Shown: positions 1 to 43,010 of the stretch, one piece after another
How positions within the stretch are numbered: the stretch's first letter is position 1
Layout of the letters: every line of letters starts with the position of its first letter
Source of the DNA: Parcubacteria group bacterium
GTDB lineage: Bacteria; Patescibacteriota; Minisyncoccia; Phycocordibacterales; JACNGX01
Length of the DNA stretch: 43,010 nucleotides
Reading direction: 5' to 3'
NCBI GenBank assembly: GCA_014383885.1
Contig: JACNGX010000021.1
Coordinates: 1 to 43,010 of the forward strand
The notes under the pieces: model-generated
Databases searched by the model: none
The model's input: the letters and a program-made list of their open reading frames with translations, nothing else
Told to the model about the DNA's origin: nothing
Program-made: the position numbers and the translations under genes

Positions 1-1516
1 GGGCAGCATTGGGTATAGCGGTGGGTGTGCGACGGACGGTGACGCCGCCATTGTCGGTAGTAAAGGTCTGCAGTGAGCCGTATGTTGTTACTTTCTCGTT
101 ATCGGCAACACAACGGAAGTAGTAGGTTGTACGCGCATCAAGACCGGAAATAATTTTATCCACTCGTTCGCTACGATCATCACCATCAACATACTGCTTA
201 TAGGTATCGTCGTTCATCGAGGTCGTTTCACCATATTCAAACCACACATCGGTGTCTGAATCATTTGGATCAACATCACAACGCAAACGCGCGGAATCTT
301 CAGTGATATCGGTGGCCGAAAGTGTTTCCACACGAGGGCGATCACCTTCTGGCTCATCATCATCGGTAGTGAAAGTCTTCGTATCACCATAGGTCTTTCC
401 TTCATCGTTTTCCGCGACACAGCGGAAATAATATTTCTCGTCTTCGTCGAGACCGGTCACGGTACGCTCGTATTCATTGTCATCATCATCGATGGTGCGC
501 TTCGAGGTATCTTCGTCCATACCGGAATCCTCGCCATACTCAAACCAGATTTCCGCTTCATCAGCATTGATGTCCACGTCACAACGGAGCGTTGCTGAAT
601 CTTCATCGATATCCTGAGCAGACAATGTCTCTACATCAGGGCGGTCATCTGCACCACCATTATCATCAGTATACAACGTCTTCGTATCACCATACGTTTT
701 TCCTTCATCGTTTTCAGCGACACAACGGAAGTAATATTTCGTGTCTTCATCAAGACCGGAAATACTGCGACTCACGCGCTCTTCATCATCGCCATCACCA
801 ATAGAACGCTTCGAGGTGTCTTCATCCATACTGGAATCTTCACCGTATTCAAACCACACATCAGTGTCGTCGTTGTTCGGATTTACATCACAGCGAAGTG
901 TCGCGGAATCCTCGTCAATATTGATTGCCGAAAGTGTGTCCACGTCGGGACGATCGGCATCATCATCACATCCGCCGTTGTCGCACGGATCATAACACCC
1001 ATCACAACCGCACGGATCATAGTAACAAGAATCGTAATAGTAGTAATCTTCGTAAACGTACGTGGTGTCTTCGTAGTAGTAGTCGTCATACCCATATCCG
1101 TAGTCGTACCCCCAATCGTCGTAATAATCGTACGAGTCGTATCCGTAATCGTAACCATAGTCGTAATCGTAGTACCCATACGAATCATATCCCCAATCAT
1201 AATCATATGTAGTGTTGTAGTAATTAGAATCATCGTAATACCCCCAGTCATCCCCATAGTCGTAATACCCATCATGGTCATAGTAATAATCATCGTAGTA
1301 GTAATCATACGAATCATATCCATAACTATCGTCATCATAGTAATAGTCGTCGTAATAATAATCATACGAGTCGTATCCGTAGTCGCTGTAATAGTCGGCA
1401 TGCGCGACCTGAGGGAGGACAACGGGCGAAAGCACACTTACCACAAGGGCAAACACAGTCACAAGTGCCATACCTGTGCGAAGTGCAGTATTGTGTTGAA
1501 TAGTTGAAAATGTCAT
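1..1516 (-). CDS. Secreted protein, partial (C-terminus runs off the window at position 1). It has a signal peptide, a Tyr/Asp/Gly-rich low-complexity region of about 150 aa, a Cys-rich linker, and three tandem FN3-like repeats of about 100 aa.
   Basis: Manual translation of the minus strand from the ATG (complement of 1514-1516): MTFSTIQHNTALRTGMALVTVFALVVSVLSPVVLPQVAHA, then DYYSDYGYDSYDYYYDDYYY..., then CYYDPCGCDGCYDPCDNGGCDDD. Three repeats follow of the form DRPDVxTLSAxDIxEDSAxLRCDVxxNxDxTDVWFEYGE...GLDEDxKYYFRCVAENDEGKTYGDTKT, which matches the FN3 pattern (W in strand B, GL..T.YYFRV.A.N in strand F). The DNA period is about 300 bp (approximately 80-360, 360-640 and 640-960). The frame is open to the window edge. 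The ORF track omits it because it is incomplete. Confidence 0.7.
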   Translation of the reverse strand, partial: MTFSTIQHNTALRTGMALVTVFALVVSVLSPVVLPQVAHADYYSDYGYDSYDYYYDDYYYDDDSYGYDSYDYYYDDYYYDHDGYYDYGDDWGYYDDSNYYNTTYDYDWGYDSYGYYDYDYGYDYGYDSYDYYDDWGYDYGYGYDDYYYEDTTYVYEDYYYYDSCYYDPCGCDGCYDPCDNGGCDDDADRPDVDTLSAINIDEDSATLRCDVNPNNDDTDVWFEYGEDSSMDEDTSKRSIGDGDDEERVSRSISGLDEDTKYYFRCVAENDEGKTYGDTKTLYTDDNGGADDRPDVETLSAQDIDEDSATLRCDVDINADEAEIWFEYGEDSGMDEDTSKRTIDDDDNEYERTVTGLDEDEKYYFRCVAENDEGKTYGDTKTFTTDDDEPEGDRPRVETLSATDITEDSARLRCDVDPNDSDTDVWFEYGETTSMNDDTYKQYVDGDDRSERVDKIISGLDARTTYYFRCVADNEKVTTYGSLQTFTTDNGGVTVRRTPTAIPNAA

Positions 1517-1582
1517 AAAGATAAAAATATAAACGAATAAAGATTGGCGCCCGTTTCCGCGCGCATGACCTTTTATAGTATA

Positions 1583-1610
1583 ATTATACACTAAACAGAT
1601 ATTTTGTCAA
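1583..1610 (-). promoter_or_regulatory. Sigma70-type promoter for the FN3-repeat gene: TTGACA-N16-TATAAT on the minus strand.
   Basis: The reverse complement of 1583-1610 reads TTGACAaaatatctgtttagtgTATAAT, about 70 nt upstream of the ATG at 1516. Confidence 0.55.
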
Positions 1611-1748
1611 TACCCCTCTGGAGAACTCATATTCTCCCTTATACCTACCATACTGGGATAGCTTTGTCAACACATCGAAACTATTAAGTATAGAAAATAC
1701 AGTAACACCAATAATGAGCGCTTCTCCCCGAATATTCATCATTAGAAT

Positions 1749-1796
1749 CTTTTTGCTGTAAAAAAGTGCCGAAAGATTTGGGAAATCTTTCGGCAC
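1749..1796 (-). terminator. Intrinsic terminator for the 1806-2597 gene.
   Basis: Perfect 14-bp stem GTGCCGAAAGATTT/AAATCTTTCGGCAC (1766-1796) with a 3-nt loop, followed on the minus strand by TTTTTTACAGCAAAAAG. Confidence 0.6.
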
Positions 1797-1805
1797 TACA
1801 ATCCG

Positions 1806-2597
1806 TCACCTCATGCGCAGAGGTGGGGGGCGTCGCACGATCCGCCGTGGAGGCGGTGCCTGACGATACCTCCTCTGCGGAGGAGGACATGGTCGCACCA
1901 CTCTCCTCCGCGGAGGCGGGCAATACCGCTTCGCTCTCGGCTGCGGACGGCGGTACTCCCTCCTCTGCGGAGGAGGTGCTGGACGGCGGTACTCGCGACG
2001 TTCGGTGTGTACGATTTCTCGTACGACCGTCCTGATGATGGCACCGGCAACGACCCTGCCTACGTCGCTCTGGTGTCCGCGATACTCGTCGCGGCGCGGC
2101 TTGTACACCGCTTTCCGCTGAGTCTGTGGAAGTGGCAGCAACATGACGTTGCCACACTCCGCAACGAGGAGTGTGTATACCACCACCCCCCTGTCGGTTT
2201 GGAGACGGAGAAGAGACCCTATCAGGTCCTTCCCCGTCCGGTTTACATACGGCCCATCAGGGAGAAACCCTCCTCCCTTCTGGTTAATCGTAAGGAACGG
2301 CTCACCGCTCCTCACGACCGTGCCGTGCCGCTGCCCGCGCGGCATATTCGCCACGCGGTTAAATTCCTCCTCGAAGTTTACGGCGTAAATACCGTAAACT
2401 TCGAGAGAATTGCGAACAAGCTCCTTGTATAGAGCTTGTTCGTTACTCTCCACGGCGGCATACACGCCGCCGGGATAAAGTGGATTCGCGCCGATGCGCG
2501 AATACTCCCTCGCCCCGAACAATTCGGGCGAACGAGCAAGTCCGTCCGCACTCATCGCAAACAACGCAACGAGCAGAAAAATAAACAATTTTTTCAT
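1806..2597 (-). CDS. Secreted hypothetical protein with a Pro/Arg-rich C-terminal tail.
   Basis: 263-aa ORF with an SD GGAGGGGG about 9 nt upstream of the ATG (complement of 2595-2597). Signal peptide MKKLFIFLLVALFAMSADGLA. The tail reads RREYRRPAPPPQRREYRRPQPRAKRYCPPPRRRVVRPCPPPQRRYRQAPPPRR. The gene has its own promoter and terminator. Confidence 0.55.
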   Translation of the reverse strand: MKKLFIFLLVALFAMSADGLARSPELFGAREYSRIGANPLYPGGVYAAVESNEQALYKELVRNSLEVYGIYAVNFEEEFNRVANMPRGQRHGTVVRSGEPFLTINQKGGGFLPDGPYVNRTGKDLIGSLLRLQTDRGVVVYTLLVAECGNVMLLPLPQTQRKAVYKPRRDEYRGHQSDVGRVVAGAIIRTVVREIVHTERREYRRPAPPPQRREYRRPQPRAKRYCPPPRRRVVRPCPPPQRRYRQAPPPRRIVRRPPPLRMR

Positions 2598-2673
2598 TGT
2601 TAAGCCCCCTCCTTGGGACCATACCTCTCAAAAAAAAGAGGCTTTTCAAGTTGCAATAATTTATCCTGCCACT

Positions 2674-2702
2674 ATTTTATACCAAAATATATGTTTTGTC
2701 AA
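2674..2702 (-). promoter_or_regulatory. Sigma70-type promoter: TTGACA-N17-TAAAAT on the minus strand.
   Basis: The reverse complement reads TATTGACAaaacatatattttggtaTAAAAT. It shares the extended motif TATTGACAAAA with the promoters at 1583-1610 and 26858-26886. Confidence 0.5.
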
Positions 2703-2749
2703 TACCCTGGTAGCTTATGGCTTATAGCTTTGAGCTTATAGGAAAGAAA

Positions 2750-2787
2750 GGGCGGCGACCGAAGGTCGCCGCCCTTTCTTTTTTTTG
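2750..2787 (+). terminator. Intrinsic terminator, bidirectional in form, with no obvious upstream plus-strand gene (see findings).
   Basis: GGGCGGCGACC gaa GGTCGCCGCCC followed by TTTCTTTTTTTT. It is preceded by AAAGAAAG, so the reverse orientation also carries a weaker U-tract. Confidence 0.55.
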
Positions 2788-2987
2788 CTCAAATACAATT
2801 ACAGCGAAGATTCCCATTCAAACCAGGAATGACAATACAGATTTACTTTCTAGTGCGCGCGCAGCACCTACCTACCGGCAGGTAGGCGCTCTTCTAAAAA
2901 CTCCCCTTTACTCCATCACCCTCAAACACTCACTTCTCTAAAAGCCATGAGCTATAAGCTAAAAGCTCGCTATGCTATACTATACTC

Positions 2988-4691
2988 ATGATTACCTTTC
3001 GCGACCCAAAGCAACAAGAACGCTACGAGGAGCTCCATAAACAAGAAGAAGAAGAATTGGTTCGTGTACTTTCAGCACGTTATGGTGTCTCTTCTGTCAC
3101 CCTTTCGTCCGCTACCGTCAACACCGATGCGCTGAAACTCGTTCCTGAGGAGGAAGCGCGAAAAGCCGGTGTTGCCCCGTTTTCTCTCCTTGGGAAAAAG
3201 GTAAAGGTGGCAGTTCTTTCTCCTCATACCAACGAAGTGAAAAGTATCGTGAAAGATCTTTCTCGTCGCGGATACGAGCCGGATATTGTCATGGTCTCTC
3301 ACAATAGTATCGAGCAGGCATGGGCATTGTATCCGGAAATTTCCCGTGCCGAGGAAACGGAAGCAGGTGTGTTTGATATTTCCGGAACTCAACTCGAATC
3401 CATATCGTCGGACATTGCCAAAATCAGCGACATTACCGCTACCGTCGGCTCAATCACCGAGGGGGGCTCACGCAATAAAGTGACACGCATCCTTGAAGCG
3501 CTTCTCGGTGGTGCTATTGCCATCGACGCATCTGATGTTCACTTTGAGCCGGAAGAAAGTGGTGCACGTGTACGTATTCGCGTCGATGGTGTGCTCGTCG
3601 ATACTGCTCGCTTGAATACTGATGTGTACGCATTCATTCTCTCTCGTGTCAAACTTCTATCCGGACTCAAGCTCAATGTGACAAAGAACTCACAAGATGG
3701 CCGTTTCAGTATCCGTCTCCATGACCGCAACATTGAAATTCGTGCGTCGGTTATTCCGGAAGAACACGGTGAATCAATCGTGCTCCGACTCCTTGACCCA
3801 ACATCGCTTGGGCTTGCCTTTGATGACCTTGGCATTGACCCGGCACTGTTTGATGTTATCAAGCGGGAAATCTCTCGCCCCAATGGACTCATTCTCACCA
3901 CCGGTCCGACCGGATCCGGTAAAACAACCAGTCTCTACGCATTTTTGAAACACGTCCATCGCTCGGAAGTAAAAATCATCACAATTGAAAATCCGATTGA
4001 ATATCATCTCGATGGCATCACCCAAACACAAACCAACACCAAAGAAGGGTACACCTTCGCCCAAGGACTTAAAACCGCGCTTCGCCAAGACCCGGATGTG
4101 ATCATGGTTGGTGAGATTCGTGATAGCGATACAGCGCAAACGGCACTGAACGCCGCCTTCACCGGTCACCTCGTCTTCTCCACACTCCACACCAATAATG
4201 CCGCCGGTGTGATTCCGCGTTTGGTGAATCTCGGTGTAAACCCCAAGCTCATTTCCTCGGGCTTGAATCTTTCGCTTGCACAGCGTTTGGTACGCCGTGT
4301 CTGTCCTCACTGTCGTCGCCCGTATGAGCCCACAGAGGAAGAAAAAACACTCATGGAAGGTATTATTGAGCGTTTTAATACAAAACGTGGCACCAGGGAA
4401 ACCCTTGGAGGACATACTCTCTATGAGGCACATACTGCCGTAGATAATACATGTGCCGAATGTGGTGGGCTCGGGTATAAAGGGCGTATCGGTGTGTATG
4501 AAGGTATTCTCACCGACGAATCTACCGAGCGTGTTGTTCTCTCTGACATGCTCACCGAACGAGAGATTCGCAAGGCGTCCAAAGAACAAGGAATCCCTAC
4601 CATGGCCGAGGACGGCATTGTGAATAAAGTCCTTCAAGGTTTGACCTCACTTTCGGAGCTTCGTCGAGTTGTGGACTTGGATGAATCGTGA
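2988..4691 (+). CDS. pilB: Type IV pilus / type II secretion assembly ATPase (GspE/PilB family).
   Basis: 567 aa. Walker A is GPTGSGKTT, Walker B is DPDVIMVGEIRD, and there is a tetracysteine motif CPHC...CAEC. The N-terminal region is a GSPII_E N-domain-like segment. Confidence 0.9.
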   Translation: MITFRDPKQQERYEELHKQEEEELVRVLSARYGVSSVTLSSATVNTDALKLVPEEEARKAGVAPFSLLGKKVKVAVLSPHTNEVKSIVKDLSRRGYEPDIVMVSHNSIEQAWALYPEISRAEETEAGVFDISGTQLESISSDIAKISDITATVGSITEGGSRNKVTRILEALLGGAIAIDASDVHFEPEESGARVRIRVDGVLVDTARLNTDVYAFILSRVKLLSGLKLNVTKNSQDGRFSIRLHDRNIEIRASVIPEEHGESIVLRLLDPTSLGLAFDDLGIDPALFDVIKREISRPNGLILTTGPTGSGKTTSLYAFLKHVHRSEVKIITIENPIEYHLDGITQTQTNTKEGYTFAQGLKTALRQDPDVIMVGEIRDSDTAQTALNAAFTGHLVFSTLHTNNAAGVIPRLVNLGVNPKLISSGLNLSLAQRLVRRVCPHCRRPYEPTEEEKTLMEGIIERFNTKRGTRETLGGHTLYEAHTAVDNTCAECGGLGYKGRIGVYEGILTDESTERVVLSDMLTEREIRKASKEQGIPTMAEDGIVNKVLQGLTSLSELRRVVDLDES

Positions 4692-4706
4692 GAATATACA
4701 AGGAGG

Positions 4707-4737
4707 TACGAAGTACGAACCCCTACGAACATACGAA
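4707..4737 (+). repeat. Full 31-nt tetra-hexamer motif TACGAA-g-TACGAA-cccc-TACGAA-ca-TACGAA.
   Basis: Read directly from the sequence. It begins 16 nt after the pilB stop codon. Confidence 0.8.
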
Positions 4738-4820
4738 TCTTGTTTCTTGAAAGAAAATTACTGTTATTCTGAATCAATTCCAGACTAACAGCAAAAGTGA
4801 GTGGTGAAGCAAAAGTCATG

Positions 4821-4834
4821 TTCGTATGTTCGTA
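4821..4834 (-). repeat. Partial motif in inverted orientation: TTCGTA-tg-TTCGTA, the exact reverse complement of 4724-4737.
   Basis: Read directly from the sequence. Confidence 0.8.
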
Positions 4835-5161
4835 TTGATTTGTAGTCCGTACCCCAACAAAAAAGAACGCATAATCCTCTAAACAAAACTTTAAGTAAAA
4901 ACACTGAAAGGAGAGTATACACTGAGGATAGTGTCAGCGCGTTCCACGTAAAGTGAAACACCAACACGTCCTTGCATATATTCCGTTATTTGTTTAGAGG
5001 ATTATACGTTCTTTTTGAATCCCGAATATACTGCTCGGGGGTGCAAAAGAAACGCCGCATCGACATGTGTGTTCGATTGCGGACGACTATTGAATATTCT
5101 TTTTTCAAGCATATATTCGAACGTCTCGAATGTATCAATATCCTATCATACTTGAAAAAAT

Positions 5162-6196
5162 ATGTCAACCCCTTCTCCAAAAAAGGATACCCCGCCCGAA
5201 AACACACACAAAGACGAGCAGGTCTTAGACACGACGCTCCGTCCGGTAACATGGAACGATTATATCGGGCAAGAACAGATCAAGAGCAATCTCCACATCC
5301 TTCTTTCGGCCGCAACCGAACGCAATCAAGCGCCCGAGCACCTTCTTTTTTACGGTCCTCCCGGACTGGGAAAAACAACGCTTGCTCACTTGATTGCCAA
5401 AGAAATGAATGCGCAGATGAAGAGCACTTCGGGGCCAGCAATTGAGAAGGTGGGTGATTTGGCGTCTATTCTTACCAATTTGTCTCCGGGAGACATTCTC
5501 TTTATTGACGAAATCCATCGACTCAATAAGCTCATTGAAGAAATTTTATACCCTGCAATGGAAACGGGCACGCTTGATATTATTATCGGTAAGGGTCCAT
5601 CGGCACGCACAATCCAGCTCGATCTTCCACCATTTACCCTGATTGCCGCAACTACGCGCATTTCACTTCTCTCTTCCCCGCTCCGTTCACGCTTCTCCGG
5701 CGGCACATTTCGTTTGGAGTTTTACACCGATGAAGAGATCGCTCGTATCGTAAAACGCTCGGCCGATATTCTCGGTATCGCCATGCCGTCTGAGGCGGCG
5801 GAAAAAATCGCCGGAAGAAGCCGGAAAACACCCCGAACTGCCAATTATCTCCTCAAACGATGTCGCGATTTTGCTCAGGTTCGCAAAAACTCTCTCAATG
5901 GAGAAGTGGTAAGCGGTGCGCTGGAACTTCTTGCAATCGATGAGCTTGGATTAAACGCCGGCGACCGCGCAATCCTCGATACACTCATTACGAAATTCGG
6001 CGGTGGACCGGTTGGTTTGAAAACAATCGCTGCGGCAATTTCCGAAGAGGAAAGCACTATTGAAGAAGTTCACGAACCATACCTTCTCCAGCTTGGGCTC
6101 ATCGACCGAACCCCCCGTGGACGCATTGCCACTGAAAAAGCATACCGCCATTTAGGACACAATATGCCGGAAGGTACACAGAATTCGTTGTTGTAA
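5162..6196 (+). CDS. ruvB: Holliday junction branch-migration helicase RuvB.
   Basis: 344 aa with GPPGLGKTT (Walker A), the LFIDEIHRL motif, and a typical RuvB C-terminal winged-helix region. Confidence 0.95.
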
Positions 6197-6253
6197 TATA
6201 ATGGAATTTTTATACTGCACTCCTCATTTACTATGATACTAACCTCCTAACAT

Positions 6254-6784
6254 ATGTCTGGACATAACAAATGGTCAAAAATTAAACACAAAAAAGCTGC
6301 GACTGATGCGGCGAAAAGTAAAGTGTTTGGTAAAATCGTGAAGCTCATTGCCGCCGAATCAAAAAAGTGCGGTGGTGATGTAAACGCGCCGGGCCTGCGT
6401 GCCGCAATTGAGAAGGCAAAAGCGGTGAACATGCCATCGGATAACATTGATCGCGCGGTGAAGAAAGGTCAAAGTGCCGATCAAGCGACGATGGAGGTAG
6501 TGCACTATGAAGCGTATGGCCCGGGAGGATGTGGTATCATTATTACCGGATTGACCGACAACAAAAACCGTACTGCTCAGGAGATAAAGCACGCATTATC
6601 AAAAAATGGCATTGAGCTTGCCGCCCCAGGAAGCGCCTCATGGATGTTTGAAAACAATCAGGGAGAATTTTCTCCCACCACAACCGTCGCACTCTCCGAG
6701 AGTGATATGGGAAAACTCGAAACACTTGTTGAGACCCTAGAAGAAAACGACGACGTACAAGAGGTGTTCACAAATGTTGAATAG
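6254..6784 (+). CDS. yebC: YebC/PmpR family DNA-binding regulator (DUF28).
   Basis: N-terminus MSGHNKWSKIKHKKAATDAAKSKVFGKIVKLI is characteristic of the YebC family. It lies between ruvB and ruvC, as in many bacteria. Confidence 0.9.
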   Translation: MSGHNKWSKIKHKKAATDAAKSKVFGKIVKLIAAESKKCGGDVNAPGLRAAIEKAKAVNMPSDNIDRAVKKGQSADQATMEVVHYEAYGPGGCGIIITGLTDNKNRTAQEIKHALSKNGIELAAPGSASWMFENNQGEFSPTTTVALSESDMGKLETLVETLEENDDVQEVFTNVE

Positions 6785-6785
6785 T

Positions 6786-6816
6786 TACGAACTACGAATG
6801 TGTACGAACATACGAA
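6786..6816 (+). repeat. Full 31-nt motif TACGAA-c-TACGAA-tgtg-TACGAA-ca-TACGAA.
   Basis: Starts 2 nt after the yebC stop codon. Same 7/10/8 spacing as 4707-4737. Confidence 0.8.
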
Positions 6817-6975
6817 TACATACCATCGGCCGATATGTTTCTTCAATTCTCAACCCATACCTCGATATCTAAGATAGAACCTCTCGTGTCATGTCGCCAC
6901 TTTTAATATACGGAAGAAATACGCATACTTTACTCAAGAACACACCATAATCATGCTTATCCTTCAGACACCAAC

Positions 6976-6999
6976 TTCGTATGTTCGTATGTGTTCGTA
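6976..6999 (-). repeat. Three-hexamer motif in inverted orientation: TTCGTA-tg-TTCGTA-tgtg-TTCGTA.
   Basis: Read directly. It ends 12 nt before the ruvC ATG, and a TTTATA box lies between the repeat and the ATG. Confidence 0.8.
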
Positions 7000-7011
7000 C
7001 TTTATACCCCT

Positions 7012-7500
7012 ATGCGCATCATAGGTATTGACCCCGGTTTTGATCGTGTTGGCGTTGCGATTGTTGAAAAAGAGCGCAGCCACGATACATTGCTGTATTC
7101 CACGTGCATTGTGACCAATCGTGCCGACTCTTTTGTTGATCGACTGATGACAATTGCACGAGAGCTTCGCGCCATTCTGCAGGAATACCAACCCAATACA
7201 TGTGCCATTGAAACACTGCTCTTTGCAGCAAATAAAAAAACAGCAATGCAAGTCGCTGAGGCGCGAGGTGTTATTCTTTTTACTGCCCGGGAAGCAGGTT
7301 TGGAAATCGCAGAATACTCCCCTCTTCAAATCAAGACAGCAATGACGGGCTATGGAAAGGCAGAGAAATCTCAAGTGGAGGCGATGGTACGGCAATTGGT
7401 AAATGTCCCTGAAGGAAAGCGGCTCGACGATGAAATGGATGCGATTGCCGTTGGACTCACCGGCCTTGCTTCTCTTTCTTTTCCACAGACACAGCAATAA
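7012..7500 (+). CDS. ruvC: Holliday junction resolvase RuvC.
   Basis: MRIIGIDPGFDRVGVAIV... is the RuvC catalytic N-terminus. The ORF track starts at 6991, but the MRIIGIDPG start at 7012 is the conserved one. Confidence 0.9.
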   Translation: MRIIGIDPGFDRVGVAIVEKERSHDTLLYSTCIVTNRADSFVDRLMTIARELRAILQEYQPNTCAIETLLFAANKKTAMQVAEARGVILFTAREAGLEIAEYSPLQIKTAMTGYGKAEKSQVEAMVRQLVNVPEGKRLDDEMDAIAVGLTGLASLSFPQTQQ

Positions 7501-7697
7501 AAAGGGGCTTGCAAAGAATAGTGAAATGGATTACAAATAGTAGGATTATACGTTCATTATTTTTTTGTTTCTATTATGTCTATTGAAACAACTTTTTATG
7601 AAGAAGATACCCTGCTTGAAGGACTTGATGAACATGAAATAGTTGAGGACGGATGCGATGAAGTATCTCATGAAGATTTTGATATATAAAAGCAAAT

Positions 7698-7733
7698 CAA
7701 AAGCACCGCGGCGATGAGCCGCGGTGCTTTTGG
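7698..7733. terminator. Bidirectional intrinsic terminator shared by ruvC (+) and tyrS (-).
   Basis: CAAAA GCACCGCGGC gatga GCCGCGGTGC TTTTGG. Confidence 0.65.
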
Positions 7734-7748
7734 AATCTATCCCCCCCT

Positions 7749-9134
7749 TTATCCAACAACAATCCGCACAAAGCGATGTTTTCCGATACGATACGTATGT
7801 GTCGTTTCAATAACCATATCAATACTGGTCACCGTTTCTTTTGTTTCGAGAATATGCACCCCTCCCTGTGTGACAAGACGACGCGCATCGCTTTTTGAAT
7901 TTGCAAATCCGCGCTGCGCCAAAATATCTACCAATTTTTCTCCTTTTTGTGCGGTAATTTCTTCCACCTCTTCAGGAATCTCCTTTTTTGAAAACGTACT
8001 GATGAATATCTCTCGTGCCGTATCCGCCGCCAAAGTGCCGTGATAAATTGCCACAATCTGATGTGCAAGAGACAGTTTCGCGTCTTTCGGATTCACCGTT
8101 CCTTTCTTCATGCCACGCACAATATCTTCCACATCTTTCGGAGGCGTAAATGTGGTGAGGGTGAAATACTGCTCAATCGCACCATCAGGTACCGACATCA
8201 CTTTCCCAAACATATCCACCGGACTCTCGGTGATAGCAATATAGTTATCCAAACTCTTGCTCATCTTTTCTTTTCCTTCTGTTCCTACAAGAATATCCAT
8301 CGCCACAACCGCCTGCTGCTCTATTCCATTTACTTTCATCACATCACGCCCCACGTGCATATTGAAAAACTGATCAGACCCACCAATTTCCACATCACAC
8401 GATCCGTATATGCGAGAAAGTACTACCGAATCAATTCCTTGCAACACCGGATACATCACTTCATGCATGTAGAGTTCTTTTTCGCTTTTAATACGCTCTT
8501 GAAACATATCACGCTCGAGCAACCTGCTATGGGTAATGTGCCTCAGTGTGGCAATCATACCGCGCATGGTGATATTCATAATTTCCTTCTTACCAATCTT
8601 TTTCTGCATGCGAGTATTTTCAAAGAGAAGTGCCTTCCCCAAAAACGACCGCGGATTGATGGGAGTAACCCCCAAACGCATCAAGAGTCCTTTTTTTGGT
8701 TCCATATCCGACACCGACAAAAACCAATCGGAGTTGCGAATCCATGAAAACACTTCCGGCTTAGTGGAAAGCACCTTCCCCACCTGATCCAAATATGTCT
8801 GCATATTTACCTCAACTTCACGTTGATCGATTTCCGGACGTACCTTGCTTTTCCCCGAAGGGTCACCTATTTTTGCAGTGAAATCCCCCACCAAAAAGAC
8901 CACCGTACAACCGATATCCTGCAAGGCGCGAAGTTTGCGCAACACGACAGCGTGCCCAAGGTGAATGTCCGGACGTGTCGGATCCACACCGAATTTCACA
9001 ATAATCTTTCCTTCATACTCGCCACGCATCTTCGCCTCAAGTTTTTTTCTTAACACATTCTCAGGGTCAACCCATTCCGTCACTCCTCGAGAAAATATCG
9101 TATCAAGTATTGATCGAATCTCTTTTTCGTCCAT
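7749..9134 (-). CDS. tyrS: Tyrosyl-tRNA synthetase.
   Basis: HIGH-class motif HLGH, KMSKS motif, and a C-terminal S4-like domain. 461 aa with an internal insertion. Confidence 0.9.
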   Translation of the reverse strand: MDEKEIRSILDTIFSRGVTEWVDPENVLRKKLEAKMRGEYEGKIIVKFGVDPTRPDIHLGHAVVLRKLRALQDIGCTVVFLVGDFTAKIGDPSGKSKVRPEIDQREVEVNMQTYLDQVGKVLSTKPEVFSWIRNSDWFLSVSDMEPKKGLLMRLGVTPINPRSFLGKALLFENTRMQKKIGKKEIMNITMRGMIATLRHITHSRLLERDMFQERIKSEKELYMHEVMYPVLQGIDSVVLSRIYGSCDVEIGGSDQFFNMHVGRDVMKVNGIEQQAVVAMDILVGTEGKEKMSKSLDNYIAITESPVDMFGKVMSVPDGAIEQYFTLTTFTPPKDVEDIVRGMKKGTVNPKDAKLSLAHQIVAIYHGTLAADTAREIFISTFSKKEIPEEVEEITAQKGEKLVDILAQRGFANSKSDARRLVTQGGVHILETKETVTSIDMVIETTHTYRIGKHRFVRIVVG

Positions 9135-9196
9135 ATTGTCTTGTAATATACCATATTGTGGGTAAATATCCTATATGTGTGTTTTGAAAAGCAAAG

Positions 9197-9219
9197 TTCG
9201 TATATGTTCGTACTTCGTA
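9197..9219 (-). repeat. Three-hexamer motif in inverted orientation: TTCGTA-tatg-TTCGTA-c-TTCGTA.
   Basis: Read directly. It sits immediately upstream of a TATACT box and the PBP start at 9241. Confidence 0.8.
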
Positions 9220-9240
9220 ACCATGCTATACTCTAATGGT

Positions 9241-11766
9241 ATGAAAAAACAAAAGAAGAGACATCGCATGTGGCACACTATGAAAACAGGGTTTATTGTT
9301 CTTTTCAGTGTTGGCCTTGTTTCACTGGGGGCACTACTTCTTTGGGCTGCGCTTATTCCACTCCCTGATTTCCATGCCTTTGAAGAGCGTGTCGTTGCTC
9401 AATCAACAAAAATATATGACCGTACCGGCGAGGTACTTCTCTACGACGTACATGAAGACATTACTCGCACTGTCGTGGATGGGAACGAGATCGCCCAAGT
9501 GATGAAAGACGCAACAATTGCGATTGAAGATGCCACTTTTTACGAACACGCTGGTGTTCGTCCGCTTGCTACACTGCGCGCCGTTTTTCTCCAACCGGTT
9601 CGTGGTAAAGGGGTGCAGGGAGGGTCCACCATCACCCAACAGGTGATAAAAAATACCCTTCTTACAAACGAACGCACTGTCCAACGAAAAATTAAGGAAT
9701 GGGTATTATCGTTTCGTCTTGAGCAAGTCTATTCAAAAGATGACATTCTCACACTTTACCTTAATGAAGCTCCATACGGAGGGACTATATACGGTATAGA
9801 GGAAGCATCTCTTGCCTTTTTTGGAGTGAACGCAAGTGAACTTACGCTTCCTCAGGCAGCAGTACTTGCCGCACTACCTCAGGCACCGACATACTACTCT
9901 CCCTACGGAAACAATACCCCAGCGCTAGGTGAACGAAAAAATCTTGTTCTCTATCGTATGTTTGAGGAGGGAATGATTTCAGAAAAAGAATATTCAGATG
10001 CGAAGAAAGAAGAAATTGTATTTCTCCCCCAGCGTGACACCGGTATCAAAGCTCCCCACTTTGTGATGTATGTTATTTCATACCTCGAAGAAACATACGG
10101 GAAAGAAGTTATAGAGCAGGGAGGGCTTGAAGTGATTACCACTCTCGATTATGAACTCCAAGCACAAGCAGAAGAAATCGTCAATCGGTACGCACTTGAA
10201 AACACTGAAAAATTCAATGCGGAAAATGCCGGACTTATTGCCACTGATCCAAAGACCGGACAGATTTTGGTCATGGTCGGATCCCGTGATTATTTTGACC
10301 CCGACATTGATGGAAACTTTAATGTTGCTATTGACCCTAATCGTCAACCCGGTTCGGCATTCAAGCCATTTGTATACGCCACTGCATTTGAAAAGGGGTA
10401 TACACCCGACACTGTCGTTTTTGATCTTCCCACTGTTTTTGATACCCGATGTAATCCCGACGGCACCCCCGCATACTCTGAAGTTGACGCAAAGGATTGT
10501 TATGCGCCGGTTAATTACGATGGGAAGTACAGTGGTCCAATAAGCCTTCGTGATGCACTTGCTCAGTCGGTCAATGTGCCGGCGGTAAAAACTCTGTATC
10601 TTGCAGGGCTTCAAGACTCACTCCAAACAGCAAAAGACATGGGTATTTCCGGACTCGGTGACATTGGTCAATATGGGCTCACTCTCGTATTGGGAGGTGG
10701 GGAAGTATCACTTCTCGATATGACAAACGCATACGGTACATTTGCCTCCGAAGGAGTATACCAAAACGAGTCTGCAATTCTCTCTATTACCGATTCATCA
10801 GGTCGTGAACTTGAGACGTGGGACAACACCTCTCGTCGTGTCATAGACACAGAGATCACCCGACTCATTTCCGATGTCCTTTCTGATAATACCGCTCGCA
10901 CGCCGGCATTCGGCGCAAATTCGTATCTCCACTTCGGCAATCGTGATGTTGCTGTAAAAACAGGGACCACCAATGATTATCGCGATGCCTGGATCATAGG
11001 ATACACGCCTTCACTATCAGTTGGTGCATGGGCGGGAAACAACGACAACTCTCCTATGGAGAAAAAAGTTGCTGGTTTTATTATCGCACCACTCTGGAAC
11101 GAGTTTATGCAGATCGTACTTGAGACCCTTCCCTACGAATCATTCACTGATCCAGCACCGACAAACAAACAGATTCCACCTGTTTTGCGCGGTATCTGGC
11201 AAGGAGGAAAAACATACACTATTGATGCCATAAGCGGTAATCTCGCAACAAAATACACACCAGAAGAAACACGGGAAGAAATCGCTATTGAAAATGTACA
11301 CACGATTCTCTATTGGGTTGATAGAGATAACCCACTTACACAAGAGCAACCAACCAGACCTGAAAAAGACCCTCAATTTATTCTCTGGGAAGAACCGGTA
11401 TTAGCATGGGCACAAAAGGAGGGATACAATACGGGAGGAGACACTTCCATACCCACTACCTATGATTCTATTCACATACCTGAAAACATACCTGATGTCA
11501 CTATTCTTGAACCAAAAAAGAAAGGGCAGTACACATCAAGTGAGTTTATCGATGTTGAGCTTGAATATGAAAGTACATACCCGATTACAAAAATTGACTT
11601 CTTTGTAAATGGTATGTTTATTGGGTCATCACACCAATCACCGTTTTCGTTTTCATTCTCTCCACAACAAATATCGAATATCCAAACAGAAAACACATTG
11701 AAGGTCATCGCTACCGACGCAGTGTTTAATAAAGGAGAATCTACAACACAATTTAAGGTGTGGTAG
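9241..11766 (+). CDS. Class A penicillin-binding protein (GT51 transglycosylase plus transpeptidase) with a C-terminal Ig-like extension.
   Basis: N-terminal TM helix. Glycosyltransferase motifs (EDATFYEHAGV, GGSTITQQ). Transpeptidase motifs SAFKPF (SxxK), SVN and KTGTT. The ORF track starts at 9175, but that extension contains the TTCGTA array, so the first ATG after it (9241, MKKQKK...) is preferred. Confidence 0.85.
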   Translation: MKKQKKRHRMWHTMKTGFIVLFSVGLVSLGALLLWAALIPLPDFHAFEERVVAQSTKIYDRTGEVLLYDVHEDITRTVVDGNEIAQVMKDATIAIEDATFYEHAGVRPLATLRAVFLQPVRGKGVQGGSTITQQVIKNTLLTNERTVQRKIKEWVLSFRLEQVYSKDDILTLYLNEAPYGGTIYGIEEASLAFFGVNASELTLPQAAVLAALPQAPTYYSPYGNNTPALGERKNLVLYRMFEEGMISEKEYSDAKKEEIVFLPQRDTGIKAPHFVMYVISYLEETYGKEVIEQGGLEVITTLDYELQAQAEEIVNRYALENTEKFNAENAGLIATDPKTGQILVMVGSRDYFDPDIDGNFNVAIDPNRQPGSAFKPFVYATAFEKGYTPDTVVFDLPTVFDTRCNPDGTPAYSEVDAKDCYAPVNYDGKYSGPISLRDALAQSVNVPAVKTLYLAGLQDSLQTAKDMGISGLGDIGQYGLTLVLGGGEVSLLDMTNAYGTFASEGVYQNESAILSITDSSGRELETWDNTSRRVIDTEITRLISDVLSDNTARTPAFGANSYLHFGNRDVAVKTGTTNDYRDAWIIGYTPSLSVGAWAGNNDNSPMEKKVAGFIIAPLWNEFMQIVLETLPYESFTDPAPTNKQIPPVLRGIWQGGKTYTIDAISGNLATKYTPEETREEIAIENVHTILYWVDRDNPLTQEQPTRPEKDPQFILWEEPVLAWAQKEGYNTGGDTSIPTTYDSIHIPENIPDVTILEPKKKGQYTSSEFIDVELEYESTYPITKIDFFVNGMFIGSSHQSPFSFSFSPQQISNIQTENTLKVIATDAVFNKGESTTQFKVW

Positions 11767-11859
11767 ATATAAAAAACAAAAAAGGAATATGGAATACGTA
11801 TACAAGCGCGGCAACCAACAGTTACCGCGCTTGTATACGAAACAATACACCTGAATATA

Positions 11860-12117
11860 CTACCGAATATCTCGCGGAGTACTATCACTGAGTGTTTTTT
11901 TGATATTGGAAAGAATAGCTTCTTTTCGCATCATTACTTCTGTTTTTATGAGTGGACTTGTTTCGAGATACACCACCCCTTTTTGCACGTTCACGTCGCT
12001 GATATTGAGTAATATATTATAATCCGACTCAAGTACCCTCACTATCTCTTTCCGTACCGACTCATCAGGAGGAGTGATAGAGGTGAACTTTTTTAAAAGT
12101 GTGGTGATGTGGTCCAT
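11860..12117 (-). CDS. Small DUF721/DciA-like protein (putative ancestral helicase-loader family).
   Basis: 85 aa ending in KGVVYLETSPLIKTEVMMRKEAILSNIKK, resembling the DUF721 core. It sits directly downstream of dnaN, which is the typical DciA context. Assigned by pattern only. Confidence 0.4.
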   Translation of the reverse strand: MDHITTLLKKFTSITPPDESVRKEIVRVLESDYNILLNISDVNVQKGVVYLETSPLIKTEVMMRKEAILSNIKKTLSDSTPRDIR

Positions 12118-12123
12118 ATATAG

Positions 12124-13224
12124 TTACCGGTTCATCGGCATCACAAGTGAGAGAAATGATTGATCACCAACTGACTCAATAATGAGTGGTTTATTTTCTC
12201 CTGCAAATGACACAGACACACTATCTCCTGAAAGTGAAGGGAAACTATCGGTAATGTATTTGTAATTCACATTAATAGTAATTAGTTCACCTGATAGTGA
12301 TGCTTGTAATGGTACTCGACTTTCTCCTACATCCGTATTTTTTGTTTCGATGATGTATGTCTTTTCTTTTGGATTCAGTGACATGGTTACTTGTTTAAAT
12401 GTGTTGGAAAACACTATACTCACCTTAAATGCATCGGTGAAATCTTTTTTAAGTACAATAGCAGTTGTTGAATATTCTTTTGGTATAATTTGGCGATAAT
12501 CAGGGAATGACCCATCAATAATGCGGGAAGTCACATACACACCCTCTTTCTCAAAGACAATCTGATGATCATTGAATCGAATATCCACATCCCCACTTAA
12601 TTGCTCGAATATTCTAATAATTTCCAAAGTGTTTTTATGAGGGATAAGTATTCCACCCCAATCATTCACATTTTTATGAGGTATTTTCTTTTCTGCTAAT
12701 CGAAACGAATCAGTTGCAACAAATACCAACATATCATGTTCAGGATACATATACACACTTCCAAGTTCAGGTTTTACATCTGAAAGCGATGAGCTATACA
12801 CCACGCTTTTTAATCCCTCAACAAGTTTTTTTACCGGAAGAGAAAAACTTGTCCCTTGATCAACAACAGGTAGTGAAGGAAATTCTTCCGGAGAAAGGCA
12901 TTTAATAAGTGTATTATTTCCTTGTATTGAAATGGTGAGATTTCCTTCTTTCTCCTCAACTTCAAGAGTACCGTCTCCTGAAATACCTGAAAGAAAACCA
13001 CTGAATACAGATGCTGGCACTGCAACAATACCATCACGATCACTTTTTACTGGAAGCTCTATTTCAACACCAATATCAAGATTGGTTGCGCGAATCATCA
13101 TACGCTTTCCTGAAACCTCAAGAATGATTGATGAGAGAATAGGGAGTGAGAGATTTTTCCCTGTTATTTTCTCCACAAGAGAAATTGTTTCGGAAAGAAG
13201 TTTTTTTGGACATGAACATTTCAT
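12124..13224 (-). CDS. dnaN: DNA polymerase III beta sliding clamp.
   Basis: 366 aa with a three-domain clamp-like organisation. Located immediately downstream of dnaA. Confidence 0.9.
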   Translation of the reverse strand: MKCSCPKKLLSETISLVEKITGKNLSLPILSSIILEVSGKRMMIRATNLDIGVEIELPVKSDRDGIVAVPASVFSGFLSGISGDGTLEVEEKEGNLTISIQGNNTLIKCLSPEEFPSLPVVDQGTSFSLPVKKLVEGLKSVVYSSSLSDVKPELGSVYMYPEHDMLVFVATDSFRLAEKKIPHKNVNDWGGILIPHKNTLEIIRIFEQLSGDVDIRFNDHQIVFEKEGVYVTSRIIDGSFPDYRQIIPKEYSTTAIVLKKDFTDAFKVSIVFSNTFKQVTMSLNPKEKTYIIETKNTDVGESRVPLQASLSGELITINVNYKYITDSFPSLSGDSVSVSFAGENKPLIIESVGDQSFLSLVMPMNR

Positions 13225-13485
13225 ATATGATTATCCCCAAGGGTGTTTTGTATATTATTAAATAAAATTATTATTATTATAAGTACAGTGGAAAAGTGGA
13301 AAGATGAAAATCTTTATACATAGTAAGGATTGAATAGGAATATGTGATGTGTATAAGAATAGTGTATAAAGCAGAAAAGTTTTTATTTGTGTATAAATAA
13401 CAATATCTATTTTCTTTTCCACATACTATTATATGTTTGTACACATAAATCTCCATAGATATTTCCAGATAGTTACCCACATGTT
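13225..13485. other. Candidate oriC region in the dnaA-dnaN intergenic spacer (AT-rich, with DnaA-box-like 9-mers).
   Basis: Five one-mismatch DnaA boxes: 13231-13239 TTATCCcCA, 13348-13356 TGTGtATAA, 13388-13396 TGTGtATAA, 13425-13433 TTtTCCACA, 13473-13481 TTAcCCACA. AT-rich tract at 13251-13290. Confidence 0.55.
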
Positions 13486-14817
13486 TTACACTAGTGATCG
13501 AATTTTTTCCACTTCACTCCGAAGAGTATCATCATCATTTAAATCTCTTTTCATTTTATCACACGAATGCATAACTGTTGTATGATCTCTTCCACCCAGG
13601 TTTTTTCCGATCATTGGGTAAGAAGCACTATAATCCTCTCGTAGGATATACATAACAATTTGTCGTGGCTTCACAATTTCTTTTCGTCTTGTTTTTTCAT
13701 AAATATCTTTTTCAGGAATATCATAGAAGCCAGCCACTATCTTTACTACATCTTTCACAGAGATATTTTTCTTTGGTTTTTCTGTGTTTTTAATAATTCG
13801 TTTTACTTCATTAAGTGTGAGTCCTTTCTCCCCTACTGATGCATGACACATAAGAGTGTTGATAGCTCCTTCAAGTTCTCGGATATTTCCTTCAATAGAA
13901 AGGGCAAGATAATCAATAACATCTTCCGGAACCTCAATACCTCGTGAACGGAGTTTGAGGGTGATAATTGAGCTACGAGCCTCATATTCAGGTTGGTTAA
14001 TATCTACAATCATACCGGCACTAAAACGGGATTTTAGACGCGATTCAAGACCAGGAATGAAGTTGGGGTGCACATCGGATGAGAATATGATCTGCTTATT
14101 GCTATCATAGAGAGCATTAAAGACGTGAAAGAGCTCTTCTTGGGTTTTTTCTTTATTAGAAAGAAATTGAATATCATCCATAATGAGTGTATCAAAGTTA
14201 CGATACTTTTCTTTGAAGACATTTGTTGTGTCATTTTGAAGAGAAGAAATATAGTCAACAAGAAATTTTTCCGATGTGATGTAGAGTACCCGCTTCTTCA
14301 AATCTTTTTTCAAGTGATTACCCACTGACTGGATAAGATGTGTCTTTCCAACTCCCGTTCCTCCGTACACAAAAAGTGGGTTATAGGTAGTGCCTGGATT
14401 TTTGAGAATCGCTTGCGCTGCTGCGTATGCGAGATTATTAAATGATCCAACAATAAAAGAATCAAATGTATAGCGTGGGTTGAGATTACTCTCCTTATCT
14501 ACATATACATCAGCGAGTGGAAGTTCCCCTGCTTTATATTTCTGATTTTTTCTCTCTTCTTCTTTTGGTGCTTTGGCAATAATGTATTCAAGTCCACGTA
14601 CACCGTCGGAGAGTTCACGTAATGATTTCAGAATCATGGTGTGGAATTTTTGAGATAACCACTCTTTCACAAATTCATTCGGCACAGCGACAAACACTGT
14701 TCCTTCATCTTGTTTCGAGATGTATGTATTTCGAAACCATGTACTGAAATTCGCTCGCGAGATTTGCGATTCCACTTCACTAAGTACACTATTCCAGAGT
14801 TGTGAGTTGTCTACCAT
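13486..14817 (-). CDS. dnaA: Chromosomal replication initiator DnaA.
   Basis: AAA+ Walker A GGTGVGKTHL and a C-terminal DNA-binding domain (...TTVMHSCDKM...). The conserved N-terminus MVDNSQLWNSVLSEV suggests the start at 14817 rather than the ORF-track start at 15003. Confidence 0.9.
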   Translation of the reverse strand: MVDNSQLWNSVLSEVESQISRANFSTWFRNTYISKQDEGTVFVAVPNEFVKEWLSQKFHTMILKSLRELSDGVRGLEYIIAKAPKEEERKNQKYKAGELPLADVYVDKESNLNPRYTFDSFIVGSFNNLAYAAAQAILKNPGTTYNPLFVYGGTGVGKTHLIQSVGNHLKKDLKKRVLYITSEKFLVDYISSLQNDTTNVFKEKYRNFDTLIMDDIQFLSNKEKTQEELFHVFNALYDSNKQIIFSSDVHPNFIPGLESRLKSRFSAGMIVDINQPEYEARSSIITLKLRSRGIEVPEDVIDYLALSIEGNIRELEGAINTLMCHASVGEKGLTLNEVKRIIKNTEKPKKNISVKDVVKIVAGFYDIPEKDIYEKTRRKEIVKPRQIVMYILREDYSASYPMIGKNLGGRDHTTVMHSCDKMKRDLNDDDTLRSEVEKIRSLV

Positions 14818-14905
14818 AGAAAGAAAAAAGAATGACGACGAATAAGGTTTGTCTATTATAGTATGAGTGGACACTATGGGGAAACTTGCAAACATTGGAA
14901 AACTC

Positions 14906-14925
14906 TGTTGATAACATGTGGATAA
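14906..14925. promoter_or_regulatory. Tandem DnaA boxes upstream of dnaA: TGTtGATAA-ca-TGTGGATAA (the second is a perfect consensus).
   Basis: Read directly. They lie about 90 nt upstream of dnaA on its coding strand and immediately adjacent to the TACGAA array. Confidence 0.6.
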
Positions 14926-14930
14926 TAAAT

Positions 14931-14961
14931 TACGAATTACGAATCGCGCGAATATACGAAT
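14931..14961 (+). repeat. Full 31-nt motif with a degenerate third unit: TACGAA-t-TACGAA-tcgc-GCGAAT-at-TACGAA.
   Basis: Same 7/10/8 spacing as the other full copies. Confidence 0.75.
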
Positions 14962-15033
14962 ACAACTTTTGTTACAGTACTCAATTTTGTTGTCATCCCG
15001 CACTTAATGTGGGATCTATTTGAGTTTATTACT

Positions 15034-15060
15034 GGATTCCTGGTCAAGCCAGGAATGACA
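15034..15060 (+). repeat. 27-nt hairpin repeat GGATTCCTGGtcaagCCAGGAATGACA.
   Basis: Exact reverse-complement copy at 34833-34859. A related CCAGGAATGACA occurs at 2823-2834. Confidence 0.7.
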
Positions 15061-15104
15061 GATATATGTATTTAGGTAGGTTATTTTCTTAGATTCGTAA
15101 CTGC

Positions 15105-15132
15105 TTGCATTTTAACACCAATACGGTATAGT
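15105..15132 (+). promoter_or_regulatory. rpmH promoter TTGCAT-N16-TATAGT. The ATG lies 9 nt downstream, so the mRNA is probably leaderless.
   Basis: Read directly. Confidence 0.5.
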
Positions 15133-15141
15133 AGTTCCACT

Positions 15142-15276
15142 ATGTCCCAGACGTATAAACCAAAAAATAGAAAACGCAAAACAACACACGGTTTTTTGGT
15201 GCGTAAAGCAACACCAGGGGGTCGTGCAGTGCTTAAGAATCGACGCCGTAAAGGGCGTAGTAAACTTTCCGTGTAA
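15142..15276 (+). CDS. rpmH: 50S ribosomal protein L34.
   Basis: [44 protein letters not shown]. Not in the ORF track because it is under 60 aa. Confidence 0.9.
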
Positions 15277-15336
15277 TCTTTTACATATTTCTTCGGAGAG
15301 CATCCCATACGGGGTGTTTTTCTGTATAATATAGTT

Positions 15337-15678
15337 ATGTTGCCGAAAAATAGACGTATCCCCACACTGTGGTTTAAAGAGCGGTATCGTCGCATCACAA
15401 CACAAAAAAGCCCTCATATATCAATGAGTGTGTTTGAAGCGCATAAAAAAGACTCCCCTACCTGTTTTGCATGTGTGATATCAAAAAAAGGTGGACTCAC
15501 AGCAGTGAAGAGGAATAGTATCCGCCGGCGCGCGTATGCGATTCTTGAAGAATTACTTCCTTCTGTAAAGGGTGGATTGTATTGCACGCTCTCGCTCTCA
15601 AAAGAGGTTGATGGTATGTCGTATGACGAATTGAAAGGACAAATAACAAATCTCTTAAGAAAAAGCAATGTTGTATAG
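15337..15678 (+). CDS. rnpA: RNase P protein component.
   Basis: 113 aa with ...ISKKGGLTAVKRNSIRRRAYAIL..., in the conserved rpmH-rnpA context. Confidence 0.85.
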   Translation: MLPKNRRIPTLWFKERYRRITTQKSPHISMSVFEAHKKDSPTCFACVISKKGGLTAVKRNSIRRRAYAILEELLPSVKGGLYCTLSLSKEVDGMSYDELKGQITNLLRKSNVV

Positions 15679-15682
15679 GTTG

Positions 15683-15728
15683 TGAACATACCAGTGAACA
15701 TACCAAGGTATGTTCACTGGTATGTTCA
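15683..15728. repeat. 46-nt perfect palindrome: two 22-nt arms (TGAACATACCAGTGAACATACC / GGTATGTTCACTGGTATGTTCA) separated by AA.
   Basis: Read directly. It lies between the rnpA stop codon and the yidD start and overlaps yidD's first codons. Confidence 0.8.
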
Positions 15729-15967
15729 TCTCTTCTGTTATTATATTTTTCATCCGTATATATCAAACACTTCTCTCCCCCGAAAAAAGCGTATGGGTGA
15801 AGTGGGGTATTGTGCGTGAGAGAAAGACATGTGTCTTTTACCCCACCTGCTCGGGATACATGATTCTCGCAATAAAAAAATACGGCGTGCGGAAAGGAAT
15901 AAAAAAAGGACTGAATCGCATAAAGCGCTGTATTCCCCAAACTCCCCCATCGGTGGATATGCCATAG
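15710..15967 (+). CDS. yidD: Membrane protein insertion efficiency factor YidD.
   Basis: ...IYQTLLSPEKS...CVFYPTCSGYMILAIKKYG...RCIPQTPPSVD. The start may instead be 15722 (MFISS...). Confidence 0.8.
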   Translation: MFTGMFISSVIIFFIRIYQTLLSPEKSVWVKWGIVRERKTCVFYPTCSGYMILAIKKYGVRKGIKKGLNRIKRCIPQTPPSVDMP

Positions 15968-16167
15968 CTATTTTAAAATGAGAAAAATGAAAAACCCGGA
16001 GCAAGTGCTTCGGGAAAAAGAGTGCCATGATGCCGATATGAGTATCGTGGAAGTGACTTTATTGAAGAAGTACGCGAGGATTTTGAGAAGGAGCGCGTTT
16101 TCTTCGATGCGGTGAAGGTCTGATCTTTTTGTCTTTGCGGCTTTACTTAATGTAAAGTCGCTTTTTC

Positions 16168-16196
16168 TTGCTTTAGAGACTAAAACAGCGTACAAT
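16168..16196 (+). promoter_or_regulatory. yidC promoter TTGCTT-N17-TACAAT, with the ATG 10 nt downstream.
   Basis: Read directly. Confidence 0.45.
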
Positions 16197-16206
16197 AGCT
16201 TGTATT

Positions 16207-16995
16207 ATGATTGGTTTTTTCGAGACAATTATTTATCAACCCCTCTACAACGGTCTCGTATTTTTGGCATATTTTATGCCGTGGGCGGATATTGGCTTGG
16301 CGGTGATTACCCTTACGCTTGTGGTGAAGTTTATTCTTTTTCCTCTGACACATAGCACAACAAAAAGTCAAGTGAAAATGCGTGAGATTGAGCCGGAACT
16401 CAGTAAACTTAAAGAAGATCTCAAAGACGATAAGGAAAAACAAGCGCGTGAGCTTATTGCGCTCTACAATAAGCATGGCATCAATCCGGCGACAGGGTGT
16501 GTGGCACTTATCGTCCAGCTCCCGATTATTCTCGGACTGTATTGGGTGTTTAAGGATATTTCATTTGACCCGACAGCAACCGGTGCGATGATTGAAAACG
16601 GCGTACGCGCCGCGGGCACCTTTTTGAACGAAGCAATTCTCTATCCGGTCACTCCCCGTCCGGAGTATCTTCATACTGAATTTTTGGGATTCATTGATAT
16701 GACCGGTAGGAGTATTCTCCTCGCTGTTCTTGCGGGTATTACGCAATTTTTCCAAATGAAACTCTCTATGCCGGGCGAGAAACCAACGCTACAAAGCACT
16801 GGATCATTCAAAGATGATCTTATGCAAAATATGAAATTTCAGATGCGCTACGTGTTTCCTTTCTTTGTGGTTATTTTTGCCTACACGATTTCTTCAGCGA
16901 TTGCGTTGTATTGGGTGGTGAGCAACCTTTTTGCTATCGGGCATGAATGGCATGTGCGAAGAGAATATGCACAATTGAAGGAAAACAACGAGTAG
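16207..16995 (+). CDS. yidC: Membrane protein insertase YidC/Oxa1 (short Gram-positive type).
   Basis: 262 aa polytopic protein in the rnpA-yidD-yidC context. Confidence 0.85.
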   Translation: MIGFFETIIYQPLYNGLVFLAYFMPWADIGLAVITLTLVVKFILFPLTHSTTKSQVKMREIEPELSKLKEDLKDDKEKQARELIALYNKHGINPATGCVALIVQLPIILGLYWVFKDISFDPTATGAMIENGVRAAGTFLNEAILYPVTPRPEYLHTEFLGFIDMTGRSILLAVLAGITQFFQMKLSMPGEKPTLQSTGSFKDDLMQNMKFQMRYVFPFFVVIFAYTISSAIALYWVVSNLFAIGHEWHVRREYAQLKENNE

Positions 16996-17016
16996 TACCA
17001 ATATCCTGTTTATTGT

Positions 17017-17469
17017 ATGGAATACAGTGAAATTAAAACAATTATTACTAACATCTTGGATGCGATGGGTGCACCATATTCCGATGTGGAAATTGTTGAG
17101 GATGGTGTGGGGACGGTATTTATGATTCGTACCGATGACGCAAAGCATTTGATTGGCTACCGAGGAGCGACGCTCTCGGCATTGAATCACATTGTGAAGC
17201 GTATCACAGAGAAAGATGGGTATGAAAAAGGGACACGATTTTCCATTGATGTGAACGACTATAAGAAGGAAGCAAACGACCAATTGCGTGTACGCGCCAC
17301 CATGCTTGCCGAACGTGTGCGGGCACTCTCTTCGCGCACCGAACTCGAGCCGATGTCTTCTTATGAGCGAATGGTGATCCACACCACGCTTGAGCCCATT
17401 TCCGATATTCATACCGAGTCGATTGGCGAGGGAAAGGAGCGGCGTGTGGTGATTTCATATAAAGGGTAG
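17017..17469 (+). CDS. jag: Jag/KhpB-like RNA-binding protein (KH plus R3H domains).
   Basis: A KH-like segment LIGYRGATLSALNHIV and a C-terminal R3H-like segment. Conserved position after yidC. Confidence 0.75.
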   Translation: MEYSEIKTIITNILDAMGAPYSDVEIVEDGVGTVFMIRTDDAKHLIGYRGATLSALNHIVKRITEKDGYEKGTRFSIDVNDYKKEANDQLRVRATMLAERVRALSSRTELEPMSSYERMVIHTTLEPISDIHTESIGEGKERRVVISYKG

Positions 17470-17507
17470 TAATTGGAAATGAGGAAATAGATTGCGCTCC
17501 GCGCAAC

Positions 17508-17545
17508 GAAAAAGGCGGCACCGGAGGTGCCGCCGTGTGTGTTTT
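17508..17545. terminator. Bidirectional intrinsic terminator.
   Basis: AAAAA GGCGGCACC gga GGTGCCGCC gtgtgtgTTTT. Confidence 0.6.
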
Positions 17546-17560
17546 CCCTAATTTTTAGTC

Positions 17561-18862
17561 TCAGTAATTCACAGTCTCAAATGCATCGGCAACGCGAAGA
17601 ATCCATGGTGTCATATCGCGTTTGTTAGTGAAGAGGAGAAAAGATTCATCTTCACTGAGAACAGGGTTGATGAGATCAATAGCTGTATCATACATATTCG
17701 GATCAACAAGGAAAAAGCCGATAGACTCTTCGGTGTCATAATACCAGATGCTGTCTTCAAAGAATAGTTCTCCTTTGTACCATGTGTCGGGGTATCGTGT
17801 GAAAGGAAGAGAAAATGGTACACCACAGTAGATTCCCTTCCCTTCTGCATCCCAGGTGCATTTCTCAGGAAGTGTATCAAAGAGAAGTGCAGTTTCTTCT
17901 CCATCGGAGAGGATTTTCAGTGTGAGTGTGTTTTCCGAACTTTCAGAGAAAAGTATTTTTGTGCCATCAGGACTTGTGAGCGTGGTAAGACCGCTAACAC
18001 CACTTAAGATTGGATTGAGCGTATTTGAGAAGAGAGAAAGATAATAGCTGTATCCTGGAATTCCCGCTGCAGGCTTTGTGGTGAGATAAATGTAGTCGTT
18101 TTCCGCCCAATCGATAAGCCACTCGGAAAGGGGCGAGGAAAATGCTTCTTTTGGTTCCTCACCGGAAAATGGTACGATAATACCGCGAGAGCCGCTTGTT
18201 GTACGTTCAAGGAGAAAAAGAGAGTCTTGAGTGGGGTTGGTGTCGAAAGCAAGGGTACCAGTGCGGAGGAACTCTGCTCGAGCAAGTCCAATATCACCGC
18301 CCTCTTCTTCCGCTGTGAAAATCGAAATTCCGGTTCCCTCAATAATATCATCGTCATTGAGTGTACGCGCAAAGAATTCCGTGCCGTCAGTATTCCAAAG
18401 CGTGTCATGGATGTGTGGTATGGTTGTATTGGTGATGCGTTCTGCCCCAAGTGTGTCTACAGGGATATCAAAAATATTTCCCGTTGCCTTTTCTATCACA
18501 CGGACAATGAGGATATTCTTTTCTTCCTCGGACCCTTCTGTTGATTGAGGGAGTGTTATAAACGTTGCCCCCGATACGGGCTCAGGGAATACTTGCGAAA
18601 TGAGATCGACGCTCAGTTGTTTTTCGTCGTCCTGTGGTGTTTTGTCAGGAGAGTCTCCATCTCTCTCTTCACTACCAAAGAGGGAGTCGAGCACACCCTC
18701 ACCTTCTGCGCCACTAAAGAGAAAACCAAAGAAGCCATTATCTCCCACCCCCTCAGAAGAGTTGCCACCGCGACCAAAGAGAAATATTCCAACACCAAGG
18801 AGAACGATGAGGAGAATAGTACCTCCCCAGATGAATATGCGTTTTTGCTGAGAACTATTCAT
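17561..18862 (-). CDS. Membrane-anchored hypothetical protein (N-terminal TM, an acidic linker, and a large extracytoplasmic domain).
   Basis: 433-aa ORF. N-terminus IFIWGGTILLIVLLGVGIFLF. First gene of the minus-strand block that contains the T4SS genes. Confidence 0.6.
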   Translation of the reverse strand: MNSSQQKRIFIWGGTILLIVLLGVGIFLFGRGGNSSEGVGDNGFFGFLFSGAEGEGVLDSLFGSEERDGDSPDKTPQDDEKQLSVDLISQVFPEPVSGATFITLPQSTEGSEEEKNILIVRVIEKATGNIFDIPVDTLGAERITNTTIPHIHDTLWNTDGTEFFARTLNDDDIIEGTGISIFTAEEEGGDIGLARAEFLRTGTLAFDTNPTQDSLFLLERTTSGSRGIIVPFSGEEPKEAFSSPLSEWLIDWAENDYIYLTTKPAAGIPGYSYYLSLFSNTLNPILSGVSGLTTLTSPDGTKILFSESSENTLTLKILSDGEETALLFDTLPEKCTWDAEGKGIYCGVPFSLPFTRYPDTWYKGELFFEDSIWYYDTEESIGFFLVDPNMYDTAIDLINPVLSEDESFLLFTNKRDMTPWILRVADAFETVNY

Positions 18863-18871
18863 ACTTATTGA

Positions 18872-19903
18872 TTATTGGAAAAATGTATTTTCGGTGTCTC
18901 CGAACGTAATGGACAATGTTTCTTTTAAGCTCTGTAGCATGCGATCGGTATACGTAACTGAGAGTGAAAGGGCCGTGTTTCCTGTTGTTCCTTCCGGCAC
19001 ATCGATTGCCAAATCACCCGGGTTGTTCCAGTGTGACGAGACATGTCTTCCTCCTACCGACCAGTCGTAGGAAAGAGATGAGCGATTGTGATTGTCTGTG
19101 GAGAAGAAATAGGGCTCAGCACGGATGACAGTTTCTCTTTCTCTAAGGAGGATACCATTGACAAGAGCTTCATTAAAGCGTACACCAAGCGTGGGATGTT
19201 CTTCATAAAATATAATTTCTGGATCGACCTCGGGAAGGTTAATAGATTCACGGGCGCTGAGTGATCCGCCCGGAGATGTGGCGGTGACAGACACGGTTTC
19301 ATTCGGTAGGAGAATATCTTTCATGAGAAGAAGTGTTGAGCGACCGTACCCAGATTGACTTTTTGTGTCGCGATAAAAACCATTACGCTGCCAAGTGTAG
19401 GTGATAGTGTCGGCATCGAGCTTTGTGCCATTTCCCGTTGTAAGGTGTGGAACAGCAATAACTTTTACGTGTGCCTGAGAAGCCGGTAGTGCTTTTCCAC
19501 GGTAAAAAGGCGGTGTGTAAGCATCAATCGCTTCCCAGAGCAAATCGACGCCTCCTCCAGGTGTAAAACGAACAGTTTTGGTAATTGTTTCATTATCCGG
19601 TGAGACGATTGTCGCGGAAATAGTCATGGTGATTCCGGTATTTCCAGCTTCGGTACTGAAGGTGTTGAGGCCTGTTCCTTCAGAACGATAGGCACCATTT
19701 TCATACCACGTAACATATGCGCGATTCATATCAAACGCGAAGCTTGATACTGAAACAGTGATCATCTCACCTGCCGCCGGATATGCCGGCTCAACATCAA
19801 CAGAGACATACGATTCAAGCGCGTGAACATGAGATATCACAGCACAGAGTGAGAGTGTGATACCACATATGAGAACTGACATGTGGAAAATAAAGGATTT
19901 CAT
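18872..19903 (-). CDS. Secreted hypothetical protein.
   Basis: Signal peptide MKSFIFHMSVLICGITLSLCAVISHVHA (start at 19903, 8 nt after the VirB4 stop). The ORF track extends artificially to 20086. Confidence 0.6.
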   Translation of the reverse strand: MKSFIFHMSVLICGITLSLCAVISHVHALESYVSVDVEPAYPAAGEMITVSVSSFAFDMNRAYVTWYENGAYRSEGTGLNTFSTEAGNTGITMTISATIVSPDNETITKTVRFTPGGGVDLLWEAIDAYTPPFYRGKALPASQAHVKVIAVPHLTTGNGTKLDADTITYTWQRNGFYRDTKSQSGYGRSTLLLMKDILLPNETVSVTATSPGGSLSARESINLPEVDPEIIFYEEHPTLGVRFNEALVNGILLRERETVIRAEPYFFSTDNHNRSSLSYDWSVGGRHVSSHWNNPGDLAIDVPEGTTGNTALSLSVTYTDRMLQSLKETLSITFGDTENTFFQ

Positions 19904-19910
19904 AGAACTA

Positions 19911-21776
19911 TTATACCACGCCAGCGATACGGGAGAGTGGATTATCCGGCGTTTCATTCTCACTGCTTTCTTTAAGTGCTTTCTTTGCTTCACGAATCTG
20001 GAGTATTTGTGAGGGGTCCGAGGTAATGATTTGTTCTTCAGTGTAAGAAGCGAGGATTTTAATGGCGACATGCTTGAGTCCTGCAAAGAAGATACCTTCT
20101 CCTACATCGGATTCGAGAAGTAAGAATTTTTCCTCCTCAGTGAGGTTGAATGTTTTTTGGACGGTGTCGATGGCTGTGGGCGATTGTTTCAAGAGAAGCT
20201 GAATTGAAGAGTTGGTGATGATCGGTAAACCATACGGCGACCGGAGGAAATCGGACACGTCTTGGGTGATGGTGGCGACTCCTAGATAGTATTTTCTACC
20301 GCGCTTTGTCATGCCGAAGAGAAATGATGCCGTATCTTCGGATTTCATCATCCACCACGCCTCGTCGATCACAAGAAGGCGTTTTTTCAGCTCGCGACGA
20401 ACGGCATTCCAGATAAAGTGGGTAATGATGTGCATGGCGACGGTTTTAAGTTCGTCTTCCATGTCGCGAACGGAGAAGACCACAAACTTTTTGTTGATAT
20501 TTATGTTGGTTGGACGGTTAATGAATTCCGCCCACGTTCCTTTCGTATATTTTGAAAGACGACTTAAGAGAGATTCCCCCCCTTCCATGCCGGAGAGGAC
20601 CATTTCAAAGTCGGAAAGAAGTGGTGGGACAATTTGTGAGAGATCTGAATCAGGAGTGATGTCTTTGAGTGCATATGTTTCCGTGATAGCACGGTCAATA
20701 ATGGAGTCTTCTTCAGGGGAAAGACCGCCAAGCATGATGCGGAAAAGACCGACGAGTGAAATGGTATTTGCACGGAGGACGTCAGCAGTTGTCTCATCTT
20801 CGCTCGGCATAGGAAGATCGAACGGATTGATATGGTGTGGGGAGCTGAGTGAAATATTGAAATGGCGACCACCTGTAGCCTCTGCCATAAATTCATATTC
20901 ACGTTCAGGGTCAATTACGATTACTTCCGTATCAAACATGAGAGTACGGAGAATTTCAAGCTTGGTGGAGAAGGACTTTCCGGCGCCAGAAGTGGCAAAA
21001 ATGACGGAATTATAGTTTTCCATTGAGAAGCGATCGAAAAGAACAAGACTGTAATTGTGTCGATTGATGCCATAGAGAATGCCGCGGTCGGATGTGAGGT
21101 TGAAGGAAATAAAAGGAAATATGCTTGAAAGCGGTGAAGAATTGAGTTTTGAGTGAATGCCGAGCGAGTCGGATCCGGAAGGAATGACGCTTTTGAACGC
21201 GTCTTCTTGCTGAAAAAGACTTGGCTTGAGATAGACAAGCTTTGATTCAAGAATTGATTTGATTTCCGATTCAATACGATCAAGTTCTTCTTCTGTTTTT
21301 CCGTAGACGGTGATATAGAGACCAACGTCAAAGAGACGCTCTTGCGCCTGTTGAAGCTGATCGCGGAGGTTTTCAAGATTGGCATATGCGGCAGCAAGCT
21401 TCGGGTCACGCACCATGCCACGCTCCTCACGCATCATGATTTGGCTTTCAACCTCAGCAACTTTCTTTTGGAATTTGCGCAAAATAGCCGCGGTGTCCAC
21501 CGGGTGAATATGGATGGAGACGTCGAAGACAGCGTCGAGATTCACAATCGGCGAGAACCAGCTGTCGGCGAGATAACGTGGGTAGGAGATGACGAAGAAT
21601 GTGCGAGCGATACGGTCGCCTAAATTGAGTTCGCGCGGAGTGATTTTGAGCGCCGAAGGAGCGATGACATCTTTTAATTCCAATACTGCCGATTCATATA
21701 TTTCATGTGGTAATACAGGCACCGCCTCCGGGGTGTCTTTTTTCTTCCCTATTCCTAATGTGTTAAGAAGTGACAT
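19911..21776 (-). CDS. virB4: VirB4/TraE/PrgJ-type conjugative T4SS ATPase (core portion).
   Basis: Walker A FATSGAGKSF, Walker B LVIDEAWWMM, and the Gram-positive VirB4 N-terminal signature LGDRIARTFFVISYPRYLADSWFSPIVNLDAVFDVSIHIHPVD. First ATG at 21776. The frame remains open up to 21839. Confidence 0.85.
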   Translation of the reverse strand: MSLLNTLGIGKKKDTPEAVPVLPHEIYESAVLELKDVIAPSALKITPRELNLGDRIARTFFVISYPRYLADSWFSPIVNLDAVFDVSIHIHPVDTAAILRKFQKKVAEVESQIMMREERGMVRDPKLAAAYANLENLRDQLQQAQERLFDVGLYITVYGKTEEELDRIESEIKSILESKLVYLKPSLFQQEDAFKSVIPSGSDSLGIHSKLNSSPLSSIFPFISFNLTSDRGILYGINRHNYSLVLFDRFSMENYNSVIFATSGAGKSFSTKLEILRTLMFDTEVIVIDPEREYEFMAEATGGRHFNISLSSPHHINPFDLPMPSEDETTADVLRANTISLVGLFRIMLGGLSPEEDSIIDRAITETYALKDITPDSDLSQIVPPLLSDFEMVLSGMEGGESLLSRLSKYTKGTWAEFINRPTNININKKFVVFSVRDMEDELKTVAMHIITHFIWNAVRRELKKRLLVIDEAWWMMKSEDTASFLFGMTKRGRKYYLGVATITQDVSDFLRSPYGLPIITNSSIQLLLKQSPTAIDTVQKTFNLTEEEKFLLLESDVGEGIFFAGLKHVAIKILASYTEEQIITSDPSQILQIREAKKALKESSENETPDNPLSRIAGVV

Positions 21777-21780
21777 AGTG

Positions 21781-22431
21781 TTATAGTTGAATCGGCTTAT
21801 CAAGTTCGCCGGGATTAAATATGCGGTAAAAAAGTTCAATCAATTCTTCCGTACCCAGAGGCGATGTGCGGATACCGGTACGGACAAGTCCTTGTTGTAC
21901 GACATAGGCACGCTGTTCAAGCTGGGAGCGATTTACTTCAAATTCATCCTGCTCTTTATCCTCCCCTCTCGAGCGCTTTTTCTTCGTTCCTAAAACATCG
22001 CCAAGAATGCCTGTGTCGGTTGCAATGAACGAAGGGGTGTATGGGACGACGATGAAAAAGTTCTTTGACATGATATTAGTCTGTTCGGTAAATGTTTTAA
22101 TGAAGCGAATGTATTCGCGAATCTGTACTTTTGAGAGGTCGTTTATCTGCTCTTTTTCGCGCCGTTCGAGAAGCGCGACATAGGGGCGAACGTCATATCG
22201 TCGAGATTGGATGTAGATTTGTACCGAGAAGTCAAGCGAGTTGAGAAAGTTTTGAAATTGAATGAGAATAGATTGCTGTTCGTCGGGAGACTTAAGCGAC
22301 ATATTCACCGATGATGTCATGAGTACCATCTTGAGCGAACCGTCTTCCATCACCGCCACACCGTCTCGTACCTCTTTGATAGGCACGAATCGTTGTGATG
22401 CTTGTGATTTTTCTTTGTTTGATGTTGGCAT
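21781..22431 (-). CDS. VirB4 N-terminal-extension-like protein. It is a separate ORF; VirB4 may be split or frameshifted here.
   Basis: FVPIKEVRDGVAVMEDGSLKMVLMTSSVNMSLKSPDEQQSILIQFQNFLNSLDFSVQIYIQS resembles the N-terminal extension of long Gram-positive VirB4 proteins. Its stop codon lies 4 nt from the virB4 ATG. The two frames overlap across the A6 run at 21828-21833. Confidence 0.55.
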   Translation of the reverse strand: MPTSNKEKSQASQRFVPIKEVRDGVAVMEDGSLKMVLMTSSVNMSLKSPDEQQSILIQFQNFLNSLDFSVQIYIQSRRYDVRPYVALLERREKEQINDLSKVQIREYIRFIKTFTEQTNIMSKNFFIVVPYTPSFIATDTGILGDVLGTKKKRSRGEDKEQDEFEVNRSQLEQRAYVVQQGLVRTGIRTSPLGTEELIELFYRIFNPGELDKPIQL

Positions 22432-22446
22432 GGTGCTAATAATAGC

Positions 22447-22866
22447 TTACTGAACGTTCTTTTGCACATCCAAACTCCAGGCAATATCTTTGAGTTTGCT
22501 CTGTGAGAGTGATGGCACGTGCATCGTCTCCGGTAAGGGGGCAGGTTCCTGAACAGCGGCTTTTTTCTGAGCCTCTTTCTTTTTCCATTCCTGGCTCCAA
22601 ATGTAGAGCTTTGCGCGCGTTACATATAAAAAAGCGGCCTCCAAAACATCAATAAAAGGTCGCTTGTGTATTTTCAGAAACGCAAGCGCAATACCCAAGC
22701 TCGCAATGGGAAGAATGAGGAGTATGGCGAAGAAAAAAGGAAGTGATGCATACAAGACATATGAGATACCTGCAGCACCGGCCAAATAGAGAAATTGGCG
22801 AAACGAGAGAGCTCCGGCAAAGACCTTATCTTCAACTTCAATGAATTGTGGTGTTTGGAATTGCAT
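22447..22866 (-). CDS. PrgI/VirB3-like small two-TM T4SS protein.
   Basis: N-terminus MQFQTPQFIEVEDKVFAGALSFRQFLYLAGAAG, followed by two hydrophobic helices. Confidence 0.65.
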   Translation of the reverse strand: MQFQTPQFIEVEDKVFAGALSFRQFLYLAGAAGISYVLYASLPFFFAILLILPIASLGIALAFLKIHKRPFIDVLEAAFLYVTRAKLYIWSQEWKKKEAQKKAAVQEPAPLPETMHVPSLSQSKLKDIAWSLDVQKNVQ

Positions 22867-22939
22867 AGTTGAGTCGCAAGCTTTGAGCGCTGGTATCTAC
22901 AATACTAGCCGGCGCGCTACCGCGCGCCTCACTCCTCTT

Positions 22940-23599
22940 TTACTCCACCGGTTCACGATACGGATCAGGCGGAGTTTCCGGAGACGGTGAGGGAGCGGTG
23001 TTGGATTTTGTTTCCTCGCTATGCGCTTCTCTGAGAGTTGTTTCTTGGGTTATTTTTTTCTCAATAATACTTTGGTGAGTAGTCTCCTGTTTCTCTGCTC
23101 CCATATACTCTTGTTTTTGGGGAGCTCCAGGTAGGGATACTTCCTTTTTCGGTCGGGTCTCTTCACGTTCTGGTATGGGAAGAGGATGTTCAATTTCTCG
23201 TAAAATTTCATCGCGTGTCGGTAAGTGCATTGTCATTTCCTCATCTTTTTCTTCTCCCGCGACATTTTCTTTGGGGGCACTGAGAGATGCACGCATTGGC
23301 TCAAGAATCTCAGTATTCACATCAGCGAGAATTGCTTCAGCTGCTTCTTCGGAAACACCAAGCTCTTCAGAAAGCGTCGGGAGATATGACTCCCTTGGAA
23401 TAAGTCCAAGTATCACAAAGACGGTTATGTCATTGAGTGTAGCCAACTGATCGATGTGGAGATTGTGGTGATTTCCGATACGACGAAGCGCCTTCCCTGT
23501 TTCTTGAGATTCAAGAACTTCTTGTATTGCTTTAGGAAGAGCAGTGAAGCGATCCTCCATCTGTTGTTGTGTGAATTGTTGCATAGATACCAAAGACAA
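22940..23599 (-). CDS. Hypothetical bitopic protein (one TM helix and an acidic, low-complexity C-terminus).
   Basis: ORF within the T4SS block. TM segment ITVFVILGLI. Confidence 0.5.
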   Translation of the reverse strand: MSLVSMQQFTQQQMEDRFTALPKAIQEVLESQETGKALRRIGNHHNLHIDQLATLNDITVFVILGLIPRESYLPTLSEELGVSEEAAEAILADVNTEILEPMRASLSAPKENVAGEEKDEEMTMHLPTRDEILREIEHPLPIPEREETRPKKEVSLPGAPQKQEYMGAEKQETTHQSIIEKKITQETTLREAHSEETKSNTAPSPSPETPPDPYREPVE

Positions 23600-23605
23600 T
23601 AATGA

Positions 23606-26149
23606 TTATGTATTAGTATTTTTTTCTGTCGCTTTTGTCGTGTTTTTTGCTACGTTGGAAATATCTTCACGCGCGTATCTGTTTTGCTTTTCAGCGAGTC
23701 TTGTGTATTCCTTCAACTCTCCCATTTTCTTTTCTTGCCGCGAGGAAAGCTTACTGAGTGTTTCAAAGTTTGAAAGGCTTTGCGCGTGCTTTGATTCAAG
23801 ACTCGCGAGTTCTTGATTCTGTGCGCTTGATCGGTTGGGAACAGCAGAGAGCGCTCCGTTTTGTTGGACAAGTTTATTTTCTCGCTTTTCTTCAAGTTTC
23901 ATGAGCACGGCGATTTTACCAAGCGTTGTATTGAGCTGATCCATCTGTGTTTGAGCTTGTTGGGGTGTGCCATATGTTTTCTTCATAGAGTCAATCCTTG
24001 CTTTATCACGAGCTTTCTCTGCTTCGACATTTGCTCGCTTCTCTCTCAGTTCGTCACCCTTTTTAATCGCCGAACCAGTCTTTTGAGCGGCTTGCGCTTT
24101 GGCTATTGTTTTCGCCGATGCTACTCCTCTAGCGGCACGATCCAACGCTTGCTTCTTTGCCTCCTTCTCAACGTCTCTCATCTCTTCCTGTGCGGCGTCA
24201 TAATCCTCATGTCCTTGCGAAACACGCTTCAATGATTGGTAATACGGATTATTTGTCAGTGCCTCATTTGTGGTACCCGTTACTCCACTTTCTTTCAAGA
24301 GACGCTCTTCATATCGTGTATGTGCTTTTCGCGCCGCAGCTGCTTTTGTTTCATCTTTATCATTAAGGTCGCCCATCTTCTTTCTGAGCTCATCTTGTTT
24401 TTTATCTTCTCGCTCTACAGTACCGGCAAATCCTCCTTCGCCGCCCTTCACTCCCCATGCGCCGACAGATTTCGTGACCCCACCCATGCCAACAGCCCCG
24501 GCAAGACCACCTGCTTTACCCATTGCCATGCCGCCGAGCTTTGTGTTTCGCGCGTCAAAACTCCCCTTTTCCATGCCTTCCATAGCGCGCAAGCGGAGGC
24601 GATCAAGTTTCCCTCCGGAAGCAAGGCGCTGGCGCCGTGTCATGCCATCGGAGCCGACACGATTTAAATTCTTCATTGCGCCGGCACCCAAGACTCCGCG
24701 CCCGAGAAGCGCTGTGCCACCTGTCGCCACAGCAGCACCAAGCCCAACTGCCGCTCCGGCAATACCGGCGATTTTTTTGCCAATATCAAGCGATACTCCC
24801 CCAATTGAATCACACATTTTCTTGGTAATATTTTTTGCGTAGAAGAGGATGGCGGTGAGTACGGTGAATTTCAATAGGACGATGATAAATGTCTCAAAGA
24901 AATCTTTGTTATTTCCGAAATTATTCCAGGTATTGGCCCCTTCCAAAAATTGCAAGGTAAACCACAAGAGGAAGAGAAAGACGGTAATACAAAATGATTT
25001 GCTCACGAGCTCTCCCCAGAAATTTTTTCTTACGTATGCTGCGGATTGTGGCAAAATCATACCAACAAAGGCAAGCGGTGAAACAGCCATAAGAAGCCAC
25101 AGAATGGCAACACGAGTGAGAAAGAGAAACGATGTTGTGAAAAGTATCCACGCAAGCACACCCATAAGGGAGGCGCTCAGAAGAAAATAGATTATAAGAT
25201 TGAAATGTTGCGTTTCCGGAGGAACTACCTGGTCGGTCCATAGTTTCAACCAGGTGCCTCCTTTCGCTTTCACCAGCCCATTTTCAAGAGATATCATTTC
25301 ATTGATACTGGTGTAGTGCAAGAAAGCCCCCGACACCCCCTTTACATCACCTTCTCCAATCCATTGTTCGATAAACGTTCCTTTCAGTACTGAATTGCCC
25401 GATATAAGCTTTTCACCATCTTTCACATTTTGGGTTTTGTGTACTTCAAAGTCGTTGTAGAAAAACATAGCAAACATGTTTCCAGCATCCACAATGACAC
25501 GAGTGATGAAAAAACTAAAATTAATCAAAAGGGCAACGATAATGAGTTTGGAAAGAAGATCTTTGGCTGTATTGTTTCTAACACGTAAAATAGTAGCAAT
25601 TGCAACCCACAGCAATATAAAAATAAATGCCATGTTTGCCAAGTCGCGGACATTTTCCCATACTGTTTTTATAAACTCCTGATCAATAAGCCCTCTACTG
25701 ATAGAAAGAAGCAAGACTATGTCAAAGAAGTTGCCGATTGCTCCCAGAATAAAGGATGCCGGCATGTAGAGGAGATAATATGTCCCCACCGCGAGACATC
25801 CGGTGAAGCCAGGCGCCCCCTTCATGAGATTACATTTCATGTAATCGGTGATGTCGGGTTTATTATCTGCGCTAGATTTTTGTTTATCATAATAGTCTTG
25901 AGCAGCGCCATCCCCAGGACTGCCCGGCGAGCTTGTTGAGCGCACTGGGCGTTTCGGTACCTTTTGTGATATGCTGATATCGCGTATTGATGGTTGAGCA
26001 TACGCTTTGTTTTGCGAAAGAGAAGGGAGGTTTTTTTGAGAATTAGGTTGTGAAAAAGAAAATGGAGCAAGCAAAAGAAATGCAATAATAAAAGACACGA
26101 CTTTCGTTTGGATTTTCTTTTTTGTATGGGGGGTGAACTCTAATCTCAT
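23606..26149 (-). CDS. VirB6/TrbL-like polytopic membrane protein with a C-terminal Gly-rich plus coiled-coil extension of about 380 aa.
   Basis: Signal-like N-terminus, at least 8 hydrophobic helices, then a GAAVGLGAAVATGGTALLGRGVLGAGA... segment and a charged coiled-coil tail. The start at 26149 (MRLEF) is preferred because the upstream ATG at 26185 lies inside a terminator hairpin. Confidence 0.6.
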   Translation of the reverse strand: MRLEFTPHTKKKIQTKVVSFIIAFLLLAPFSFSQPNSQKNLPSLSQNKAYAQPSIRDISISQKVPKRPVRSTSSPGSPGDGAAQDYYDKQKSSADNKPDITDYMKCNLMKGAPGFTGCLAVGTYYLLYMPASFILGAIGNFFDIVLLLSISRGLIDQEFIKTVWENVRDLANMAFIFILLWVAIATILRVRNNTAKDLLSKLIIVALLINFSFFITRVIVDAGNMFAMFFYNDFEVHKTQNVKDGEKLISGNSVLKGTFIEQWIGEGDVKGVSGAFLHYTSINEMISLENGLVKAKGGTWLKLWTDQVVPPETQHFNLIIYFLLSASLMGVLAWILFTTSFLFLTRVAILWLLMAVSPLAFVGMILPQSAAYVRKNFWGELVSKSFCITVFLFLLWFTLQFLEGANTWNNFGNNKDFFETFIIVLLKFTVLTAILFYAKNITKKMCDSIGGVSLDIGKKIAGIAGAAVGLGAAVATGGTALLGRGVLGAGAMKNLNRVGSDGMTRRQRLASGGKLDRLRLRAMEGMEKGSFDARNTKLGGMAMGKAGGLAGAVGMGGVTKSVGAWGVKGGEGGFAGTVEREDKKQDELRKKMGDLNDKDETKAAAARKAHTRYEERLLKESGVTGTTNEALTNNPYYQSLKRVSQGHEDYDAAQEEMRDVEKEAKKQALDRAARGVASAKTIAKAQAAQKTGSAIKKGDELREKRANVEAEKARDKARIDSMKKTYGTPQQAQTQMDQLNTTLGKIAVLMKLEEKRENKLVQQNGALSAVPNRSSAQNQELASLESKHAQSLSNFETLSKLSSRQEKKMGELKEYTRLAEKQNRYAREDISNVAKNTTKATEKNTNT

Positions 26150-26164
26150 AGCACTATTATAACA

Positions 26165-26198
26165 GAAAAAACACGCCTTCTGCATAGGTGAAGGCGTG
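26165..26198 (-). terminator. Intrinsic terminator after the lipoprotein gene.
   Basis: CACGCCTTC (9-nt loop) GAAGGCGTG, followed on the minus strand by TTTTTT. Confidence 0.5.
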
Positions 26199-26208
26199 TG
26201 TATAGCAA

Positions 26209-26778
26209 TTACCTCTTTTGGGAGTTAATAAACTCCCTAGTCTCGTCGGGGAGGAACATAAGTCTCCCCTTTATTGCCGGGATGAAATCTCCCGGCCATG
26301 CACCTGTATAGATCGCCACGAGGCAGCGATCTATAAGTGTGTATTTTAGCGCCGCATACTTATCATTCGGCGCTATATATATTTTATGCAGATTCTCTCT
26401 TGCCTTAGTAAGAGAGAATCTGCCATTCTTGTTGTGCTCCGCTGTGCGGAGCATCTTAAAAATGTATTCACTCCACCCGTCCAACTCTTCATACCCCACA
26501 ACGGAGTATGAAGAGGTGAGCGTCTCGTGCGAGATGCTCGCTACGGTAATCTCCTCACGCACTTTAAGTGCGCGAGTGATGTACTTTAGATGCTCTTCCC
26601 ATTCGGGAATAGCGGTTTGTACCTCAAACATGGCGATTACTTCTTCGCCATATTTCTCTTCCAGCGTCGGTTCCGGCGTAAGTATCGGACCGACGGGATT
26701 TTTCTCGTCGTTTATGCACCCCGTCAGAAAGAACGGGATGGTGATGGCGAGCAACAAAAGTATTTTTCTCATTTTCAT
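26209..26778 (-). CDS. Lipoprotein (lipobox LTGC).
   Basis: MKMRKILLLLAITIPFFLTGCINDEK. The ORF track starts further upstream at 26931, but that extension covers the promoter. Confidence 0.7.
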   Translation of the reverse strand: MKMRKILLLLAITIPFFLTGCINDEKNPVGPILTPEPTLEEKYGEEVIAMFEVQTAIPEWEEHLKYITRALKVREEITVASISHETLTSSYSVVGYEELDGWSEYIFKMLRTAEHNKNGRFSLTKARENLHKIYIAPNDKYAALKYTLIDRCLVAIYTGAWPGDFIPAIKGRLMFLPDETREFINSQKR

Positions 26779-26857
26779 TTTTTTCTCCGTTTTGAGGCGG
26801 CGGCGTGAGCCGCCGCCTGGTTTATTTGTACAAGTACAAGATAATTTATTCTGCTTA

Positions 26858-26886
26858 TATATTAAACCAAAAACCTGTTTTGTCAA
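26858..26886 (-). promoter_or_regulatory. Promoter TTGACA-N17-AATATA (minus strand) for the lipoprotein/T4SS operon, with a GGCGGCGGC-tcac-GCCGCCGCC hairpin in the leader.
   Basis: The reverse complement reads cctATTGACAaaacaggtttttggtttAATATA. A perfect DnaA box TGTGGATAA lies at 26905-26913, just upstream of the -35. Confidence 0.45.
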
Positions 26887-26930
26887 TAGGATGTTTTGAG
26901 AGGGTGTGGATAACTTTGTCCTCAAAAACA

Positions 26931-26966
26931 CTAAAAACGCCCTTTTCAGGGCGTTTTTAGTGTTTT
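26931..26966. terminator. Bidirectional intrinsic terminator.
   Basis: AAAAACGCCC ttttca GGGCGTTTTT. Confidence 0.6.
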
Positions 26967-26978
26967 TGAGAGTTGCTT

Positions 26979-28466
26979 CTATTCTTCAGCGTCTCCTTGT
27001 TGTGTGCCAAGATGCTGCAGAATTACTTGTACGTTGTTGTATGTTTCGTTGATACGACCGACAACGTTCTCGACATCAGACTTTGTTTGAAGAGCGAGAG
27101 CGCGGGAATAGGTGTCGATTGGCTCGTGAAGATTATTGAAGTTTGAATAGAGAGGAATGATCTCGGATGGAGTGTCGGCACTGAGTGCTTGCGTGTGGAG
27201 AGATGTAAGCGAAGAGAAGTATGTATCGGTAATGTTGGATGTCTCAATGAGTGCTTGAACGGATGAGAGATCGTCGATTGAGTCTTCAATTTCACGCTGG
27301 AGAGAGGTGAGCCCTGTGCGGGTAATGATTACGACATCACCGGAATCAACAATGACTGATATACCGCGATCGTCCATATAATCAAGAATATCATCGATTT
27401 CGGAAATAGTGAGTGTGCCTGTGGTGATACCCTCCTGCACCATTTCACCAAGAGTGAGTACGTCATCTGAAAGAGCAAGTTCCGCTTCGATAATGTCGAT
27501 AAGCTCTTGATCTACACCAACAACTTGCTGAAATCCGCCACCACTCCCCGATCCGGATGAGCCACCGCCTGCAAGCGATGAGATGCCGTCGGAAATAAGG
27601 CTCATGACGAGATTTTGAATCATACTTGCCAGGAATTCCTCGATTTCATCGGCGTTTTCAAGACTTTCAAGAGGACTGCCAAGCGCATCGGAAAGTGTGT
27701 TCGTGATGAATTGCCCGGGAGTGAGACGTTCCCAGCGAGCACAGCCATCGTCGGCGTTGACGACACCATCGAGATTTTTATCGACACCGACCGACTCAAG
27801 GCATTTTCCGGGAAGAGAGAGGAGCCCGCCGCTTTGCTCAAGCTCAGACTTAACATTCCCAAGAGCATTTTCAACCTGGCGAGCGTGTTCTTCGGCTGCC
27901 ATGAACCCTTGACCGATAGCGCTGTTTTCCGGCATGACAGTGTGAGCAAGAAAACCTGTCCAACCACCACCTTCAAAAAAGCCGTCCTCGAACGCATCAG
28001 GATTGATAAGGATATCTTCAAGAGAACTCTTGGCATATTCTGAATATGGCGTGTAGCTTTGCGAGAGAAGCTTGAGGATCTCGGTTTTAATTGGCCCGTA
28101 AATATCCGCATTGCTTACTTCGCTCATGAATGCCGTGGTCACATCGCGTGAGAGTTTGGCGAAGAAGGCGTCGGGGTCGGTGATGAGAAGCTCATCGCCG
28201 AAAAAGCCCGAATTGATGAAAGAGCGAAGGTCGCCAATAATATCTCCCACGAGCATTTTAGCGACTTTCCATGCGATGCCGTCGAGACCGAGCTCTTTGG
28301 GAAGAATGGTTCTGTCACGTGTAATGTCTTTGAGTACAATCACCGCATCACCTGCTCCGAAGAGTGCATGGGCGGGAGCCGGACGTGCGATAATGCCACC
28401 AAACATAAAGAGTGGAACGAGGATGCCGAGTGTGAGTGTGCGAAGGTGTGAAAGGTGAAACGTCAT
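26979..28466 (-). CDS. Secreted hypothetical protein (495 aa).
   Basis: Signal peptide MTFHLSHLRTLTLGILVPLFMFGGIIARPAPAHA. Acidic. Contains a GGGSSGSGSGGG linker. Confidence 0.6.
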   Translation of the reverse strand: MTFHLSHLRTLTLGILVPLFMFGGIIARPAPAHALFGAGDAVIVLKDITRDRTILPKELGLDGIAWKVAKMLVGDIIGDLRSFINSGFFGDELLITDPDAFFAKLSRDVTTAFMSEVSNADIYGPIKTEILKLLSQSYTPYSEYAKSSLEDILINPDAFEDGFFEGGGWTGFLAHTVMPENSAIGQGFMAAEEHARQVENALGNVKSELEQSGGLLSLPGKCLESVGVDKNLDGVVNADDGCARWERLTPGQFITNTLSDALGSPLESLENADEIEEFLASMIQNLVMSLISDGISSLAGGGSSGSGSGGGFQQVVGVDQELIDIIEAELALSDDVLTLGEMVQEGITTGTLTISEIDDILDYMDDRGISVIVDSGDVVIITRTGLTSLQREIEDSIDDLSSVQALIETSNITDTYFSSLTSLHTQALSADTPSEIIPLYSNFNNLHEPIDTYSRALALQTKSDVENVVGRINETYNNVQVILQHLGTQQGDAEE

Positions 28467-28490
28467 AGGTGTGCGGATAATGAATAATAA

Positions 28491-29480
28491 CTAGAGGGCA
28501 AACATGCTACCTACCTCACTCTCTGAAAAGGTAAGTGAAGCATCGGATAAAATACCAACAAGCGACTGCGCCGCGTATTCCATGCGGGTAAGTGACGTTT
28601 GGTATGTGGTGAGTCCGGTGAGGCCGATGACGGTATCGTCGGACATGTCGTGAATGTAGGTGAGTGACATGGCCATCGTTTGAAGAGTGTTAAGGATTTC
28701 GAGATGAGTATCAATAAGAGTGGAAGGTACGGAAAGCGCAAAGAGTGCATCGTGCATGTCGGTAAAGAAGGTGATGAAGCGTTTCAAATCCGAGAGACGC
28801 GATAAATTGCCACTTTCGATTGCATCGGTAATAATAGCGACTTCATAGGGAGCGCCCAGCTCATCGTAAGCGAGAATGAATGATGCAAGTGTGTTGGCGT
28901 ATGTGCGCAGGAGCGTGGAGCTTTCGGTAATAGTGTCAACAACAATATCTTCTTCCGTGTAAGTGTTTTGAGGAATATTTTGAGCGACTTCATTACTGAT
29001 GATGTCTTCAAGAACAGAAATGTCTTCAATCGTTGGATTTCCTTCGGTGCCGATGTGATACAAATGACTCATAAACGTACGAGAGACAGCGTCGGAGCGC
29101 GTACTCCCTCCTTCCCCCGCGGCTTCATCTGAGGGAACAATGGGATATGCCTCAAGTGTGTCGTCAACGGCGTTTACAAGCGGATTACGACGCGCGGCGA
29201 TTTCAATACCGTCTCCGGTGCCGTCGCCGTCGGAATCGGCGACATTTGGATTGGTTCCCCAGAGAGCTTCTTCCCAATTAGAAAGACCGTCTAAATCGGT
29301 GTCTTCCGTGCCAAGTGAGATTTTCTCTCGTTCTTCATCAGTGATGACAAGAAGTGGCTCGGTGTCGATCGGTCTTTCTTTCGGACGAGTAAATGAATAC
29401 ACAGCTATACCGATAACAGCAATGAGAGCGACGGCAAGCACAAAGCGACTACTGGGGAGATAGTGAGTGATATGTTGCAT
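28491..29480 (-). CDS. Membrane-anchored hypothetical protein with a thrombospondin-type-3-like calcium-binding Asp repeat.
   Basis: N-terminal TM helix FVLAVALIAVIGIAVYSF and the repeat DTDLDGLSNWEEALWGTNPNVADSDGDGTGDG. Confidence 0.55.
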   Translation of the reverse strand: MQHITHYLPSSRFVLAVALIAVIGIAVYSFTRPKERPIDTEPLLVITDEEREKISLGTEDTDLDGLSNWEEALWGTNPNVADSDGDGTGDGIEIAARRNPLVNAVDDTLEAYPIVPSDEAAGEGGSTRSDAVSRTFMSHLYHIGTEGNPTIEDISVLEDIISNEVAQNIPQNTYTEEDIVVDTITESSTLLRTYANTLASFILAYDELGAPYEVAIITDAIESGNLSRLSDLKRFITFFTDMHDALFALSVPSTLIDTHLEILNTLQTMAMSLTYIHDMSDDTVIGLTGLTTYQTSLTRMEYAAQSLVGILSDASLTFSESEVGSMFAL

Positions 29481-29561
29481 TGGTTTCTATTATACAAAAA
29501 GAATGCGTGTCAACCAATCATTCCTGTGTATTACATGCGTATCACTTTTAATACGATTATG

Positions 29562-30044
29562 TTATCTCCCGACGATATCTCCAACACGTACAGTATGTGT
29601 ACTCGTGAAACCTGCCGGTACTTCAAGAACATATGATGCTGGAATTGGTGATGTGAATGATGTTGGGTATGTATCAGGAGAAACACGCTTTTCAATGTGA
29701 ACGATTTCGTACATGTCATTGAGCCAGAGAATATCGATGGAGAAGTGCATGTCTTTCATCCAGATACTGTGGTTTCCTTCTTTGTCAAATACAAAGAGCA
29801 TACCGGTGTCAGGGAGAAGCGCTTCTCTTCCTGAGAGTCCGAGAGTGCGTTTTTCGGGTGTGTCAGCGATGTCGGCAGTAATCAAAGTGTTGCCGATGGC
29901 GATAAGCTCTCGGTTGTACCCTTCAGCAAATGATATGTCTCCGAGAGAGAAAGAAAAGGGGTCGCCTTGCGCGGAAGAGACGACGAGATTGCCGGCGATG
30001 ATTGCGACGGCACATGTGATGAGAATACCAATGAATGATTTCAT
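29562..30044 (-). CDS. DUF192 domain protein with a signal peptide.
   Basis: MKSFIGILITCAVAIIAGNLVVSSAQG, then ...GLSGREALLPDTGMLFVF...IWMKDMHFSIDILWLN...YVLEVPAG, which matches the DUF192 pattern. The ORF track extends artificially to 30269. Confidence 0.65.
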   Translation of the reverse strand: MKSFIGILITCAVAIIAGNLVVSSAQGDPFSFSLGDISFAEGYNRELIAIGNTLITADIADTPEKRTLGLSGREALLPDTGMLFVFDKEGNHSIWMKDMHFSIDILWLNDMYEIVHIEKRVSPDTYPTSFTSPIPASYVLEVPAGFTSTHTVRVGDIVGR

Positions 30045-30051
30045 GTATGTA

Positions 30052-30831
30052 TTATTGTACGGCGACTTTTTCCGCGAGGCAATGCCATGCTTCAGGAGGG
30101 ACATCTTCCGGTCGCGCGTTTGCAGGGATGTTGCATGCGGTGAGCGTGTCGGAAGAGCAGTTAAGATTGGAGGAGAGCTTCTTGCGTTTGTGCGAAAAGC
30201 CGCGACGGAGAATCTCAAAATAGTGCTCCTCACTCTCTTGCGATGTAAACGGGTCGGCGATATCTTCAATGAGAAGTACTGCCGAGTCTACACTCGGTTG
30301 CGGGCGAAACATACCGCGCGGGATAGCGCGCACGATGCGCGGCGAGCCAAATGTTTTCACCGCGATAGAAAGAATGCTTTCTTTTCCGTGAGGAGCGACG
30401 ATACGCTCGGCGACTTCTTTTTGCACAAGGAGGACGGCGCGCTTGGGAAGATGCTCGCGCGTGAAGAATGCGCGAATGAGGAGACCGGTGATGTAATACG
30501 GAATGTTAGCTGCGAGGATGTATGAAGTGGGTGTGAGGCCAAGCGCGTCGAAATCAATCTCGAGTGCATCGCCGTGAACGAGGGTGAAATGCTCTTCTTT
30601 TTCTTCGCGCGCGAAACGTTCTTTCAGATGTGCGATAAGGCGATCATCTTTTTCAATCGCGATGACGCGCGCGCCGCTTTCAAGAAGCGACTCTGTGAGC
30701 ACTCCTTCCCCGGGGCCGATTTCGAGGATAGTGTCCTCCACCGCACCCGAAGTGGCGCGCGCGATATCCGCCACCGCTTTTTCAGACGTGAGAAAATGTT
30801 GCCCCAATGATTTTTTCGCTTTAATATGCAT
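30052..30831 (-). CDS. rsmA: 16S rRNA (adenine1518/1519-N6) dimethyltransferase.
   Basis: MHIKAKKSLGQHFL...EIGPGEGVLT. KsgA/RsmA motifs. Confidence 0.9.
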   Translation of the reverse strand: MHIKAKKSLGQHFLTSEKAVADIARATSGAVEDTILEIGPGEGVLTESLLESGARVIAIEKDDRLIAHLKERFAREEKEEHFTLVHGDALEIDFDALGLTPTSYILAANIPYYITGLLIRAFFTREHLPKRAVLLVQKEVAERIVAPHGKESILSIAVKTFGSPRIVRAIPRGMFRPQPSVDSAVLLIEDIADPFTSQESEEHYFEILRRGFSHKRKKLSSNLNCSSDTLTACNIPANARPEDVPPEAWHCLAEKVAVQ

Positions 30832-30984
30832 AACAACATTACACCACACATTTCACAACCTTGCAGACATGACCGTCCTTTGGGAGAGTGATATGCATAA
30901 AAAATATCATAACATAAAAACATTACACTATACGTTCTCCCTTCCCCTTCATTTTTGCAAAAAAGAGGAGAGTTTTTCGAGGTG

Positions 30985-31938
30985 TTATGTTGCAGTGCTT
31001 TTTCGTTGAATGAGCGCGCGGAATGGAATGAAAAGTAGTGCCCACGGAATCACCGAGAGGATGGTTGGCACGACGATTGACGACATGTCGCCGAAGAAGG
31101 TATCGGCAAGATCAATAGCGAGTGTGAAGTTCATATAGGTGAGACAAATAGCGATAGCGATACGTTCTCTTTTCTTCTTCCACCAAATCGCTGTATAGCC
31201 GAGCACGTGAAGCACGATGAAAAGAATGGTAAGCGCAAAAAGAAAGAAAAGTGATTCACCGCCATTTCCGAGCGCAAGGATTTCTTCCGGCCGTTTGGCA
31301 ACAATGAAAGCAATGAGAATGGCAAGGAGTCCGGTGGAGACGGGGGTGAAGGAGTATTCAATGCGAGTAATCGTTTTCGGAATGATGCGTTTGATAATCT
31401 GCGCGAGGAAAAACGGCAGGAAGATAATAATCGCGAGCCGGGTAAACATGGCGAATGTGTCGATTGAAATGTCTGTTCCCACCATAAGCGACACAACGAG
31501 CGGCACTGAAAGCGGTGTAAGAAGCGATGTGATGACCGTCATTACCAATGCGTATTCCTCACTTCCTTTTGCAAGCGAGGTGAGAAACGGCGCTGTCATA
31601 CCCGACGGCATGGCTGAGAGGAGAAGAAAAGCAATCGCCACTTCCGGATACAATGTGTTGGCTACAAAGAAAACAACAATCGGCAGAAGAACAAGCATAA
31701 AGAGTGCTGAGATGAGAAGTGTTTTCCCATCGCCGAGTGCATCACGCACTTCATGGAAATCAATTTTAAGAGCGCTCAAAAAGAAAATACCCGCAAGCGC
31801 CACAAGCGACACGTGTGGATACTCCCCCACCACCTCCGGCGCATAGGTGCCGATACCAATACCGATCACAAATGCCACACTGATGATGAACAGAAGCGAT
31901 GAACTGATTTTTGCAAGAATACGTTTGACCGAATGCAT
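30985..31938 (-). CDS. Polytopic permease, probably BASS (bile acid:sodium symporter) family.
   Basis: About 10 TM helices with an SBF-like topology. Start at MHSVKRIL (31938). Confidence 0.55.
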   Translation of the reverse strand: MHSVKRILAKISSSLLFIISVAFVIGIGIGTYAPEVVGEYPHVSLVALAGIFFLSALKIDFHEVRDALGDGKTLLISALFMLVLLPIVVFFVANTLYPEVAIAFLLLSAMPSGMTAPFLTSLAKGSEEYALVMTVITSLLTPLSVPLVVSLMVGTDISIDTFAMFTRLAIIIFLPFFLAQIIKRIIPKTITRIEYSFTPVSTGLLAILIAFIVAKRPEEILALGNGGESLFFLFALTILFIVLHVLGYTAIWWKKKRERIAIAICLTYMNFTLAIDLADTFFGDMSSIVVPTILSVIPWALLFIPFRALIQRKSTAT

Positions 31939-32112
31939 GGATACTATTATACACCACCTAACATATGATTTACATGCATTACTTGACACACACATACATA
32001 TATGATAGTATTTTACGTGGATCTCGTTCCGCAATAAACCAGAAAACGAGTGTAATCATCAAAAAAAGGAGACGGTGCGGTAATCTGGAAAGTCTCAAAA
32101 TTAGGAGAAAAA

Positions 32113-32742
32113 ATGGGAAAAGCATATCCTATTTTTACTATCAATTCCGGTTCTGTCCGGAAGGGTGCGGTTGTAAGCACCCTTGCTCTTAAGGGGGCGA
32201 ACATTGAAATTCCCGCGATTCTCGTGGGAGAAACTGGACGTGGAAGAAATCGTGGCGTGTTGCCGGTTCATCTTCCGTCCGCTCTGTATGCGGAGTGGAA
32301 GGAAAAAGGAACCGTGACCGTCGAGGCGGCAGAAATAGGGGCAACCAAAAAGGGTGCACCGAAACTGTTCGCCAAAGAAAAGACGGATTGCGAAGAAAAA
32401 GCAATCTGTGTTTTCCCAACGAAAATCGGCTTTCGTGGGAGCAATTCCCACACCGGTGATCGTACTGGGGAAACAAAAAAAGATTCGTGGGGAGATGAGG
32501 TAATTGAGTTTCTCCCCTTCCCGGGTGATGTGCTAACGGAAGGAAGCATCGCCCAGGGCACAGCCGGACGCGCGGGGGGCGGCACGCAGATGATTGCCGT
32601 TCTCTCGAAAGATGCGGTTTTCCGGACTGGATACAGCGGACGCCTCTACGGCGCTCCACGAGCGCATTATTACACATACACTGGCGAGGGCGAAGTTCTT
32701 GCCATGACGTGGGAAGAGCGTTCTCTTGCAGATGTGTTTTAA
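32113..32742 (+). CDS. Hypothetical protein (209 aa), an orphan gene that is visibly GC-richer than its neighbours.
   Basis: AGGAG SD 7 nt upstream of the ATG and its own terminator. Single plus-strand gene between minus-strand genes. Confidence 0.55.
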   Translation: MGKAYPIFTINSGSVRKGAVVSTLALKGANIEIPAILVGETGRGRNRGVLPVHLPSALYAEWKEKGTVTVEAAEIGATKKGAPKLFAKEKTDCEEKAICVFPTKIGFRGSNSHTGDRTGETKKDSWGDEVIEFLPFPGDVLTEGSIAQGTAGRAGGGTQMIAVLSKDAVFRTGYSGRLYGAPRAHYYTYTGEGEVLAMTWEERSLADVF

Positions 32743-32758
32743 TGTGTTGGTAGTGTTT

Positions 32759-32796
32759 AGGCATAAGGATTTAAATCCTTATGCCTTTATTTTTGG
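32759..32796. terminator. Bidirectional intrinsic terminator.
   Basis: GCATAAGGATTT/AAATCCTTATGC followed by CTTTATTTTTGG. Confidence 0.6.
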
Positions 32797-32823
32797 TGTT
32801 TTTTATTTGATATTTGATTTTTG

Positions 32824-34764
32824 TTACTCCACCTCAATTGTCGGTAGCTTATCAGGGTCTTCGGTTTCGATATATTCGTCGCTTAAGTCCATCAAAAATT
32901 CTGATGGAGCTTGGATGTTTTTGCCGCCAAAAATGGTGCGTGTGTGGGCGTAGGTGAGCCATACTTTTTTCTCCGCACGAGTGATGGCGACATAAAAGAG
33001 ACGGCGTTCTTCTTCGGCGCGCTCCGGATTAATCACTGGTCCGTCAAAACCGCGATGCGGAAAGAGTCCGTCTTCAATGCCGGTGATAAAGACATACGGA
33101 AACTCTAATCCTTTTGAAGCGTGTACGGTCATCAAGCGCACAGCATTTTCATCTTTCTTTTTCTTCGCATCGCCGAGAGAATCCTGGTCGGAGGCGAGAG
33201 TCGCGTCGGAGAGGAGTGCTTCAATCCCCTCCTCCGGCGTGAGGTGATCGTATTTGGTCGCAAGACCAACAAGCTCATAGACGTTTTCCAAATGATCCTC
33301 CCCTTCTTCGCGATCTTTCTTGAACGCGTCCTCAAGACCGGAACGCTTGATGGCATTTTTGAGTGTGTGCGATACGGGCAGGTTCGCGCAGTCGTCGGCA
33401 ATCTCGGAAAGTATTTCACGGACACTAGCGATTTTTGCTTGTGTTGCCGGAGGAAGCGTGACCTCTTCTCCTGAGAGGATTTTGGCGAGTGTAACCTTCC
33501 CGATACCGCGCGCTGGCACATTCACGATGCGAGAAAAATCAGCCGTTGCTGTCGGATTCAGCGCTGCGCGAATATATGCGAGGACGTCTTTCACTTCTTT
33601 TCGCGCGAAGAATTTTACGCCAAGCACTTGATACGAAATACCAGCGTCAAGAAGCCCTTCCTCAAGTGCGCGAGATTGGAAATTGGCGCGGTAGAGAATT
33701 GCTACGTCTTTTGGCTCAGCGCCGTTTCGGATAAGTCCGCTGATTTTTTTCGCCACAAATTCCGCTTCCATCTTTTCATCACCGCAGGCAATCACACTCA
33801 ATTTCTCGCCTCCTTCTTTGCGCGTGAAGAGATTTTTTTCTTTGCGCACCGTGTTTTTCGTGATAATGTCGTTGGCGGCTTTGAGAATGGGTGCTGTGGA
33901 GCGATAGTTTTCTTCCAAGAGAACGACGGTTGCATCGGGAAAATCTTCCTCAAAAAGCATCATGTTGCGGAAATCGGCACCTCGCCACGCGTAGATACTT
34001 TGATCGGTGTCGCCCACGACGCAGATATGTTTATGGTCTCCCGCGAGGAGTTTGGAAAGGGTATATTGTGCAAAGTTGGTGTCTTGATATTCGTCGATAT
34101 GAATGTGTGACCACTTGGCGTGATAGATGGTGCGCATTTCCGCTTCGTCACGAAGCAGGAGTGTGGTGTGGAGGATAAGGTCATCAAAATCAAGCGCACC
34201 TTCTTCAAGCATGAGTTTCTCATACGCGCTCCACACGTTTGCGACGATGCGCGGAAAGTATTCATTTCCTACCGATGCTTTGTATGTTTCAGCGGTGTGA
34301 AGCTCTCCTTTCTCGCGGGAGATGGCATTTTTCATGCGACGTGGTTCAAATTGTTTGGGATCAAGCTCGCATTGTTGCAACGCTTTTTTCATCAAGCGAT
34401 TGGTATCGTCGTCGTCCAAAATACTGAAATGTTTGGGGCGATTTATGCGCGCGTGTTCGCGGCGGAGGATGTAGACACCGAGCGCGTGAAAGGTGGAGAC
34501 AAACGGCACTGCGCCGTCATATTCACGTGCCGGATCTTCTGAGAGGAGTTTGACGACACGCTCTTTCATCTCCCCCGCCGCTTTATTGGTGAACGTGATG
34601 GCAAGAATATTCTCGGGGGCAATGCCTGAGTGAATGAGATTGAGAATACGATGCGTAAGCGTTTTGGTTTTTCCTGCTCCGGCACCAGCGACGATGAGAA
34701 GCGGACCGGTGGTGTGTTCGGCGGCTTTGCGCTGCTCGGGATTGAGTCCTTCAAGATGATCCAT
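32824..34764 (-). CDS. pcrA: ATP-dependent DNA helicase PcrA/UvrD.
   Basis: GAGAGKTKT Walker A and superfamily-1 helicase motifs throughout. 646 aa. Confidence 0.9.
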   Translation of the reverse strand: MDHLEGLNPEQRKAAEHTTGPLLIVAGAGAGKTKTLTHRILNLIHSGIAPENILAITFTNKAAGEMKERVVKLLSEDPAREYDGAVPFVSTFHALGVYILRREHARINRPKHFSILDDDDTNRLMKKALQQCELDPKQFEPRRMKNAISREKGELHTAETYKASVGNEYFPRIVANVWSAYEKLMLEEGALDFDDLILHTTLLLRDEAEMRTIYHAKWSHIHIDEYQDTNFAQYTLSKLLAGDHKHICVVGDTDQSIYAWRGADFRNMMLFEEDFPDATVVLLEENYRSTAPILKAANDIITKNTVRKEKNLFTRKEGGEKLSVIACGDEKMEAEFVAKKISGLIRNGAEPKDVAILYRANFQSRALEEGLLDAGISYQVLGVKFFARKEVKDVLAYIRAALNPTATADFSRIVNVPARGIGKVTLAKILSGEEVTLPPATQAKIASVREILSEIADDCANLPVSHTLKNAIKRSGLEDAFKKDREEGEDHLENVYELVGLATKYDHLTPEEGIEALLSDATLASDQDSLGDAKKKKDENAVRLMTVHASKGLEFPYVFITGIEDGLFPHRGFDGPVINPERAEEERRLFYVAITRAEKKVWLTYAHTRTIFGGKNIQAPSEFLMDLSDEYIETEDPDKLPTIEVE

Positions 34765-34832
34765 GAGTACACAGTATAGCAGTATGTGAGGAAGTTAGGA
34801 AATCAGTATGAAAATAGTGACATGCCCTAAGG

Positions 34833-34859
34833 TGTCATTCCTGGCTTGACCAGGAATCC
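34833..34859 (-). repeat. Inverted copy of the 27-nt hairpin repeat found at 15034-15060.
   Basis: TGTCATTCCTGGcttgaCCAGGAATCC. A second related hairpin, ATCCTGAAtcgagTTCAGGATGACGG, lies at 34892-34916. Confidence 0.7.
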
Positions 34860-35263
34860 AGATGTATTATCAGACAGTTTTTTCTGCCTGGATCCTGAAT
34901 CGAGTTCAGGATGACGGCGGATTTTGCCGTTCCGTACAAAAAACAAGAGGCCCGTTAGAAACGAGCCCCTCAGGAGGTGAAGCGTGGACGGAAATAATCG
35001 ATATCAAGTGACTGACAAAATTGTCTAGAGGAAATAAATGAGTGAATGTGAAAGACGTAAAAAAGAGGAGAGTTGTGCGCGCGCACGACATTCAAACAAA
35101 TAAACCAAAAGGCAATAACATCAATCAATTGATATACAACTATCGAAATCAAACTTCACTTGAAAAGAACAAGAAAAAAGAACAAAATGAGCACAAGGAA
35201 CAGAAAACTGAAACTATTCTCGCATATCAATGCATACTGTCAAGCTCTCCTGTGGAAAACGTC

Positions 35264-35875
35264 CTACTCCTTTTGCTTTTTGCCGATTTTTTTGACAAGC
35301 AGGAGGTGCTTTTCGTAGTCTGGCTTTCCGTTTTGGTCGGTTTCTGTTTCTACCAGGATTGTTTTAGTTTCTATGTCGTACTCCTTCTCCAGTTTTTCAA
35401 GAATGATGAGCAGGTTGCGCTCCTCGTCAACAATTCCCTCCCATTCTTTCCCGCTGTCTTTGAATATTGGAAATACTTTTAACTCACCGCCGTTGGTAAG
35501 TGAGTCGAGAGCGTTCTTGAACGCGGTGTACGTACTCTCAACATCTTCATGCAAAGACAATGAAAGCGCGGCTAAAGAGACGACTACGTCCATGTCGGTG
35601 TATGGAATTGACTCTCTAAAATCGCCTTGTGAAAAATGATCGACAAATTCATCTTGCGTGGGAGGTCTTTTGTCCATGCCGTATGCCGCACTAGTGATAT
35701 CTTCTGAAAGGAGAAAGTTTATAAAGTCTCCGGAATCACATCCGAGATCAAGAATGCGTTTGTTCCTCAAGTCCTCAGGAGCAAAGAGGAATGATTCCTT
35801 GTACCGTTTCACCGTCTCTGCATCGTATGATTCAGAGGAATGTTCAGCTTGCGATTGTGGGGATTCTTTGCTCAT
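35264..35875 (-). CDS. Class I SAM-dependent methyltransferase.
   Basis: Motif I ILDLGCDSGDF. 203 aa. Start codon 6 nt after the stop of the ClpB-like gene. Confidence 0.7.
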   Translation of the reverse strand: MSKESPQSQAEHSSESYDAETVKRYKESFLFAPEDLRNKRILDLGCDSGDFINFLLSEDITSAAYGMDKRPPTQDEFVDHFSQGDFRESIPYTDMDVVVSLAALSLSLHEDVESTYTAFKNALDSLTNGGELKVFPIFKDSGKEWEGIVDEERNLLIILEKLEKEYDIETKTILVETETDQNGKPDYEKHLLLVKKIGKKQKE

Positions 35876-35880
35876 AGTGT

Positions 35881-38271
35881 TTACGCAATATCTGTCGGCG
35901 AAAGCGTGATTGAGCCACCGCGCGCAATTTCGCCTTTGATGAGTCCGTCGGCGATATATTGCTCAATGTGTTGCTGGATATAGCGTTGCATGGGGCGGGC
36001 ACCGAATGCTCTGTCGTAGCCCTCGTGCGCGACGTGTTTTGCCATGTCGGGAGAGAACGATACTTTTATTCCTTGCTGCTTGAGTCGCTCGGTGAGTTTG
36101 TCGAGCATGAGTGTGGCGATTTGTTCTATATGCTCGGGTGACAACGGATGAAAGAGGATGGTGCCGGAGAAACGGTTTAAGAATTCGGGCTTGAAGAGCT
36201 GTTCGTCTATGAGTGAGGCAATGAATGCATCATGTTCTTTTGATATATCGCGCCCTTCCTCAGTTGCTTTCCAAATTATATCGGATCCGGCATTGGATGT
36301 GGCGATGAAGAGAATATTGCGTGCATTTACACTCCGCCCTTCTCCGTCGGAAAATTGTCCTTCGTCGAGAATTTGGAGAAAGAGATCGTGGACATGGGGA
36401 TTTGTCTTTTCAAACTCGTCCAAAAGAAGTACGCCATAGGGTTTTTGACGGATCATGGTGGAGAGAATGCCCGCCTCCCCTGCCGGCGTGCCGATCAAGC
36501 GTGAGAGTGCATCGCCTTCGCGGTATTCTGACATATCAAGACGAAGGAGATTGTCTTCACTGCCGAAAAATACACGCGCGAGTGCTTTTGCGGTTTCTGT
36601 TTTCCCCACACCTGTCGGACCAAAGAAGAGAAATGACCCTATTGGTTTCTTATTGTCGCGCACGTTGGCACGCGCGCGGCGCAGTGCTTGCGCGATTGCC
36701 GAGATAGCTTCTTCTTGACCGACGACATGTTTGTGTAAGTGATGCTCTAAATCAGTGAGCACAAGTCGCTCGGTGTCGGAGAGTTCGCCTGCGGGAATGC
36801 CGGTTTTCTCCGAGACAAGAGCGAGAATGTCTTTGGCGGTGATGAGGCGGCTGCGAGTGGAGGTGCTTCGTGTTGCTGCTTCGGCAATGATGTCGCGTGT
36901 TTTGTCTTCCGCATCGTCGCCACTGAAATATTGCTTGCTTGCACGGACGGCTTCCTCAAGCGCCGGATAGGTGAAGAAGACGTGATGGTTTTTCTCCAAA
37001 CGAGCAATATCGGATTCAAGAAAGGTGGTGAGTCGCGTGTCGGAGAGCGTTGCGCTTTTCACCACTTCAAAACGGCGCATGAGTGAGGTGTCGCGCTCAA
37101 GCTCATGGATGTAGGTGCGCGTGTCGGAGAGCGCAAGAAATGGCACTGCTGTTCCTGAAAGATATGGATCAATCAAAGAACGAATGTCGCTTCCGAGTAT
37201 GGCGGCTGAGGAGAGAAAAGCATGGAAACGTGGCACGACGATGATACTATTGCCGGCTTTGCGTGCTTCTTCGAGGGTGTCGCGGAGCGTTGTTTCAAAG
37301 AGGTGCTTTTCGCCTGTGCGCGATACAAGAAGGTCGGTATCAAGAACGATGACGTGTTTCCCAAAAAGGGTTTGGGGCACTTTATGGCGAGTGATAGCCC
37401 CTTCAAGCATGGAGGCAAGTGTGTGTGCGTCAAACGAACCGACGAGCAAAACATTTGATTCACGTGTTTTTCCGAGACCGCTCACGACGCGAGAGAGGGT
37501 ATCGTTTTCCATAAATGATCCCGATGATCCATAACGAGGATGATGCGTGTAGGTGTCAAGAAGGTGTGTACGGGAGAGGTGTAAATCCTTTCCAATAGGA
37601 CGAGTGTGGAGAAGTCGTTTTTCCGACCACCAAAACGCTTCATCGAGATGGCGTTCGCGCATGCGCGCGACCCAGCCGGAAGCGCGCGTGGCTGTCTCGG
37701 ATGTGATGTGCCTGCTGAAGAGGAAGTCCGCCATCGCTTCGTCTGTGGCGATAAGCTCGGAAACAAAATCCTCAAGCGAATACCACGGTGAGGCGTCTGA
37801 ATCGGTGAGAGCAAGGTTGGTGGGGCGATGTCCACGTTCCTTCAAAAAGGTGTGGGTGTCGTTCTGTGAGAGCCCGAGACGGCGTGCGAGATCCTTCCCT
37901 GTCTTCGAGCGAAAAAGCGCGCGAACGTAATCGCCGCGGTGTGCGCTTGTTAGAATACTCAATACTCCGAGAGAGATGAGCCCTTCTTTTCCTTCGGTAG
38001 TATGAATACCGCGTGCGTGGAAATATAGTGACCGGAAGTACCATTCCGCCATGGAGAGTGTGAGTACGACTGCAAAGATAATGAGTCCGACACCGGCAAG
38101 GAATTGGGCATACGGGAGTGAATGGAAAAGTGCCGCGCCGAAAAAAAGCAGGAGTGCGAGAACGGTAAGGAATGTACGCATACGCAAGCGCCTTTTCCGC
38201 GGTAATAGACGCTCAAGGGTTGCGAGTGGATAAAGCGAGCTGTGTATGATGCGGGAACGGAAGGCATTCAT
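35881..38271 (-). CDS. ClpB/ClpC-like AAA+ protein with an N-terminal TM anchor, a degenerate first nucleotide-binding domain and an intact second one.
   Basis: D2 carries GPTGVGKTE and LLLDEFEK. The D1-homologous segment reads VLLVGSFDAHTLASMLEGAI...IVVPRFHAF in place of GEPGVGKT / FIDELH. Two N-terminal hydrophobic helices. The start may be 38271 (M42) or 38181. Confidence 0.75.
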   Translation of the reverse strand: MNAFRSRIIHSSLYPLATLERLLPRKRRLRMRTFLTVLALLLFFGAALFHSLPYAQFLAGVGLIIFAVVLTLSMAEWYFRSLYFHARGIHTTEGKEGLISLGVLSILTSAHRGDYVRALFRSKTGKDLARRLGLSQNDTHTFLKERGHRPTNLALTDSDASPWYSLEDFVSELIATDEAMADFLFSRHITSETATRASGWVARMRERHLDEAFWWSEKRLLHTRPIGKDLHLSRTHLLDTYTHHPRYGSSGSFMENDTLSRVVSGLGKTRESNVLLVGSFDAHTLASMLEGAITRHKVPQTLFGKHVIVLDTDLLVSRTGEKHLFETTLRDTLEEARKAGNSIIVVPRFHAFLSSAAILGSDIRSLIDPYLSGTAVPFLALSDTRTYIHELERDTSLMRRFEVVKSATLSDTRLTTFLESDIARLEKNHHVFFTYPALEEAVRASKQYFSGDDAEDKTRDIIAEAATRSTSTRSRLITAKDILALVSEKTGIPAGELSDTERLVLTDLEHHLHKHVVGQEEAISAIAQALRRARANVRDNKKPIGSFLFFGPTGVGKTETAKALARVFFGSEDNLLRLDMSEYREGDALSRLIGTPAGEAGILSTMIRQKPYGVLLLDEFEKTNPHVHDLFLQILDEGQFSDGEGRSVNARNILFIATSNAGSDIIWKATEEGRDISKEHDAFIASLIDEQLFKPEFLNRFSGTILFHPLSPEHIEQIATLMLDKLTERLKQQGIKVSFSPDMAKHVAHEGYDRAFGARPMQRYIQQHIEQYIADGLIKGEIARGGSITLSPTDIA

Positions 38272-38273
38272 AT

Positions 38274-38663
38274 TTATGAGAACATGAGAATAAAACCCAT
38301 GAGGGCGAGTGCAGGCGTGAGAATCGGGAGAGTAAGCCAGAGAATGAGAGCGATGACGAGAAGAGATATGGCGCCCAGAGTAAGAAGAAGGCATACGGCA
38401 ATGAGAAAGCTACGGGAAACCATGCCAACGATACGCATGAGCAGATTGACAACGACTGCTTCAAGGAAACGTATCGGCTCGACAATACTCGGATATGCTT
38501 CACGTTCTTTTTTCCACGGCTGAAAGAATGTGGTAAGGAGTGTGGAAAGTGAAAAGCTGTGCGCGATAAATTTCAAAAATGTGTGCGAAAGACGCAGCGC
38601 GTCTAAGGTACCGCGTGTGTAATGCCAGAGAATGTATCGACCCATAAGTGCGACGGTAGTCAT
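38274..38663 (-). CDS. Small polytopic membrane protein (about 129 aa), probably co-transcribed with the ClpB-like gene.
   Basis: Hydrophobic C-terminal half. Its stop codon abuts the ClpB-like start. Confidence 0.4.
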   Translation of the reverse strand: MTTVALMGRYILWHYTRGTLDALRLSHTFLKFIAHSFSLSTLLTTFFQPWKKEREAYPSIVEPIRFLEAVVVNLLMRIVGMVSRSFLIAVCLLLTLGAISLLVIALILWLTLPILTPALALMGFILMFS

Positions 38664-38988
38664 GAGGATAGTATAGCATGGGGGAGTGTACGGTTTGTAG
38701 CCAAGAGCTTTGAGGAAGTGGATAAAAGAAATGGAAGTTGTACGTGGTAAGTATTGAGTTGTGAGAAAGGGGCGCGGCTCCGCCGCGCCCCTAACATGTA
38801 TATCGTCATTCCCGCCTCTCGGCGAAAATCTTCGGGAAATATGGTATAGCAAAAAACGGGCGGCGGGCTACGCCCGCCGCCCTCCCCTACCCCAATCCTC
38901 CCCACACAAAACCTTGACTTTTCAGCAATAATGTGTATTGTTTAAGGTAGCAAATAGTACATTGTAAATTAAATAAAAGGAAACAGTC

Positions 38989-40305
38989 ATGGAAGAAACA
39001 ATTATTTCTTGGTCTCCCTCAGAGGGAGACGATAGGCGTCTCCAGGAAGAAAAAAACAAGAGAGATTTTTGGAGGAATGTATGGGTGGCGAACGGAATCA
39101 TCTTTGCCATTGCCGTTCTTGCGATACTCTTTTCCCCTTCAATCACTCTTGAATATCTCAACAACGAAGGAGAGAAGATGTTCGTTCCAGTATGGAATTG
39201 GGGGTGGTTTCTTCTTGCGATGCAGTTTTTGTATTCCGTCGCGTACCCTCTCCTACCACTTTTTTGGGAGAGAGGAGAAGTTGAAATTCCAGAGGAGCTC
39301 CTAAAGGGGGCTATGAATCTTAATGAGACGGAAGAGAAAAGGGAAGAAAGGAAAAATGCCGGTATTCTCACCGTTAAGGAATACGAGATTGAGAGGATGC
39401 GATGGAAGTCGGAGAAATATCCTACAGTTCCTTCGGAAACGTATGGGATGTTGACGTTTATGGATGCACTTTTATTTCCGCTTCCTGATGGACTTGCTTA
39501 CATCCCTCCATTTTTTGGTATCAAGAGGGATACTAAAAAGATTGTGCAGTTTGAACTCCCTCCTAGTGAGCTGATTTATTGGGGAAGCGGTGACGTTCCA
39601 GAAGGGATGTATGCTCCTCTTCGCTTTGGACAGGTGGGTAAACCTTCAAAAGTAGAAGCTGAGGAAAACAATCCGCTTAGCAATAATCAGACGACGGATG
39701 GAAGCATCCAGGCGCGAATCCGTATTGACGGCAAGAGTCTGTACGAGTATTTCACCACTATCGGTACTCTGAAAAATGCCGAGAAGATGATACTTGATGC
39801 TATGGTGAGTAAGGTGCAGGCAATTCTGGGCAAGAAGACTCCTCTCTGGACAAAAAGAAACTTCGACAAGGTCAATGAGGAAATCACAAGGGCTTTGCAT
39901 AAGTTCGTTGTAGGGTGGGGTGTTGTTGCACTCGATGTGTACCTTGTTAATTATGACTATAGTCATGAGACAAACAAGAGTATGCGGGGTGTTGTTGTTG
40001 CTGAGTTTGAGAGAAAAGCGACAGTTACCAGGGCGGAAGGAGAGCGAGAGAAGCGCATGCTTGAAGGTCAAGGCCAGGCAGATGCTGATAAAGCGATTGG
40101 TGACGCGAAGACCGACGTGCTAGTTAAGAGGACGGAAGAACTCGATGTAACCGGCGCTGAAGTGCTCGGCGCAGAGACCGCTGGTGATGTTGCGAAGAAT
40201 GTGGAAGACCTGACTGTTCTTGGAGAGAACGTTGGTTCTGATACGTTCAAGTTCGGCAAACTCTTTGACCAAGGAGCAAAGTCAAACAAGGGAGGTAAGA
40301 AGTGA
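38989..40305 (+). CDS. SPFH/band-7 (stomatin/flotillin/HflKC-like) membrane protein.
   Basis: N-terminal TM helices. A band-7-like core with a characteristic Ala/Glu-rich coiled-coil tail (ERKATVTRAEGEREKRMLEGQGQADADKAIGDAK). Confidence 0.6.
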   Translation: MEETIISWSPSEGDDRRLQEEKNKRDFWRNVWVANGIIFAIAVLAILFSPSITLEYLNNEGEKMFVPVWNWGWFLLAMQFLYSVAYPLLPLFWERGEVEIPEELLKGAMNLNETEEKREERKNAGILTVKEYEIERMRWKSEKYPTVPSETYGMLTFMDALLFPLPDGLAYIPPFFGIKRDTKKIVQFELPPSELIYWGSGDVPEGMYAPLRFGQVGKPSKVEAEENNPLSNNQTTDGSIQARIRIDGKSLYEYFTTIGTLKNAEKMILDAMVSKVQAILGKKTPLWTKRNFDKVNEEITRALHKFVVGWGVVALDVYLVNYDYSHETNKSMRGVVVAEFERKATVTRAEGEREKRMLEGQGQADADKAIGDAKTDVLVKRTEELDVTGAEVLGAETAGDVAKNVEDLTVLGENVGSDTFKFGKLFDQGAKSNKGGKK

Positions 40306-40793
40306 ATGATTTTGTCATGACAAACCTTCCTGCGCTGATACCGCTCTTTCTGGTGCTTGCGGTGTCCTCACTCCTCCTTTTTTTAGGAGGGAGGAAAAAT
40401 GGTACGAAGAAAAAATCTGACGACGCGAAGACTGCGAAGAGGAAGTGGGGTGATAGTATTGCCCGTCTTTATAAAAAGACAGGGCTTCCCTATTTCTTTG
40501 GGACGAGGGTAACCAAGTTCCAGAAGGTGGGGGTGAATGTGGCAATATTCGCTTTTTTGTTTGCGGGTATTTACCATGTTTATCCCGAGATATGGGAAAC
40601 ATATCTCGTCGAACACCTGCCCTGGAAGATGGCTGCCGCCGTTGTCGCCAGCTATGTGCTGGTACGGAAGTATGATGGCGATGAGGGGTTCAATGTGTAT
40701 GAGAACCGCCTCTTTGACATACTGACGTGGGGGCTCGGCGTTGGGGTAGTCGCATTCGTTGCGAGCGCCCTGCGCAGTTGCGTGGGACTGTAG
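40302..40793 (+). CDS. Small membrane protein whose start overlaps the stop of the SPFH gene (putative SPFH partner).
   Basis: ATGA overlap and three hydrophobic segments. Confidence 0.5.
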   Translation: MNDFVMTNLPALIPLFLVLAVSSLLLFLGGRKNGTKKKSDDAKTAKRKWGDSIARLYKKTGLPYFFGTRVTKFQKVGVNVAIFAFLFAGIYHVYPEIWETYLVEHLPWKMAAAVVASYVLVRKYDGDEGFNVYENRLFDILTWGLGVGVVAFVASALRSCVGL

Positions 40794-40801
40794 AAGGGTA
40801 A

Positions 40802-40840
40802 ACGGCAAAAATGCTTTCAGCATTTTTGCCGTTTTTTTGT
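40802..40840 (+). terminator. Intrinsic terminator.
   Basis: ACGGCAAAAATGC tttca GCATTTTTGCCGT TTTTTTT. Confidence 0.7.
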
Positions 40841-40875
40841 GGCATGTTCCTTTTTTCACTTATCCCCAGACCCTC

Positions 40876-40903
40876 TTGACTGTGATTTTGAGTACGCTAT
40901 ACT
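40876..40903 (+). promoter_or_regulatory. Promoter TTGACT-N16-TATACT, followed by a leader of about 260 nt.
   Basis: Read directly. It sits upstream of the LysM-M23 peptidase gene. Confidence 0.5.
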
Positions 40904-41164
40904 CGCTCTATTGATAGAAACGGATGAATTGACGCGCCCGAAGCATATACTCACCGAACCGACCCAAAACGGCTTCGTTGAGCCATATAATTCGGATTCC
41001 GAACGACAGACACTCCCTCGGAATAGCTTGAAAACCCTTGAAATACGGCATATTACGCTTGTATGAAGAGGACGGAAGAGCTCTTTCCCTTACGGCTTAT
41101 CATACCCTCAATACAAGATCCTGACAGTTTTCTCGTTATTGCAAGTCAGGTGAATATACTGTAT

Positions 41165-42184
41165 ATGCGACGCTCCGCAGCGTTTCGTGCGGCGACTATT
41201 GTCGTGTCTCTCTCTATTCCGCTCTTTACCCATGCGGGAGTATTCTCTTTTGTTGAAGGGCTCCTTGGAAGTGAAGAAAAGACGGAAACAACTGTTTTTT
41301 CTGAAGAAAACTCTCAAACCATGGCGCTTCTTTCTCCTGCTCTTCATTCCGACCCGAATCCCGCCAAAGGTGGTGGCGATATTACACTCGTGGATGGTAC
41401 AGCGCTTTTGCCGGAGGCGGGTCCTTCAGGTACGCTTGCCGATATTGAAGAAATTTCTCTCACGTCCGATCATATTTCTCTCTATGTGGTACGCCCGGGC
41501 GACTCACTTTCCCAGATTGCAGAGATGTTTACTGTGTCGCCGAGTACCATTAAATGGGCAAATGACATTTCTTCAAGTGATGTGATTGTGCCGGGCGATA
41601 CGTTGGTTATTTTGCCGATTTCCGGTATTCGCCACACGGTGAAGAGTGGTGATACTGTGGGAAGCATTGCAAAGAAGTATGGAGGCGACATTGATGAGAT
41701 TCTTGAATACAATGCCCTTGAAAGCACGTCGCTTGCTGTGGGTGATGTTCTTGTTATCCCTGACGGAGAAATGGGAACCCCTGCCGGAACATCTTCATAT
41801 TCTCGCCCCGCGACACCGTCGTACTCTTCCGTTGTCTCATCCGGATACTACATGCGTCCGATTTCTGGTGGGTATCGTTCGCAGGGGTTGCACGGATACA
41901 ATGCCATTGACCTCGCTGCGCCAATTGGCACGCCGATGTACGCGTCGGCATCTGGTGACGTGATTCTTTCTCGCAGCGGTGGGTGGAATGGTGGATATGG
42001 AAGTTATATCGTGATTCGACATCCAAACGGCACACAAACACTCTATGCGCACAATTCTCAAAATATTGTGTCTGCCGGGCAACACGTGGTACAAGGACAA
42101 GTGATTGGATATGTTGGCTCCACTGGACGTTCTACCGGACCCCACATTCACTTTGAAATCCGCGGTGCGGTGAATCCATTTTAA
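41165..42184 (+). CDS. Secreted cell-wall hydrolase with two LysM domains and an M23 peptidase domain.
   Basis: Signal peptide MRRSAAFRAATIVVSLSIPLFTHA with an AGGTGA SD upstream. Two LysM motifs (YVVRPGDSLSQIAEMF..., HTVKSGDTVGSIAKKYG...). The C-terminal M23 motif is HxxxD...HIHFEI. Confidence 0.85.
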   Translation: MRRSAAFRAATIVVSLSIPLFTHAGVFSFVEGLLGSEEKTETTVFSEENSQTMALLSPALHSDPNPAKGGGDITLVDGTALLPEAGPSGTLADIEEISLTSDHISLYVVRPGDSLSQIAEMFTVSPSTIKWANDISSSDVIVPGDTLVILPISGIRHTVKSGDTVGSIAKKYGGDIDEILEYNALESTSLAVGDVLVIPDGEMGTPAGTSSYSRPATPSYSSVVSSGYYMRPISGGYRSQGLHGYNAIDLAAPIGTPMYASASGDVILSRSGGWNGGYGSYIVIRHPNGTQTLYAHNSQNIVSAGQHVVQGQVIGYVGSTGRSTGPHIHFEIRGAVNPF

Positions 42185-42243
42185 GTCAGGAGGATAGTAT
42201 GCTAGGAGGCAAGGAGATCAGTAAAAAATAAACAATAAACGAA

Positions 42244-42292
42244 AAATAAAAAAGCGGCGCGGTCATGAAATGACCGCGCCGCTTTCCCTTTA
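42244..42292. terminator. Bidirectional intrinsic terminator.
   Basis: AGCGGCGCGGTCAT gaa ATGACCGCGCCGCT, flanked by an A-run and TTTCCCTTT. Confidence 0.6.
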
Positions 42293-42377
42293 CAAAATGA
42301 CACGAGGATAACGGCGCGCTCATGGTAGGTGCAAAAAAATGCGACATCTGGATGACATCGCGTTTTTTCTTTACTAT

Positions 42378-42794
42378 CTAATTATACTCAATATCTGTTA
42401 ATCTTCCGTCAGTGGCATATTCAATATTCACACCCCCTATGCATCCAATGGATCCCTCGTCAGTATTTTCTGTACAGCTTCCTTCTCTCATAGCTCGTAT
42501 GTCTGAACCTTCAGGATAAGAACTTCTTAAATCGTGAAGAAGAGCGATTGCTTTTTCGTGAGTCATGACCTCTTGACCAAAGGTGTAATATAAGGAATCA
42601 TCTTGTGAAAGTCTAAGACTAAATTCTATCTTTCCTCTTTCAGAATTGTCCTCCAAATCAGCTTCAGAAGAGTCAACATATTGAGGTAATTTTTCTTGCA
42701 ACAACGTTTGTAATGTTTCAATCACTTCTTTTTCTTTTTCCTCTGTAGGAAAAACAGGATCTTTGCAGGCTCGAGCTTTAGGAAATTTTTCCAT
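42378..42794 (-). CDS. Hypothetical acidic protein (138 aa).
   Basis: ORF with the tandem repeats immediately upstream. No recognisable domain. Confidence 0.45.
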   Translation of the reverse strand: MEKFPKARACKDPVFPTEEKEKEVIETLQTLLQEKLPQYVDSSEADLEDNSERGKIEFSLRLSQDDSLYYTFGQEVMTHEKAIALLHDLRSSYPEGSDIRAMREGSCTENTDEGSIGCIGGVNIEYATDGRLTDIEYN

Positions 42795-42834
42795 AGTATT
42801 AATTAGTTTTATATTGATAAAAGATTATCATTCT

Positions 42835-42998
42835 GCTCCCCTCACCTTTAAATACGAAGACATGTGGTACACTTGCCACTCCCCACCTTTAAATACGAAG
42901 ACATGTGGTACACTTGCCACTCCCCACCTTTAAATACGAAGACATGTGGTACACTTGCCACTCCCCACCTTTAAATACGAAGACATGTGGTACACTTG
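42835..42998. repeat. Tandem direct repeat of 4 x 41 bp (CACTCCCCACCTTTAAATACGAAGACATGTGGTACACTTGC).
   Basis: Perfect 41-bp periodicity at 42845, 42886, 42927 and 42968. The first and last units are slightly divergent. There are no unique spacers. Confidence 0.85.
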
Positions 42999-43010
42999 TC
43001 ACATATGGCG

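Follow-up and report, generated by a model that had tools for sequence, protein, structure and literature searches.

Staphylococcal MSCRAMM adhesins of the Sdr and Clf types carry SD repeats, a wall-proximal spacer that arises from true DNA repeats. In Rhs proteins, the YD repeats follow a defined consensus and form ordered beta-hairpins, and they are not a compositional Tyr/Asp tract. Fibrillar adhesins have been described with CLIPPER as one of their stalk domains (PMC12617251). Mussel foot proteins are Lys-rich and basic, contain 10–15 mol% Tyr and are DOPA-dependent (PMC4220933). The anammox protein Brosi_A1236 is an abundant surface protein in which disordered segments of about 100 aa mediate adhesion and phase transitions, and its assembly is Ca2+-dependent (PMC7482068). 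The Patescibacteria (CPR) that have been cultivated are attached to other microbes, and beyond type IV pili the factors of this contact are little known (10.1101/2024.11.25.624915; PMC13059738). Surface FN3 proteins are seen as host-contact candidates in Patescibacteria (PMC13059738).

Here, we analyzed a gene at the edge of a Parcubacteria contig (JACNGX010000021.1, positions 1 to 43,010; this whole stretch is referred to as the window). We propose, with a probability of about 0.45, that its product, in a Parcubacteria bacterium of the Paceibacteria type, is a probably abundant, membrane-anchored surface stalk with a disordered adhesive contact tip. The gene is a concrete, probably highly expressed candidate for cell contact in Patescibacteria.

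Coding Frame and Transcription Unit

The frame lies on the minus strand and runs from an ATG at position 1516 to base 1. Re-inspection confirmed that it is open over 505 codons, with neither a stop codon nor a frameshift. The partial CDS (1..1516, minus strand) comprises codons 1–505 of an 813-codon gene that runs off the window edge, and its product is identical to H8D63_00795, a partial protein that NCBI lists for a Parcubacteria MAG (P0001). The original prediction had placed the C-terminus outside the window, and the rest of the gene, up to codon 813, is indeed supplied by L001, a contig otherwise identical to the window, which carries the full 813-aa version at L001:3339-5780. Positions 96–4800 of the window are 100% identical to L001. 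The divergent contig end (1..95, minus strand) has 24 mismatches in 95 nt against L001 and includes the last ~32 codons of the frame in the window. At this point the assembly broke, and the end probably stems from a strain variant or from a read path that was joined wrongly.

A predicted promoter on the minus strand (1583..1610) consists of TTGACA, a 16-nt spacer and TATAAT, and matches the consensus at 12 of 12 positions. It is the sole perfect sigma-70 consensus in the whole 43-kb window (0.02 expected from shuffles), which agrees with the earlier claim that the gene has one of the strongest promoters in the window. Judged as a consensus match only, the promoter would be very strong, and the gene is probably highly expressed. 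The putative 5' untranslated leader of about 60 nt (1517..1582, minus strand), assigned to the stretch from the −10 hexamer to the ATG, has no obvious Shine-Dalgarno sequence, and the hairpin predicted in it is not significant (z = −1.6). A terminator-like hairpin with a 15-bp stem and a T run (1765..1797, minus strand) closes the upstream gene, so that the stalk-protein gene forms a separate transcription unit. No tRNA genes were found in the window by a tRNA scan.

Signal Peptide, Tip and Cysteine-Rich Junction

Residues 1–40 form a signal peptide (1397..1516, minus strand), modelled by AF2 with a helix at residues 6–29 and with predicted cleavage after VAHA. The −3/−1 rule for signal peptide cleavage is well established, and by reading of the sequence the Sec-type site A-H-A stands directly before D41. 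In four of the six aligned tipped homologues the AxA site adjoins the Tyr-rich mature end (A-H-A, A-Y-A, A-H-A and A-R-A), and in P0003 and P0004 a stretch of about 25 residues that is not Tyr-rich lies between signal and tip. As an AxA motif, this site belongs to the SPase I type, and a search for type IV pilins or pseudopilins gave no PF07963 match.

The signal peptide is followed by a low-complexity tip rich in Tyr and Asp, assigned by composition to residues 41–163 (123 residues; 1028..1396, minus strand). Across residues 41–166 we counted 56 Y, 36 D, 12 G, 8 S and 3 W, that is, 91% for these five residues together, as the original prediction had described for the mature N-terminus. Tyr makes up 44% and Asp 29% of this region. 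Lys and Arg are absent, a single residue is aliphatic, and the net charge over the 126 residues is −38. The synonymous codons are evenly mixed (TAC 32 and TAT 24; GAT 20 and GAC 16), and the only internal repeat is a 12-nt micro-array of three copies. These two features rule out DNA slippage as the origin of the tip.

In two AF2 models the tip has pLDDT values below 50 and is without secondary structure, which is consistent with a disordered chain. Low AF2 confidence is no proof of disorder when the MSA is shallow and aligns poorly. Residues 41–187 gave no family match in Pfam and profile searches, and thus no recognised folded adhesive domain was seen at the distal end.

Next to the tip is a Cys-rich junction (residues 164–187, CYYDPCGCDGCYDPCDNGGCDDDA; 956..1027, minus strand) with six Cys, all within CYYDPCGCDGCYDPCDNGGC at residues 164–183; this is the Cys-rich knot noted earlier. 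The number of Cys at the junction is even (2, 4, 6 or 8) in every Tyr-tipped relative, and most of them have a CGCxGC core. AF2 confidence is low at residues 164–187. The Cys of the junction may be paired in disulfide bonds.

FN3 Modules and Membrane Anchor

Three FN3-like modules of about 101–103 aa each follow on the minus strand: module 1 (residues 188–290; 647..955), module 2 (residues 291–391; 344..646) and module 3 (residues 392–492; 41..343), with net charges of −21, −28 and −12, respectively. Each carries a Cys pair (LRC...FRC in module 1), the linkers between the FN3 domains are Asp-rich, and the last ~18 codons of module 3 lie in the divergent contig end. The modules pass the Pfam gathering scores of fn3 (32 bits, cutoff 25), PhoD_N (45.9, cutoff 30), Pur_ac_phosph_N (45.9, cutoff 30) and Ig_3 (42.6, cutoff 30). 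AF2 models them as three beta-sandwiches with mean pLDDT values of 81–96 over 10-residue blocks. Their best Foldseek matches in the PDB are the FN3 domains 10–12 of human fibronectin (E = 4e-13, probability 1.0), the FN3 domains of RPTP-mu and Dscam are also among the top matches (probability 1.0), and by sequence the modules match FN3 of titin and NCAM. Profile scores, models and structural matches therefore agree with the three FN3-like modules of about 100 aa that had been predicted.

The modules had also been called near-identical at the DNA level with a 300-bp period, and this does not hold. Their pairwise identities are 70%, 66% and 61% for DNA and 72%, 63% and 54% for protein, the best internal matches by blastn and extension reach 71–74%, and Tandem Repeats Finder reported no 300-bp array. 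Recent duplication of the three FN3 is ruled out by the DNA identity of only 61–70%, and with no 300-bp array the suggested recent duplication or concerted evolution is unsupported for this copy. The related suggestion of repeat-number variation is correct among relatives, as Tyr-tipped homologues have 3 to 7 FN3 in total, but not in its premise of near-identical DNA repeats in this gene. One relative carries a duplicated module that is 98.6% identical and absent from the sister locus.

In the C-terminal part of the L001 copy, a fourth FN3 is followed by a DUF11/CLIPPER domain and a TM helix, and P0003 has all three of them as well. The DUF11/CLIPPER domain lies at residues ~621–729 of the full-length protein, beyond the window, and matches PF01345 (48.2 bits, cutoff 24.6, E = 1.6e-12), PF24346 (34.4, cutoff 27) and TIGR01451 (26.6, cutoff 24); in P0003 this region was modelled by AF2 as a beta-sandwich. 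In the CLIPPER domain of 13 family members, K614 and D658 are invariant and N715 is nearly so; these residues are a candidate triad for an intramolecular Lys-Asn isopeptide with a catalytic Asp/Glu. Their spacing resembles that of K715/D748/N806 in 9IFR, although a profile of the domain run against PDB sequences gave only chance-level matches and no alignment to 9IFR. No TIGR01167 match for an LPXTG anchor was found in the stalk protein, where FFPTTF stands at the start of the TM helix; L050, a different Paceibacterota protein, by contrast matches TIGR01167 with LPYTG. The protein had been described as secreted. Export is supported, but release is not, because the C-terminal TM helix in the L001 copy makes it a type I surface protein that is anchored in the membrane.

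Orthologues at the Same Locus

The gene is single-copy and occupies a locus that is syntenic across several lineages, between PBP1-tyrS-ruvC-yebC-ruvB-pilB and tsaE-polA. At this pilB/tsaE locus, six orthologues have no tip (L171, L194, L149, L139, L153 and L185) and two have a globular N-domain instead (L140 and L181); globular N-domains also occur in P0006 and P0010. Untipped and globular orthologues elsewhere in Paceibacteria are non-acidic, with ~4% Asp+Glu against 27% in this protein, and they come from other metagenomes. By this pattern, the N-terminal position is a swap site and the tip is a lineage-specific add-on. Acidity tracks lineage and not the tip (Asp 8–13% in several tipped relatives; ~4% Asp+Glu in orthologous stalks).

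A similar tip also occurs on a different stalk: L050 has a Tyr/Glu/Asp tip and a CxxCGCxGGC junction together with its LPYTG anchor. In all nine tips examined, Tyr is 19–42% and only 0–4 Lys/Arg are present; Asp ranges from 8% to 29%. In several Tyr-tipped relatives Asp is only 8–13% and is largely replaced by Ser/Thr, and Tyr in the same relatives is 19–29%.

The distal tip is unalignable between close relatives. Compared with L005, the proximal 25 tip codons show eight synonymous-only and no nonsynonymous differences, and the junction shows nine synonymous-only codons and one nonsynonymous codon. With 17 synonymous-only differences against one nonsynonymous, the proximal tip and the junction are under strong purifying selection.

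Because orthologues without a tip, with a globular tip and with a Tyr-rich tip occur at one locus, they form a ready comparison set in which the role of the tip is directly testable.

Role of the Tip

If the protein is a stalk with an adhesive tip, it would be exported by Sec, with the signal peptide cut after Ala40, and tethered by the single C-terminal TM helix and a short cytoplasmic tail. From the membrane outward, the stalk would consist of one DUF11/CLIPPER (CnaA-like) domain and then four FN3, the outer three of which are extremely acidic with one Cys pair each. At the far end, a small Cys-stapled junction would present the disordered tip of ~125 residues. The tip may then be the contact surface, in which the many Tyr would allow multivalent binding of low specificity to the surface of a partner cell, to a glycan or to a particle by stacking, hydrogen bonds and CH-pi contacts, and Asp (Ser/Thr in the less acidic relatives) would keep the chain soluble and extended.

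An adhesive role is weakened by the lack of a recognised adhesive domain. Moreover, this is a single-copy, syntenic and vertically inherited core gene whose untipped orthologues presumably work, and a structural envelope role fits these facts at least as well. As a housekeeping component of the surface layer, the protein might form an S-layer-like canopy or a polyanionic brush, where the tip and the acidic FN3 make a hydrated negative coat that serves spacing, anti-fouling or salt adaptation and not binding. We consider this possible but doubtful. It would agree with the single-copy position conserved in the core synteny of several lineages, with the existence of orthologues without a tip and with the very strong consensus promoter. 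Haloarchaeal S-layer glycoproteins have a similar design, with arrays of acidic Ig domains and an anchor at the C-terminus. Other exported proteins of the window are also acidic (pI ~4.1), and a Tara sample that we take to be marine yielded a close relative. A halophile-type proteome was ruled out as the cause of the acidity, since only exported proteins are acidic and the cytoplasmic proteins of the window have ordinary pI values of 5–9. However, charge or hydration alone would not need 44% Tyr, or Tyr that persists when Asp is replaced. An envelope role also leaves the residue-level purifying selection on the proximal tip and the Cys junction unexplained, and SLH and other S-layer families were absent in profile searches. 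The envelope and adhesive roles are not mutually exclusive. If the tip were only a charged spacer, the protein would be ordinary for the cell surface and odd in composition alone.

The high content of Asp brings cation or mineral binding into consideration. Tyr and Asp are a classical ligand set for Fe(III), and in many bacterial adhesins Ca2+ makes the stalk of Ig domains rigid. The Asp carboxylates and Tyr phenolates might act as chelators of Ca2+/Mg2+ or of hard metals, for example Fe3+. The stalk could in this way be rigidified or bridged to anionic surfaces, or the cell be attached to mineral particles. This would fit the charge of −38 over 126 residues, the negative FN3 modules (−21, −28 and −12) with their Asp-rich linkers, and the Ca-binding TSP3 repeat in a neighbouring acidic exported protein. 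Nevertheless, we regard it as improbable. No metal-binding family was found in profile searches, and orthologous stalks have only ~4% Asp+Glu. Cation or mineral binding as the main role of the tip is somewhat disfavoured by the tip compositions, as in several Tyr-tipped relatives Asp falls to 8–13%, largely with Ser/Thr instead, while Tyr stays at 19–29%.

The neighbouring genes suggest that the protein could also be a partner of nearby machinery, either of the adjacent PilB-like ATPase (type IV pilus) or, by pairing of its acidic tip with a basic tail, of the upstream 263-aa exported protein. Family members adjoin a pilB-like ATPase in two arrangements: a divergent pilB stands beside the gene in this clade, and in Colwellbacteria a full pilin/PilB/PilC cluster lies downstream. 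The upstream protein has a strongly basic Arg/Pro-rich tail (+24) and is syntenic in L001-L005 and L130, and its homologues are confined to syntenic loci. Yet the flanking genes are otherwise housekeeping genes and the synteny may be mere gene-order conservation. Moreover, a strong terminator and an own promoter separate the two genes, L050 has a Tyr tip without a basic-tailed neighbour, the gene upstream of the Colwellbacteria homologues is unrelated, and the stalk protein has no pilin N-methylation motif. Such a partnership is therefore very improbable.

Tyr-Rich Segments in Other Proteins

Low-complexity regions such as Tyr/Asp tracts are usually masked and ignored. A protein search with the Tyr/Asp region alone gave 2027 word-sharing candidates, none with E ≤ 10, because the composition correction of HMMER strips the low-complexity signal. 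In place of a protein search we used a DNA pattern scan for one exact motif, and YYYDDYYY-type segments were found in at least 120 other loci of many phyla, mostly in secreted proteins; most of these loci have long open frames with a signal-peptide-like start. Our literature searches returned no paper on "Parcubacteria" with "tyrosine-rich" and none on YYYDDYYY-like motif strings, and phrases for Tyr/Asp-rich regions led only to teneurin YD-repeat papers.

It is conceivable, although we would not expect it, that Tyr-dominated segments free of Lys/Arg (Tyr with Asp/Ser/Thr/Gly, often beside Cys) are a widespread and so far undescribed class of extracytoplasmic "stickers" in bacteria and archaea. 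The present protein would be among the most extreme members and the most clearly stalk-distal, and in it the module seems to have been joined to a surface protein of the conserved core. A segment of this kind might bind by a minimalist antibody-paratope-like surface, or it might attach cells to each other by a self-association that cations switch.

Comparison with Known Systems

With the YD repeats of Rhs proteins and teneurins, the tip has only the letters Y and D in common, and the Pfam search gave no RHS_repeat match even at E ≤ 10. Brosi_A1236 has no sequence relationship to the protein, and its disordered part is C-terminal. Mussel foot proteins are likewise Tyr-rich, exported and of low complexity at the "sticky end" of a fibre (PMC4220933), but the tip described here has 44% Tyr and no Lys/Arg. 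A Pfam scan of the 20 other ORFs of the window found no Tyr-modifying, sortase or Dsb-type enzymes. Sdr/Clf proteins are also surface adhesins with a long acidic low-complexity region, whereas here this region is distal, Tyr-dominated and without a DNA repeat.

The FN3 (PhoD_N-like) surface proteins of Parcubacteria/Paceibacteria share the FN3 subtype WFEYG...TxYYFR, the CLIPPER-like domain, the C-terminal GxGF[FL]P[TD][TS]Lx[GE]W-TM anchor and the pilB/tsaE locus. The difference lies in the 123-aa Tyr/Asp tip and the 27% Asp+Glu, where the orthologues at this locus contain ~4% Asp+Glu and are untipped or end in a globular tip.

Fibrillar adhesins with DUF11/CLIPPER have several parts in common with the protein, namely a signal peptide, a tandem Ig-like stalk including PF01345, a functional end at the distal side and an anchor at the C-terminus (PMC12617251). 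The layout of stalk and TM anchor thus accords with the exported, FN3-like, adhesin-like design that had been predicted. Unlike them, the protein has one CLIPPER domain only, the rest of its stalk being FN3, a plain TM anchor with no sorting signal such as LPXTG, and a low-complexity Tyr/Asp region at the distal end in place of a folded adhesive domain; an isopeptide bond in its CLIPPER domain is a candidate feature. Overall, it is an unusual variant of a familiar adhesin-like design.

Reading Frame and Expression Signals

The reading frame of the studied gene is open, as originally predicted. It runs on the minus strand from the ATG at 1516 to window base 1 (505 codons, no stop codon or frameshift), and its translation is identical to the NCBI record "hypothetical protein H8D63_00795, partial" (P0001). 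The contig end cuts the gene, and the C-terminus lies beyond the window, as had been proposed. The −3/−1 rule for signal peptide cleavage is well established. Residues 1–40 look like a predicted Sec signal peptide, with an AF2 helix at residues 6–29 and an A-H-A site immediately ahead of D41. The suggested strong promoter was recovered as a consensus match: TTGACA-16-TATAAT at 1583–1610 is the sole perfect consensus in the window (0.02 expected by chance). A strong terminator-like hairpin (1765–1797) sits between the gene and its upstream neighbour.

Complete Gene and Membrane Anchor

Leftward extension, proposed as a check, led through the neighbouring 263-aa protein to L001, a 6,960-bp Logan contig that holds the complete 813-codon gene. 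Window positions 96–4800 are 100% identical to L001, and positions 1–95 show 24 mismatches in 95 nt. Judging from this alignment, positions 1–95 probably stem from a strain variant or a mis-joined end of the contig; the last ~32 codons in the window reading (…DNEKVTTYGSLQTFTTDNGGVTVRRTPTAIPNAA) are not as in the full-length copy.

In the L001 copy, the third acidic FN3 domain is followed by a fourth that is non-acidic and has no Cys. A linker rich in Pro then leads to a DUF11/CLIPPER domain (PF01345 at 48 bits, cutoff 24.6; also PF24346 and TIGR01451), behind which come a hydrophobic helix FFPTTFVGWLLLTILLLILVVLIRTIV and a 28-residue C-terminal tail. The AF2 model of the full-length homologue P0003 has the same plan: an N-terminal helix, four FN3 domains, a confident beta-sandwich at 596–721 and a helix at 750–788, with residues 29–173 unmodelled (pLDDT ~30). 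Thus, the gene encodes a type I membrane-anchored surface protein. The predicted "secreted protein" holds as regards export and fails as regards release, because the C-terminal hydrophobic helix is an anchor.

The CLIPPER domain belongs to the stalks of fibrillar adhesins, is CnaA-like and is able to hold a Lys-Asn isopeptide (PMC12617251). In our family K614 and D658 do not vary and N715 hardly does, with a spacing like that of the isopeptide triad (K715/D748/N806) of the PDB structure 9IFR; a profile search of the domain did not align it to 9IFR. We compared the region before the transmembrane helix in L001, P0002–P0016, L171, L194, L149, L139, L140, L153, L181 and L185. The motif GxGF[FL]P[TD][TS]Lx[GE]W stands directly before the helix and is common to orthologues with and without a Tyr-rich N-terminal region (tipped and untipped). 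It looks like a sorting signal, yet no NCBIfam anchor model matches it.

FN3 Modules

Three modules of ~101–103 aa occupy window positions 647–955, 344–646 and 41–343 (minus strand). Their FN3-like nature was confirmed by Pfam fn3, PhoD_N, Pur_ac_phosph_N and Ig_3 matches above curated cut-offs, and AF2, with a 33-sequence alignment, folded them into the expected three beta-sandwiches (10-residue block means of pLDDT 81–96). The best Foldseek match in the PDB was human fibronectin FN3 10–12 (6xay; E 4e-13, probability 1.0), and a PDB sequence search with the modules returned titin and NCAM FN3 domains. Each of the three acidic modules carries a conserved Cys pair (LRC...FRC), which accounts for the Ig_3 and ig profile matches and from which we infer a cross-sheet disulfide.

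The modules had been described as near-identical at the DNA level. However, their pairwise DNA identity is 70%, 66% and 61% (protein identity 72%, 63% and 54%), the highest internal DNA matches in the gene reach 71–74%, and Tandem Repeats Finder detected no 300-bp array in it. At 61–70% identity and with no such array, this copy lends no support to recent duplication or concerted evolution.

Tyr/Asp-Rich Tip and Cysteine Junction

The predicted Tyr/Asp low-complexity region is real. Residues 41–166, which cover the tip, comprise 56 Tyr, 36 Asp, 12 Gly, 8 Ser and 3 Trp, with no Lys or Arg, one aliphatic residue and a net charge of −38. The Cys-rich knot was likewise found after it (CYYDPCGCDGCYDPCDNGGC, 6 Cys). 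The codons are mixed (TAC 32/TAT 24 for Tyr, GAT 20/GAC 16 for Asp), and the sole array inside the tip DNA is a 12-nt, 3-copy micro-array. A DNA repeat is thereby ruled out, which places the maintenance of this composition in the protein.

Among nine tipped proteins, Tyr makes up 19–42% of the tip and Lys+Arg number 0–4 residues, while Asp falls from 29% to 8% and is replaced by Ser, Thr and Asn. The Cys count of the junction is even in every case (2, 4, 6 or 8), with a CGCxGC core in most. This pattern bears on cation or mineral binding by the tip, a role that we regard as distinctly unlikely because Asp gives way to Ser/Thr in several relatives.

A gapless in-frame comparison of L001 with the homologous locus L005 gave 17 synonymous-only differences and one nonsynonymous difference over the last 25 tip and 21 junction codons; thus, the tip is conserved residue by residue in its membrane-proximal part. 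For the first FN3 domain dN/dS was ~0.03, with dS saturated. The distal ~100 tip residues were unalignable between the two loci, and the distal tip part of P0004 was closer in look to that of P0003. These alignments suggest a mosaic tip, in which a conserved base bears a variable distal part.

Family and Locus

The whole-protein search returned 343 homologues, and Parcubacteria-group members (Yonath-, Colwell-, Harrison- and Pace-bacteria) predominate among those with source names. A Tyr-rich N-terminal region was present in 7 of the best 120 of these 343, and metagenomes supplied four further tipped members (L128–L131). L001, L002 (a Tara sample, presumably marine), L003/L004 (Candidatus Yonathbacteria) and L005 share one locus: PBP1, tyrS, ruvC, yebC, ruvB, a divergent pilB-like ATPase, a 263–314-aa exported protein, the studied gene and tsaE, with polA next where the sequence reaches.

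The pilB and/or tsaE flanks recur around many other members of the family, whose N-termini differ. The first FN3 domain begins directly behind the signal peptide in L171, L194, L149, L139, L153 and L185, and a globular domain replaces the tip in L140 and L181; these eight orthologues contain ~4% Asp+Glu, versus 27% in the studied protein. Since the locus, C-terminal motif and transmembrane helix are shared despite differing N-termini, the stalk and anchor form a conserved, vertically inherited core surface protein, to which the Tyr-rich tip and extreme acidity were added in particular lineages. A structural coat or polyanionic brush is a possible, though unlikely, function, for which the core-gene synteny, the orthologues without a tip and the strong consensus promoter speak.

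The FN3 total is three in P0004, four in the studied gene, P0003, P0008 and P0016, five in P0002 and L129, six in L128 and seven in L130. Module 1 and its copy in L128 (1620–4622) are 98.6% identical over 290 nt, and the sister L129 (3773–6565) has only one. Therefore the predicted variation in repeat number applies to the family, but not on the basis given for the studied gene. L129 also contains an exact 32-residue duplication within its transmembrane/tail region (PDTLLGWLIFTILLLIIIVLIRQLVLFYNEHK twice), possibly an assembly artefact.

Similar Tracts in Other Proteins

Composition correction defeated a tip-only protein search, and DNA encoding YYYDDYYY was sought instead in 185,579 species genomes. 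The proposed search for other (DYY)n proteins thus yielded at least 120 loci in many phyla (L008–L127); by our calculation chance would give ~1 with the four bases equally frequent and no more than a few tens with a GC content of 30% in all genomes. Among the matches listed, a Tyr/Asp-frame ORF of at least 100 codons was present in 108 of 120; of the 107 whose 5' end is complete, 88 have a signal-peptide-like start by a crude hydrophobicity rule. Carriers include Bacteroidota alpha-2-macroglobulins (~1,800 aa; tract between MG2 and MG3, then a conserved ...NPCxxSYY), small Prevotellaceae lipoprotein-like proteins, proteins of Planctomycetota, Clostridia and Alphaproteobacteria, and Gracilibacteria proteins read by genetic code 25. 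Most tracts are short, frequently with Cys nearby. At ≥60% Tyr+Asp, the tract of the studied protein (142 aa) ranks second among the matches listed. The first (166 aa), which is more extreme, is in a 5'-truncated ORF of a Candidatus Altiarchaeota MAG (L052:2–623, minus strand), whose ~166 residues are nearly all Tyr, Asp, Asn and His with regularly spaced Cys (…YYDCYYDYYYYDYYYYDYDYNDY…). Our literature searches for motif strings or descriptions of such Tyr/Asp tracts found none.

In a Candidatus Paceibacterota MAG, a 367-aa protein (L050:5985–7088, minus strand) begins with a signal peptide and a Tyr/Glu/Asp tip of ~100 aa. A CYSCGCSGGC junction follows, then two unrelated acidic beta-domains that match no Pfam family, and an LPYTG sortase anchor (TIGR01167 above cutoff). 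The tip plus junction therefore behaves as a module across surface stalks. A role linked to the pilB locus or the basic-tailed upstream neighbour has synteny as its sole basis, and L050 lacks that neighbour; we think such a role very improbable.

Genomic Surroundings

The upstream 263-aa exported protein (1806–2597, minus strand) matches no Pfam or NCBIfam family. About 140 aa of it form a conserved core, and its Arg/Pro-rich C-terminal tail is very basic (+24, PPPQRREYRRP-like repeats). The protein keeps its synteny with the tipped gene in L001–L005 and L130, and is not beside L050.

The dnaN and dnaA genes (12124–15003) lie by a low-GC stretch (33–38% GC, minimum at 12–15 kb) and the cumulative GC skew minimum, followed by yidC and a jag/KhpB-like gene at 16.2–17.5 kb. 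The region, ~12 kb from the studied gene, appears to hold the chromosomal replication origin. A VirB4/TraC/TraG-type P-loop ATPase (19911–21839, minus strand) amid several unannotatable membrane/exported ORFs probably marks the Patescibacteria type IV secretion-like cluster of PMC12102498. A LysM-LysM-Peptidase_M23 protein of peptidoglycan hydrolase type (41063–42184, plus strand) could act on the host wall or the cell's own.

Three other exported/membrane proteins (17561–18862, 26979–28466 and 28491–29480, all minus strand) have a pI of ~4.1, and the last carries a bacterial TSP3 (Ca-binding) repeat. The pI is 5–9 for the cytoplasmic proteins of the window, so acidity is a trait of the organism's exported proteins only.

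Possible Function of the Tip

The surface stalk would hold the tip at the farthest point from the membrane; one CLIPPER and four FN3 domains would span roughly 20 nm. Tyr and the absence of Lys/Arg are kept, Asp can be exchanged for Ser/Thr, and a variable distal part stands on a Cys-stapled base, which points to Tyr as the working residue; polar and acidic residues may be solubilising spacers. As minimalist synthetic libraries of antibodies and FN3 domains show, Tyr-rich surfaces spaced by Ser, Asp and Gly suffice for tight molecular recognition. Marine adhesive fibres carry Tyr-rich segments at the sticky end (PMC4220933), and in an anammox surface protein it is disordered segments through which cells adhere to one another (PMC7482068). 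Together with the conservation pattern, these precedents lead us to favour a tip that is a multivalent, low-specificity contact surface by which the bacterium would attach to a host cell, a glycan or a particle, a tentative reading with a probability of about 45%.

Comparison with Known Systems

Direct tests placed the protein in both the FN3 and the DUF11/CLIPPER families. It shares its layout with fibrillar adhesins, but has no recognised adhesive domain and no sortase signal. It is unrelated to the YD repeats of Rhs/teneurin proteins. Unlike that of SD-repeat adhesins, its tract lies distally, is dominated by Tyr and is no DNA repeat; unlike mussel-type adhesives, the protein is acidic, with no Lys in the tract and no sign of DOPA chemistry. 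The architecture itself is unsurprising: this is an ordinary Parcubacteria FN3/CLIPPER surface protein with an unusual low-complexity tip that is apparently undescribed. What merits follow-up is how extreme the tip is, that it is reused as a module and how widely similar tracts occur in secreted proteins.

Follow-up and report, generated by a model that had tools for sequence, protein, structure and literature searches.

Two facing arrays of a short repeat lie between yebC and ruvC of a Parcubacteria group bacterium and raise the question whether they form an RNA structure serving ruvC or belong to something more widespread. A first-pass annotation of the DNA stretch in which they lie (43,010 nt, analyzed here at its full length and referred to as the window) had favored the former, on the ground that bases facing each other between the arrays could pair as G-U in the plus-strand transcript. 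In this study, we examined the element in the window, in syntenic relatives, and in metagenome sequences that carry the same array.

The element begins 1 nt after the stop codon of yebC (TAG, positions 6782 to 6784; all coordinates refer to the plus strand), a gene identified by the Pfam families of its orthologues, TACO1_YebC_N and Transcrip_reg. Its left arm (6786 to 6816) consists of TACGAA hexamers starting at 6786, 6793, 6803, and 6811 and separated by c, tgtg, and ca. The arms that had been listed are real, but the left array holds four hexamers, counted from 6786, and not three. The right arm (6976 to 7006) contains TTCGTA at 6976, 6984, and 6994 with the spacers tg and tgtg, followed by c and a last unit, TTTATA, a decayed hexamer in which CG has changed to TA. 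This box exists as annotated, except that its true position is 7001 to 7006 instead of 7000 to 7005. The sequence cccct and the ruvC start codon follow (7007 to 7014, with ATG at 7012 to 7014), leaving an array-to-ATG gap of 5 nt, which is the modal gap of the repeat family described below. The arms bracket the entire yebC-ruvC spacer, with the right arm abutting the ruvC start, and enclose a loop of 159 nt. The first part of this loop, TACATACC (6817 to 6824), is invariant in all six orthologues carrying the element (alignment columns 36 to 43), and nothing complementary to it is present on the right side, which indicates that part of the constraint acts on sequence and not on pairing. The remaining interior (6825 to 6975) shows 63% identity among the orthologues and tolerates insertions, such as a 66-nt palindrome in the relative L208.

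The presence of inverted hexamer arrays in this spacer was confirmed by the sequence itself, by an inverted-repeat search, which returned arms of 27 nt with 81% complementarity (6790 to 6816 and 6976 to 7002), and by shuffling. The window contains 41 copies of TACGAA against an expectation of 22.3 ± 5.0, and none of 100 shuffles reached this number, so the inverted arrays are not a product of chance. The surplus is concentrated in a few intergenic clusters.

As had been noted from the sequence, the tgtg spacers of the two arms lie opposite each other and correspond to U-G, G-U, U-G, and G-U wobbles on the plus strand and to C-A mismatches on the minus strand. RNAfold paired the arms of the plus strand continuously (6782 to 7014; minimum free energy [MFE] = -42.2 kcal/mol, z = -2.3), which speaks for a stem-loop in this RNA. 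On the minus strand, both hexamer helices were retained around a 4 × 4 internal loop. For a comparison of energies, the arms were joined by a GAAA loop, and these constructs gave -30.1 kcal/mol for plus-strand RNA and -25.9 kcal/mol for minus-strand RNA. Replacing the left spacer by AAAA, which abolishes the G-U pairs, yielded -28.7 kcal/mol, and replacing it by CACA, which makes the spacer Watson-Crick paired, yielded -38.9 kcal/mol; with DNA parameters, the values were -19.4 and -19.0 kcal/mol for the plus and minus strands, respectively. Compared with an internal loop left open, the four G-U pairs are predicted to contribute about 1.4 kcal/mol. Since the stem also forms on the minus strand and the G-U run adds so little, the statement that the arms pair on the plus-strand RNA only holds for the G-U pairs themselves and is overstated for the stem.

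The yebC-ruvC spacer of the window was compared with that of nine syntenic relatives. TACGAA arrays are present at this position in six genomes (the window, L201, L204, L211, L208, and L001); three other relatives (L202, L207, and L209/L210; RuvC 80 to 82% identical), represented by four loci, have arrays of CAAAT/ATTTG-type units in this position, together with a nested hairpin module. Mean pairwise identity among the six orthologues is 91 to 92% in the arms (96% in the hexamers alone and 76% in the spacers within the arms) and 63% in the interior, compared to 46% at four-fold degenerate sites of ruvC and 56% at those of yebC. The arms are thus constrained or homogenized and are not decaying junk; gene conversion among copies could be responsible for part of the conservation at this single locus. 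The left arm of the window is identical at 31 of 31 positions in both L201 and L204, and in the comparison with L204 the right arm is identical at 29 of 31 positions, while the interior has dropped to 53% and the four-fold sites of ruvC to 38%. Erosion was seen in the lineage of the window and L201, in which the outer right arm (27/31 identical) is no better conserved than the interior. In L001, the closest genome in the collection (RuvC 75 to 77% identical), the left arm lacks its outer 17 nt, which from the sequence is a case of slippage between two TACGAAC repeats, and the right arm keeps four perfect hexamers.

The same orthologues show how far changes in one arm are answered by changes in the other, as expected if the pairing in RNA were what is selected. 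The tgtg positions remain pairable on the plus strand in four of five genomes, with the combinations UGUG/UGUG, UGUG/CGUA, and CACA/UGUG: in L201, tgtg faces cgta, which makes two Watson-Crick and two G-U pairs, and in L211, caca faces tgtg, which makes four Watson-Crick pairs. These two states look like compensation via G-U intermediates on the plus strand. Across the orthologues, plus-strand cells comprise 17 G-U against 3 A-C combinations, corresponding to roughly 4 to 8 events versus 3. However, the changes tgtgt to cacac in L211 and tgtg to cgta in L201 are multibase switches in short branches and more likely single templated events, so that the number of independent events is small. Furthermore, 94.1% of cells are paired in the six orthologues compared to 93.7% ± 0.4% in shuffles, 250 of 500 shuffles were as high, and only one pair has changed on both sides. 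The count reveals no covariation in excess of column composition, and the arms are not always kept together, given the truncated left and perfect right arm of L001 and the spacer of L208, where tcaa faces tgtg and two of the four positions pair.

The element is not confined to this spacer. Further copies of the 31-nt array, in which successive hexamers start 7, 10, and 8 nt apart, are present in the window, where a second complete member with the same 7/10/8 spacing occupies the pilB-ruvB spacer (4707 to 4851, with arms at 4707 to 4737 and 4821 to 4851). A degenerate member in the dnaA-rpmH spacer (14931 to 15099) has a left array at 14931 to 14960 and a single TTCGTA at 15094 to 15099 and encloses a nested hairpin module. 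In addition, a solitary right-type array of three TTCGTA hexamers separated by tatg and c (9197 to 9219) lies upstream of the PBP1A gene, which has in-frame ATG codons at 9223 and 9241; its counterpart in L001 is degenerate. L001 itself harbors four inverted pairs within 3.3 kb, in the pilB-ruvB, ruvB-yebC, yebC-ruvC, and ruvC-downstream spacers. Three of these four are absent from at least one relative: the ruvB-yebC and ruvC-downstream elements were found only in L001 and are missing in the window, and the pilB-ruvB element is missing in L208. Between close relatives, whole elements appear, disappear, or are exchanged for others, and slippage truncates them. What had been described as a stem-loop specific to yebC and ruvC does have conserved arms, but it is one copy of a repeat family, and other arrays take its place in three relatives.

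Among the matches listed, the exact four-hexamer array occurs in more than 120 metagenome stretches; viral contigs scanned for it gave no match. An arm of the family spans 31 nt and contains four TACGAA hexamers, the starts of which are spaced by 7, 10 to 11, and 8 nt. Pair statistics were drawn from 58 distinct inverted pairs at 53 metagenome loci, and since the scan demanded one perfect arm, the hexamer positions, which are 94% complementary, describe the partner arm. The inner 2-nt spacer mostly pairs, and the loop between paired arms measures 0 to 164 nt with a median of 19 nt. The middle spacer of 4 to 5 nt is not paired in the family, with Watson-Crick combinations at chance level (24%) and unequal lengths in 26 of the 58 pairs (45%). 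Flank position 1 is Watson-Crick paired in 88% of cases versus 56% in shuffles and flank position 2 in 61% versus 28%, the latter with all four pair types, and in both cases none of 2,000 shuffles was as high; from position 3 onward, pairing is at chance. The consensus object is a palindrome of 2 × 33 nt, comprising the arms and two covarying flank bases, and its predicted fold has two stems, of about 15 bp and 14 bp, that are separated by an internal loop of 4 to 5 nt and closed at the end by an arbitrary loop. Selection maintains the hexamers and also the two flanking pairs, while spacers and loop are comparatively free.

Of 140 perfect arms, 73 are accompanied within 330 nt by an inverted partner with three or more hexamers, and 50 (36%) lack a recognizable partner over that distance, which shows that the hairpin is not obligatory. 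When elements were oriented by the adjacent start codon, sense-strand mismatches included 22 G-U and 32 A-C combinations (P = 0.22), a comparison of limited power in which strict sequence recognition would disfavor G-U as well. This absence of a G-U surplus on the sense strand argues against pairing that is selected purely in RNA, and the family as a whole bears no signature of RNA pairing on the sense strand. The loci bearing arrays range from 30% to 61% GC. At one of them, L152, an array lies 4 nt before a RuvC gene whose product is only about 40% identical to that of the window clade and whose relatives are labeled Moranbacteria/Parcubacteria (the one metagenome locus checked for taxonomy), so the hexamer is conserved across deep divergence. 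Copies on one contig share their arm spacers and differ in their loops (L147 and L093), and mixed TACGAA/TACAAA arrays in L208 are accompanied by a matching TTCGTA/TTTGTA arrangement in the other arm.

The position of the elements relative to genes is narrowly defined, with gene starts called from open reading frames (ORFs) only. The outer end of the array lies 3 to 10 nt before a start codon (mode, 5 nt) or 1 to 8 nt after a stop codon, and an element usually spans the whole gap from the stop codon of one gene to the start codon of the next. Where both neighbors of a pair were callable, 22 were codirectional, 4 divergent, and 1 convergent. L093 carries three elements in one ribosomal-protein operon, before genes with L16-, L24-, and L6-like N termini, and L156 has one in the leader of its 16S rRNA, where a perfect TTGACA-17-TATAAT promoter lies upstream of the element and the mature 5' end follows 12 nt after it. 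The 130 ORFs flanking arrays fell into 164 Pfam families, most commonly type II secretion (T2SSE) ATPases, glycosyltransferases, and ribosomal proteins, without a coherent regulon and without a recombinase, transposase, or integrase signal. Solitary arrays beside a start codon are oriented TTCGTA toward ATG in 17 cases and the opposite way in 6, a bias suggestive of a polar, gene-proximal function that resides in the single array and not in a hairpin. tRNA scans of the window and 80 loci revealed no association of arrays with tRNA genes. The 3' end of the 16S rRNA on one array-bearing contig lacks CCUCC, and a test for complementarity of 16S rRNA to the hexamer in L177 found no TACGAA in that molecule.

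Screens for known expression signals gave little. No promoter-like site was found by a sigma-70 scan of plus-strand positions 6786 to 7011, and no terminator-like site by a terminator scan of the same interval; the right arm is followed directly by cccctATG. The TTTATA unit, which had been proposed as part of a leaderless ruvC promoter, corresponds to TTCGTA in two relatives (L001 and L208) and to TTTGTA in three (L201, L204, and L211); it differs in all five and, with no sigma-70 site detected, is better described as a decayed fourth hexamer than as a conserved -10 box. The ruvC gene has neither an SD sequence (cccct precedes its ATG) nor a well-placed -10 box. Many genes of the window, for example, pilB, rnpA, rpmH, the PBP1A gene, and tyrS, lack an SD sequence and have a -10-like box 6 to 16 nt (most 6 to 12 nt) before the ATG. 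Reasoning from its spacing, the array fits no sigma-70, ECF-type, or Bacteroidetes-type promoter. Searches against Rfam returned no match in the window at the gathering score, and with E ≤ 1-5, the region and 13 array-bearing loci yielded only subthreshold chance matches to miRNA hairpins. A DNA uptake sequence, an attC site, a LexA/SOS box, a Spo0A-like box, and an inverton were set aside on the grounds of copy density, missing motifs, diversity of neighboring genes, or loops too short to invert.

Hallmarks of mobility were looked for in the same way. Three comparisons of filled and empty sites (pilB-ruvB, empty in L208, and ruvB-yebC and ruvC-downstream, filled in L001 versus the others) showed no direct repeat indicative of a target-site duplication, at a resolution limited by divergence. 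No array pair enclosing 0.4 to 3 kb with a transposase, as expected of an autonomous element, was present in the window, L001, or L081 to L160. Pfam detected no transposase or integrase among the 30 ORFs of the window, and Y1_Tnp matched neither these ORFs nor the 25 commonest families of the 130 array-flanking ORFs. As no target duplication, autonomous parent, or transposase was found, the term "mobile" derives here from presence and absence of whole elements only. In the full-text literature, nothing linked TACGAA/TTCGTA, MITEs, or REPs to Patescibacteria, CPR bacteria, or Parcubacteria.

The reading that we prefer, and to which we give about an even chance of being correct, is that the yebC-ruvC feature is one copy of a conserved intergenic palindromic repeat family of Parcubacteria/Patescibacteria that forms hairpins and whose hexamer is recognized sequence specifically. 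The hexamer array would be the recognition unit of a putative sequence-specific trans-acting factor, probably a protein, and where two arms are present, the transcript and/or extruded DNA would form a hairpin with two helices, of about 15 bp and 14 bp, on either side of a 4 × 4 internal loop. Covariation of the flanks, together with indifference to loop length, favors such folding over a rigid duplex site. With this fold, the 159 nt between the arms at yebC-ruvC would be looped out, the yebC stop codon would come to lie beside the SD-less start of ruvC, and positions -5 to -36 of ruvC would be buried. By analogy to REP, ERIC, and Correia elements (PMC2649163, PMC2229807), punctuation at the level of mRNA would be the most likely consequence. 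The element may act through translational coupling, through unmasking by a ribosome that terminates on yebC, or as a site of processing or stability; the juxtaposition of stop and start and the buried 5' region of ruvC would make coupling or processing/stability the most economical outcome. A dedicated, riboswitch-like regulator of ruvC is unlikely.

Of the other explanations, the one that fares best, although we consider it unlikely, holds that each 31-nt array is bound independently, as duplex DNA, by an abundant protein common to the lineage (for example, a repressor, roadblock, insulator, or nucleoid protein), that inverted pairs are simply two opposed sites, and that no hairpin is needed. 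It accounts well for a hexamer conserved in both orientations with variable spacers, for the third of perfect arrays that stand alone, and for their preferred orientation at a fixed distance of 5 nt from start codons. The conserved right arm of L001 beside a truncated partner, mismatches without strand asymmetry, and the mixed arrays of L208 with their matching arm fit as well. On the other hand, a duplex binder does not require that two flank bases covary through all four Watson-Crick types. The distance between arms varies from 0 to 164 bp without preferred phasing, and the 7/10/8 steps between hexamers do not follow the helical repeat. Moreover, roadblocks or operators make little sense within ribosomal-protein operons or a 16S leader, and the flanking genes form no regulon.

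Rather more doubtful is the explanation from which this study started, a locus-specific plus-strand RNA stem-loop of about 214 nt with a stem of 24 to 31 bp that sequesters the 5' region of ruvC. It can draw on the continuous pairing predicted by RNAfold, on orthologue spacers found in three pairable states (U-G/U-A/C-G and G-U/G-C/A-U) with G-U far ahead of A-C, on the lack of a plus-strand terminator-like site between the genes, and on a ruvC start without SD sequence or well-placed -10 box. Against this stand covariation no higher than in half of the shuffles, spacer switches that look templated, the arm lost in L001 and the two pairs broken in L208, a middle spacer that is unpaired in the family with no excess of G-U over A-C, and a G-U run of small energetic effect in a stem that the minus strand forms too. 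It also leaves unexplained why the identical hexamer occurs at unrelated loci in distant lineages.

A more far-reaching proposal, which we regard as quite improbable, is that the TACGAA hairpin is a dedicated, recognized intercistronic signal by which Parcubacteria, whose genes often lack SD sequences, express internal cistrons. By one route, stop and start codons would be juxtaposed, and the terminating ribosome would unmask the next AUG or be shunted to it; by another, an endonuclease would cut at the hairpin and generate near-leaderless mRNAs and the mature 5' end of 16S rRNA. The proposal builds on the 16S rRNA without CCUCC, the SD-less genes of the window with their -10-like boxes, the modal gap of 5 nt between array and AUG, and the elements inside ribosomal-protein operons and 12 nt before a 16S gene.

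A purely selfish MITE, with the arms as terminal inverted repeats of transposase-binding hexamers and a yebC-ruvC copy devoid of host function, would suit the inverted termini, small size, and multiple copies, the presence or absence of whole elements (pilB-ruvB in L208; ruvB-yebC and ruvC-downstream in L001), the shared arm spacers and differing loops of copies on one contig, and the other MITE-like insertions present in these spacers, but it is very improbable given arms that remain 91 to 92% identical where synonymous sites approach saturation (46 to 56%), which is unexpected for a dead nonautonomous copy, middle spacers that differ between arms even where the flanks still pair, no target-site duplication at the three filled/empty comparisons, and a search of the window, L001, and the neighborhood of 130 arrays that turned up neither an autonomous element nor a transposase.

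We compared the preferred reading, a recognized and hairpin-forming repeat family, with systems known from other bacteria. In behavior, the closest known system by analogy is that of the REPINs; REP/REPIN elements of Proteobacteria are mobilized by RAYT transposases (PMC3116915, PMC3337134, bioRxiv 10.1101/2021.07.10.451892). Like the TACGAA family, REPINs are short extragenic repeats arranged as inverted doublets able to fold into a long hairpin whose mismatches recur at set positions, and they are present in many copies, inherited vertically, and persistent over long times, with singlets beside doublets (PMC3116915; 10.1101/2021.07.10.451892). In contrast to the REP unit, which is an imperfect palindrome, the TACGAA arm consists of four direct repeats and is not self-complementary. 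The TACGAA family also belongs to another phylum, abuts start codons with its modal 5-nt gap, and was not accompanied by a RAYT/Y1 transposase among the sequences examined.

In genomic role, the Correia elements of Neisseria (CREE/nemis), which in transcripts form a hairpin that RNase III binds or cleaves (PMC2649163; PMC2229807, PMC10969869), are the closest analog. They are intergenic elements of 100 to 160 bp with inverted repeats of about 26 to 30 bp, are cotranscribed with neighboring genes, place their ends beside gene starts, can alter expression, and vary in presence between strains. Their sequence, however, is unrelated, and they possess TA target duplications, an IHF site, and a conserved core, whereas the TACGAA family has termini made of hexamer arrays, an arbitrary interior (0 to 164 nt), and no duplication that we could see.

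In architecture, integron attC sites come closest by analogy: two short conserved boxes are paired, the central spacer is not, and the terminal structure varies, and the sites lie between co-oriented genes directly after the stop codon. They differ in that the core motifs RYYYAAC/GTTRRRY are absent from the TACGAA arms, which have four boxes per side instead of two, and in that the flanking genes are core genes (ruvB, yebC, ruvC, and those for ribosomal proteins and 16S rRNA) rather than cassettes, in a window without an integrase. Intercistronic hairpins processed by RNase III are known from the early mRNAs of phage T7 and from rRNA leader stems. They resemble the TACGAA elements as hairpins with an internal loop that lie between cistrons or by the mature 16S 5' end in polycistronic transcripts, but they are neither built from a conserved repeated hexamer nor part of a dispersed repeat family. 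A hallmark of MITEs is present in the 31-nt terminal inverted arms, which with two covarying flank bases bound a short noncoding element. Since a defining feature of REPINs, Correia elements, and attC sites is missing in each case, the TACGAA repeat is best read as a new REP/MITE-like family.

For the study of these bacteria, two cautions follow: striking long-range "stems" in their genomes are repeat copies, which should be borne in mind during annotation, and G-U patterns say little about RNA function when only one genome is considered. Almost nothing is known about noncoding signals in bacteria of the candidate phyla radiation, and here a unit of 6 nt is conserved across genomes of 30% to 61% GC, even where RuvC is only 40% identical. 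Deep conservation, together with constraint at fixed loci and placement at stop and start codons, implies a conserved recognition factor. The TACGAA element offers a handle on how operons are punctuated in these streamlined and often SD-poor genomes.

Downstream of ruvC, the window holds a conserved, acidic open reading frame of 37 amino acids (MSIETTFYEEDTLLEGLDEHEIVEDGCDEVSHEDFDI) on the plus strand (7576-7689), with a strong hairpin just beyond it at 7698-7732. All relatives have a gene call of 36 to 37 amino acids at the same position. In L001, the closest genome in the collection, the right arm of the TACGAA element upstream of ruvC (7965-7998) is the perfect 34-nt reverse complement of positions 8537-8570, the left arm of a lineage-specific element downstream of the gene, so that a perfect inverted repeat flanks the entire L001 ruvC on both sides. 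The match extends over the spacers and the flank as well. These perfect arms suggest that one arm was copied from the other as a template.

Inverted repeats built of units other than TACGAA are also present. One pair (2712-2746 and 2933-2967) consists of AGCTTAT/ATAAGCT heptamers (x4). It surrounds a hairpin that resembles a bidirectional terminator (2743-2781), and its end lies 20 nt upstream of the pilB ATG. In the relative L207, the same AAGCT array occurs upstream of yebC (3383-3443). The rnpA-yidD junction carries a perfect palindrome (15683-15728), each arm of which comprises two direct copies of the 12-mer GTGAACATACCA; the start codons of yidD fall within the right arm. The sequence GAACATAC occurs eight times in the window versus 1.3 times expected, with every copy located within palindromic elements. 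Furthermore, the end of the window (42843-43002) is occupied by 3.9 head-to-tail copies of a 41-nt unit with 99% identity, each containing one TACGAA.

Several elements harbor a separate two-hairpin module (CTGTCATTCC..GGAAT / GATCCCGC..GCGGGATGACAG) nested within their loops. Copies were located at 14990-15062 and 2810-2837 in the window, at 5540-5620, 8600-8680, and 10525-10550 in L001, at 5108-5246 in the relative L204, and at 1853-2092 in L209, which has an array of another kind in the yebC-ruvC spacer. The module is also found solitary, in the ruvB-yebC spacer of L204, and is probably an independent MITE. In the relative L208, the interior of the yebC-ruvC element (8661-8953) contains a 66-nt palindrome with perfect arms (GAACCAATTAAATAACCT...AGGTTATTTAATTGGTTC), an insertion relative to L001 that apparently came with a TAA duplication.

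A 157-nt plus-strand segment (4860-5016), located after the first TACGAA element and before ruvB, has its ends joined by a stem of 27 to 28 bp. Its identity of ~95% in L001, L204, L207, and L208 exceeds that of the adjacent proteins. RNAalifold predicted 57 pairs for this segment, of which 2 are compensatory, and no Rfam match was found for it. The segment is probably a gene for a structured noncoding RNA.

The dnaN-dnaA / rpmH-rnpA-yidD-yidC region looks like a replication origin, with a perfect DnaA box (TGTGGATAA) at 14917-14925 directly adjoining the TACGAA array of the dnaA-rpmH spacer. Every TACGAA element of the window lies no more than ~10 kb from this origin-like region. A minus-strand cluster of mostly unannotatable open reading frames (17561-29480) contains no TACGAA arrays. 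A TraG/VirB4-like ATPase (19911-21839) is encoded there together with a protein of the PrgI family (22447-22866), which makes the cluster similar to a module for type IV secretion or conjugation.

Many genes of the window are preceded by a TATAxT-like box, mostly 6 to 12 nt (range to 16 nt) upstream of the ATG, without a Shine-Dalgarno sequence (2970-2990, 5140-5164, 9225-9243, 15125-15145, 15320-15339, and 16185-16209), while yebC has CCTCCTAA repeats upstream instead of such a box. These features suggest that mRNAs in the lineage of the window are leaderless or carry very short leaders. The 2.7-kb, insertion-containing 16S rRNA gene on the L177 contig (9940-12679), which also bears a TACGAA array, ends in GGATCAATTATTTTT and thus lacks the anti-Shine-Dalgarno CCUCC.

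Follow-up and report, generated by a model that had tools for sequence, protein, structure and literature searches.

A probable resident type IV secretion locus between ksgA and jag in a Yonathbacteria-like member of the Paceibacteria

Introduction

[quoted passage not shown] A Patescibacteria T4SS clade, its association with TrsD, its missing relaxases and its proximity to dnaA, dnaN, rnpA, ksgA and rpmH have been described (Quinonero-Coronel et al. 2025, Microb Genom, PMC12102498). In that survey, 99.3% of VirB4 nearest neighbours belonged to the same class, relaxases occurred in just 103 of 3035 genomes, and VirD4 homologues lay far from virB4 in most genomes. A VirB2-like pilin gene lay near virB4 in many but not all assemblies (1135 of 1948). 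Fig. 6 of that paper draws in grey any gene that lacks a Pfam, NCBIfam or TIGRFAM match, and the main text neither mentions TSP3 nor names the other accessory genes.

In Southlakia epibionticum ML1, the T4SS corresponds to SEML1_0006-0019 (Wang et al. 2023, Cell, PMC10633639), and this Saccharibacterium needs the orthologous VirB6-PrgI-TrsD-VirB4 cluster for epibiotic growth. Even for cultivated Saccharibacteria, neither the substrate nor the direction of transport is settled (PMC11665869).

Results

Organization and surroundings of the locus

Within the window analyzed (the whole 43,010-nt stretch of DNA, here 43 kb), positions 17561-29480 hold ten intact, co-directional minus-strand ORFs, tightly packed with spacings of 4-24 bp plus single gaps of 73 bp and 200 bp. 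The block is bordered by DUF192-ksgA at one end and by jag-yidC-yidD-rnpA-dnaA-dnaN at the other, with about 4 kb between it and the dnaA-dnaN origin region. The original prediction had placed a ten-gene minus-strand block between jag and DUF192-ksgA; reading the ORFs confirmed its gene order, and both flanks were identified. Likely start codons are at 21776 for VirB4, 19903 for S343, 26778 for the lipoprotein (189 aa) and 23584 for p219 (214 aa). In gene order, the features are:

28491..29480, minus strand: TSP3, 329 aa, first gene of the conserved block
26979..28466, minus strand: S495, 495 aa, predicted secreted or anchored protein
26779..26978, minus strand: intergenic gap of 200 bp, the sole long gap in the block
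26905-26913: perfect DnaA box inside the 200-bp gap, candidate
26886-26859: promoter-like site inside the 200-bp gap
26795-26818: G+C-rich hairpin inside the 200-bp gap
26209..26778, minus strand: lipoprotein, 189 aa, lipobox LTG-C
23606..26185, minus strand: VirB6/TrbL-like polytopic channel protein, 859 aa
22940..23584, minus strand: p219, 214 aa from the likely start at 23584 (originally called 219 aa)
22447..22866, minus strand: PrgI / VirB3-like small membrane protein, 139 aa, PF12666
21781..22431, minus strand: TrsD-like protein (VirB4 N-terminal domain in its own gene), 216 aa
19911..21776, minus strand: VirB4-family ATPase, 621 aa, assigned by NCBIfam conju_CD1110 and motifs
18872..19903, minus strand: S343, 343 aa, predicted secreted protein with three Ig-like beta-sandwich repeats
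17561..18862, minus strand: T433, 433 aa, N-terminal TM anchor, last gene of the block
17514..17534, both strands: bidirectional intrinsic-terminator hairpin, 9-bp stem with 8 G-C pairs

The terminator hairpin sits between the convergent T433 and jag genes and marks the 3' end of the block. The DnaA box of the 200-bp gap has no counterpart at that position in relatives, so a role for this site is unproven. DnaA-box-like sites are clustered at 13231-13481, where the cumulative GC skew also reaches its minimum.

The G+C content of the block equals that of its flanks, with no shift seen. The 43-kb window contains no tRNA (count 0) and no att-like direct repeat; short chance repeats were found, all inside coding sequence. 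Pfam and NCBIfam searches of the block and the other large ORFs of the window returned no relaxase and no VirD4/TcpA coupling protein, and no integrase was present among the large ORFs, as the original prediction had held. None of the ten block proteins matched a VirB8-like protein (PrgL/TraM/TcpC) or a VirB1-like hydrolase in Pfam or NCBIfam. A LysM-Peptidase_M23 gene sits 11.6 kb from the block. The closest VirB4 homologues, among the matches listed, all come from Patescibacteria MAGs (73-97% identity), and by sequence we assign the organism to the Paceibacteria (Yonathbacteria-like) within Patescibacteria/CPR.

ATPase and membrane translocon

The profile matches agree with the proposed core assignments. 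VirB4 scores 372.8 bits against NCBIfam conju_CD1110 (cutoff 325) and also matches Pfam P-loop_TraG (9.8e-26), and its translation carries intact Walker A (GAGKS) and Walker B (LLVIDEAW) motifs. It has more than 8000 homologues, about 600-650 aa long throughout and 73-97% identical across Paceibacteria. Four nucleotides upstream of virB4, in another reading frame, lies the ORF that had been read as a VirB4 N-extension. It matches positions 97-233 of NCBIfam VirB4_plasma (7.4e-11), positions 4-118 of CD1110 and the TrsD/TraD profile NF041427 (3e-4), and its orthologues carry PF26593 TraC-like. The TrsD-like gene is found in 82 loci (median identity 57%). A frameshift error behind the divided VirB4 was considered and rejected, the two-gene arrangement being the rule in relatives.

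PrgI/VirB3 and VirB6/TrbL make up the membrane translocon in known systems. Here PrgI scores 36.9 bits against PF12666 (cutoff 27), has a TM-like window at aa 31-68 and occurs in 74 loci with a median identity of 46%. By itself the 859-aa protein has no Pfam match at E<=0.1; its identity as VirB6/TrbL, also originally proposed, is supported by its family profile, its relatives and its predicted fold. The family profile matches residues 106-335 of R388 TrwI/VirB6 (7o3v_F, E=3e-5), and 12 of 32 relatives match Pfam TrbL (PF04610). The AlphaFold model (pLDDT 71.7 overall, >90 in the TM core) has R388 TrwI/VirB6 chains as its best four Foldseek PDB matches, at the level of a weak fold match (E about 0.1, TM 0.31-0.41). 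Eight TM-like windows are recognized by sequence and seven long helices in the model, giving a predicted layout of about 7 TM helices in aa 127-487, followed by a Gly-rich segment and a charged coiled-coil tail (together aa ~470-859, ~390 aa).

A soluble-looking protein with a DPYREP tail

The p219 gene is always positioned between VirB6 and PrgI. Its product had been called bitopic, a description that does not hold: a sequence scan found no TM-like window, and the protein looks soluble. A conserved ~100-aa helical N-domain is followed by a disordered Pro/Glu-rich linker and a C-terminal DPYREP motif, which among the locus ORFs is limited to the p219 family (60 C-terminal occurrences). A library of 1.84 billion proteins contains at least 2949 cluster representatives related to p219 at E<=1e-3; the best 150 of these matches include 100 that finish with the motif and 8 with a TM-like window. 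Searches of Pfam and the PDB gave p219 no family and no relative. The p219 family, with its invariant DPY[RH]E tail at the C-terminus, may, though this is doubtful, be a universal translocated substrate or an adaptor that docks on VirB4/TrsD in place of the missing coupling protein.

Envelope proteins

TSP3 was correctly foreseen as a TM-anchored, Asp-repeat protein: it has an N-terminal TM-like window (aa 7-33) and, at aa 55-97, Asp repeats of the calcium-binding thrombospondin-type-3 type (PF18884, 25.2 bits, cutoff 25). Its family profile matches the repeat region of Bap (7c7r, E=8e-4), and the C-terminal part is a ~200-aa domain with an unassigned fold. Positional orthologues are present in 54-57 loci, with a median identity to the window protein of 24.8%.

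Family alignments of S495 (100% identical to the NCBI protein with locus tag H8D63_00915, annotated as from a Parcubacteria group bacterium) delimit a conserved N-terminal domain (aa ~60-300) with a Cys pair, C222/C242, followed by a Gly/Ser linker and a C-terminal helical bundle. AlphaFold gives pLDDT ~90 for aa 320-494 and <50 for the N-domain; no significant PDB match was obtained by fold or sequence, nor any NCBIfam family. The distal domains of S495 orthologues vary, with F5/8 type C domains in 6 of 42 and Ig-like domains in 2-3 of 42.

S343 has a signal-peptide-like N-terminus and is found in 76 loci. Its alignment consensus is a threefold repeat with a W-x-x-NG motif in each unit, its profile matches Hoc (3shs, E=2e-4), and its orthologues match BiPBP_C, Ig_3, TIG and PKD. 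T433, present in about 65-70 loci, has a TM-like window at aa 7-35. Its family profile (positions 188-316) matches 12 TolB sequences at E=2.8e-5 to 1e-3, and PD40 is matched in 3 of 46 orthologues, so that the extracytoplasmic domain is predicted to contain TolB/PD40-type beta-propeller blades; the match spans only about 120 positions, equivalent to two to three blades of a six-bladed propeller.

Lipoproteins of 149-178 aa occupy the same position in three other loci (L001, L006 and L086), with a conserved lipobox and 17-22% identity, and the remaining related loci examined carry no such gene. By these comparisons the lipoprotein is lineage-specific and fast-evolving.

The original prediction had offered the secreted proteins without assigned function as candidate structural components or effectors. 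Four of the five envelope proteins are class-wide positional orthologues, which argues that they are structural or accessory parts and not cargo; the first half of the proposal stands for these four, and the lipoprotein is confined to its lineage. We infer roles for TSP3, S495, S343, T433 and p219 from position, conservation and domain type only.

Synteny and sequence divergence

Synteny with related genomes bore out a fixed chromosomal location. The order ksgA-TSP3-S495-VirB6-p219-PrgI-TrsD-VirB4-S343-T433-jag/yidC/rnpA/dnaA recurs in about 60 Paceibacteria species, and among 80 species representatives the nine-gene core between ksgA and jag-yidC-rnpA-dnaA is kept in nearly all complete loci. 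The same order is seen in Yonath-, Kaiser-, Lloyd-, Campbell-, Nomura-, Taylor-, Wolfe-, Adler- and Zambryskiibacteria genomes.

Median identity was 75.6% for VirB4 against 55% for DnaA, 45% for DnaN and 45% for KsgA, a ranking that favours VirB4, since the 80 loci were chosen for the highest VirB4 similarity. Envelope parts reached 25-30%. Compared with the closest genomes, VirB4 is 96-97% identical (dN 0.015-0.026) at saturated synonymous sites (pS 0.61-0.66), a combination that points to long vertical descent under strong purifying selection. The dN/dS of VirB4 and TrsD is about 0.012-0.019, and synonymous saturation of orthologous blocks equals that of the flanking housekeeping genes. Envelope parts (dN 0.19-0.68 against the closest genomes) change 10-45x faster than the ATPase at non-synonymous sites, as expected of a host-facing surface.

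A VirB2-like pilin-like gene is carried by 55 of 62 related loci. Searched with the pilin HMM, the window ORFs of at least 40 aa gave no match at E<=10, and the small membrane protein of most relatives' loci was not found here either. By gene content, this lineage without a VirB2-like pilin gene in cis is a natural pilin-less variant.

Comparison with described systems

The locus shares with the published Paceibacteria arrangement (PMC12102498) an MPF-FATA-type VirB4, an adjacent TrsD-like gene, PrgI/VirB3 and VirB6, as well as the dnaA, dnaN, rnpA and ksgA neighbourhood and the lack of a relaxase or T4CP near virB4. It differs in having no VirB2-like pilin gene near virB4 and in its extra fast-evolving lipoprotein. 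The S. epibionticum cluster has the same core order (VirB6-PrgI-TrsD-like-VirB4), again with no coupling protein or relaxase recognized; it also lies near the chromosome start and encodes an exported Ig-like protein just past VirB4, as here. Absent from the present block are the six pilin genes in tandem, the two large VirB6-like proteins and the lysozyme/peptidase genes of the S. epibionticum cluster, and essentiality, shown for that T4SS, is for the present block an inference.

Like the Gram-positive conjugation modules of pGO1, pSK41 and pIP501 type (TrsC/TrsD/TrsE; MPF-FATA), the block places a separate gene for a small VirB4 N-domain protein (TrsD/TraD) ahead of the ATPase gene, encodes a small VirB3-like membrane protein and lacks an outer-membrane core complex. 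Those modules are plasmid-borne and DNA-transferring, with a relaxase, T4CP, VirB1-type hydrolase and VirB8-like proteins, none of which was found in the block or window. The family profile and best PDB matches liken the 859-aa protein to R388 TrwI/VirB6 (PDB 7o3v, 8rt9, 8rtd), but it is about 2.5x longer than TrwI, its extras being a Ser/Pro-rich N-terminal region, a ~90-aa loop (aa 245-325) and the ~390-aa Gly-rich/coiled-coil tail; no VirB5 partner was recognized.

Discussion

We interpret the block as a vertically inherited chromosomal T4SS of Paceibacteria, derived from the monoderm MPF-FATA conjugation machinery and no longer serving a mobile element, with a probability of roughly 0.8. 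The original prediction had favoured a resident apparatus over a conjugative element, which is supported by the conserved slot, the saturated synonymous sites and a window free of tRNAs, att-like repeats and G+C shifts. This resident, non-conjugative reading is already published, as the main conclusion of PMC12102498 (2025) and, for Saccharibacteria, in PMC10633639 (2023).

The alternative that survives best leaves the identity of the locus untouched and concerns which way transport runs: a T4SS working in reverse as a DNA (or nucleotide-source) uptake machine, like Helicobacter pylori ComB or archaeal Ced, importing host DNA to compensate for missing nucleotide biosynthesis. The idea was raised in PMC11665869 because comEC competence is dispensable in S. 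epibionticum while its T4SS is essential. It accords with the lack of a relaxase or T4CP in cis, and VirB4 weakly matches the NCBIfam DNA-import ATPases CedB (2.4e-8) and CedD. However, the CedB match comprises about 70 residues of the P-loop region at 33 bits against a cutoff of 700, no ComB-specific or DNA-binding component was recognized in the block, and import has not been demonstrated by experiment in any Patescibacterium. We consider import a possible but rather unlikely function.

It is highly improbable that the block is a remnant or cargo of an ICE whose integrase, relaxase and coupling protein lie beyond the window. Its components are homologous to monoderm conjugation machinery (conju_CD1110, TrsD, PrgI), and with 43 kb inspected, a coupling protein, relaxase or pilin gene could be located elsewhere in the genome. 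Yet the block occupies the same slot between universally conserved genes in about 60 species, without a tRNA, direct repeat or G+C discontinuity, its synonymous sites are as saturated as those of flanking housekeeping genes, and the 99.3% same-class VirB4 neighbours and scarce relaxases (103/3035 genomes) of PMC12102498 also argue against this reading. A decaying, pseudogenized system, suggested by a VirB4 encoded in two frames and by the missing pilin, small membrane protein of most relatives and VirB8/VirB1, is hardly credible given that TrsD and VirB4 are split in 82 of 85 loci with VirB4 homologues all about 600-650 aa long, that dN/dS is about 0.012-0.019 for both, and that none of the ten closely spaced ORFs is broken and the Walker A and B motifs are intact.

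As a resident T4SS, the machine would use VirB4/TrsD, docked by PrgI on VirB6, to power transport across the single membrane. TSP3, S495, S343, T433 and the lineage lipoprotein would build its wall-spanning, host-contacting part, in which S495 may be the distal, host-specific element, since its C-terminal domain is swapped between species. Such a machine would not conjugate its own DNA and would mediate obligate host-cell interaction, through either effector export or import of host macromolecules. A more specific joint proposal, which we regard as doubtful, is that TSP3, S495, S343 and T433 form a Paceibacteria-specific structure that spans the wall, docks on the host and replaces the VirB8/VirB1/adhesin set known from Gram-positive systems, with p219 as substrate or adaptor. 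If so, the Yonathbacteria-like variant, with its lipoprotein and without a pilin, would operate through direct contact between envelopes.

The locus is one further example of a system that was described in 2023-2025; the overall picture is unchanged and the addition modest. New here are the predicted TolB-like blades of T433, the three putative Ig-like domains of S343, the variable distal domains of S495, and a lineage that appears to lack a VirB2-like pilin gene in cis and to carry a fast-evolving lipoprotein. A class-wide accessory gene set is defined, with domain-level descriptions of TSP3, S495, p219, S343 and T433, and p219 is flagged as belonging to a large uncharacterized protein family with a C-terminal DPYRE tail. 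In loci picked by VirB4 similarity, the ATPase varies less than DnaA, and the envelope parts diverge. The accessory set, the pilin-less variant and the DPYRE family offer concrete targets for study in the few cultivable relatives.

Core components of the type IV secretion locus

The block at 17561-29480 is a real feature, correctly recognised in the original prediction. All ten of its ORFs are intact and lie on the minus strand, with spacers of 4–24 bp except for 73 bp between p219 and PrgI and 200 bp at 26779-26978. In four genes, the likely start codon differs from that of the longest ORF.

17514-17534: G+C-rich hairpin, bidirectional terminator at the block end, facing the convergent jag gene
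19903 (-): likely start codon of S343, the 343-aa secreted protein
19911-21776 (-): VirB4, likely start codon at 21776
21781-22431 (-): TrsD-like VirB4 N-domain ORF, 216 aa
23584 (-): likely start codon of p219, the 214-aa protein
26778 (-): likely start codon of the lipoprotein
Housekeeping flank, one side: dnaN (-), dnaA (-), rnpA (+), yidD (+), yidC (+), jag (+)
Housekeeping flank, other side: DUF192 (-), ksgA (-), SBF transporter, uvrD

[quoted passage not shown] VirB4, with intact Walker A and Walker B motifs, scores 372.8 bits against the NCBIfam Gram-positive CD1110 VirB4 family (curated cutoff 325), and PrgI/VirB3 exceeds its Pfam threshold. The 859-aa protein alone has no Pfam match, and its VirB6-like identity is supported at the family level: a profile of 32 family members matches TrwI, the VirB6 of R388 (E = 3e-5), 12 of the 32 match Pfam TrbL, and four TrwI chains, with weak scores, are the best PDB matches to the AlphaFold model of residues 1–520 (pLDDT 71.7 overall, >90 in the TM core).

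The 216-aa ORF lies just upstream of VirB4, 4 nt apart and in a different frame; its matches are to the N-terminal portion of VirB4 profiles and to the TrsD/TraD family, and its orthologues in relatives match PF26593 (TraC-like). The arrangement corresponds to that of TrsD in pGO1-type systems. A sequencing frameshift is rejected as the cause of the split, because 82 of the 85 related loci have separate TrsD and VirB4 genes and the VirB4 homologues are uniformly ∼600–650 aa long. A decaying, pseudogenised system is likewise rejected, given the ten intact ORFs and the same shared split.

Synteny and chromosomal setting

The nearest VirB4 homologues all come from Patescibacteria MAGs (Yonath-, Kaiser-, Lloyd-, Campbell-, Nomura-, Taylor-, Wolfe-, Adler-, and Zambryskiibacteria). 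Gene order was compared across 85 related loci, with ORFs called in each and assigned to families by HMM. The consensus order is (uvrD)-ksgA-[variable]-TSP3-S495-VirB6-p219-PrgI-TrsD-VirB4-[small membrane protein]-S343-[pilin-like]-T433-jag-yidC-rnpA-dnaA-dnaN, and it is kept in nearly all complete loci. The block had been described as lying between conserved chromosomal genes, jag on one side and DUF192-ksgA on the other, with no relaxase, coupling protein, or integrase; both statements agree with our results, the latter among the window ORFs scanned. The window also has no tRNA, no direct repeats bracketing the block, and no G+C shift. In comparisons with the two closest genomes, every gene is saturated at synonymous sites (pS 0.54–0.87), while VirB4 remains 96–97% identical (dN 0.015–0.026), so the block reflects old vertical descent under very strong constraint and not recent transfer. 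Synteny, the lack of mobility features, and synonymous saturation therefore support the originally proposed resident, non-conjugative apparatus. An integrative and conjugative element is rejected on the shared gene order across loci and the lack of tRNA and bracketing repeats in the window and of integrase and relaxase among the window ORFs scanned.

Six one-mismatch DnaA-box-like sites cluster at 13231-13481, in the AT-rich dnaA-dnaN intergenic region, where the cumulative GC skew also reaches its minimum. This region is the probable oriC, some 4 kb from the start of the block. Perfect DnaA boxes (TTATCCACA) occur just twice in the window, at 14917 (5′ end of the dnaA ORF) and at 26905-26913 in the 200-bp gap within the block, the latter directly upstream of the best promoter-like site (26859-26886) and a G+C-rich hairpin (26795-26818). 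Promoter-like sites are not enriched over shuffled sequence (25 observed, 19 ± 3.9 expected). A perfect box lies upstream of TSP3 in four other loci. The evidence is insufficient for DnaA control of the block, as no perfect box was found in relatives at the position matching 26905.

Other features of the window

Near the left end, a PilB/GspE-type ATPase of type IV pilus machinery is encoded at 2988-4691 (+) (T2SSE 3.8e-109, MshEN domain). At 590-1440, a low-complexity stretch without Pfam match carries odd putative ORFs on both strands (Thr/Ile/Met-rich, 184 aa, minus; His/Tyr-rich, plus) and a weak 12-bp tandem repeat (1135-1173). At 38989-40793 (+), genes for an SPFH/Band-7 protein (438 aa) and a 163-aa membrane protein without family match overlap by 4 nt and look like a two-gene unit. 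A protein with two LysM domains and Peptidase_M23 is encoded at 41063-42184 (+), 11.6 kb from the block; it could be a wall-remodelling enzyme for the T4SS, because VirB1-like candidates in Patescibacteria often carry LysM/Peptidase_M23-type domains (PMC12102498). The very end of the window (42843-43002) is a near-perfect tandem repeat of a 41-bp unit (3.9 copies, 99% matches), which is not CRISPR-like because whole units repeat without spacers.

Envelope and secreted proteins

TSP3 (329 aa) has an N-terminal TM anchor, thrombospondin-type-3 calcium-binding Asp repeats scoring right at the Pfam threshold, and a ∼200-aa C-terminal domain without assignment. S343 is a signal-peptide protein with three Ig-like repeats. 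T433 is TM-anchored with TolB/PD40-type propeller blades (TolB match E = 2.8e-5 across ∼120 positions). The 189-aa lipoprotein (lipobox LTGC) is confined to the closest genomes, where position and lipobox are kept at 17–22% identity.

In S495, a conserved N-terminal domain that includes a Cys pair is joined by a Gly/Ser linker to a C-terminal helical bundle. Discoidin (F5/8 type C) or Ig-like domains are present in some orthologues, and an identical protein is deposited as ‘Parcubacteria group bacterium’ H8D63_00915. In an AlphaFold model from an 11-sequence alignment, the helical bundle alone is confident (conserved N-domain pLDDT <50), and Foldseek searches of the PDB returned only generic helical bundles (E ≥ 0.1), giving no fold assignment. 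A VirB5-like or other named identity was discarded, with no PDB, Pfam, or NCBIfam family match to S495; one orthologue matches DUF4141 (1.3e-5). An apparent T433-like propeller at the C-terminus of eight S495 orthologues was an artefact of an iterated HMM: a clean HMM from the T433 family alignment matches only their N-terminal 50–100 residues, the anchor region.

The p219 family

Although p219 had been called bitopic, no TM segment was found. Its ∼100-aa helical domain is followed by a disordered, Pro/Glu-rich linker that varies in length, and the C-terminus carries an invariant DPYREP motif, which among locus ORFs is restricted to this family. A search of 1.84 billion proteins yielded 2949 cluster representatives of the family (E ≤ 1e-3). 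Many members carry the ∼100-aa N-domain two or three times in tandem, a TM segment is usually absent, and in 100 of the 150 top matches the DPYREP-type motif forms the C-terminal end (variants in P0213-P0362: DPYRE, DPYHE, DPYRL, DPYRM, and DPYLE). We found no Pfam family or PDB relative of p219, and a literature search on the DPYRE motif returned nothing relevant.

Conservation gradient

Median identity of window proteins to homologues in 44–80 Paceibacteria species per protein
VirB4: 75.6% (somewhat inflated, because the loci are the 80 best by VirB4 similarity)
TrsD: 57%
DnaA: 55%
PrgI: 46%
KsgA, DnaN: 45%
YidC: 38.5%
S343, p219, T433, VirB6, S495, TSP3: 25–30%

In the closest relative (L001), housekeeping proteins are 86–90% identical, whereas S495, VirB6, and TSP3 reach 38%, 35%, and 45%. 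The pattern is one of a frozen cytoplasmic motor and a fast-changing exposed surface, which fits a host-facing machine. Positive selection on the envelope genes was considered and set aside, as pairwise dN/dS is uninformative at saturated pS (0.54–0.87); because dS is saturated, diversifying and relaxed selection on the fast-changing parts are inseparable.

Variation among related loci

Between S343 and T433, 55 of 62 complete loci encode a protein with a signal peptide, a Y-x-PL-x-PLP motif, and two TM helices (weak PF18895 match in one copy), a VirB2-like pilin; a small 2–3-TM protein gene follows VirB4 in 38 of 62. Neither gene was found anywhere in the 43-kb window, and the Yonathbacteria-like L001, L002, and L006 also lack both and have the lipoprotein instead. 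In L086, a TARA scaffold from a close marine relative (VirB4 95.7% identical), TSP3 and S495 were not found within 10 kb upstream of VirB4; positions 1-5500 instead carry unrelated genes (histone deacetylase-like, Peptidase_S51, and a 452-aa unknown).

Several loci have a ∼120-aa four-helix-bundle gene of the ‘23S rRNA-intervening-sequence protein’ family (PF05635) between p219 and PrgI (L003 8539-8898, with an additional weak bAvd match; L004 8141-8506; also L007, L010, and L058), absent from the window. An S495 homologue, P0205 (77% identical), is listed on a 144038-bp contig, equal in length to the L086 scaffold. This T4SS copy is a known kind of system, and its variant features are minor.

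Proposed mechanism and relation to published systems

The analysis shows the parts list, gene order, conservation, and predicted locations of the block products. By analogy with established T4SSs, VirB4 and its separate N-domain would form a membrane-associated ATPase, docked via VirB3/PrgI on a VirB6 platform. Domain types and topology suggest that TSP3, S495, S343, T433, and the lipoprotein may build the wall-crossing, host-touching part, with S495 as the leading candidate for a distal part that differs between species. More speculatively, p219 could be a cytoplasmic adaptor or a substrate recognised via its C-terminal motif. Transport may run outwards, delivering effectors, or inwards, bringing in host DNA and other macromolecules.

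In a Saccharibacterium, epibiotic growth requires the T4SS cluster SEML1_0006-0019 (Wang et al. 2023, PMC10633639); this cluster shares the VirB6-PrgI-TrsD-like-VirB4 core order with the block and, like it, has no recognisable coupling protein or relaxase. A survey of 3035 Patescibacteria genomes recognised a monophyletic clade of VirB4 proteins within MPF-FATA, with TrsD, PrgI, and VirB6 near virB4, rare relaxases, and, in Paceibacteria, proximity to dnaA, dnaN, rnpA, ksgA, and rpmH (Quinonero-Coronel et al. 2025, PMC12102498). The central idea is thus already published. A 2025 review classes the Patescibacteria systems as a new T4SS group (PMC12857230), and a 2024 perspective calls their function completely unknown, mentioning both effector delivery and DNA uptake (PMC11665869).

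TSP3 goes unmentioned in the main text of the survey, which also leaves the other accessory genes unnamed; in the survey's Fig. 6, genes lacking Pfam, NCBIfam, or TIGRFAM matches are coloured grey (PMC12102498). Here, four of the five accessory proteins (TSP3, S495, p219, S343, and T433) have no significant Pfam match. The observations on p219 and the accessory proteins are leads worth recording.

Follow-up and report, generated by a model that had tools for sequence, protein, structure and literature searches.

TrsD has been reported to be the most abundant T4SS component in Patescibacteria, with 2,272 homologues of which 1,664 adjoin virB4, and to be remotely homologous to the VirB4 N-terminus (PMC12102498, Microb Genom 2025). 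The same study listed the TrsD copy of Ca. Southlakia epibionticum ML1 as essential and found the T4SS cluster of Patescibacteria to lie often near dnaA/dnaN. When we searched the literature for TrsD together with the N-terminus of VirB4, this Patescibacteria paper was the only one returned (PMC12102498). In Gram-positive conjugative plasmids, TrsD (pGO1/pSK41) and TraD (pIP501) are encoded upstream of TrsE/TraE (VirB4), so that a small separate protein stands before the VirB4 ATPase, as it does at the locus described here.

In our study, a stretch of 43,010 nucleotides from a Parcubacteria group bacterium (the window, with a G+C content of 45.8%) was found to contain a TrsD-like gene of 216 codons followed by a virB4 gene of 621 codons. 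There is little doubt in our view that both genes are intact and translated separately, that they belong to a chromosomal type IV secretion cluster of Parcubacteria/Paceibacteria (Patescibacteria), and that the homopolymer near their junction is a run of plain codons. The locus resembles the TrsD homologues of Patescibacteria, such as that of Ca. Southlakia epibionticum ML1, in having a stand-alone protein of about 210 aa beside virB4 and a PrgI/VirB3 homologue, in its remote homology to the VirB4 N-terminus and in its place in a chromosomal cluster close to dnaA/dnaN (PMC12102498). No substantial difference from those loci was found; only the spacer length (4 nt) and the use of T6 codons were particular to the strain. 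The arrangement is already known for Patescibacteria (PMC12102498), and the locus is one more instance of it. The Gram-positive plasmid TrsD/TraD family (NF041427) differs in that the family studied here reached 20–41 bits against a cutoff of 200 and its locus is chromosomal. Whereas the long VirB4 ATPases are single chains, the N-terminal segment of about 180 residues is a separate polypeptide here, and it was fused in only one of the best 150 cluster representatives (P0203). The two proteins were nevertheless collinear with the whole chain of the CD1110 family (NF045971), the Mycoplasma ICE VirB4 (NF045975), VirB4/CagE (TIGR00929) and TrwK of R388.

Geometry and gene neighbourhood

The features of the locus are given in Table 1. 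The original prediction had placed a 216-aa ORF upstream of virB4, a virB4 frame open back to 21839 and an A6 run at 21828–21833, and had proposed that removal of one A would join the frames into a protein of about 840 aa. All these coordinates hold. Extension of the virB4 frame to the TTG at 21839 gave a mechanical ORF of 642 aa in the ORF listing, and the TrsD-like and virB4 frames overlapped over 59 nt. A one-base deletion in the run gave, on computation, a single ORF of 839 aa reading ...ELIELFTAYLIPANLISRFNYNTMSLLNTLG..., and the junction peptide of this hypothetical fusion was ELIELFTAYLIPANL.

Table 1. Positions of the features in the window
Feature	Coordinates	Strand	Remarks
859-aa ORF, conserved upstream neighbour in the cluster	23606..26185	minus	large ORF at the equivalent position in relatives
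PrgI/VirB3-like small membrane protein, 139 aa	22447..22866	minus	Pfam PF12666 PrgI, 36.9 bits (cutoff 27)
TrsD-like / "TraC-like" (PF26593) gene	22431..21781	minus	216 aa, TAA stop 21783-21781
Homopolymer, A6 on the plus strand	21828-21833		T6 on the sense strand; codons CTT TTT TAC (L200 F201 Y202) of the TrsD-like gene
Conserved C-terminal tail of the TrsD-like protein, RIFNPGELDKPIQL and TAA stop	21781..21827	minus	upstream frame, past the T6 run
Stop-free stretch of the virB4 frame ahead of its ATG, TTG..NFFTAYLIPANLISRFNYNT	21777..21839	minus	noncoding in that frame
Spacer CACT, from the TrsD-like stop to the virB4 ATG	21780-21777	minus	4 nt
virB4, VirB4-family ATPase of the short monoderm/Patescibacteria type	21776 (ATG 21776-21774)..19911	minus	621 aa
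dnaA	15003..13486
dnaN	13224..12124

The window contained 109 homopolymer runs of at least 6 bases, or 2.5 per kb; the secretion cluster alone accounted for 20, and about 13% of all its 59-nt stretches contained such a run. The occurrence of the run within the overlapping frames was not beyond chance expectation. On paper, a single indel will fuse any two neighbouring genes that are out of frame and separated by few nucleotides.

The PrgI-like gene opens a conserved trio of PrgI, TrsD-like and VirB4, and its position was kept in all close relatives; the same gene order was found in the window and in the loci L001–L004 and L085–L089. Pfam and NCBIfam scans gave no match for the 859-aa ORF. The dnaA and dnaN genes were found about 2.5–5 kb from the cluster. 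No relaxase was seen among the ORFs examined, and a tRNA scan of the window found none. No Shine-Dalgarno sequence was found ahead of virB4; this is uninformative, since none was present at any of the 10 gene starts of the window that were checked.

The two proteins as parts of one VirB4

The precomputed Pfam annotation of an identical protein (P0001), and of its best 120 homologues, is PF26593 "TraC-like". A local Pfam scan of the 216-aa ORF did not return PF26593 and gave only a chance-level match to CTSRT, below the cutoff; the PF26593 assignment therefore rests on the precomputed annotation. The NCBIfam TrsD model (NF041427) was matched over positions 11–142 of 201 by 33 of 36 relatives, with a best E-value of 1.3e-10. 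The 216-aa protein scored 20.7 bits (E 3e-4) and the best relative 41.5 bits on this model, both far below the cutoff of 200 bits. The protein is a remote homologue lying outside the curated NF041427 subfamily, with PF26593 and the remote homology as the grounds for the family call. It also has the features of a TrsD homologue, namely a stand-alone length within about 200–230 aa, a position adjoining virB4 after PrgI and remote homology to the VirB4 N-terminus.

The suggestion that the 216-aa ORF resembles the N-terminal part of long VirB4 proteins was borne out by several models. The 216-aa protein matched NCBIfam VirB4_plasma on positions 97–233 of 894 (E 7e-11), and all 36 relatives matched this model. 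On NCBIfam conju_CD1110 it aligned with positions 4–118 of 752, the family covering positions 2–118 and 34 of the 36 relatives matching. Positions 4–178 of 792 in TIGR00929 VirB4_CagE were matched by 9 of the 36 relatives. The AlphaFold2 model of the 216-aa protein had a mean pLDDT of 75.7, and in a Foldseek search with this model the top 14 PDB matches were all TrwK/VirB4 chains of the R388 secretion system. These matches had probabilities of 0.96–1.0 and TM of about 0.5 with modest E-values (2e-3 to 0.1), and the predicted fold thus resembles that of R388 TrwK. When the TrsD-like family was run as a profile against the sequences of the PDB, nothing significant came up; VirB4 was found by the fold search only.

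The 621-aa protein scored 373 bits on NCBIfam conju_CD1110 (cutoff 325), with its residues 31–570 on positions 184–732, and 90.9 bits on Pfam P-loop_TraG (cutoff 25.8). Its residues 77–553 matched positions 262–724 of VirB4_CagE, the VirB4 C-terminal domain of PDB 4AG5 matched it with an E-value of 9e-41, and TrwK 446–734 aligned with residues 256–551. The translation contained a Walker A-like motif, SGAGKS. Since the two proteins matched consecutive parts of the shared VirB4 models, they are collinear, non-overlapping pieces of one canonical VirB4. The 216-aa protein corresponds to about the first 180 residues of the canonical chain and the 621-aa protein to the rest. The downstream gene encodes this remainder, which comprises an N-terminal domain of its own together with the P-loop ATPase.

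A different relation between the two proteins is very unlikely, namely that the 216-aa protein is a paralogue of an N-terminal domain already present in the 621-aa VirB4 and not the missing first segment. The Pfam name "TraC-like" and a weak Pfam match to TraC_F_IV at residues 114–179 of the 621-aa protein would agree with a paralogue. However, when the TrsD-like family was compared by hhalign with residues 1–240 of the VirB4 family the probability was 0.1%, BLASTP likewise found no similarity, and the proteins map to consecutive, non-overlapping parts of three VirB4 models. An internal duplication was rejected on the same BLASTP and hhalign results.

The consecutive mapping of the TrsD-like protein and the short VirB4 supports the reading of TrsD as an N-terminal module detached from VirB4. 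We consider it somewhat probable that the TrsD-like protein acts as such a module, which would join the VirB4 ATPase and the PrgI/VirB3-like membrane protein in a non-covalent complex. Most spacers measure ≤9 nt (58 of 79 genomes), and on the same reading such short distances would give translational coupling and roughly matched amounts of the two products.

Separate genes in the relatives

Among 5.8 billion proteins searched, 5913 were homologues of the 216-aa protein. The best 120 of them were all 205–229 aa long and all carried PF26593. Searched with a profile, 1.84 billion cluster representatives (50% identity) gave 3160 matches. Among the best 150 of these representatives, 110 were under 270 aa, 39 were of 270–443 aa and bore extra sequence, and one was a true TrsD-VirB4 fusion (P0203, 797 aa). 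The homologues of 270–443 aa were considered as truncated fusions, and this was rejected as their extra sequence had no VirB4 match. Natural fused forms such as P0203 indicate that a fused protein can be viable.

The species-level comparison covered 80 species-representative genomes of Yonath-, Kaiser-, Adler-, Nomura-, Taylor-, Campbell- and Vogelbacteria and Paceibacterota. A separate virB4 ORF followed the TrsD-like stop in 79 of the 80 species loci; the remaining locus (L006) had no virB4 match, with just 958 nt downstream of its TrsD-like gene. The relative frame of the two genes was 0, +1 and +2 in 20, 36 and 23 of the 79 loci, respectively. The spacer ranged from -4 to 496 nt and was ≤9 nt in 58 of the 79 loci, including five ATGA overlaps; these distances are approximate, as the virB4 start was set at whichever ATG lay closest to the first aligned residue. 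The closest relatives, at 92, 88, 82 and 79% identity, had spacers of 190, 53, 230 and 21 nt, respectively, with stops in every frame. The spacer is variable elsewhere, and its shortness of 4 nt here is a local compaction.

The VirB4 N-terminus was conserved from the ATG onward (MSLL[NDE]TLGI), and in the four closest relatives it read MSLL[D/E]TLGI. The mean column identity was 67% in the TrsD-like alignment and 79% in the VirB4 N-terminal alignment, and both proteins are under strong purifying selection. The split is old, being common to the Paceibacteria-wide relatives and to the staphylococcal/enterococcal TrsD/TraD plasmid systems. The original prediction had named a comparison with relatives (fused or split) among the ways to check it. 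The outcome of this comparison spoke against it: in the relatives the two genes are distinct, and both have conserved ends of their own. The description of VirB4 as encoded in two ORFs is fair in an evolutionary sense, but the homopolymer had no role in the split.

The split gene and the homopolymer at this locus mimic an assembly error or a recoding site, although the arrangement is the normal, phylum-wide architecture of the secretion cluster in Patescibacteria. Annotation pipelines should therefore neither merge nor flag these genes.

The T6 run

We aligned 36 TrsD-like homologues (60–92% identity). The residues L200 and Y202 were invariant and F201 was at least 90% conserved. The residues encoded past the run in the upstream frame (Y202, F205, N206, P207, K212 and P213) were invariant in the 36 homologues, all of which stopped 2–10 residues beyond the KP motif (KPIQL here). 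The TrsD-like frame passes correctly through CTT TTT TAC to the conserved C-terminal motif and the stop. The length of the T run at the Leu-Phe-Tyr spot was 1, 2, 3, 4 and 6 in 2, 40, 7, 20 and 3 of 72 loci, respectively, T2 being the commonest, and the four closest relatives had T4, T4, T2 and T4. The codons of the relatives at this spot were synonymous (CTC TTT TAC, CTC TTC TAC, CTC TTT TAT, TTA TTC TAC and similar). The T6 run is an ordinary synonymous choice of Leu-Phe-Tyr codons, neither an error nor a recoding site.

The run had also been proposed as a slippery site. It is highly improbable that the T6/U6 run serves programmed +1 ribosomal frameshifting, or slippage in transcription, and so yields some full-length fused VirB4 with a regulatory role. 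The P-site tRNA-Phe at CUU UUU UAC could re-pair in the +1 frame within the 59-nt overlap, and the locus is like prfB (+1 at CUU UGA) and dnaX (-1 at A AAA AAG) in combining two overlapping frames with a homopolymeric stretch. Unlike prfB and dnaX, however, it has no conserved slippery motif, pause codon, stimulatory element, frame relation or trans-frame product. The site was not conserved, with T6 in 3 of 72 loci, and both the frame relation and the spacer varied: 20 of the 79 loci had the same frame with a stop between the genes and 23 had the other shifted frame. The trans-frame peptide was not conserved, and the spacers of 21–230 nt in the close relatives hold stops in all frames. The A-site codon UAC is neither a stop nor rare, and no SD-like stimulator was found. 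Six bases are also fewer than the run length usual for efficient transcriptional slippage.

Only the present strain was found to combine a U6 run with a stop-free overlap and a spacer of 4 nt. Slippage into the +1 frame at CUU UUU UAC, at a low rate, is conceivable from this combination and would give a little fused TrsD-VirB4, as a strain-specific accident or as fine-tuning; we give this very little credence.

The view of the run as a sequencing or assembly indel, with T5 and one VirB4 of about 839 aa in the true genome, was contradicted by the homologues as well as by other assemblies, and its probability is minimal. Homopolymers are classic sites of indels, one base fewer gives the uninterrupted 839-aa ORF, and fused TrsD-VirB4 proteins do exist, though rarely (P0203). 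But a T5 reading would exchange the invariant tail YRIFNPGELDKPIQL for TAYLIPANLISRFNYNT, which was conserved nowhere, and 79 of 79 relatives were split. The same 101-nt junction recurred without change in 4 further assemblies, which derive from different ENA and Logan samples, and the identical 216-aa protein was present on 9 contigs. The conserved residues past the run and the identical junction in the 4 other assemblies indicate that the run is not an error; the A6 length in the present assembly is supported by the agreement among assemblies and by the protein conservation.

A recent pseudogenising split of a formerly fused virB4 in this lineage is scarcely credible: the two proteins do jointly cover the canonical VirB4, but their separation is shared Paceibacteria-wide and with the staphylococcal/enterococcal plasmid systems, hence old and independent of the T6 run, the purifying selection on both is strong, each has its own conserved termini, and neither a fused gene in close relatives nor an elevated dN/dS was seen here.

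TrsD-like Proteins, a Putative VirB4 Fusion and the Intervening Spacer

Among the best 150 cluster representatives of the TrsD-like protein in the profile search, P0203, a metagenomic representative of 797 aa, was the only TrsD-VirB4 fusion. Residues 4-214 of P0203 matched the TrsD-like domain and residues 225-797 matched VirB4, and the two were joined by a short Gly-rich linker; P0203 is a putative rare natural in-frame fusion of the TrsD-like protein and VirB4. The TrsD-like proteins of 270-443 aa (P0144, P0167, P0186, P0197, and 35 others) contained 60-230 additional residues, for the most part C-terminal, and no VirB4 match was found in the extra residues of these 39 proteins.

The spacer between the TrsD-like gene and virB4 was 4 nt in the window (21777-21780). 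In loci of close relatives, it was found to be 190 nt in L085 (3152-3341), a 92%-identical relative, 53 nt in L087 (3155-3207), and 230 nt in L088 (3131-3360). The spacer of L087 contained a perfect 12-bp hairpin (GGGTGCGGCAGC / GCTGCCGCACCC). Turnover of the spacer is fast. Among the 80 species loci, L006 alone (contig CAZTTV010000081.1, 2793 nt) had no VirB4 match in the 958 nt that follow the TrsD-like gene; L006 may contain another gene arrangement or a long spacer.

ORFs and Gene Starts in and around the Secretion Cluster

The 404-aa mechanical ORF and the 3′ end of virB4 had 176 nt in common. On identical contigs, the gene callers took the ATG at 19903 (343 aa) instead of the TTG, and this ATG was present 7 nt past the virB4 stop codon. 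The 404-aa and 433-aa ORFs were both conserved in the cluster, and neither was found to match any family.

Of 10 gene starts examined in the window between 13224 and 26931, none was preceded by a Shine-Dalgarno-like motif in the -5 to -15 region; the genome seems not to depend on Shine-Dalgarno-led initiation. The terminator-like hairpin was present immediately upstream of the GTG start given for the 240-aa ORF at 26931. The start of this ORF, or the operon boundary, may be other than the mechanical ORF call gives.

Features of the window in and near the secretion cluster
Feature	Coordinates	Strand	Remark
dnaN	13224..12124	minus	
dnaA	15003..13486	minus	
433-aa ORF	18862..17561	minus	next ORF after the 404-aa ORF
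404-aa mechanical ORF	18872-20086	minus	TTG start
Terminator-like hairpin	~26932-26960	minus	AAAAACGCCCTGAAAAGGGCGTTTTT

Replication Genes Beside the Cluster

The secretion cluster of the window spanned 17561-26185 and was separated from dnaN and dnaA by ~2.5-5 kb; therefore, the cluster adjoins the probable replication origin. A secretion cluster near the replication origin was likewise reported in Paceibacteria (PMC12102498).

What the first reader, a model, noticed from the sequence alone, without database searches (positions are those of the whole stretch)
35264..38663. Operon of a small membrane protein, a membrane-anchored ClpB-like AAA+ protein with a degenerate NBD1, and a SAM methyltransferase
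The ClpB/ClpC homolog keeps a canonical second ATPase domain. Its first domain, though clearly homologous, has lost Walker A (GSFDAHT in place of GEPGVGKT) and Walker B (VVPRFH in place of FIDELH). The protein also begins with two TM helices, which is unusual for Clp/Hsp100 unfoldases. The tight coupling (4-nt and 6-nt gaps) to a small polytopic protein and a methyltransferase suggests a dedicated membrane-associated remodelling or quality-control module rather than a general chaperone.
Basis: partly seen in the sequence, partly recalled or inferred. Interest (0 to 1): 0.6.

Follow-up and report, generated by a model that had tools for sequence, protein, structure and literature searches.

The report
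Membrane-anchored Clp-like ATPase with small partner
This is a membrane-tethered relative of the ClpB/ClpC protein-unfolding machines with one dead and one live ATPase ring; across the ultra-small CPR (Patescibacteria) bacteria it is always encoded right after a small helical membrane protein, no one has studied it, and the neighbouring methyltransferase-like gene is only a local add-on.

Summary
On the minus strand lie a 129-aa membrane protein (38274-38663), a 796-aa Hsp100/Clp-like ATPase (35881-38271) and a 203-aa methyltransferase-like ORF (35264-35875). The gaps are 2 and 5 nt, not 4 and 6.

New findings:
- The D1 pore-loop tyrosine is lost in 135/135 family members.
- The D2 GYVG pore loop is shortened, and has no aromatic residue in this clade.
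- There is no ClpP-docking loop and no M-domain.

This is a large family with more than 150 clusters at 50% identity. All named members come from CPR/Patescibacteria. Databases call them only "Clp ATP-binding subunit" or "AAA family ATPase".

The small protein immediately precedes the ATPase in 49/49 informative metagenome loci (median gap 2 nt). The methyltransferase-like gene occurs only in a narrow subclade. An SPFH gene pair is a neighbour only in this sub-lineage. In about half of the other lineages an FtsQ homologue sits upstream.

Best reading: a ClpP-independent, D2-driven two-protein membrane machine. Its function is inferred, not shown. It is a new variant of a known kind.

The parts
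38274..38663 (-). Gene for the 129-aa helical membrane protein, the obligate upstream partner. Conserved motifs: Y10, W13-H14-Y15, F37-S38, P49-W-K/R, V72-N73..M76-R77..G80, R84, W109...P113.
   Evidence: ORF. Alignments A3, A5, A7 and A8. 376 homologues of 124-173 aa (all but one under 150 aa), no Pfam hit, and every organism name given is a CPR lineage. AlphaFold pLDDT 90.5, all-helical. No PDB fold match. Precedes the ATPase in 49/49 loci.
35881..38271 (-). Gene for the 796-aa membrane-anchored class-I Hsp100/Clp-like ATPase (TM hairpin, Clp_N-like domain, pseudo-D1, active D2, D2-small). GenBank MBC8464932.1, annotated 'ATP-dependent Clp protease ATP-binding subunit'.
   Evidence: dN/dS 0.16-0.24 against relatives.
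38035..38172 (-). N-terminal transmembrane hairpin (residues about 34-52 and 57-79). It is preceded by the basic stretch RKRRLRMR and followed by the conserved juxtamembrane motif (L)E.(F/Y)FRS.YF.
   Evidence: Kyte-Doolittle windows of 2.2 or more. Conserved across the family.
37633..37980 (-). Divergent Clp N-domain, a double four-helix repeat (residues about 98-213).
36862..37506 (-). D1 pseudo-ATPase module (residues about 256-470). It is homologous to ClpA/B/C D1 but has no Walker A, no Walker B and no pore-loop tyrosine.
   Evidence: dN/dS about 0.19-0.22, so it is maintained by selection.
37420..37440 (-). Walker A remnant GSFDAHT (residues 278-284).
   Evidence: Aligned to GEPGVGKT of ClpC. 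In the family, G..G.GK[ST] survives in 2/135 members and the Lys in 31/135.
37222..37239 (-). Walker B remnant VVPRFH (residues 345-350).
   Evidence: Aligned to FIDE(L/I)H. An hhD[DE] motif remains in only 26/135 members.
35884..36774 (-). D2 active ATPase module plus D2-small domain (residues about 500-796). Walker A GPTGVGKT, Walker B LLLDEFEK, sensor-1 TSN, Arg finger NRF, sensor-2 GARP. No ClpP-docking [ILV]G[FL] loop.
36469..36492 (-). Shortened D2 pore loop GTPAGEAG (residues 594-601) in place of G(A/S)PPGYVGY. It has no aromatic residue.
   Evidence: Five-residue gap against ClpC. Family comparison.
35264..35875 (-). 203-aa class-I-methyltransferase-like ORF, a lineage-specific third gene. 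GenBank MBC8464931.1, annotated 'hypothetical protein'.
   Evidence: Sub-threshold Pfam and NCBIfam methyltransferase hits. Only two homologues found in 5.8 billion proteins. Linked to the ATPase only in L007 and L066. dN/dS 0.15 against L066, so it is a real gene.
34944..34972 (-). Terminator-like hairpin plus T-run downstream of the third gene. Probable end of the transcription unit.
   Evidence: This is a consensus scan only.
38989..40793 (+). Divergently transcribed SPFH/Band_7 gene (438 aa) overlapping by 4 nt a 163-aa hydrophobic protein gene. A conserved neighbour in this sub-lineage only.
   Evidence: Band_7 hit at 4.3e-10. Weak HflC hit. The same pair lies next to the cassette in L003, L005 (partial), L009 and L012/13. 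The P0005 contig carries a divergent 431-aa and 154-aa gene pair of matching size (no Pfam hit on record; no DNA to test). It is absent from the other full-flank loci.

Best explanation
SHOWN.
- The region encodes a two-gene cassette that is conserved across CPR/Patescibacteria.
- Gene 1 is a 129-aa all-helical membrane protein of a family with no known relatives.
- Gene 2 is a class-I Hsp100/Clp-family ATPase. Its order is: short basic cytoplasmic N-terminus, two-helix membrane hairpin, divergent Clp N-domain, a D1 module that can no longer bind or hydrolyse ATP and has no pore-loop aromatic, a short ClpA-like linker with no M-domain, and a D2 module with every catalytic motif intact. D2 has a shortened pore loop and no ClpP-docking tripeptide.
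- The third ORF, methyltransferase-like, is a recent lineage-specific addition to the transcription unit.

INFERRED, the most likely mechanism.
- The ATPase assembles as a hexamer held on the cytoplasmic face of the membrane by 12 TM helices, together with the small partner.
- The D2 ring is the only motor. The N-domain and dead D1 ring act as a scaffold and as a binding platform for substrate or partner.
- The anchor is N-terminal, so the membrane faces the N/D1 entry side of the ring, as in FtsH and Msp1. The machine would therefore act on membrane-embedded or membrane-associated proteins by pulling, disassembling or remodelling them.
- It would work without ClpP and without DnaK coupling through an M-domain.
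- The small protein would be its membrane adaptor, co-anchor or regulated client.
- Recurrent neighbours are an SPFH pair in this lineage and FtsQ in many others. They point to membrane-protein or envelope/divisome housekeeping rather than general cytosolic disaggregation.
For: Architecture:
- Pfam, NCBIfam and PDB alignments.
- TM hairpin.
- Clp_N fold.
- D1 motif loss and D2 motif conservation across 135 family members.
- No ClpP loop (1/135 members) and a 36-aa D1-D2 linker, against 96 aa in a ClpC with an M-domain.

Family:
- 444 clusters at 50% identity score E<1e-30. The top 150 all match across the TM, N-domain and D1 regions.
- Source names are CPR only: Saccharibacteria, Yonathbacteria, Lloydbacteria, Pacebacteria, Minisyncoccia, and Patescibacteria or Parcubacteria group.

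Obligate pairing:
- 54 loci were retrieved with a small-protein motif. All 49 with room downstream carry the family ATPase immediately downstream.
- The gap is 20 nt or less in 48/53 loci, the median is 2 nt, and 16 loci have a 4-nt overlap.
- No fused forms were found.

Selection: dN/dS is 0.19-0.22 on D1 and 0.17-0.31 on the small gene.

Context:
- The SPFH pair is adjacent in the window clade.
- An FtsQ homologue lies directly upstream in 16 of 35 other loci.
- Other neighbours are housekeeping genes: serS, dus, dprA, topA, uvrD.

The direction argument (N-domain to D1 to D2 translocation polarity; FtsH and Msp1 anchored on the entry face) comes from established knowledge of Hsp100, FtsH and Msp1. 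It was not tested here.
Against: - There are no functional data at all.
- In the window's own clade neither pore loop has an aromatic residue. In ClpB and Hsp104 that abolishes threading (established knowledge). Processive extraction is therefore doubtful here. 81/135 family members keep an aromatic, mostly Phe, in the short D2 loop.
- With an inert D1 ring, a substrate would have to span the N and D1 layers to reach the D2 motor.
- Hexamer formation, physical interaction with the small protein, and membrane insertion are all inferred. TM helices were called from hydropathy only. AlphaFold draws the small protein's hydrophobic tail as one long helix.
- Both the SPFH and the FtsQ neighbourhood occur in only part of the family, so each may be plain synteny.
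Confidence: 0.45

Rival explanations
1. Non-threading ATP-driven switch. The D2 ring does not translocate polypeptides. It uses ATP binding and hydrolysis to change the conformation or assembly state of the small membrane partner, or of a complex built on it. This would resemble torsins, which are ClpB-D2-like, membrane-associated AAA+ proteins without pore-loop aromatics that work with membrane-bound cofactors.
For: - The D1 pore aromatic is absent in 135/135 members.
- The GYVG motif is absent from the whole family, and the window clade has no aromatic at all in the D2 loop.
- The ATPase is strictly paired, apparently 1:1, with a small membrane protein.
- The torsin comparison is from established knowledge.
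Against: - Unlike torsins, the Arg finger (NRF), sensor-2 (GARP) and the D2-small domain are intact.
- A Clp N-domain, normally a substrate or adaptor receptor, is retained.
- Most family members keep a Phe in the D2 loop.
Confidence: 0.25
2. FtsH/HflKC-like supercomplex in this lineage. The membrane Clp-like hexamer works inside or beside a cage formed by the divergently encoded SPFH protein and its 163-aa partner, which would regulate access of membrane substrates.
For: - The SPFH (Band_7 4.3e-10; weak HflC hit) and 163-aa genes overlap by 4 nt. They sit head-to-head with the cassette in the window.
- The same pair is next to the cassette in L003, L005, L009 and L012/13, and a divergent gene pair of matching size is on the P0005 contig. 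These span Saccharibacteria-like and Yonathbacteria MAGs.
- That HflK/C cages FtsH is established knowledge.
Against: - The SPFH pair is absent within 5 kb in every full-flank locus of the wider family, and in L001.
- The 163-aa protein has no NfeD or other family hit.
- Divergent orientation means there is no co-transcription.
Confidence: 0.15
3. The methyltransferase modifies the ATPase, its partner or its substrates as an integral part of the module.
For: - The gap is 5 nt on the same strand, and a terminator-like hairpin appears only after the third gene.
- The linkage is kept in L007 and in L066, where the ATPase is 69% identical.
- dN/dS is 0.15.
Against: - The gene is absent from all other 49 or more loci, and from relatives at 62% identity.
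- Only two homologues exist in the protein collection.
- Methyltransferase assignment is below every curated threshold.
Confidence: 0.1
4. An ordinary Clp protease ATPase subunit or general ClpB chaperone, as the GenBank annotation says.
For: The best database hits are ClpB, ClpA and ClpC. The GenBank name is 'ATP-dependent Clp protease ATP-binding subunit'.
Against: - Scores are about a third of every equivalog cut-off.
- There is no ClpP-docking loop and no M-domain.
- D1 is dead and the pore loops are degenerate.
- There is a TM hairpin.
Confidence: 0.04
5. Anti-phage defence ATPase (Dodola DolB-like or PDC-M37) or a decaying pseudogene.
For: PADLOC DolB and PDC-M37B models hit the D2 core at 1e-37 to 1e-24.
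Against: - The hits cover only about 160 residues of the generic AAA_2 core, and no partner gene hits.
- The cassette sits among core housekeeping genes across CPR.
- The ORF is intact, dN/dS is about 0.2, and the family is large and conserved.
Confidence: 0.02

Closest known systems
ClpA (class-I Clp/Hsp100, ClpP partner)
   Same: The domain order is the same: N-domain, D1, short linker, D2, D2-small, with no M-domain. The alignment is continuous over residues 256-790.
   Different: This protein has an N-terminal TM hairpin. D1 Walker A and B and both pore-loop tyrosines are lost. There is no IGL/IGF ClpP-docking loop. It scores 359 bits against a cut-off of 993.
ClpB / Hsp104 disaggregases
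   Different: This protein has no coiled-coil M-domain, so no route for DnaK coupling. D1 is dead. The GYVG loop is deleted. It is membrane-anchored.
FtsH (and Msp1/ATAD1), N-terminally membrane-anchored AAA+ extraction machines
   Same: In all of these an N-terminal TM anchor places the entry face of the ring at the cytoplasmic side of the membrane. This lineage also has a neighbouring SPFH gene, recalling HflK/C with FtsH. This is a resemblance in how it may work, not homology beyond the AAA+ fold.
   Different: It belongs to a different AAA+ clade: Hsp100 D2 (AAA_2), not the classical clade. It has no M41 protease domain, two AAA modules, and no aromatic pore-1 loop.
Torsins (ClpB-D2-like, membrane-associated, cofactor-dependent AAA+)
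   Same: Both have a D2-type module as the sole ATPase, are associated with membranes, lack canonical aromatic pore loops, and depend on a small membrane partner. The torsin properties are from established knowledge.
   Different: Torsins are eukaryotic and lumenal, have a single module, lack an Arg finger and have a non-canonical sensor-2. Here the Arg finger and sensor-2 are intact, and an N-domain plus pseudo-D1 are present.
Human CLPB/Skd3 and plant SMAX1/SMXL
   Different: Neither has a TM hairpin with a pseudo-D1 and an obligate small membrane partner. They share no direct sequence relationship with this protein beyond the Hsp100 family.

Membership tests
Class-I Clp/Hsp100 superfamily | D2 AAA_2 module with a ClpB_D2-small domain | tested here: met
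   PF07724 at 1.9e-42 and PF10431 at 4e-25. All catalytic motifs are present.
Class-I Clp/Hsp100 superfamily | A second, N-terminal AAA module (D1) homologous to ClpA/B/C D1 | tested here: met
   ClpC D1 aligns to residues 258-469, i-E 1.9e-17. ClpA aligns continuously from 256 to 790. AAA_lid_9 hit is weak.
Class-I Clp/Hsp100 superfamily | Clp_N double-repeat N-domain | tested here: met
Class-I Clp/Hsp100 superfamily | Functional D1 nucleotide site (Walker A GxxGxGKT and Walker B hhhhDE) | tested here: not met
   The motifs are GSFDAHT and VVPRFH. In the family, Walker A is intact in 2/135 members.
Class-I Clp/Hsp100 superfamily | Aromatic pore loops (D1 KYRG, D2 GYVG) | tested here: not met
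   The D1 column is D, E, T, N or S in 135/135 members. The D2 loop is shortened, and has no aromatic in this clade.
ClpB (TIGR03346 / PRK10865) | Coiled-coil M-domain between D1 and D2, and the equivalog score | tested here: not met
   The linker is 36 aa, against 96 aa in a comparison protein that has an M-domain. The score is 388 bits against a cut-off of 1232.
ClpA / ClpC / ClpE (ClpP-coupled unfoldases) | [I/L/V]-G-[F/L] ClpP-docking loop in D2, and the equivalog score | tested here: not met
   The motif is present in canonical comparison proteins (MGF, VGF, IGF) but in only 1/135 family members and not in the window protein. The ClpA score is 359 bits against 993.
ClpV / TssH (type VI secretion) | Equivalog score and a T6SS gene neighbourhood | tested here: not met
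   329 bits against a cut-off of 885. No T6SS genes appear in the window or in related loci.
FtsH | N-terminal TM helices, a single classical AAA module and an M41 zinc protease | tested here: not met
   The TM anchor is present. There is no Peptidase_M41 hit and the ATPase is AAA_2 type.
Class-I SAM-dependent methyltransferase (third ORF) | A Pfam or NCBIfam methyltransferase model above its curated cut-off, and the SAM-binding motif I | tested here: inconclusive
   FtsJ 22.7 bits against 24.1, Methyltransf_31 20.8 against 27, Methyltransf_23 20.7 against 27. A motif-I-like ILDLGCDSG aligns to LahSB at E 0.23.
Dodola / PDC-M37 defence systems | DolB-like ATPase together with its partner protein(s) | tested here: not met
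   Only the AAA_2 core hits DolB and PDC-M37B. None of the four neighbouring proteins hits any PADLOC model.
SPFH/HflKC-type modulator (neighbour gene) | Band_7 domain above the cut-off, and an NfeD-type partner | tested here: inconclusive
   Band_7 scores 40.4 bits against a cut-off of 23.6, so that part is met. HflC scores 19 bits against 134, not met. The 163-aa partner has no family hit.

The most novel reading that the evidence does not exclude
The small protein and the TM hairpins of the ATPase together form a membrane-embedded ring beneath a D2-only Hsp100 motor. This would be a previously unrecognised bacterial membrane AAA+ machine, confined to CPR/Patescibacteria. It would extract or remodel membrane or divisome proteins independently of FtsH and ClpP. 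It could be a core, possibly essential, component of the reduced proteostasis and envelope system of these epibiotic bacteria. In the window's clade it may have evolved further into a non-threading switch.
Probability: 0.2. Interest if true: 0.8.

Novelty: new variant of a known kind. Interest (0 to 1): 0.62.

Why it matters
Hsp100/Clp unfoldases are textbook soluble machines. I know of no membrane-anchored class-I member with a dead first ring, degenerate pore loops and an obligate small membrane partner. Four full-text literature searches found no description of one. No Pfam or NCBIfam model covers its N-terminal half or the partner protein.

The cassette is conserved across much of the CPR/Patescibacteria radiation, where a large share of genes have no assigned function. 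It sits among core genes, often next to ftsQ. Working out what it does would therefore bear on how these minimal, host-dependent cells handle membrane proteins or division.

The family also offers a natural series of D1 decay for AAA+ mechanists. Walker A is fully intact (GxxGxGK[ST]) in 2/135 members, keeps the Lys in 31/135, and is completely gone in this window. In practical terms, current annotations are misleading: 'ATP-dependent Clp protease ATP-binding subunit', with a start codon called 30 residues too late.

Tried and rejected
- A 13-sequence N-terminal alignment (A4) was too divergent to seed a metagenome scan. The small-protein alignment was used instead.
It was redone with proteins from the session's searches.
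- Sequence-level detection of a Clp_N domain failed. Pfam hit 1/31 members at E 0.03. A profile against PDB gave only a spurious SigF hit. The fold comparison settled the question.
- Foldseek of the small protein against PDB gave nothing significant. The best E was 1.9, to long ABC-exporter helices.
- No tRNA and no Rfam element is in the window.
- PADLOC hits to DolB and PDC-M37B were considered and rejected as generic AAA_2 similarity.
- The methyltransferase-like ORF gave only two homologues and no solved relative.
- The literature searches found no description of this family. One paper mentions a TM7x 'clpB' (TM7x_03020), whose membership could not be checked.
- No fusion of the small protein with the ATPase occurs among 159 proteins.
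- I could not test for a canonical clpB, clpC or clpP elsewhere in the genome. The window contains only this one AAA_2 gene.

Full report
**What is there.**
Three minus-strand ORFs occupy 35264-38663:
- a 129-aa protein at 38274-38663;
- a 796-aa protein at 35881-38271;
- a 203-aa protein at 35264-35875.

The junctions read TAA-AT-ATG (2 nt) and TAA-ACACT-ATG (5 nt). A terminator-like hairpin with a T-run follows only after the third gene, at 34972-34944. This fits one transcription unit, but the evidence is a consensus scan only.

The mechanical ORF for the large protein runs 41 codons further upstream and overlaps the small gene. All relatives begin at the equivalent of M-N-A-F-R, so 38271 is the real start. 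GenBank (MBC8464932.1) starts it 30 codons later still. The window is a 43,010-nt contig of a MAG labelled 'Parcubacteria group bacterium'.

**The large protein.**
Pfam finds AAA_2 (1.9e-42) and ClpB_D2-small (4e-25). NCBIfam ClpB, ClpA, ClpV, ClpK and ClpG models all hit, at about a third of their equivalog cut-offs. Against solved structures the best match is B. subtilis ClpC, with D1 at i-E 1.9e-17 and D2 at 6e-83.

- 'NVLLVGSFDA--HTLAS' faces 'NPVLIGEPGVGKTAIA'.
- 'NSIIVVPRFHAFL' faces 'NIILFIDELHTL'.

D1 therefore has neither a P-loop lysine/threonine nor Walker-B acidic residues. The same degenerate motifs occur in an uninterrupted ORF in relatives at 97% and 53% identity. dN/dS on D1 is about 0.2. 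This is a maintained pseudo-ATPase domain, not a sequencing or frame artefact.

D2 keeps all of the following, both here and in nearly all of 135 family members:
- Walker A GPTGVGKT;
- Walker B LLLDEFEK;
- sensor-1 TSN;
- the NRF arginine finger;
- sensor-2 GARP.

- *D1 pore loop.* The tyrosine (canonical TKYRG) is replaced by 'TGEK'. The aligned column is D, E, T, N or S in 135/135 family members, against Y, Y and F in canonical comparison proteins.
- *D2 pore loop.* Canonical 'PPGYVGY' is cut by 4-5 residues. The window clade reads 'GTPAGEAG' with no aromatic. 81/135 members keep an aromatic, usually Phe, directly after the conserved Gly-Ser.
- *ClpP docking.* Canonical proteins carry the ClpP-docking tripeptide between sensor-1 and the Arg finger (MGF, VGF or IGF in the three comparison proteins). 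The family has no such motif there (1/135).
- *M-domain.* The D1-D2 linker is 36 residues. It is 96 in a ClpC with an M-domain and 39 in a ClpA, so there is no M-domain.

The architecture is therefore: TM hairpin, Clp_N, pseudo-D1, D2.

**Membrane anchoring.**
Residues 34-52 and 57-79 are strongly hydrophobic (19-residue Kyte-Doolittle means up to 2.2-2.5). They are separated by 'SLPYAQ', preceded by RKRRLRMR and followed by R/K-containing sequence. By the positive-inside rule both ends, and hence the ATPase body, are cytoplasmic. This is an inference.

The hairpin is conserved throughout the family, together with a preceding 'YP...LE' motif and a following 'LE.FFRS.YF' motif. No dedicated TM predictor was available.

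**Family and distribution.**
A word-indexed search with the N-terminal half found only six close relatives. An exhaustive profile search of 1.84 billion cluster representatives found 444 proteins at E<1e-30. The 150 listed score 232 bits or more, are mostly 780-860 aa (the shorter entries look truncated), and match from about residue 10 through D1. This is a sizeable family.

Named sources are all CPR/Patescibacteria: Ca. Saccharibacteria and Ca. Yonathbacteria genomes, and 'Patescibacteria group' or 'Parcubacteria group' MAGs. Public names are only 'ATP-dependent Clp protease ATP-binding subunit', 'AAA family ATPase' or 'hypothetical protein'. Across the family Walker A of D1 decays stepwise: GxxGxGK[ST] in 2/135 members, the Lys retained in 31/135, and nothing left in the window clade.

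**The small protein is the constant partner.**
In every context retrieved through ATPase homologues, a gene of 86-130 aa called in the record directly precedes the ATPase. The one 86-aa call (L004) matches the full 129-position profile when extended upstream. The proteins are homologous.

For the reverse test I retrieved 54 metagenome loci using only a small-protein motif (VN[TL][LI]MR..G). All 49 loci with sequence downstream carry the family-specific N-terminal region of the ATPase immediately after it. D2 follows wherever the contig extends far enough. The five exceptions end at the contig edge. The estimated gap is 20 nt or less in 48/53 loci, the median is 2 nt, and the ATGA 4-nt overlap is the commonest arrangement.

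The small-protein family has these properties:
- 376 hits, 124-173 aa (all but one under 150 aa), no Pfam domain, and CPR names only;
- invariant Y10, W13-H14-Y15, F37, P49, N73, R77, G80, W109 and P113;
- a confident all-helical model, pLDDT 90.5;
- no significant PDB neighbour.

Its last 45 residues are hydrophobic. Whether they cross the membrane once or twice is unresolved. No fused forms exist among 159 ATPases.

**The third gene is not part of the conserved module.**
The 203-aa ORF follows the ATPase in three places only: the window, a 97%-identical contig (L007), and L066, whose ATPase is 69% identical. Relatives at 62% identity have other genes there or none. None of the other loci has it. 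Only two homologues exist in the 5.8-billion-protein collection.

It is a real gene, with dN/dS 0.15 against L066. Its methyltransferase identity rests on sub-threshold hits and a motif-I-like 'ILDLGCDSG'.

**Neighbourhood.**
In the window an SPFH/Band_7 gene (438 aa) is transcribed divergently from the cassette. It overlaps by 4 nt a gene for a 163-aa hydrophobic protein. The same pair lies beside the cassette in Yonathbacteria (L009), in L012/13, in a TARA scaffold (L003) and partly in L005. The P0005 contig carries a divergent gene pair of matching size (431 and 154 aa), which could not be tested because no DNA was held. The pair is absent from L001 and from the wider family.

In the wider family the recurrent neighbours are serS, a roughly 330-aa protein directly upstream on the same strand, dprA, topA, and dus downstream. 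The roughly 330-aa protein is an FtsQ homologue: a profile against PDB FtsQ gives E 1.4e-8 over nearly its full length, and POTRA_1 hits 13/17 members. It precedes the cassette in 16 of 35 non-redundant loci, and in 11 of those the gap is under 70 nt. No homologue of it was found in the window.

These are core-genome surroundings, not a mobile element or defence island. PADLOC hits are confined to the generic AAA_2 core.

**How it most likely works.**
*Shown:* the architecture, the motif states, the obligate pairing, the taxonomic restriction and purifying selection.

*Inferred:*
- It is a hexamer, tethered with the small protein to the cytoplasmic face of the membrane.
- D2 is the sole motor.
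- The N-domain and pseudo-D1 serve as scaffold and receptor.
- Hsp100s translocate from the N/D1 face towards D2, and the anchor is N-terminal. The membrane therefore lies on the entry side, as in FtsH and Msp1 (established knowledge). That geometry suits pulling on or remodelling membrane-embedded or membrane-bound proteins. It does not suit pushing proteins outward.
- Absence of the ClpP loop and M-domain argues against ClpP-coupled proteolysis and DnaK-coupled disaggregation.

The main weakness is the pore loops. Without aromatics in either ring, the window's own protein may not thread at all. A torsin-like non-threading switch acting on the small partner is therefore a serious rival (0.25, against 0.45 for the extraction/remodelling machine). 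An SPFH-caged arrangement like FtsH with HflK/C is a lineage-specific elaboration worth testing (0.15).

**Comparison and novelty.**
It works most like an FtsH/Msp1-type membrane AAA+ machine or a torsin-type switch. By descent it is a class-I Hsp100, closest in domain order to ClpA and in D2 sequence to ClpB and ClpC. It fails the defining tests of ClpB (M-domain), of ClpA/C/E (ClpP loop), of ClpV (score and context) and of FtsH (protease).

I found no description of it in the searchable literature and no curated model. I rate it a new variant of a known kind. It is widespread and conserved, and functionally unexplored.

**Limits.**
- No functional data exist.
- TM calls come from hydropathy alone.
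- Oligomeric state and partner contact were not modelled.
- The rest of the genome was not available, so I could not check for canonical Clp genes.
- Neighbourhood statistics come from 54 motif-selected loci plus about 10 others.

Noticed in passing
window 12000-16200: Probable chromosomal replication origin. dnaN (12124-13224, -) and dnaA (13486-15003, -) lie here, with yidC (16207-16995, +) just beyond. GC content drops to 0.33-0.38 at 12-15 kb. The cumulative GC-skew minimum falls at 13-14 kb.
   Followed up: partly
window 38858-38882 (- strand): A perfect 11-bp all-G/C hairpin (GGGCGGCGGGC gta GCCCGCCGCCC) is followed by a T-run. It sits in the divergent intergenic region between the small-protein gene and the SPFH gene. 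No upstream gene on that strand is available for it to terminate. No Rfam or tRNA match.
   Followed up: partly
window 38989-40793 (+): An SPFH/Band_7 protein (438 aa) is translationally coupled, by a 4-nt overlap, to a 163-aa hydrophobic protein with no family hit. The arrangement resembles SPFH-NfeD/YbbJ-type pairs, but this is unconfirmed.
   Followed up: partly
L010, L014, L016, L027, L029, L033, L036, L041, L046, L053, L059, L063 and others (upstream of the cassette): In the wider CPR family an FtsQ homologue sits directly upstream of the small gene on the same strand, in 16 of 35 loci. A profile against PDB FtsQ gives E 1.4e-8, and POTRA_1 hits 13/17 members. This hints at a link to the divisome or envelope. 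No homologue of it was found in the window.
   Followed up: yes
window 35881-38271 compared with GenBank MBC8464932.1: The public annotation starts the ATPase at M31 (766 aa). That removes the conserved N-terminal 'S.LYP...LE' motif and the basic cluster. The longest mechanical ORF (837 aa, to 38394) overshoots into the small gene instead.
   Followed up: yes
window 35884-36200 compared with L007 2480-2795: The window and L007 show mosaic divergence. The methyltransferase-like gene is 100% identical at nucleotide level. D2 of the ATPase has dS 0.19, and its last roughly 90 residues in P0001/L007 resemble the more distant relatives P0002 to P0004. This suggests recombination within the D2-small region.
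   Followed up: no
window 19911-28466 (-): A TraG/VirB4-like P-loop ATPase (19911-21839) is followed by large ORFs with no Pfam or NCBIfam hit: 859 aa at 23606-26185 and 495 aa at 26979-28466. A TSP3-repeat protein lies at 28491-29480. Together they look like a secretion, conjugation-like or surface-protein cluster.
   Followed up: no
window 2988-4691 (+) and 9175-11766 (+): A PilB/T2SSE-type secretion ATPase with an MshEN domain, and a class-A penicillin-binding protein with a C-terminal Big_7 domain. Both are ordinary CPR envelope genes.
   Followed up: no
L001 7762-9485; L003 5818-7487: In the closest Saccharibacteria-like relatives, a 436-455-aa protein with no family hit and a DUF5663 protein are inserted just upstream of the small gene. 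They are absent from the window.
   Followed up: no

What the first reader, a model, noticed from the sequence alone, without database searches (positions are those of the whole stretch)
42835..42998. Four tandem 41-bp direct repeats upstream of a hypothetical gene at the window edge
The units are identical apart from the two outer copies, with no spacers. Each contains TACGAA and a TGTGGTAC core. The array sits 40 nt upstream of the start of the minus-strand gene 42378-42794. It may be an iteron-like or operator array, such as a multimeric regulator binding site or an origin of a cryptic element, or a variable-number tandem repeat. The window ends 12 nt after the last unit.
Basis: seen in the sequence. 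Interest (0 to 1): 0.55.

Follow-up and report, generated by a model that had tools for sequence, protein, structure and literature searches.

The report
Stacked left ends of an insertion sequence
The four 41-bp repeats are four head-to-tail copies of the left end of a multi-copy IS30-family insertion sequence, left as a scar in front of an orphan gene, so this is mobile-element debris and not a regulatory array or a replication origin.

Summary
The array is real: four 41-bp units at 42835-42998. Units 2-4 are identical; unit 1 differs at four bases. The unit is not an iteron or an operator. It is the outermost 41 bp (left inverted repeat, IRL) of a ~1082-bp IS30-family insertion sequence. A complete copy (L019) reads CCACTCCCCACCTTTAAATACGAAGACATGTGGTACACTTG-TCACAT-ATGGCG... 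into a 333-aa transposase (NCBIfam IS30, 199.6 bits). The window's last 12 bases are IS positions 42-53, including the transposase ATG.

The same end, as a single copy, abuts different DNA at about 35 sites in one metagenome assembly, nearly always at contig ends. That explains why this contig stops here.

In two other assemblies the array joins the neighbouring ComM promoter directly through an 8-bp microhomology. The IS body is therefore deleted at this locus. A sister strain with the same genes has no array, and another assembly shows three copies.

Best reading: an orphaned IS end that was first duplicated and then changed copy number by slippage. Whether it affects the downstream orphan gene is untested. 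Host: a Patescibacteria chromosome. Interest is low. The one unusual point is direct IRL-IRL stacking, which recurs at a second locus.

The parts
42835..42875 (+). Unit 1. This is the outermost copy of the IS left end (IS positions 1-41), with the variant terminus GCTCCCCTCACC. It abuts native DNA (...ATTCT|).
   Evidence: One search gives the unit sequences. The GCTCC terminus matches the commonest IRL variant (GCTCCCCCC, 19 of 38 ends in assembly JACKQG01). Comparison with the empty-site allele places the IS/native junction here.
42876..42916 (+). Unit 2. IS left end positions 1-41, terminus CCACTCCCCACC.
   Evidence: It is identical to L019 positions 61-101, the left end of a complete IS copy. 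14 JACKQG01 ends carry this terminus.
42917..42957 (+). Unit 3, identical to unit 2.
42958..42998 (+). Unit 4, identical to units 2 and 3. It runs on into the interior of the IS.
42999..43010 (+). IS positions 42-53: TCACAT followed by ATG GCG, the first two codons of the IS30-family transposase. The contig ends here.
   Evidence: It is identical to L019 102-113, where ATG GCG AAA TCA TCA AAG... opens the 333-aa transposase ORF. The 55-mer that includes it is shared by about 35 contig ends.
42824..42852 (-). A promoter-like site, TTTAAA-17 nt-GATAAT (9 of 12), facing the orphan gene. Its -35-like hexamer comes from unit 1 and its -10-like hexamer from native DNA. In the array-free allele the native hexamer is TATAAT. 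This is inference only.
   Evidence: Consensus scan and the empty-site sequence.
42378..42794 (-). Orphan ORF of 138 aa (pI 4.4) downstream of the array. It is a neighbour of the IS and not part of it.
   Evidence: No Pfam, NCBIfam or PADLOC hit. Only one homologue cluster among 5.8 billion proteins. 7 nonsynonymous and 0 synonymous differences from that allele.
42341..42361 (-). Terminator-like hairpin after the orphan ORF.
   Evidence: A second, stronger hairpin follows in L001 at 2497-2537.

Best explanation
Each 41-bp unit is the terminal 41 bp (left inverted repeat plus 15 subterminal bases) of a ~1082-bp IS30-family insertion sequence that is multi-copy in this Patescibacteria population. 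In the intact element this stretch is where the transposase binds and cuts the left end. It lies directly upstream of the transposase ATG (IS positions 48-50).

At this locus an IS copy inserted between the strong native promoter downstream of ComM and the 138-aa orphan ORF. Its left end faced the ORF. The IS body was later lost by a deletion between GAAATCAT in transposase codons 2-5 and an identical native 8-mer 11 bp from the insertion site. What remains is an orphaned left end, now present as one older variant copy followed by 2-3 identical copies.

The first duplication probably arose when a second IS copy landed 41 bp inside the resident one. Later changes (3 versus 4 copies) are most simply replication slippage or unequal exchange between identical units.

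The array is most likely inert as a transposon end, because it has no right-end partner. Its likely side effects: it lengthens the orphan gene's leader by about 135-175 nt, it offers four transposase-binding sites, and it breaks short-read assemblies.

Shown: the identity of the unit, the multi-copy nature of the IS, absence of the array in the sister allele, and the junction sequences. Inferred: the order of events, the slippage, and any effect on expression. The confidence given applies to the identity of the unit as an orphaned IS30-family left end; the proposed order of events deserves about 0.5.
For: - L019 holds a complete element. Its left end, positions 1-53, is identical to window 42876-42916 plus 42999-43010 and is followed by a 333-aa ORF. 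The right end shares GCTC..CCC..AAATACGAAGA..GGTA.
- The ORF scores 199.6 bits on NCBIfam NF033563 (IS30 family transposase, cutoff 80) and carries Pfam HTH_38.
- More than 1400 homologues were found. Sources name them IS30 family transposase, and most lie on 1.05-1.4-kb contigs.
- L049 is a 1082-bp unitig that equals the IS body.
- A 22-mer from the unit hits 37 metagenome loci. Nearly all hits lie 30 nt from a contig end and read inward. Four contigs carry it at both ends. About 35 different flanks were seen, with three terminal variants (19, 14 and 5 ends).
- Eleven related IS copies (39-84% aa identity) keep the same core, CTCCCyACCyyyAAATACGAAG, in both ends.
- L001 and L027, from independent assemblies, join ...ATGGCGAAATCAT directly to the ComM-side promoter TTGACA-16-TGCTATGAT.
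- L006 and L007 carry the same promoter and ORF with 11 nt (ATTGTGGATAT) in place of the array.
- L001 has 2.9 copies against 3.9 in the window.
- L042 shows a second direct IRL-IRL stack, period 50, built from two different terminal variants.
Against: - No reads were available, so the copy numbers (3 or 4) could be assembler choices. The window's own genome could still carry a full IS at this locus.
- Target-site duplications could not be identified, so the exact IS termini are inferred only from where the flanks diverge.
- Classical IS30 'IR-targeting' yields only IRL-IRR junctions (PMC9333248). The first IRL-IRL duplication therefore has no established mechanism.
- Three successive nested insertions cannot be distinguished from one insertion followed by slippage.
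- Transposase binding to the unit is inferred from family knowledge and was not tested.
Confidence: 0.88

Rival explanations
1. A type III toxin-antitoxin locus of the ToxIN type. A strong promoter would drive tandem RNA repeats that are cut into antitoxin units and neutralise the protein encoded just downstream.
For: The layout resembles one: a near-consensus promoter (11 of 12, with an extended -10) lies immediately upstream, then 3-4 direct repeats of 41 nt, then a small ORF on the same strand.
Against: - The repeat is the end of an IS and occurs as a single copy at about 35 unrelated sites.
- The sister allele keeps the promoter and the ORF but has no repeats.
- The ORF is acidic (pI 4.4) and has no Pfam, NCBIfam or PADLOC hit.
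- No terminator lies between the repeats and the ORF.
- The leader folds no better than shuffled sequence (z = -0.26).
Confidence: 0.02
2. An iteron, operator or origin array: repeated binding sites for a host regulator or an initiator that controls the adjacent gene or the replication of a cryptic replicon.
For: The units are regularly spaced and identical, about four helical turns apart, in a promoter-proximal intergenic region.
Against: - The window is chromosomal, with dnaA, dnaN and clustered DnaA-box-like sites about 28 kb away.
- There is no rep or regulator gene next to the array.
- The array is absent from the sister strain.
- The sequence is identical to an IS terminus.
Confidence: 0.03
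3. An assembly artefact: the assembler looped through k-mers shared by many IS copies and produced a tandem array that does not exist in any cell.
For: The unit (41 bp) is shorter than common k values. The graph here is tangled by a multi-copy IS. Contigs break inside the array in several assemblies, and the copy number differs between assemblies.
Against: The diagnostic junctions exist in independent data sets. These junctions are unit 1 to native DNA, unit 1 to unit 2 (CACTTG|CCACTCC), and ATGGCGAAATCAT to the ComM promoter. The data sets are the window, L001 (ERZ24794647), L005 (ERZ23492479) and L027 (JACKQG01). A head-to-tail IRL junction cannot arise from single-copy IS ends without real reads that span it.
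Confidence: 0.04
4. A functional, selected IS-derived module. The stacked ends would be kept because they titrate transposase (a decoy that damps transposition) or because they supply promoter elements to the orphan gene.
For: - There are four intact binding sites in phase.
- Unit 1 contributes a -35-like TTTAAA 17 nt upstream of a native -10-like GATAAT.
- A second stacked-IRL locus exists (L042).
Against: The array is not conserved (0 copies in the sister strain). It is found at only two of about 38 ends. Eleven related IS copies have single ends. There are no expression or binding data.
Confidence: 0.07

Closest known systems
IS30-family insertion sequences (prototype IS30 of E. coli; copy-out/paste-in DDE elements)
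   Same: - One transposase ORF fills a ~1.1-kb element.
- The transposase has an N-terminal HTH_38 domain and scores well above the cutoff of the IS30 family model.
- The terminal inverted repeats are imperfect and about 26 bp long.
- The transposase stop codon lies directly at the inner edge of the right repeat.
- The element is present in many copies at different sites.
   Different: - This is an unnamed element from Patescibacteria, far from IS30 itself.
- Target duplications were not resolved.
- At this locus only the left end survives, and it is stacked in direct tandem. The described IS30 pathways give only IRL-IRR junctions (PMC9333248).
Solo IS ends and IS scars left by illegitimate deletion
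   Same: An isolated terminal repeat without a transposase gene. It is joined to native DNA through short microhomology (8 bp, GAAATCAT). A second, 38-bp solo end exists in L008.
   Different: Ordinary scars contain a single end. Here the end is present 3-4 times, and the outer copy carries a different terminal variant from the inner ones.
Modular dispersed repeats with a variable tandem module (pneumococcal BOX elements, boxA-boxB(n)-boxC; from my own knowledge)
   Same: A dispersed element in which one 40-50-bp module varies in tandem copy number between loci and strains.
   Different: BOX elements are non-autonomous, and variable boxB number is the rule for them. Here the dispersed element is an autonomous IS, and tandem multiplication is the exception (2 of about 38 ends).
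ToxI-type antitoxin RNA repeat arrays (type III toxin-antitoxin; from my own knowledge)
   Same: The promoter, short tandem repeats and small ORF lie on one strand.
   Different: There is no toxin homology and no terminator. The repeats are absent from the sister allele, and the repeat sequence is an IS terminus.

Membership tests
IS30-family insertion sequence (the unit is its left end) | DDE transposase that matches the IS30 family model | tested here: met
   The ORF at L019:90-1109 scores 199.6 bits on NF033563 transpos_IS30, E 7.8e-59, cutoff 80. Homologues are named IS30 family transposase by their sources.
IS30-family insertion sequence (the unit is its left end) | N-terminal helix-turn-helix DNA-binding domain | tested here: met
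   Pfam HTH_38 at residues 16-59, E 4e-12.
IS30-family insertion sequence (the unit is its left end) | Compact element of about 1-1.7 kb with a single ORF and imperfect terminal inverted repeats of 20-30 bp | tested here: met
   The element spans L019 61-1142, about 1082 bp, and L049 is a 1082-bp unitig. The left and right ends share the GCTC terminus (in the commonest left-end variant), the C-rich run, AAATACGAAGA and GGTA. The core is conserved in 11 related copies.
IS30-family insertion sequence (the unit is its left end) | The window unit is identical to the terminal sequence of the element and continues into the transposase start | tested here: met
   Window 42876-42916 plus 42999-43010 equals L019 61-113, including ATG GCG.
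IS30-family insertion sequence (the unit is its left end) | Multiple copies at different genomic sites | tested here: met
   37 loci were found with about 35 distinct flanks, mostly at contig ends.
IS30-family insertion sequence (the unit is its left end) | Short (2-3 bp) target-site duplication | tested here: inconclusive
   Only L019 shows both flanks, and no clear direct repeat is seen. An inverted 8-mer (ACTGAAAC / GTTTCAGT) flanks the element.
IS30-family insertion sequence (the unit is its left end) | Transposase binds and cleaves the repeat | not testable with these tools
   This needs a gel-shift, footprint or in vitro cleavage assay.
Iteron or replication-origin array | Adjacent initiator (rep) gene or origin context, conserved with the repeats | tested here: not met
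   The neighbours are ComM, an orphan ORF and an M23/LysM peptidase. dnaA, dnaN and the DnaA-box cluster lie at 12-15 kb. The array is absent in the sister strain.
Type III toxin-antitoxin (ToxIN, CptIN, TenpIN) | Downstream protein is a ToxN/CptN/TenpN-type endoribonuclease | tested here: not met
   No Pfam, NCBIfam or PADLOC match. The protein is acidic, pI 4.4.
Type III toxin-antitoxin (ToxIN, CptIN, TenpIN) | Repeats always accompany the toxin gene, with a terminator between them | tested here: not met
   The sister allele has the gene without repeats. No terminator-like site lies between the array and the ORF.
CRISPR array | Repeats separated by unique spacers | tested here: not met
   The units abut with no spacers. 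L001 shows a promoter and ComM beyond the window end. There were no Rfam hits.
Variable-number tandem repeat | Copy number differs between otherwise near-identical genomes | tested here: inconclusive
   The counts are 3.9 copies in the window, 2.9 in L001 and 0 in L006 and L007. The 3-versus-4 difference could be an assembler choice, because no reads were available.

The most novel reading that the evidence does not exclude
This Patescibacteria IS30-family element may have a previously undescribed mode of self-targeting. In it, an incoming copy would insert in direct orientation at a fixed short distance (41 or 50 bp) inside the left end of a resident copy. That would stack left ends head-to-tail, and the stacks might then act as transposase decoys or promoter donors. 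Two independent stacked-IRL loci among about 38 ends, each combining different terminal variants, is more than random insertion into a roughly 1-Mb genome would predict.
Probability: 0.1. Interest if true: 0.4.

Novelty: new member of a known kind. Interest (0 to 1): 0.17.

Why it matters
Mainly as a correction. A feature that looked like an iteron or operator array is mobile-element debris, and the contig stops here because a multi-copy IS breaks the assembly.

Two smaller points may interest specialists:
- An IS30-family element has about 35 insertion sites in one metagenome's Patescibacteria population. These bacteria have very small genomes and are usually thought to be poor in mobile DNA.
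- Direct head-to-tail stacking of one IS end occurs at two loci. The described IS30 pathways do not produce this.

Neither point opens a long-standing question.

Tried and rejected
- Structured RNA or a known RNA family: Rfam found nothing in the window. The leader folds like shuffled sequence (z = -0.26), and the single unit has no hairpin.
- tRNA or attachment site: no tRNA gene in the window.
- Type III toxin-antitoxin: rejected, as set out under the rival explanations.
- A second copy of either IS end in the window: none. The IRR pattern gave 0 matches, and AAATACGAAGA occurs only in the four units.
- The 22-mer in GTDB representative genomes and in viral contigs: 0 hits in each.
- More contigs bridging the array, sought through the neighbouring peptidase: only the same 59-kb contig came back.
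- Tandem left ends in related IS copies: none in the 11 copies checked.
- Classical IS30 IR-targeting as the origin of the stack: rejected, because it gives only IRL-IRR junctions.
- Literature precedent for tandem solo IS ends: none found.
- Overlap of the other JACKQG01 contigs with the window, which would have given empty or filled sites: none apart from the repeat itself.

Full report
**1. Observation**

The array exists as described. Tandem Repeats Finder gives period 41, 3.9 copies and 99% matches at 42843-43002. The 41-mer has three exact matches there, none elsewhere in the window at up to three mismatches, and none expected by chance.

Units 2-4 (42876-42998) are identical and begin CCACTCCCCACC. 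Only the first unit differs, at positions 1, 3, 5 and 8. The sequence diverges after unit 4 (TCACATATGGCG, to the window end). The gap to the ATG of the minus-strand ORF 42378-42794 is 40 nt.

**2. Extending past the window end**

Looking up the 138-aa protein returned a 59-kb contig from another assembly (L001). It continues beyond the window. Read in the gene's direction it shows:

- a ComM/Mg-chelatase-like gene;
- a near-consensus promoter, TTGACA-16-TGCTATGAT (11 of 12, with an extended -10);
- the array;
- the ORF.

L001 has only 2.9 units. Four shorter contigs break inside the array.

This layout first suggested a ToxIN-like RNA-antitoxin locus, and I tested that idea. The protein has one homologue cluster among 5.8 billion proteins (95% identity). 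It has no Pfam, NCBIfam or PADLOC hit and is acidic (pI 4.4).

The two contigs that carry the 95% allele (L006, L007) have the same ComM end, the same promoter and the same ORF. In place of the array they have only 11 nt, ATTGTGGATAT. The array is therefore a lineage-specific insertion and is not a partner of the gene.

**3. What the unit is**

A 22-mer from the unit is absent from GTDB representative genomes and from viral contigs. It hits 37 metagenome loci. Almost all of them are in one assembly (JACKQG01), 30 nt from a contig end, and always read into the contig. Four contigs carry it at both ends. The contigs share an identical 55-mer and then run into about 35 different flanks. This is the signature of a multi-copy element that breaks a k=55 assembly.

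One locus (L019) contains a whole copy. Its left end is CCACTCCCCACCTTTAAATACGAAGACATGTGGTACACTTGTCACAT. Next comes ATG GCG AAA TCA TCA AAG..., which opens a 333-aa ORF. The right end is ...CCTACCCGGATCTTCGTATTTGGGGGTAGGGTGAGC.

- The ORF scores 199.6 bits on the NCBIfam IS30-family transposase model (cutoff 80) and has an HTH_38 domain.
- It has more than 1400 homologues. Most lie on 1.05-1.4-kb contigs, and sources name them IS30 family transposase, some from the Patescibacteria group.
- A 1082-bp unitig (L049) equals the IS body.
- Eleven related copies (39-84% aa identity), including ones from Saccharibacteria genome bins, keep the same terminal core, CTCCCyACCyyyAAATACGAAG, at both ends. 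Each has a single left end.

Window units 2-4 are therefore IS positions 1-41. Window 42999-43010 is IS positions 42-53, including the transposase start codon.

**4. Structure of this locus**

L001 and L027 come from two independent assemblies. In both, the array runs inward only as far as ATGGCGAAATCAT and then continues into the native promoter. The intact IS continues ...GAAATCATCAAAG instead.

The 8-mer GAAATCAT is present both in the IS (positions 53-60) and in the array-free allele, 11 bp from the insertion point. The simplest history (inference) has three steps:

1. An IS copy inserted between promoter and ORF, with its left end toward the ORF.
2. The IS body was lost by an 8-bp microhomology deletion.
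3. The left end was multiplied.

Unit 1 carries the GCTCC terminus seen at 19 JACKQG01 ends. Units 2-4 carry the CCACT terminus seen at 14 ends. Unit 1 and unit 2 therefore probably came from different IS copies, which suggests that one copy landed 41 bp inside another.

A second locus (L042) has positions 1-50 of one variant followed directly by position 1 of another variant.

Once two nearly identical units were adjacent, slippage or unequal exchange would explain 3 versus 4 copies. Classical IS30 'IR-targeting' produces only IRL-IRR junctions (PMC9333248). The first direct stacking step therefore has no established mechanism.

**5. Function**

The leader RNA, array included, folds no better than shuffled sequence (z = -0.26), and a single unit has no hairpin. 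Nothing points to a structured RNA.

The most probable state is an inert scar: four left-end binding sites with no right-end partner. Possible side effects, all inferred:

- The leader of the orphan gene is about 135-175 nt longer.
- A -35-like TTTAAA from unit 1 sits 17 nt upstream of a native -10-like GATAAT.
- The units may titrate transposase.

The orphan ORF itself shows 7 nonsynonymous and 0 synonymous differences from its only homologue. Its status as a gene under purifying selection is doubtful.

**6. Context**

The window is a bacterial chromosome. It carries dnaA, dnaN, yidC, ruvB, a class A penicillin-binding protein, a PilB-type ATPase and a TraG/VirB4-like ATPase. DnaA-box-like sites cluster at 13.2-13.5 kb, where GC content and cumulative GC skew reach their minimum. 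The chromosomal origin is therefore about 28 kb from the array. The best named RuvB relatives are Candidatus Yonathbacteria and Patescibacteria genome bins at 74-75% identity.

**7. Verdict**

The iteron, operator and origin readings are not supported. The loose ideas of a 'protein-binding repeat of a cryptic element' and a 'VNTR' are partly right.

The feature is a stacked, orphaned left end of a new, unnamed IS30-family insertion sequence. It is a new member of a known kind and of low interest. The one unusual point is the recurrent direct IRL-IRL stacking.

The main uncertainties are the true copy number, whether the window's own genome still has a full IS at this locus, and how the first duplication arose. 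All three need reads.

Noticed in passing
window 13169-13481 and 14906-14925: There are six DnaA-box-like 9-mers (at most 1 mismatch) at the dnaN-start/dnaA-end boundary (four in the 261-bp intergenic gap, two just inside dnaN), and two more near the dnaA start. They coincide with a GC trough (0.35) and the cumulative GC-skew minimum. This is probably the chromosomal origin.
   Followed up: partly
window 42378-42794 (-): The 138-aa ORF next to the array is an orphan. It has one homologue cluster among 5.8 billion proteins, no family hit and pI 4.4. It differs from that allele by 7 nonsynonymous and 0 synonymous changes, so it may not be under purifying selection.
   Followed up: partly
L008 8426-8463: A 38-bp solo left-end remnant of the same IS lies in frame inside a 341-aa ORF. 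That ORF joins an acylphosphatase-like N-terminal part to an undecaprenyl-diphosphate-synthase-like part. An IS scar may have fused two genes.
   Followed up: no
L042 12843-12945: A second direct head-to-tail stack of IS left ends, with period 50 bp. IS positions 1-50 of one terminal variant are followed by position 1 of another variant.
   Followed up: partly
L001 1-52: The 59-kb contig that bridges the array ends in the right end (IRR) of another copy of the same IS, about 100 bp upstream of ComM. ComM is therefore bracketed by IS sequence on both sides in that strain.
   Followed up: partly
L019 1-61 versus L022 9315-9377: The same flanking locus appears in two metagenomes with the IS left end offset by 7 nt (an extra AGTTTCA). 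In L019 the element is flanked by an inverted 8-mer, ACTGAAAC / GTTTCAGT, which hints at insertion into a palindromic target.
   Followed up: no
L008-L044 (assembly JACKQG01): There are about 35 distinct insertion sites of one IS30-family element in a single metagenome's Patescibacteria contigs, with three left-terminus variants (19, 14 and 5 ends). That is an unusually high IS load for such small genomes, if the contigs belong to one or a few genomes.
   Followed up: partly
window 17561-29480: A TraG/VirB4-like P-loop ATPase (19911-21839, minus strand) sits among eight large ORFs (216-859 aa) with no Pfam hit. This may be a secretion or conjugation-like cluster.
   Followed up: no
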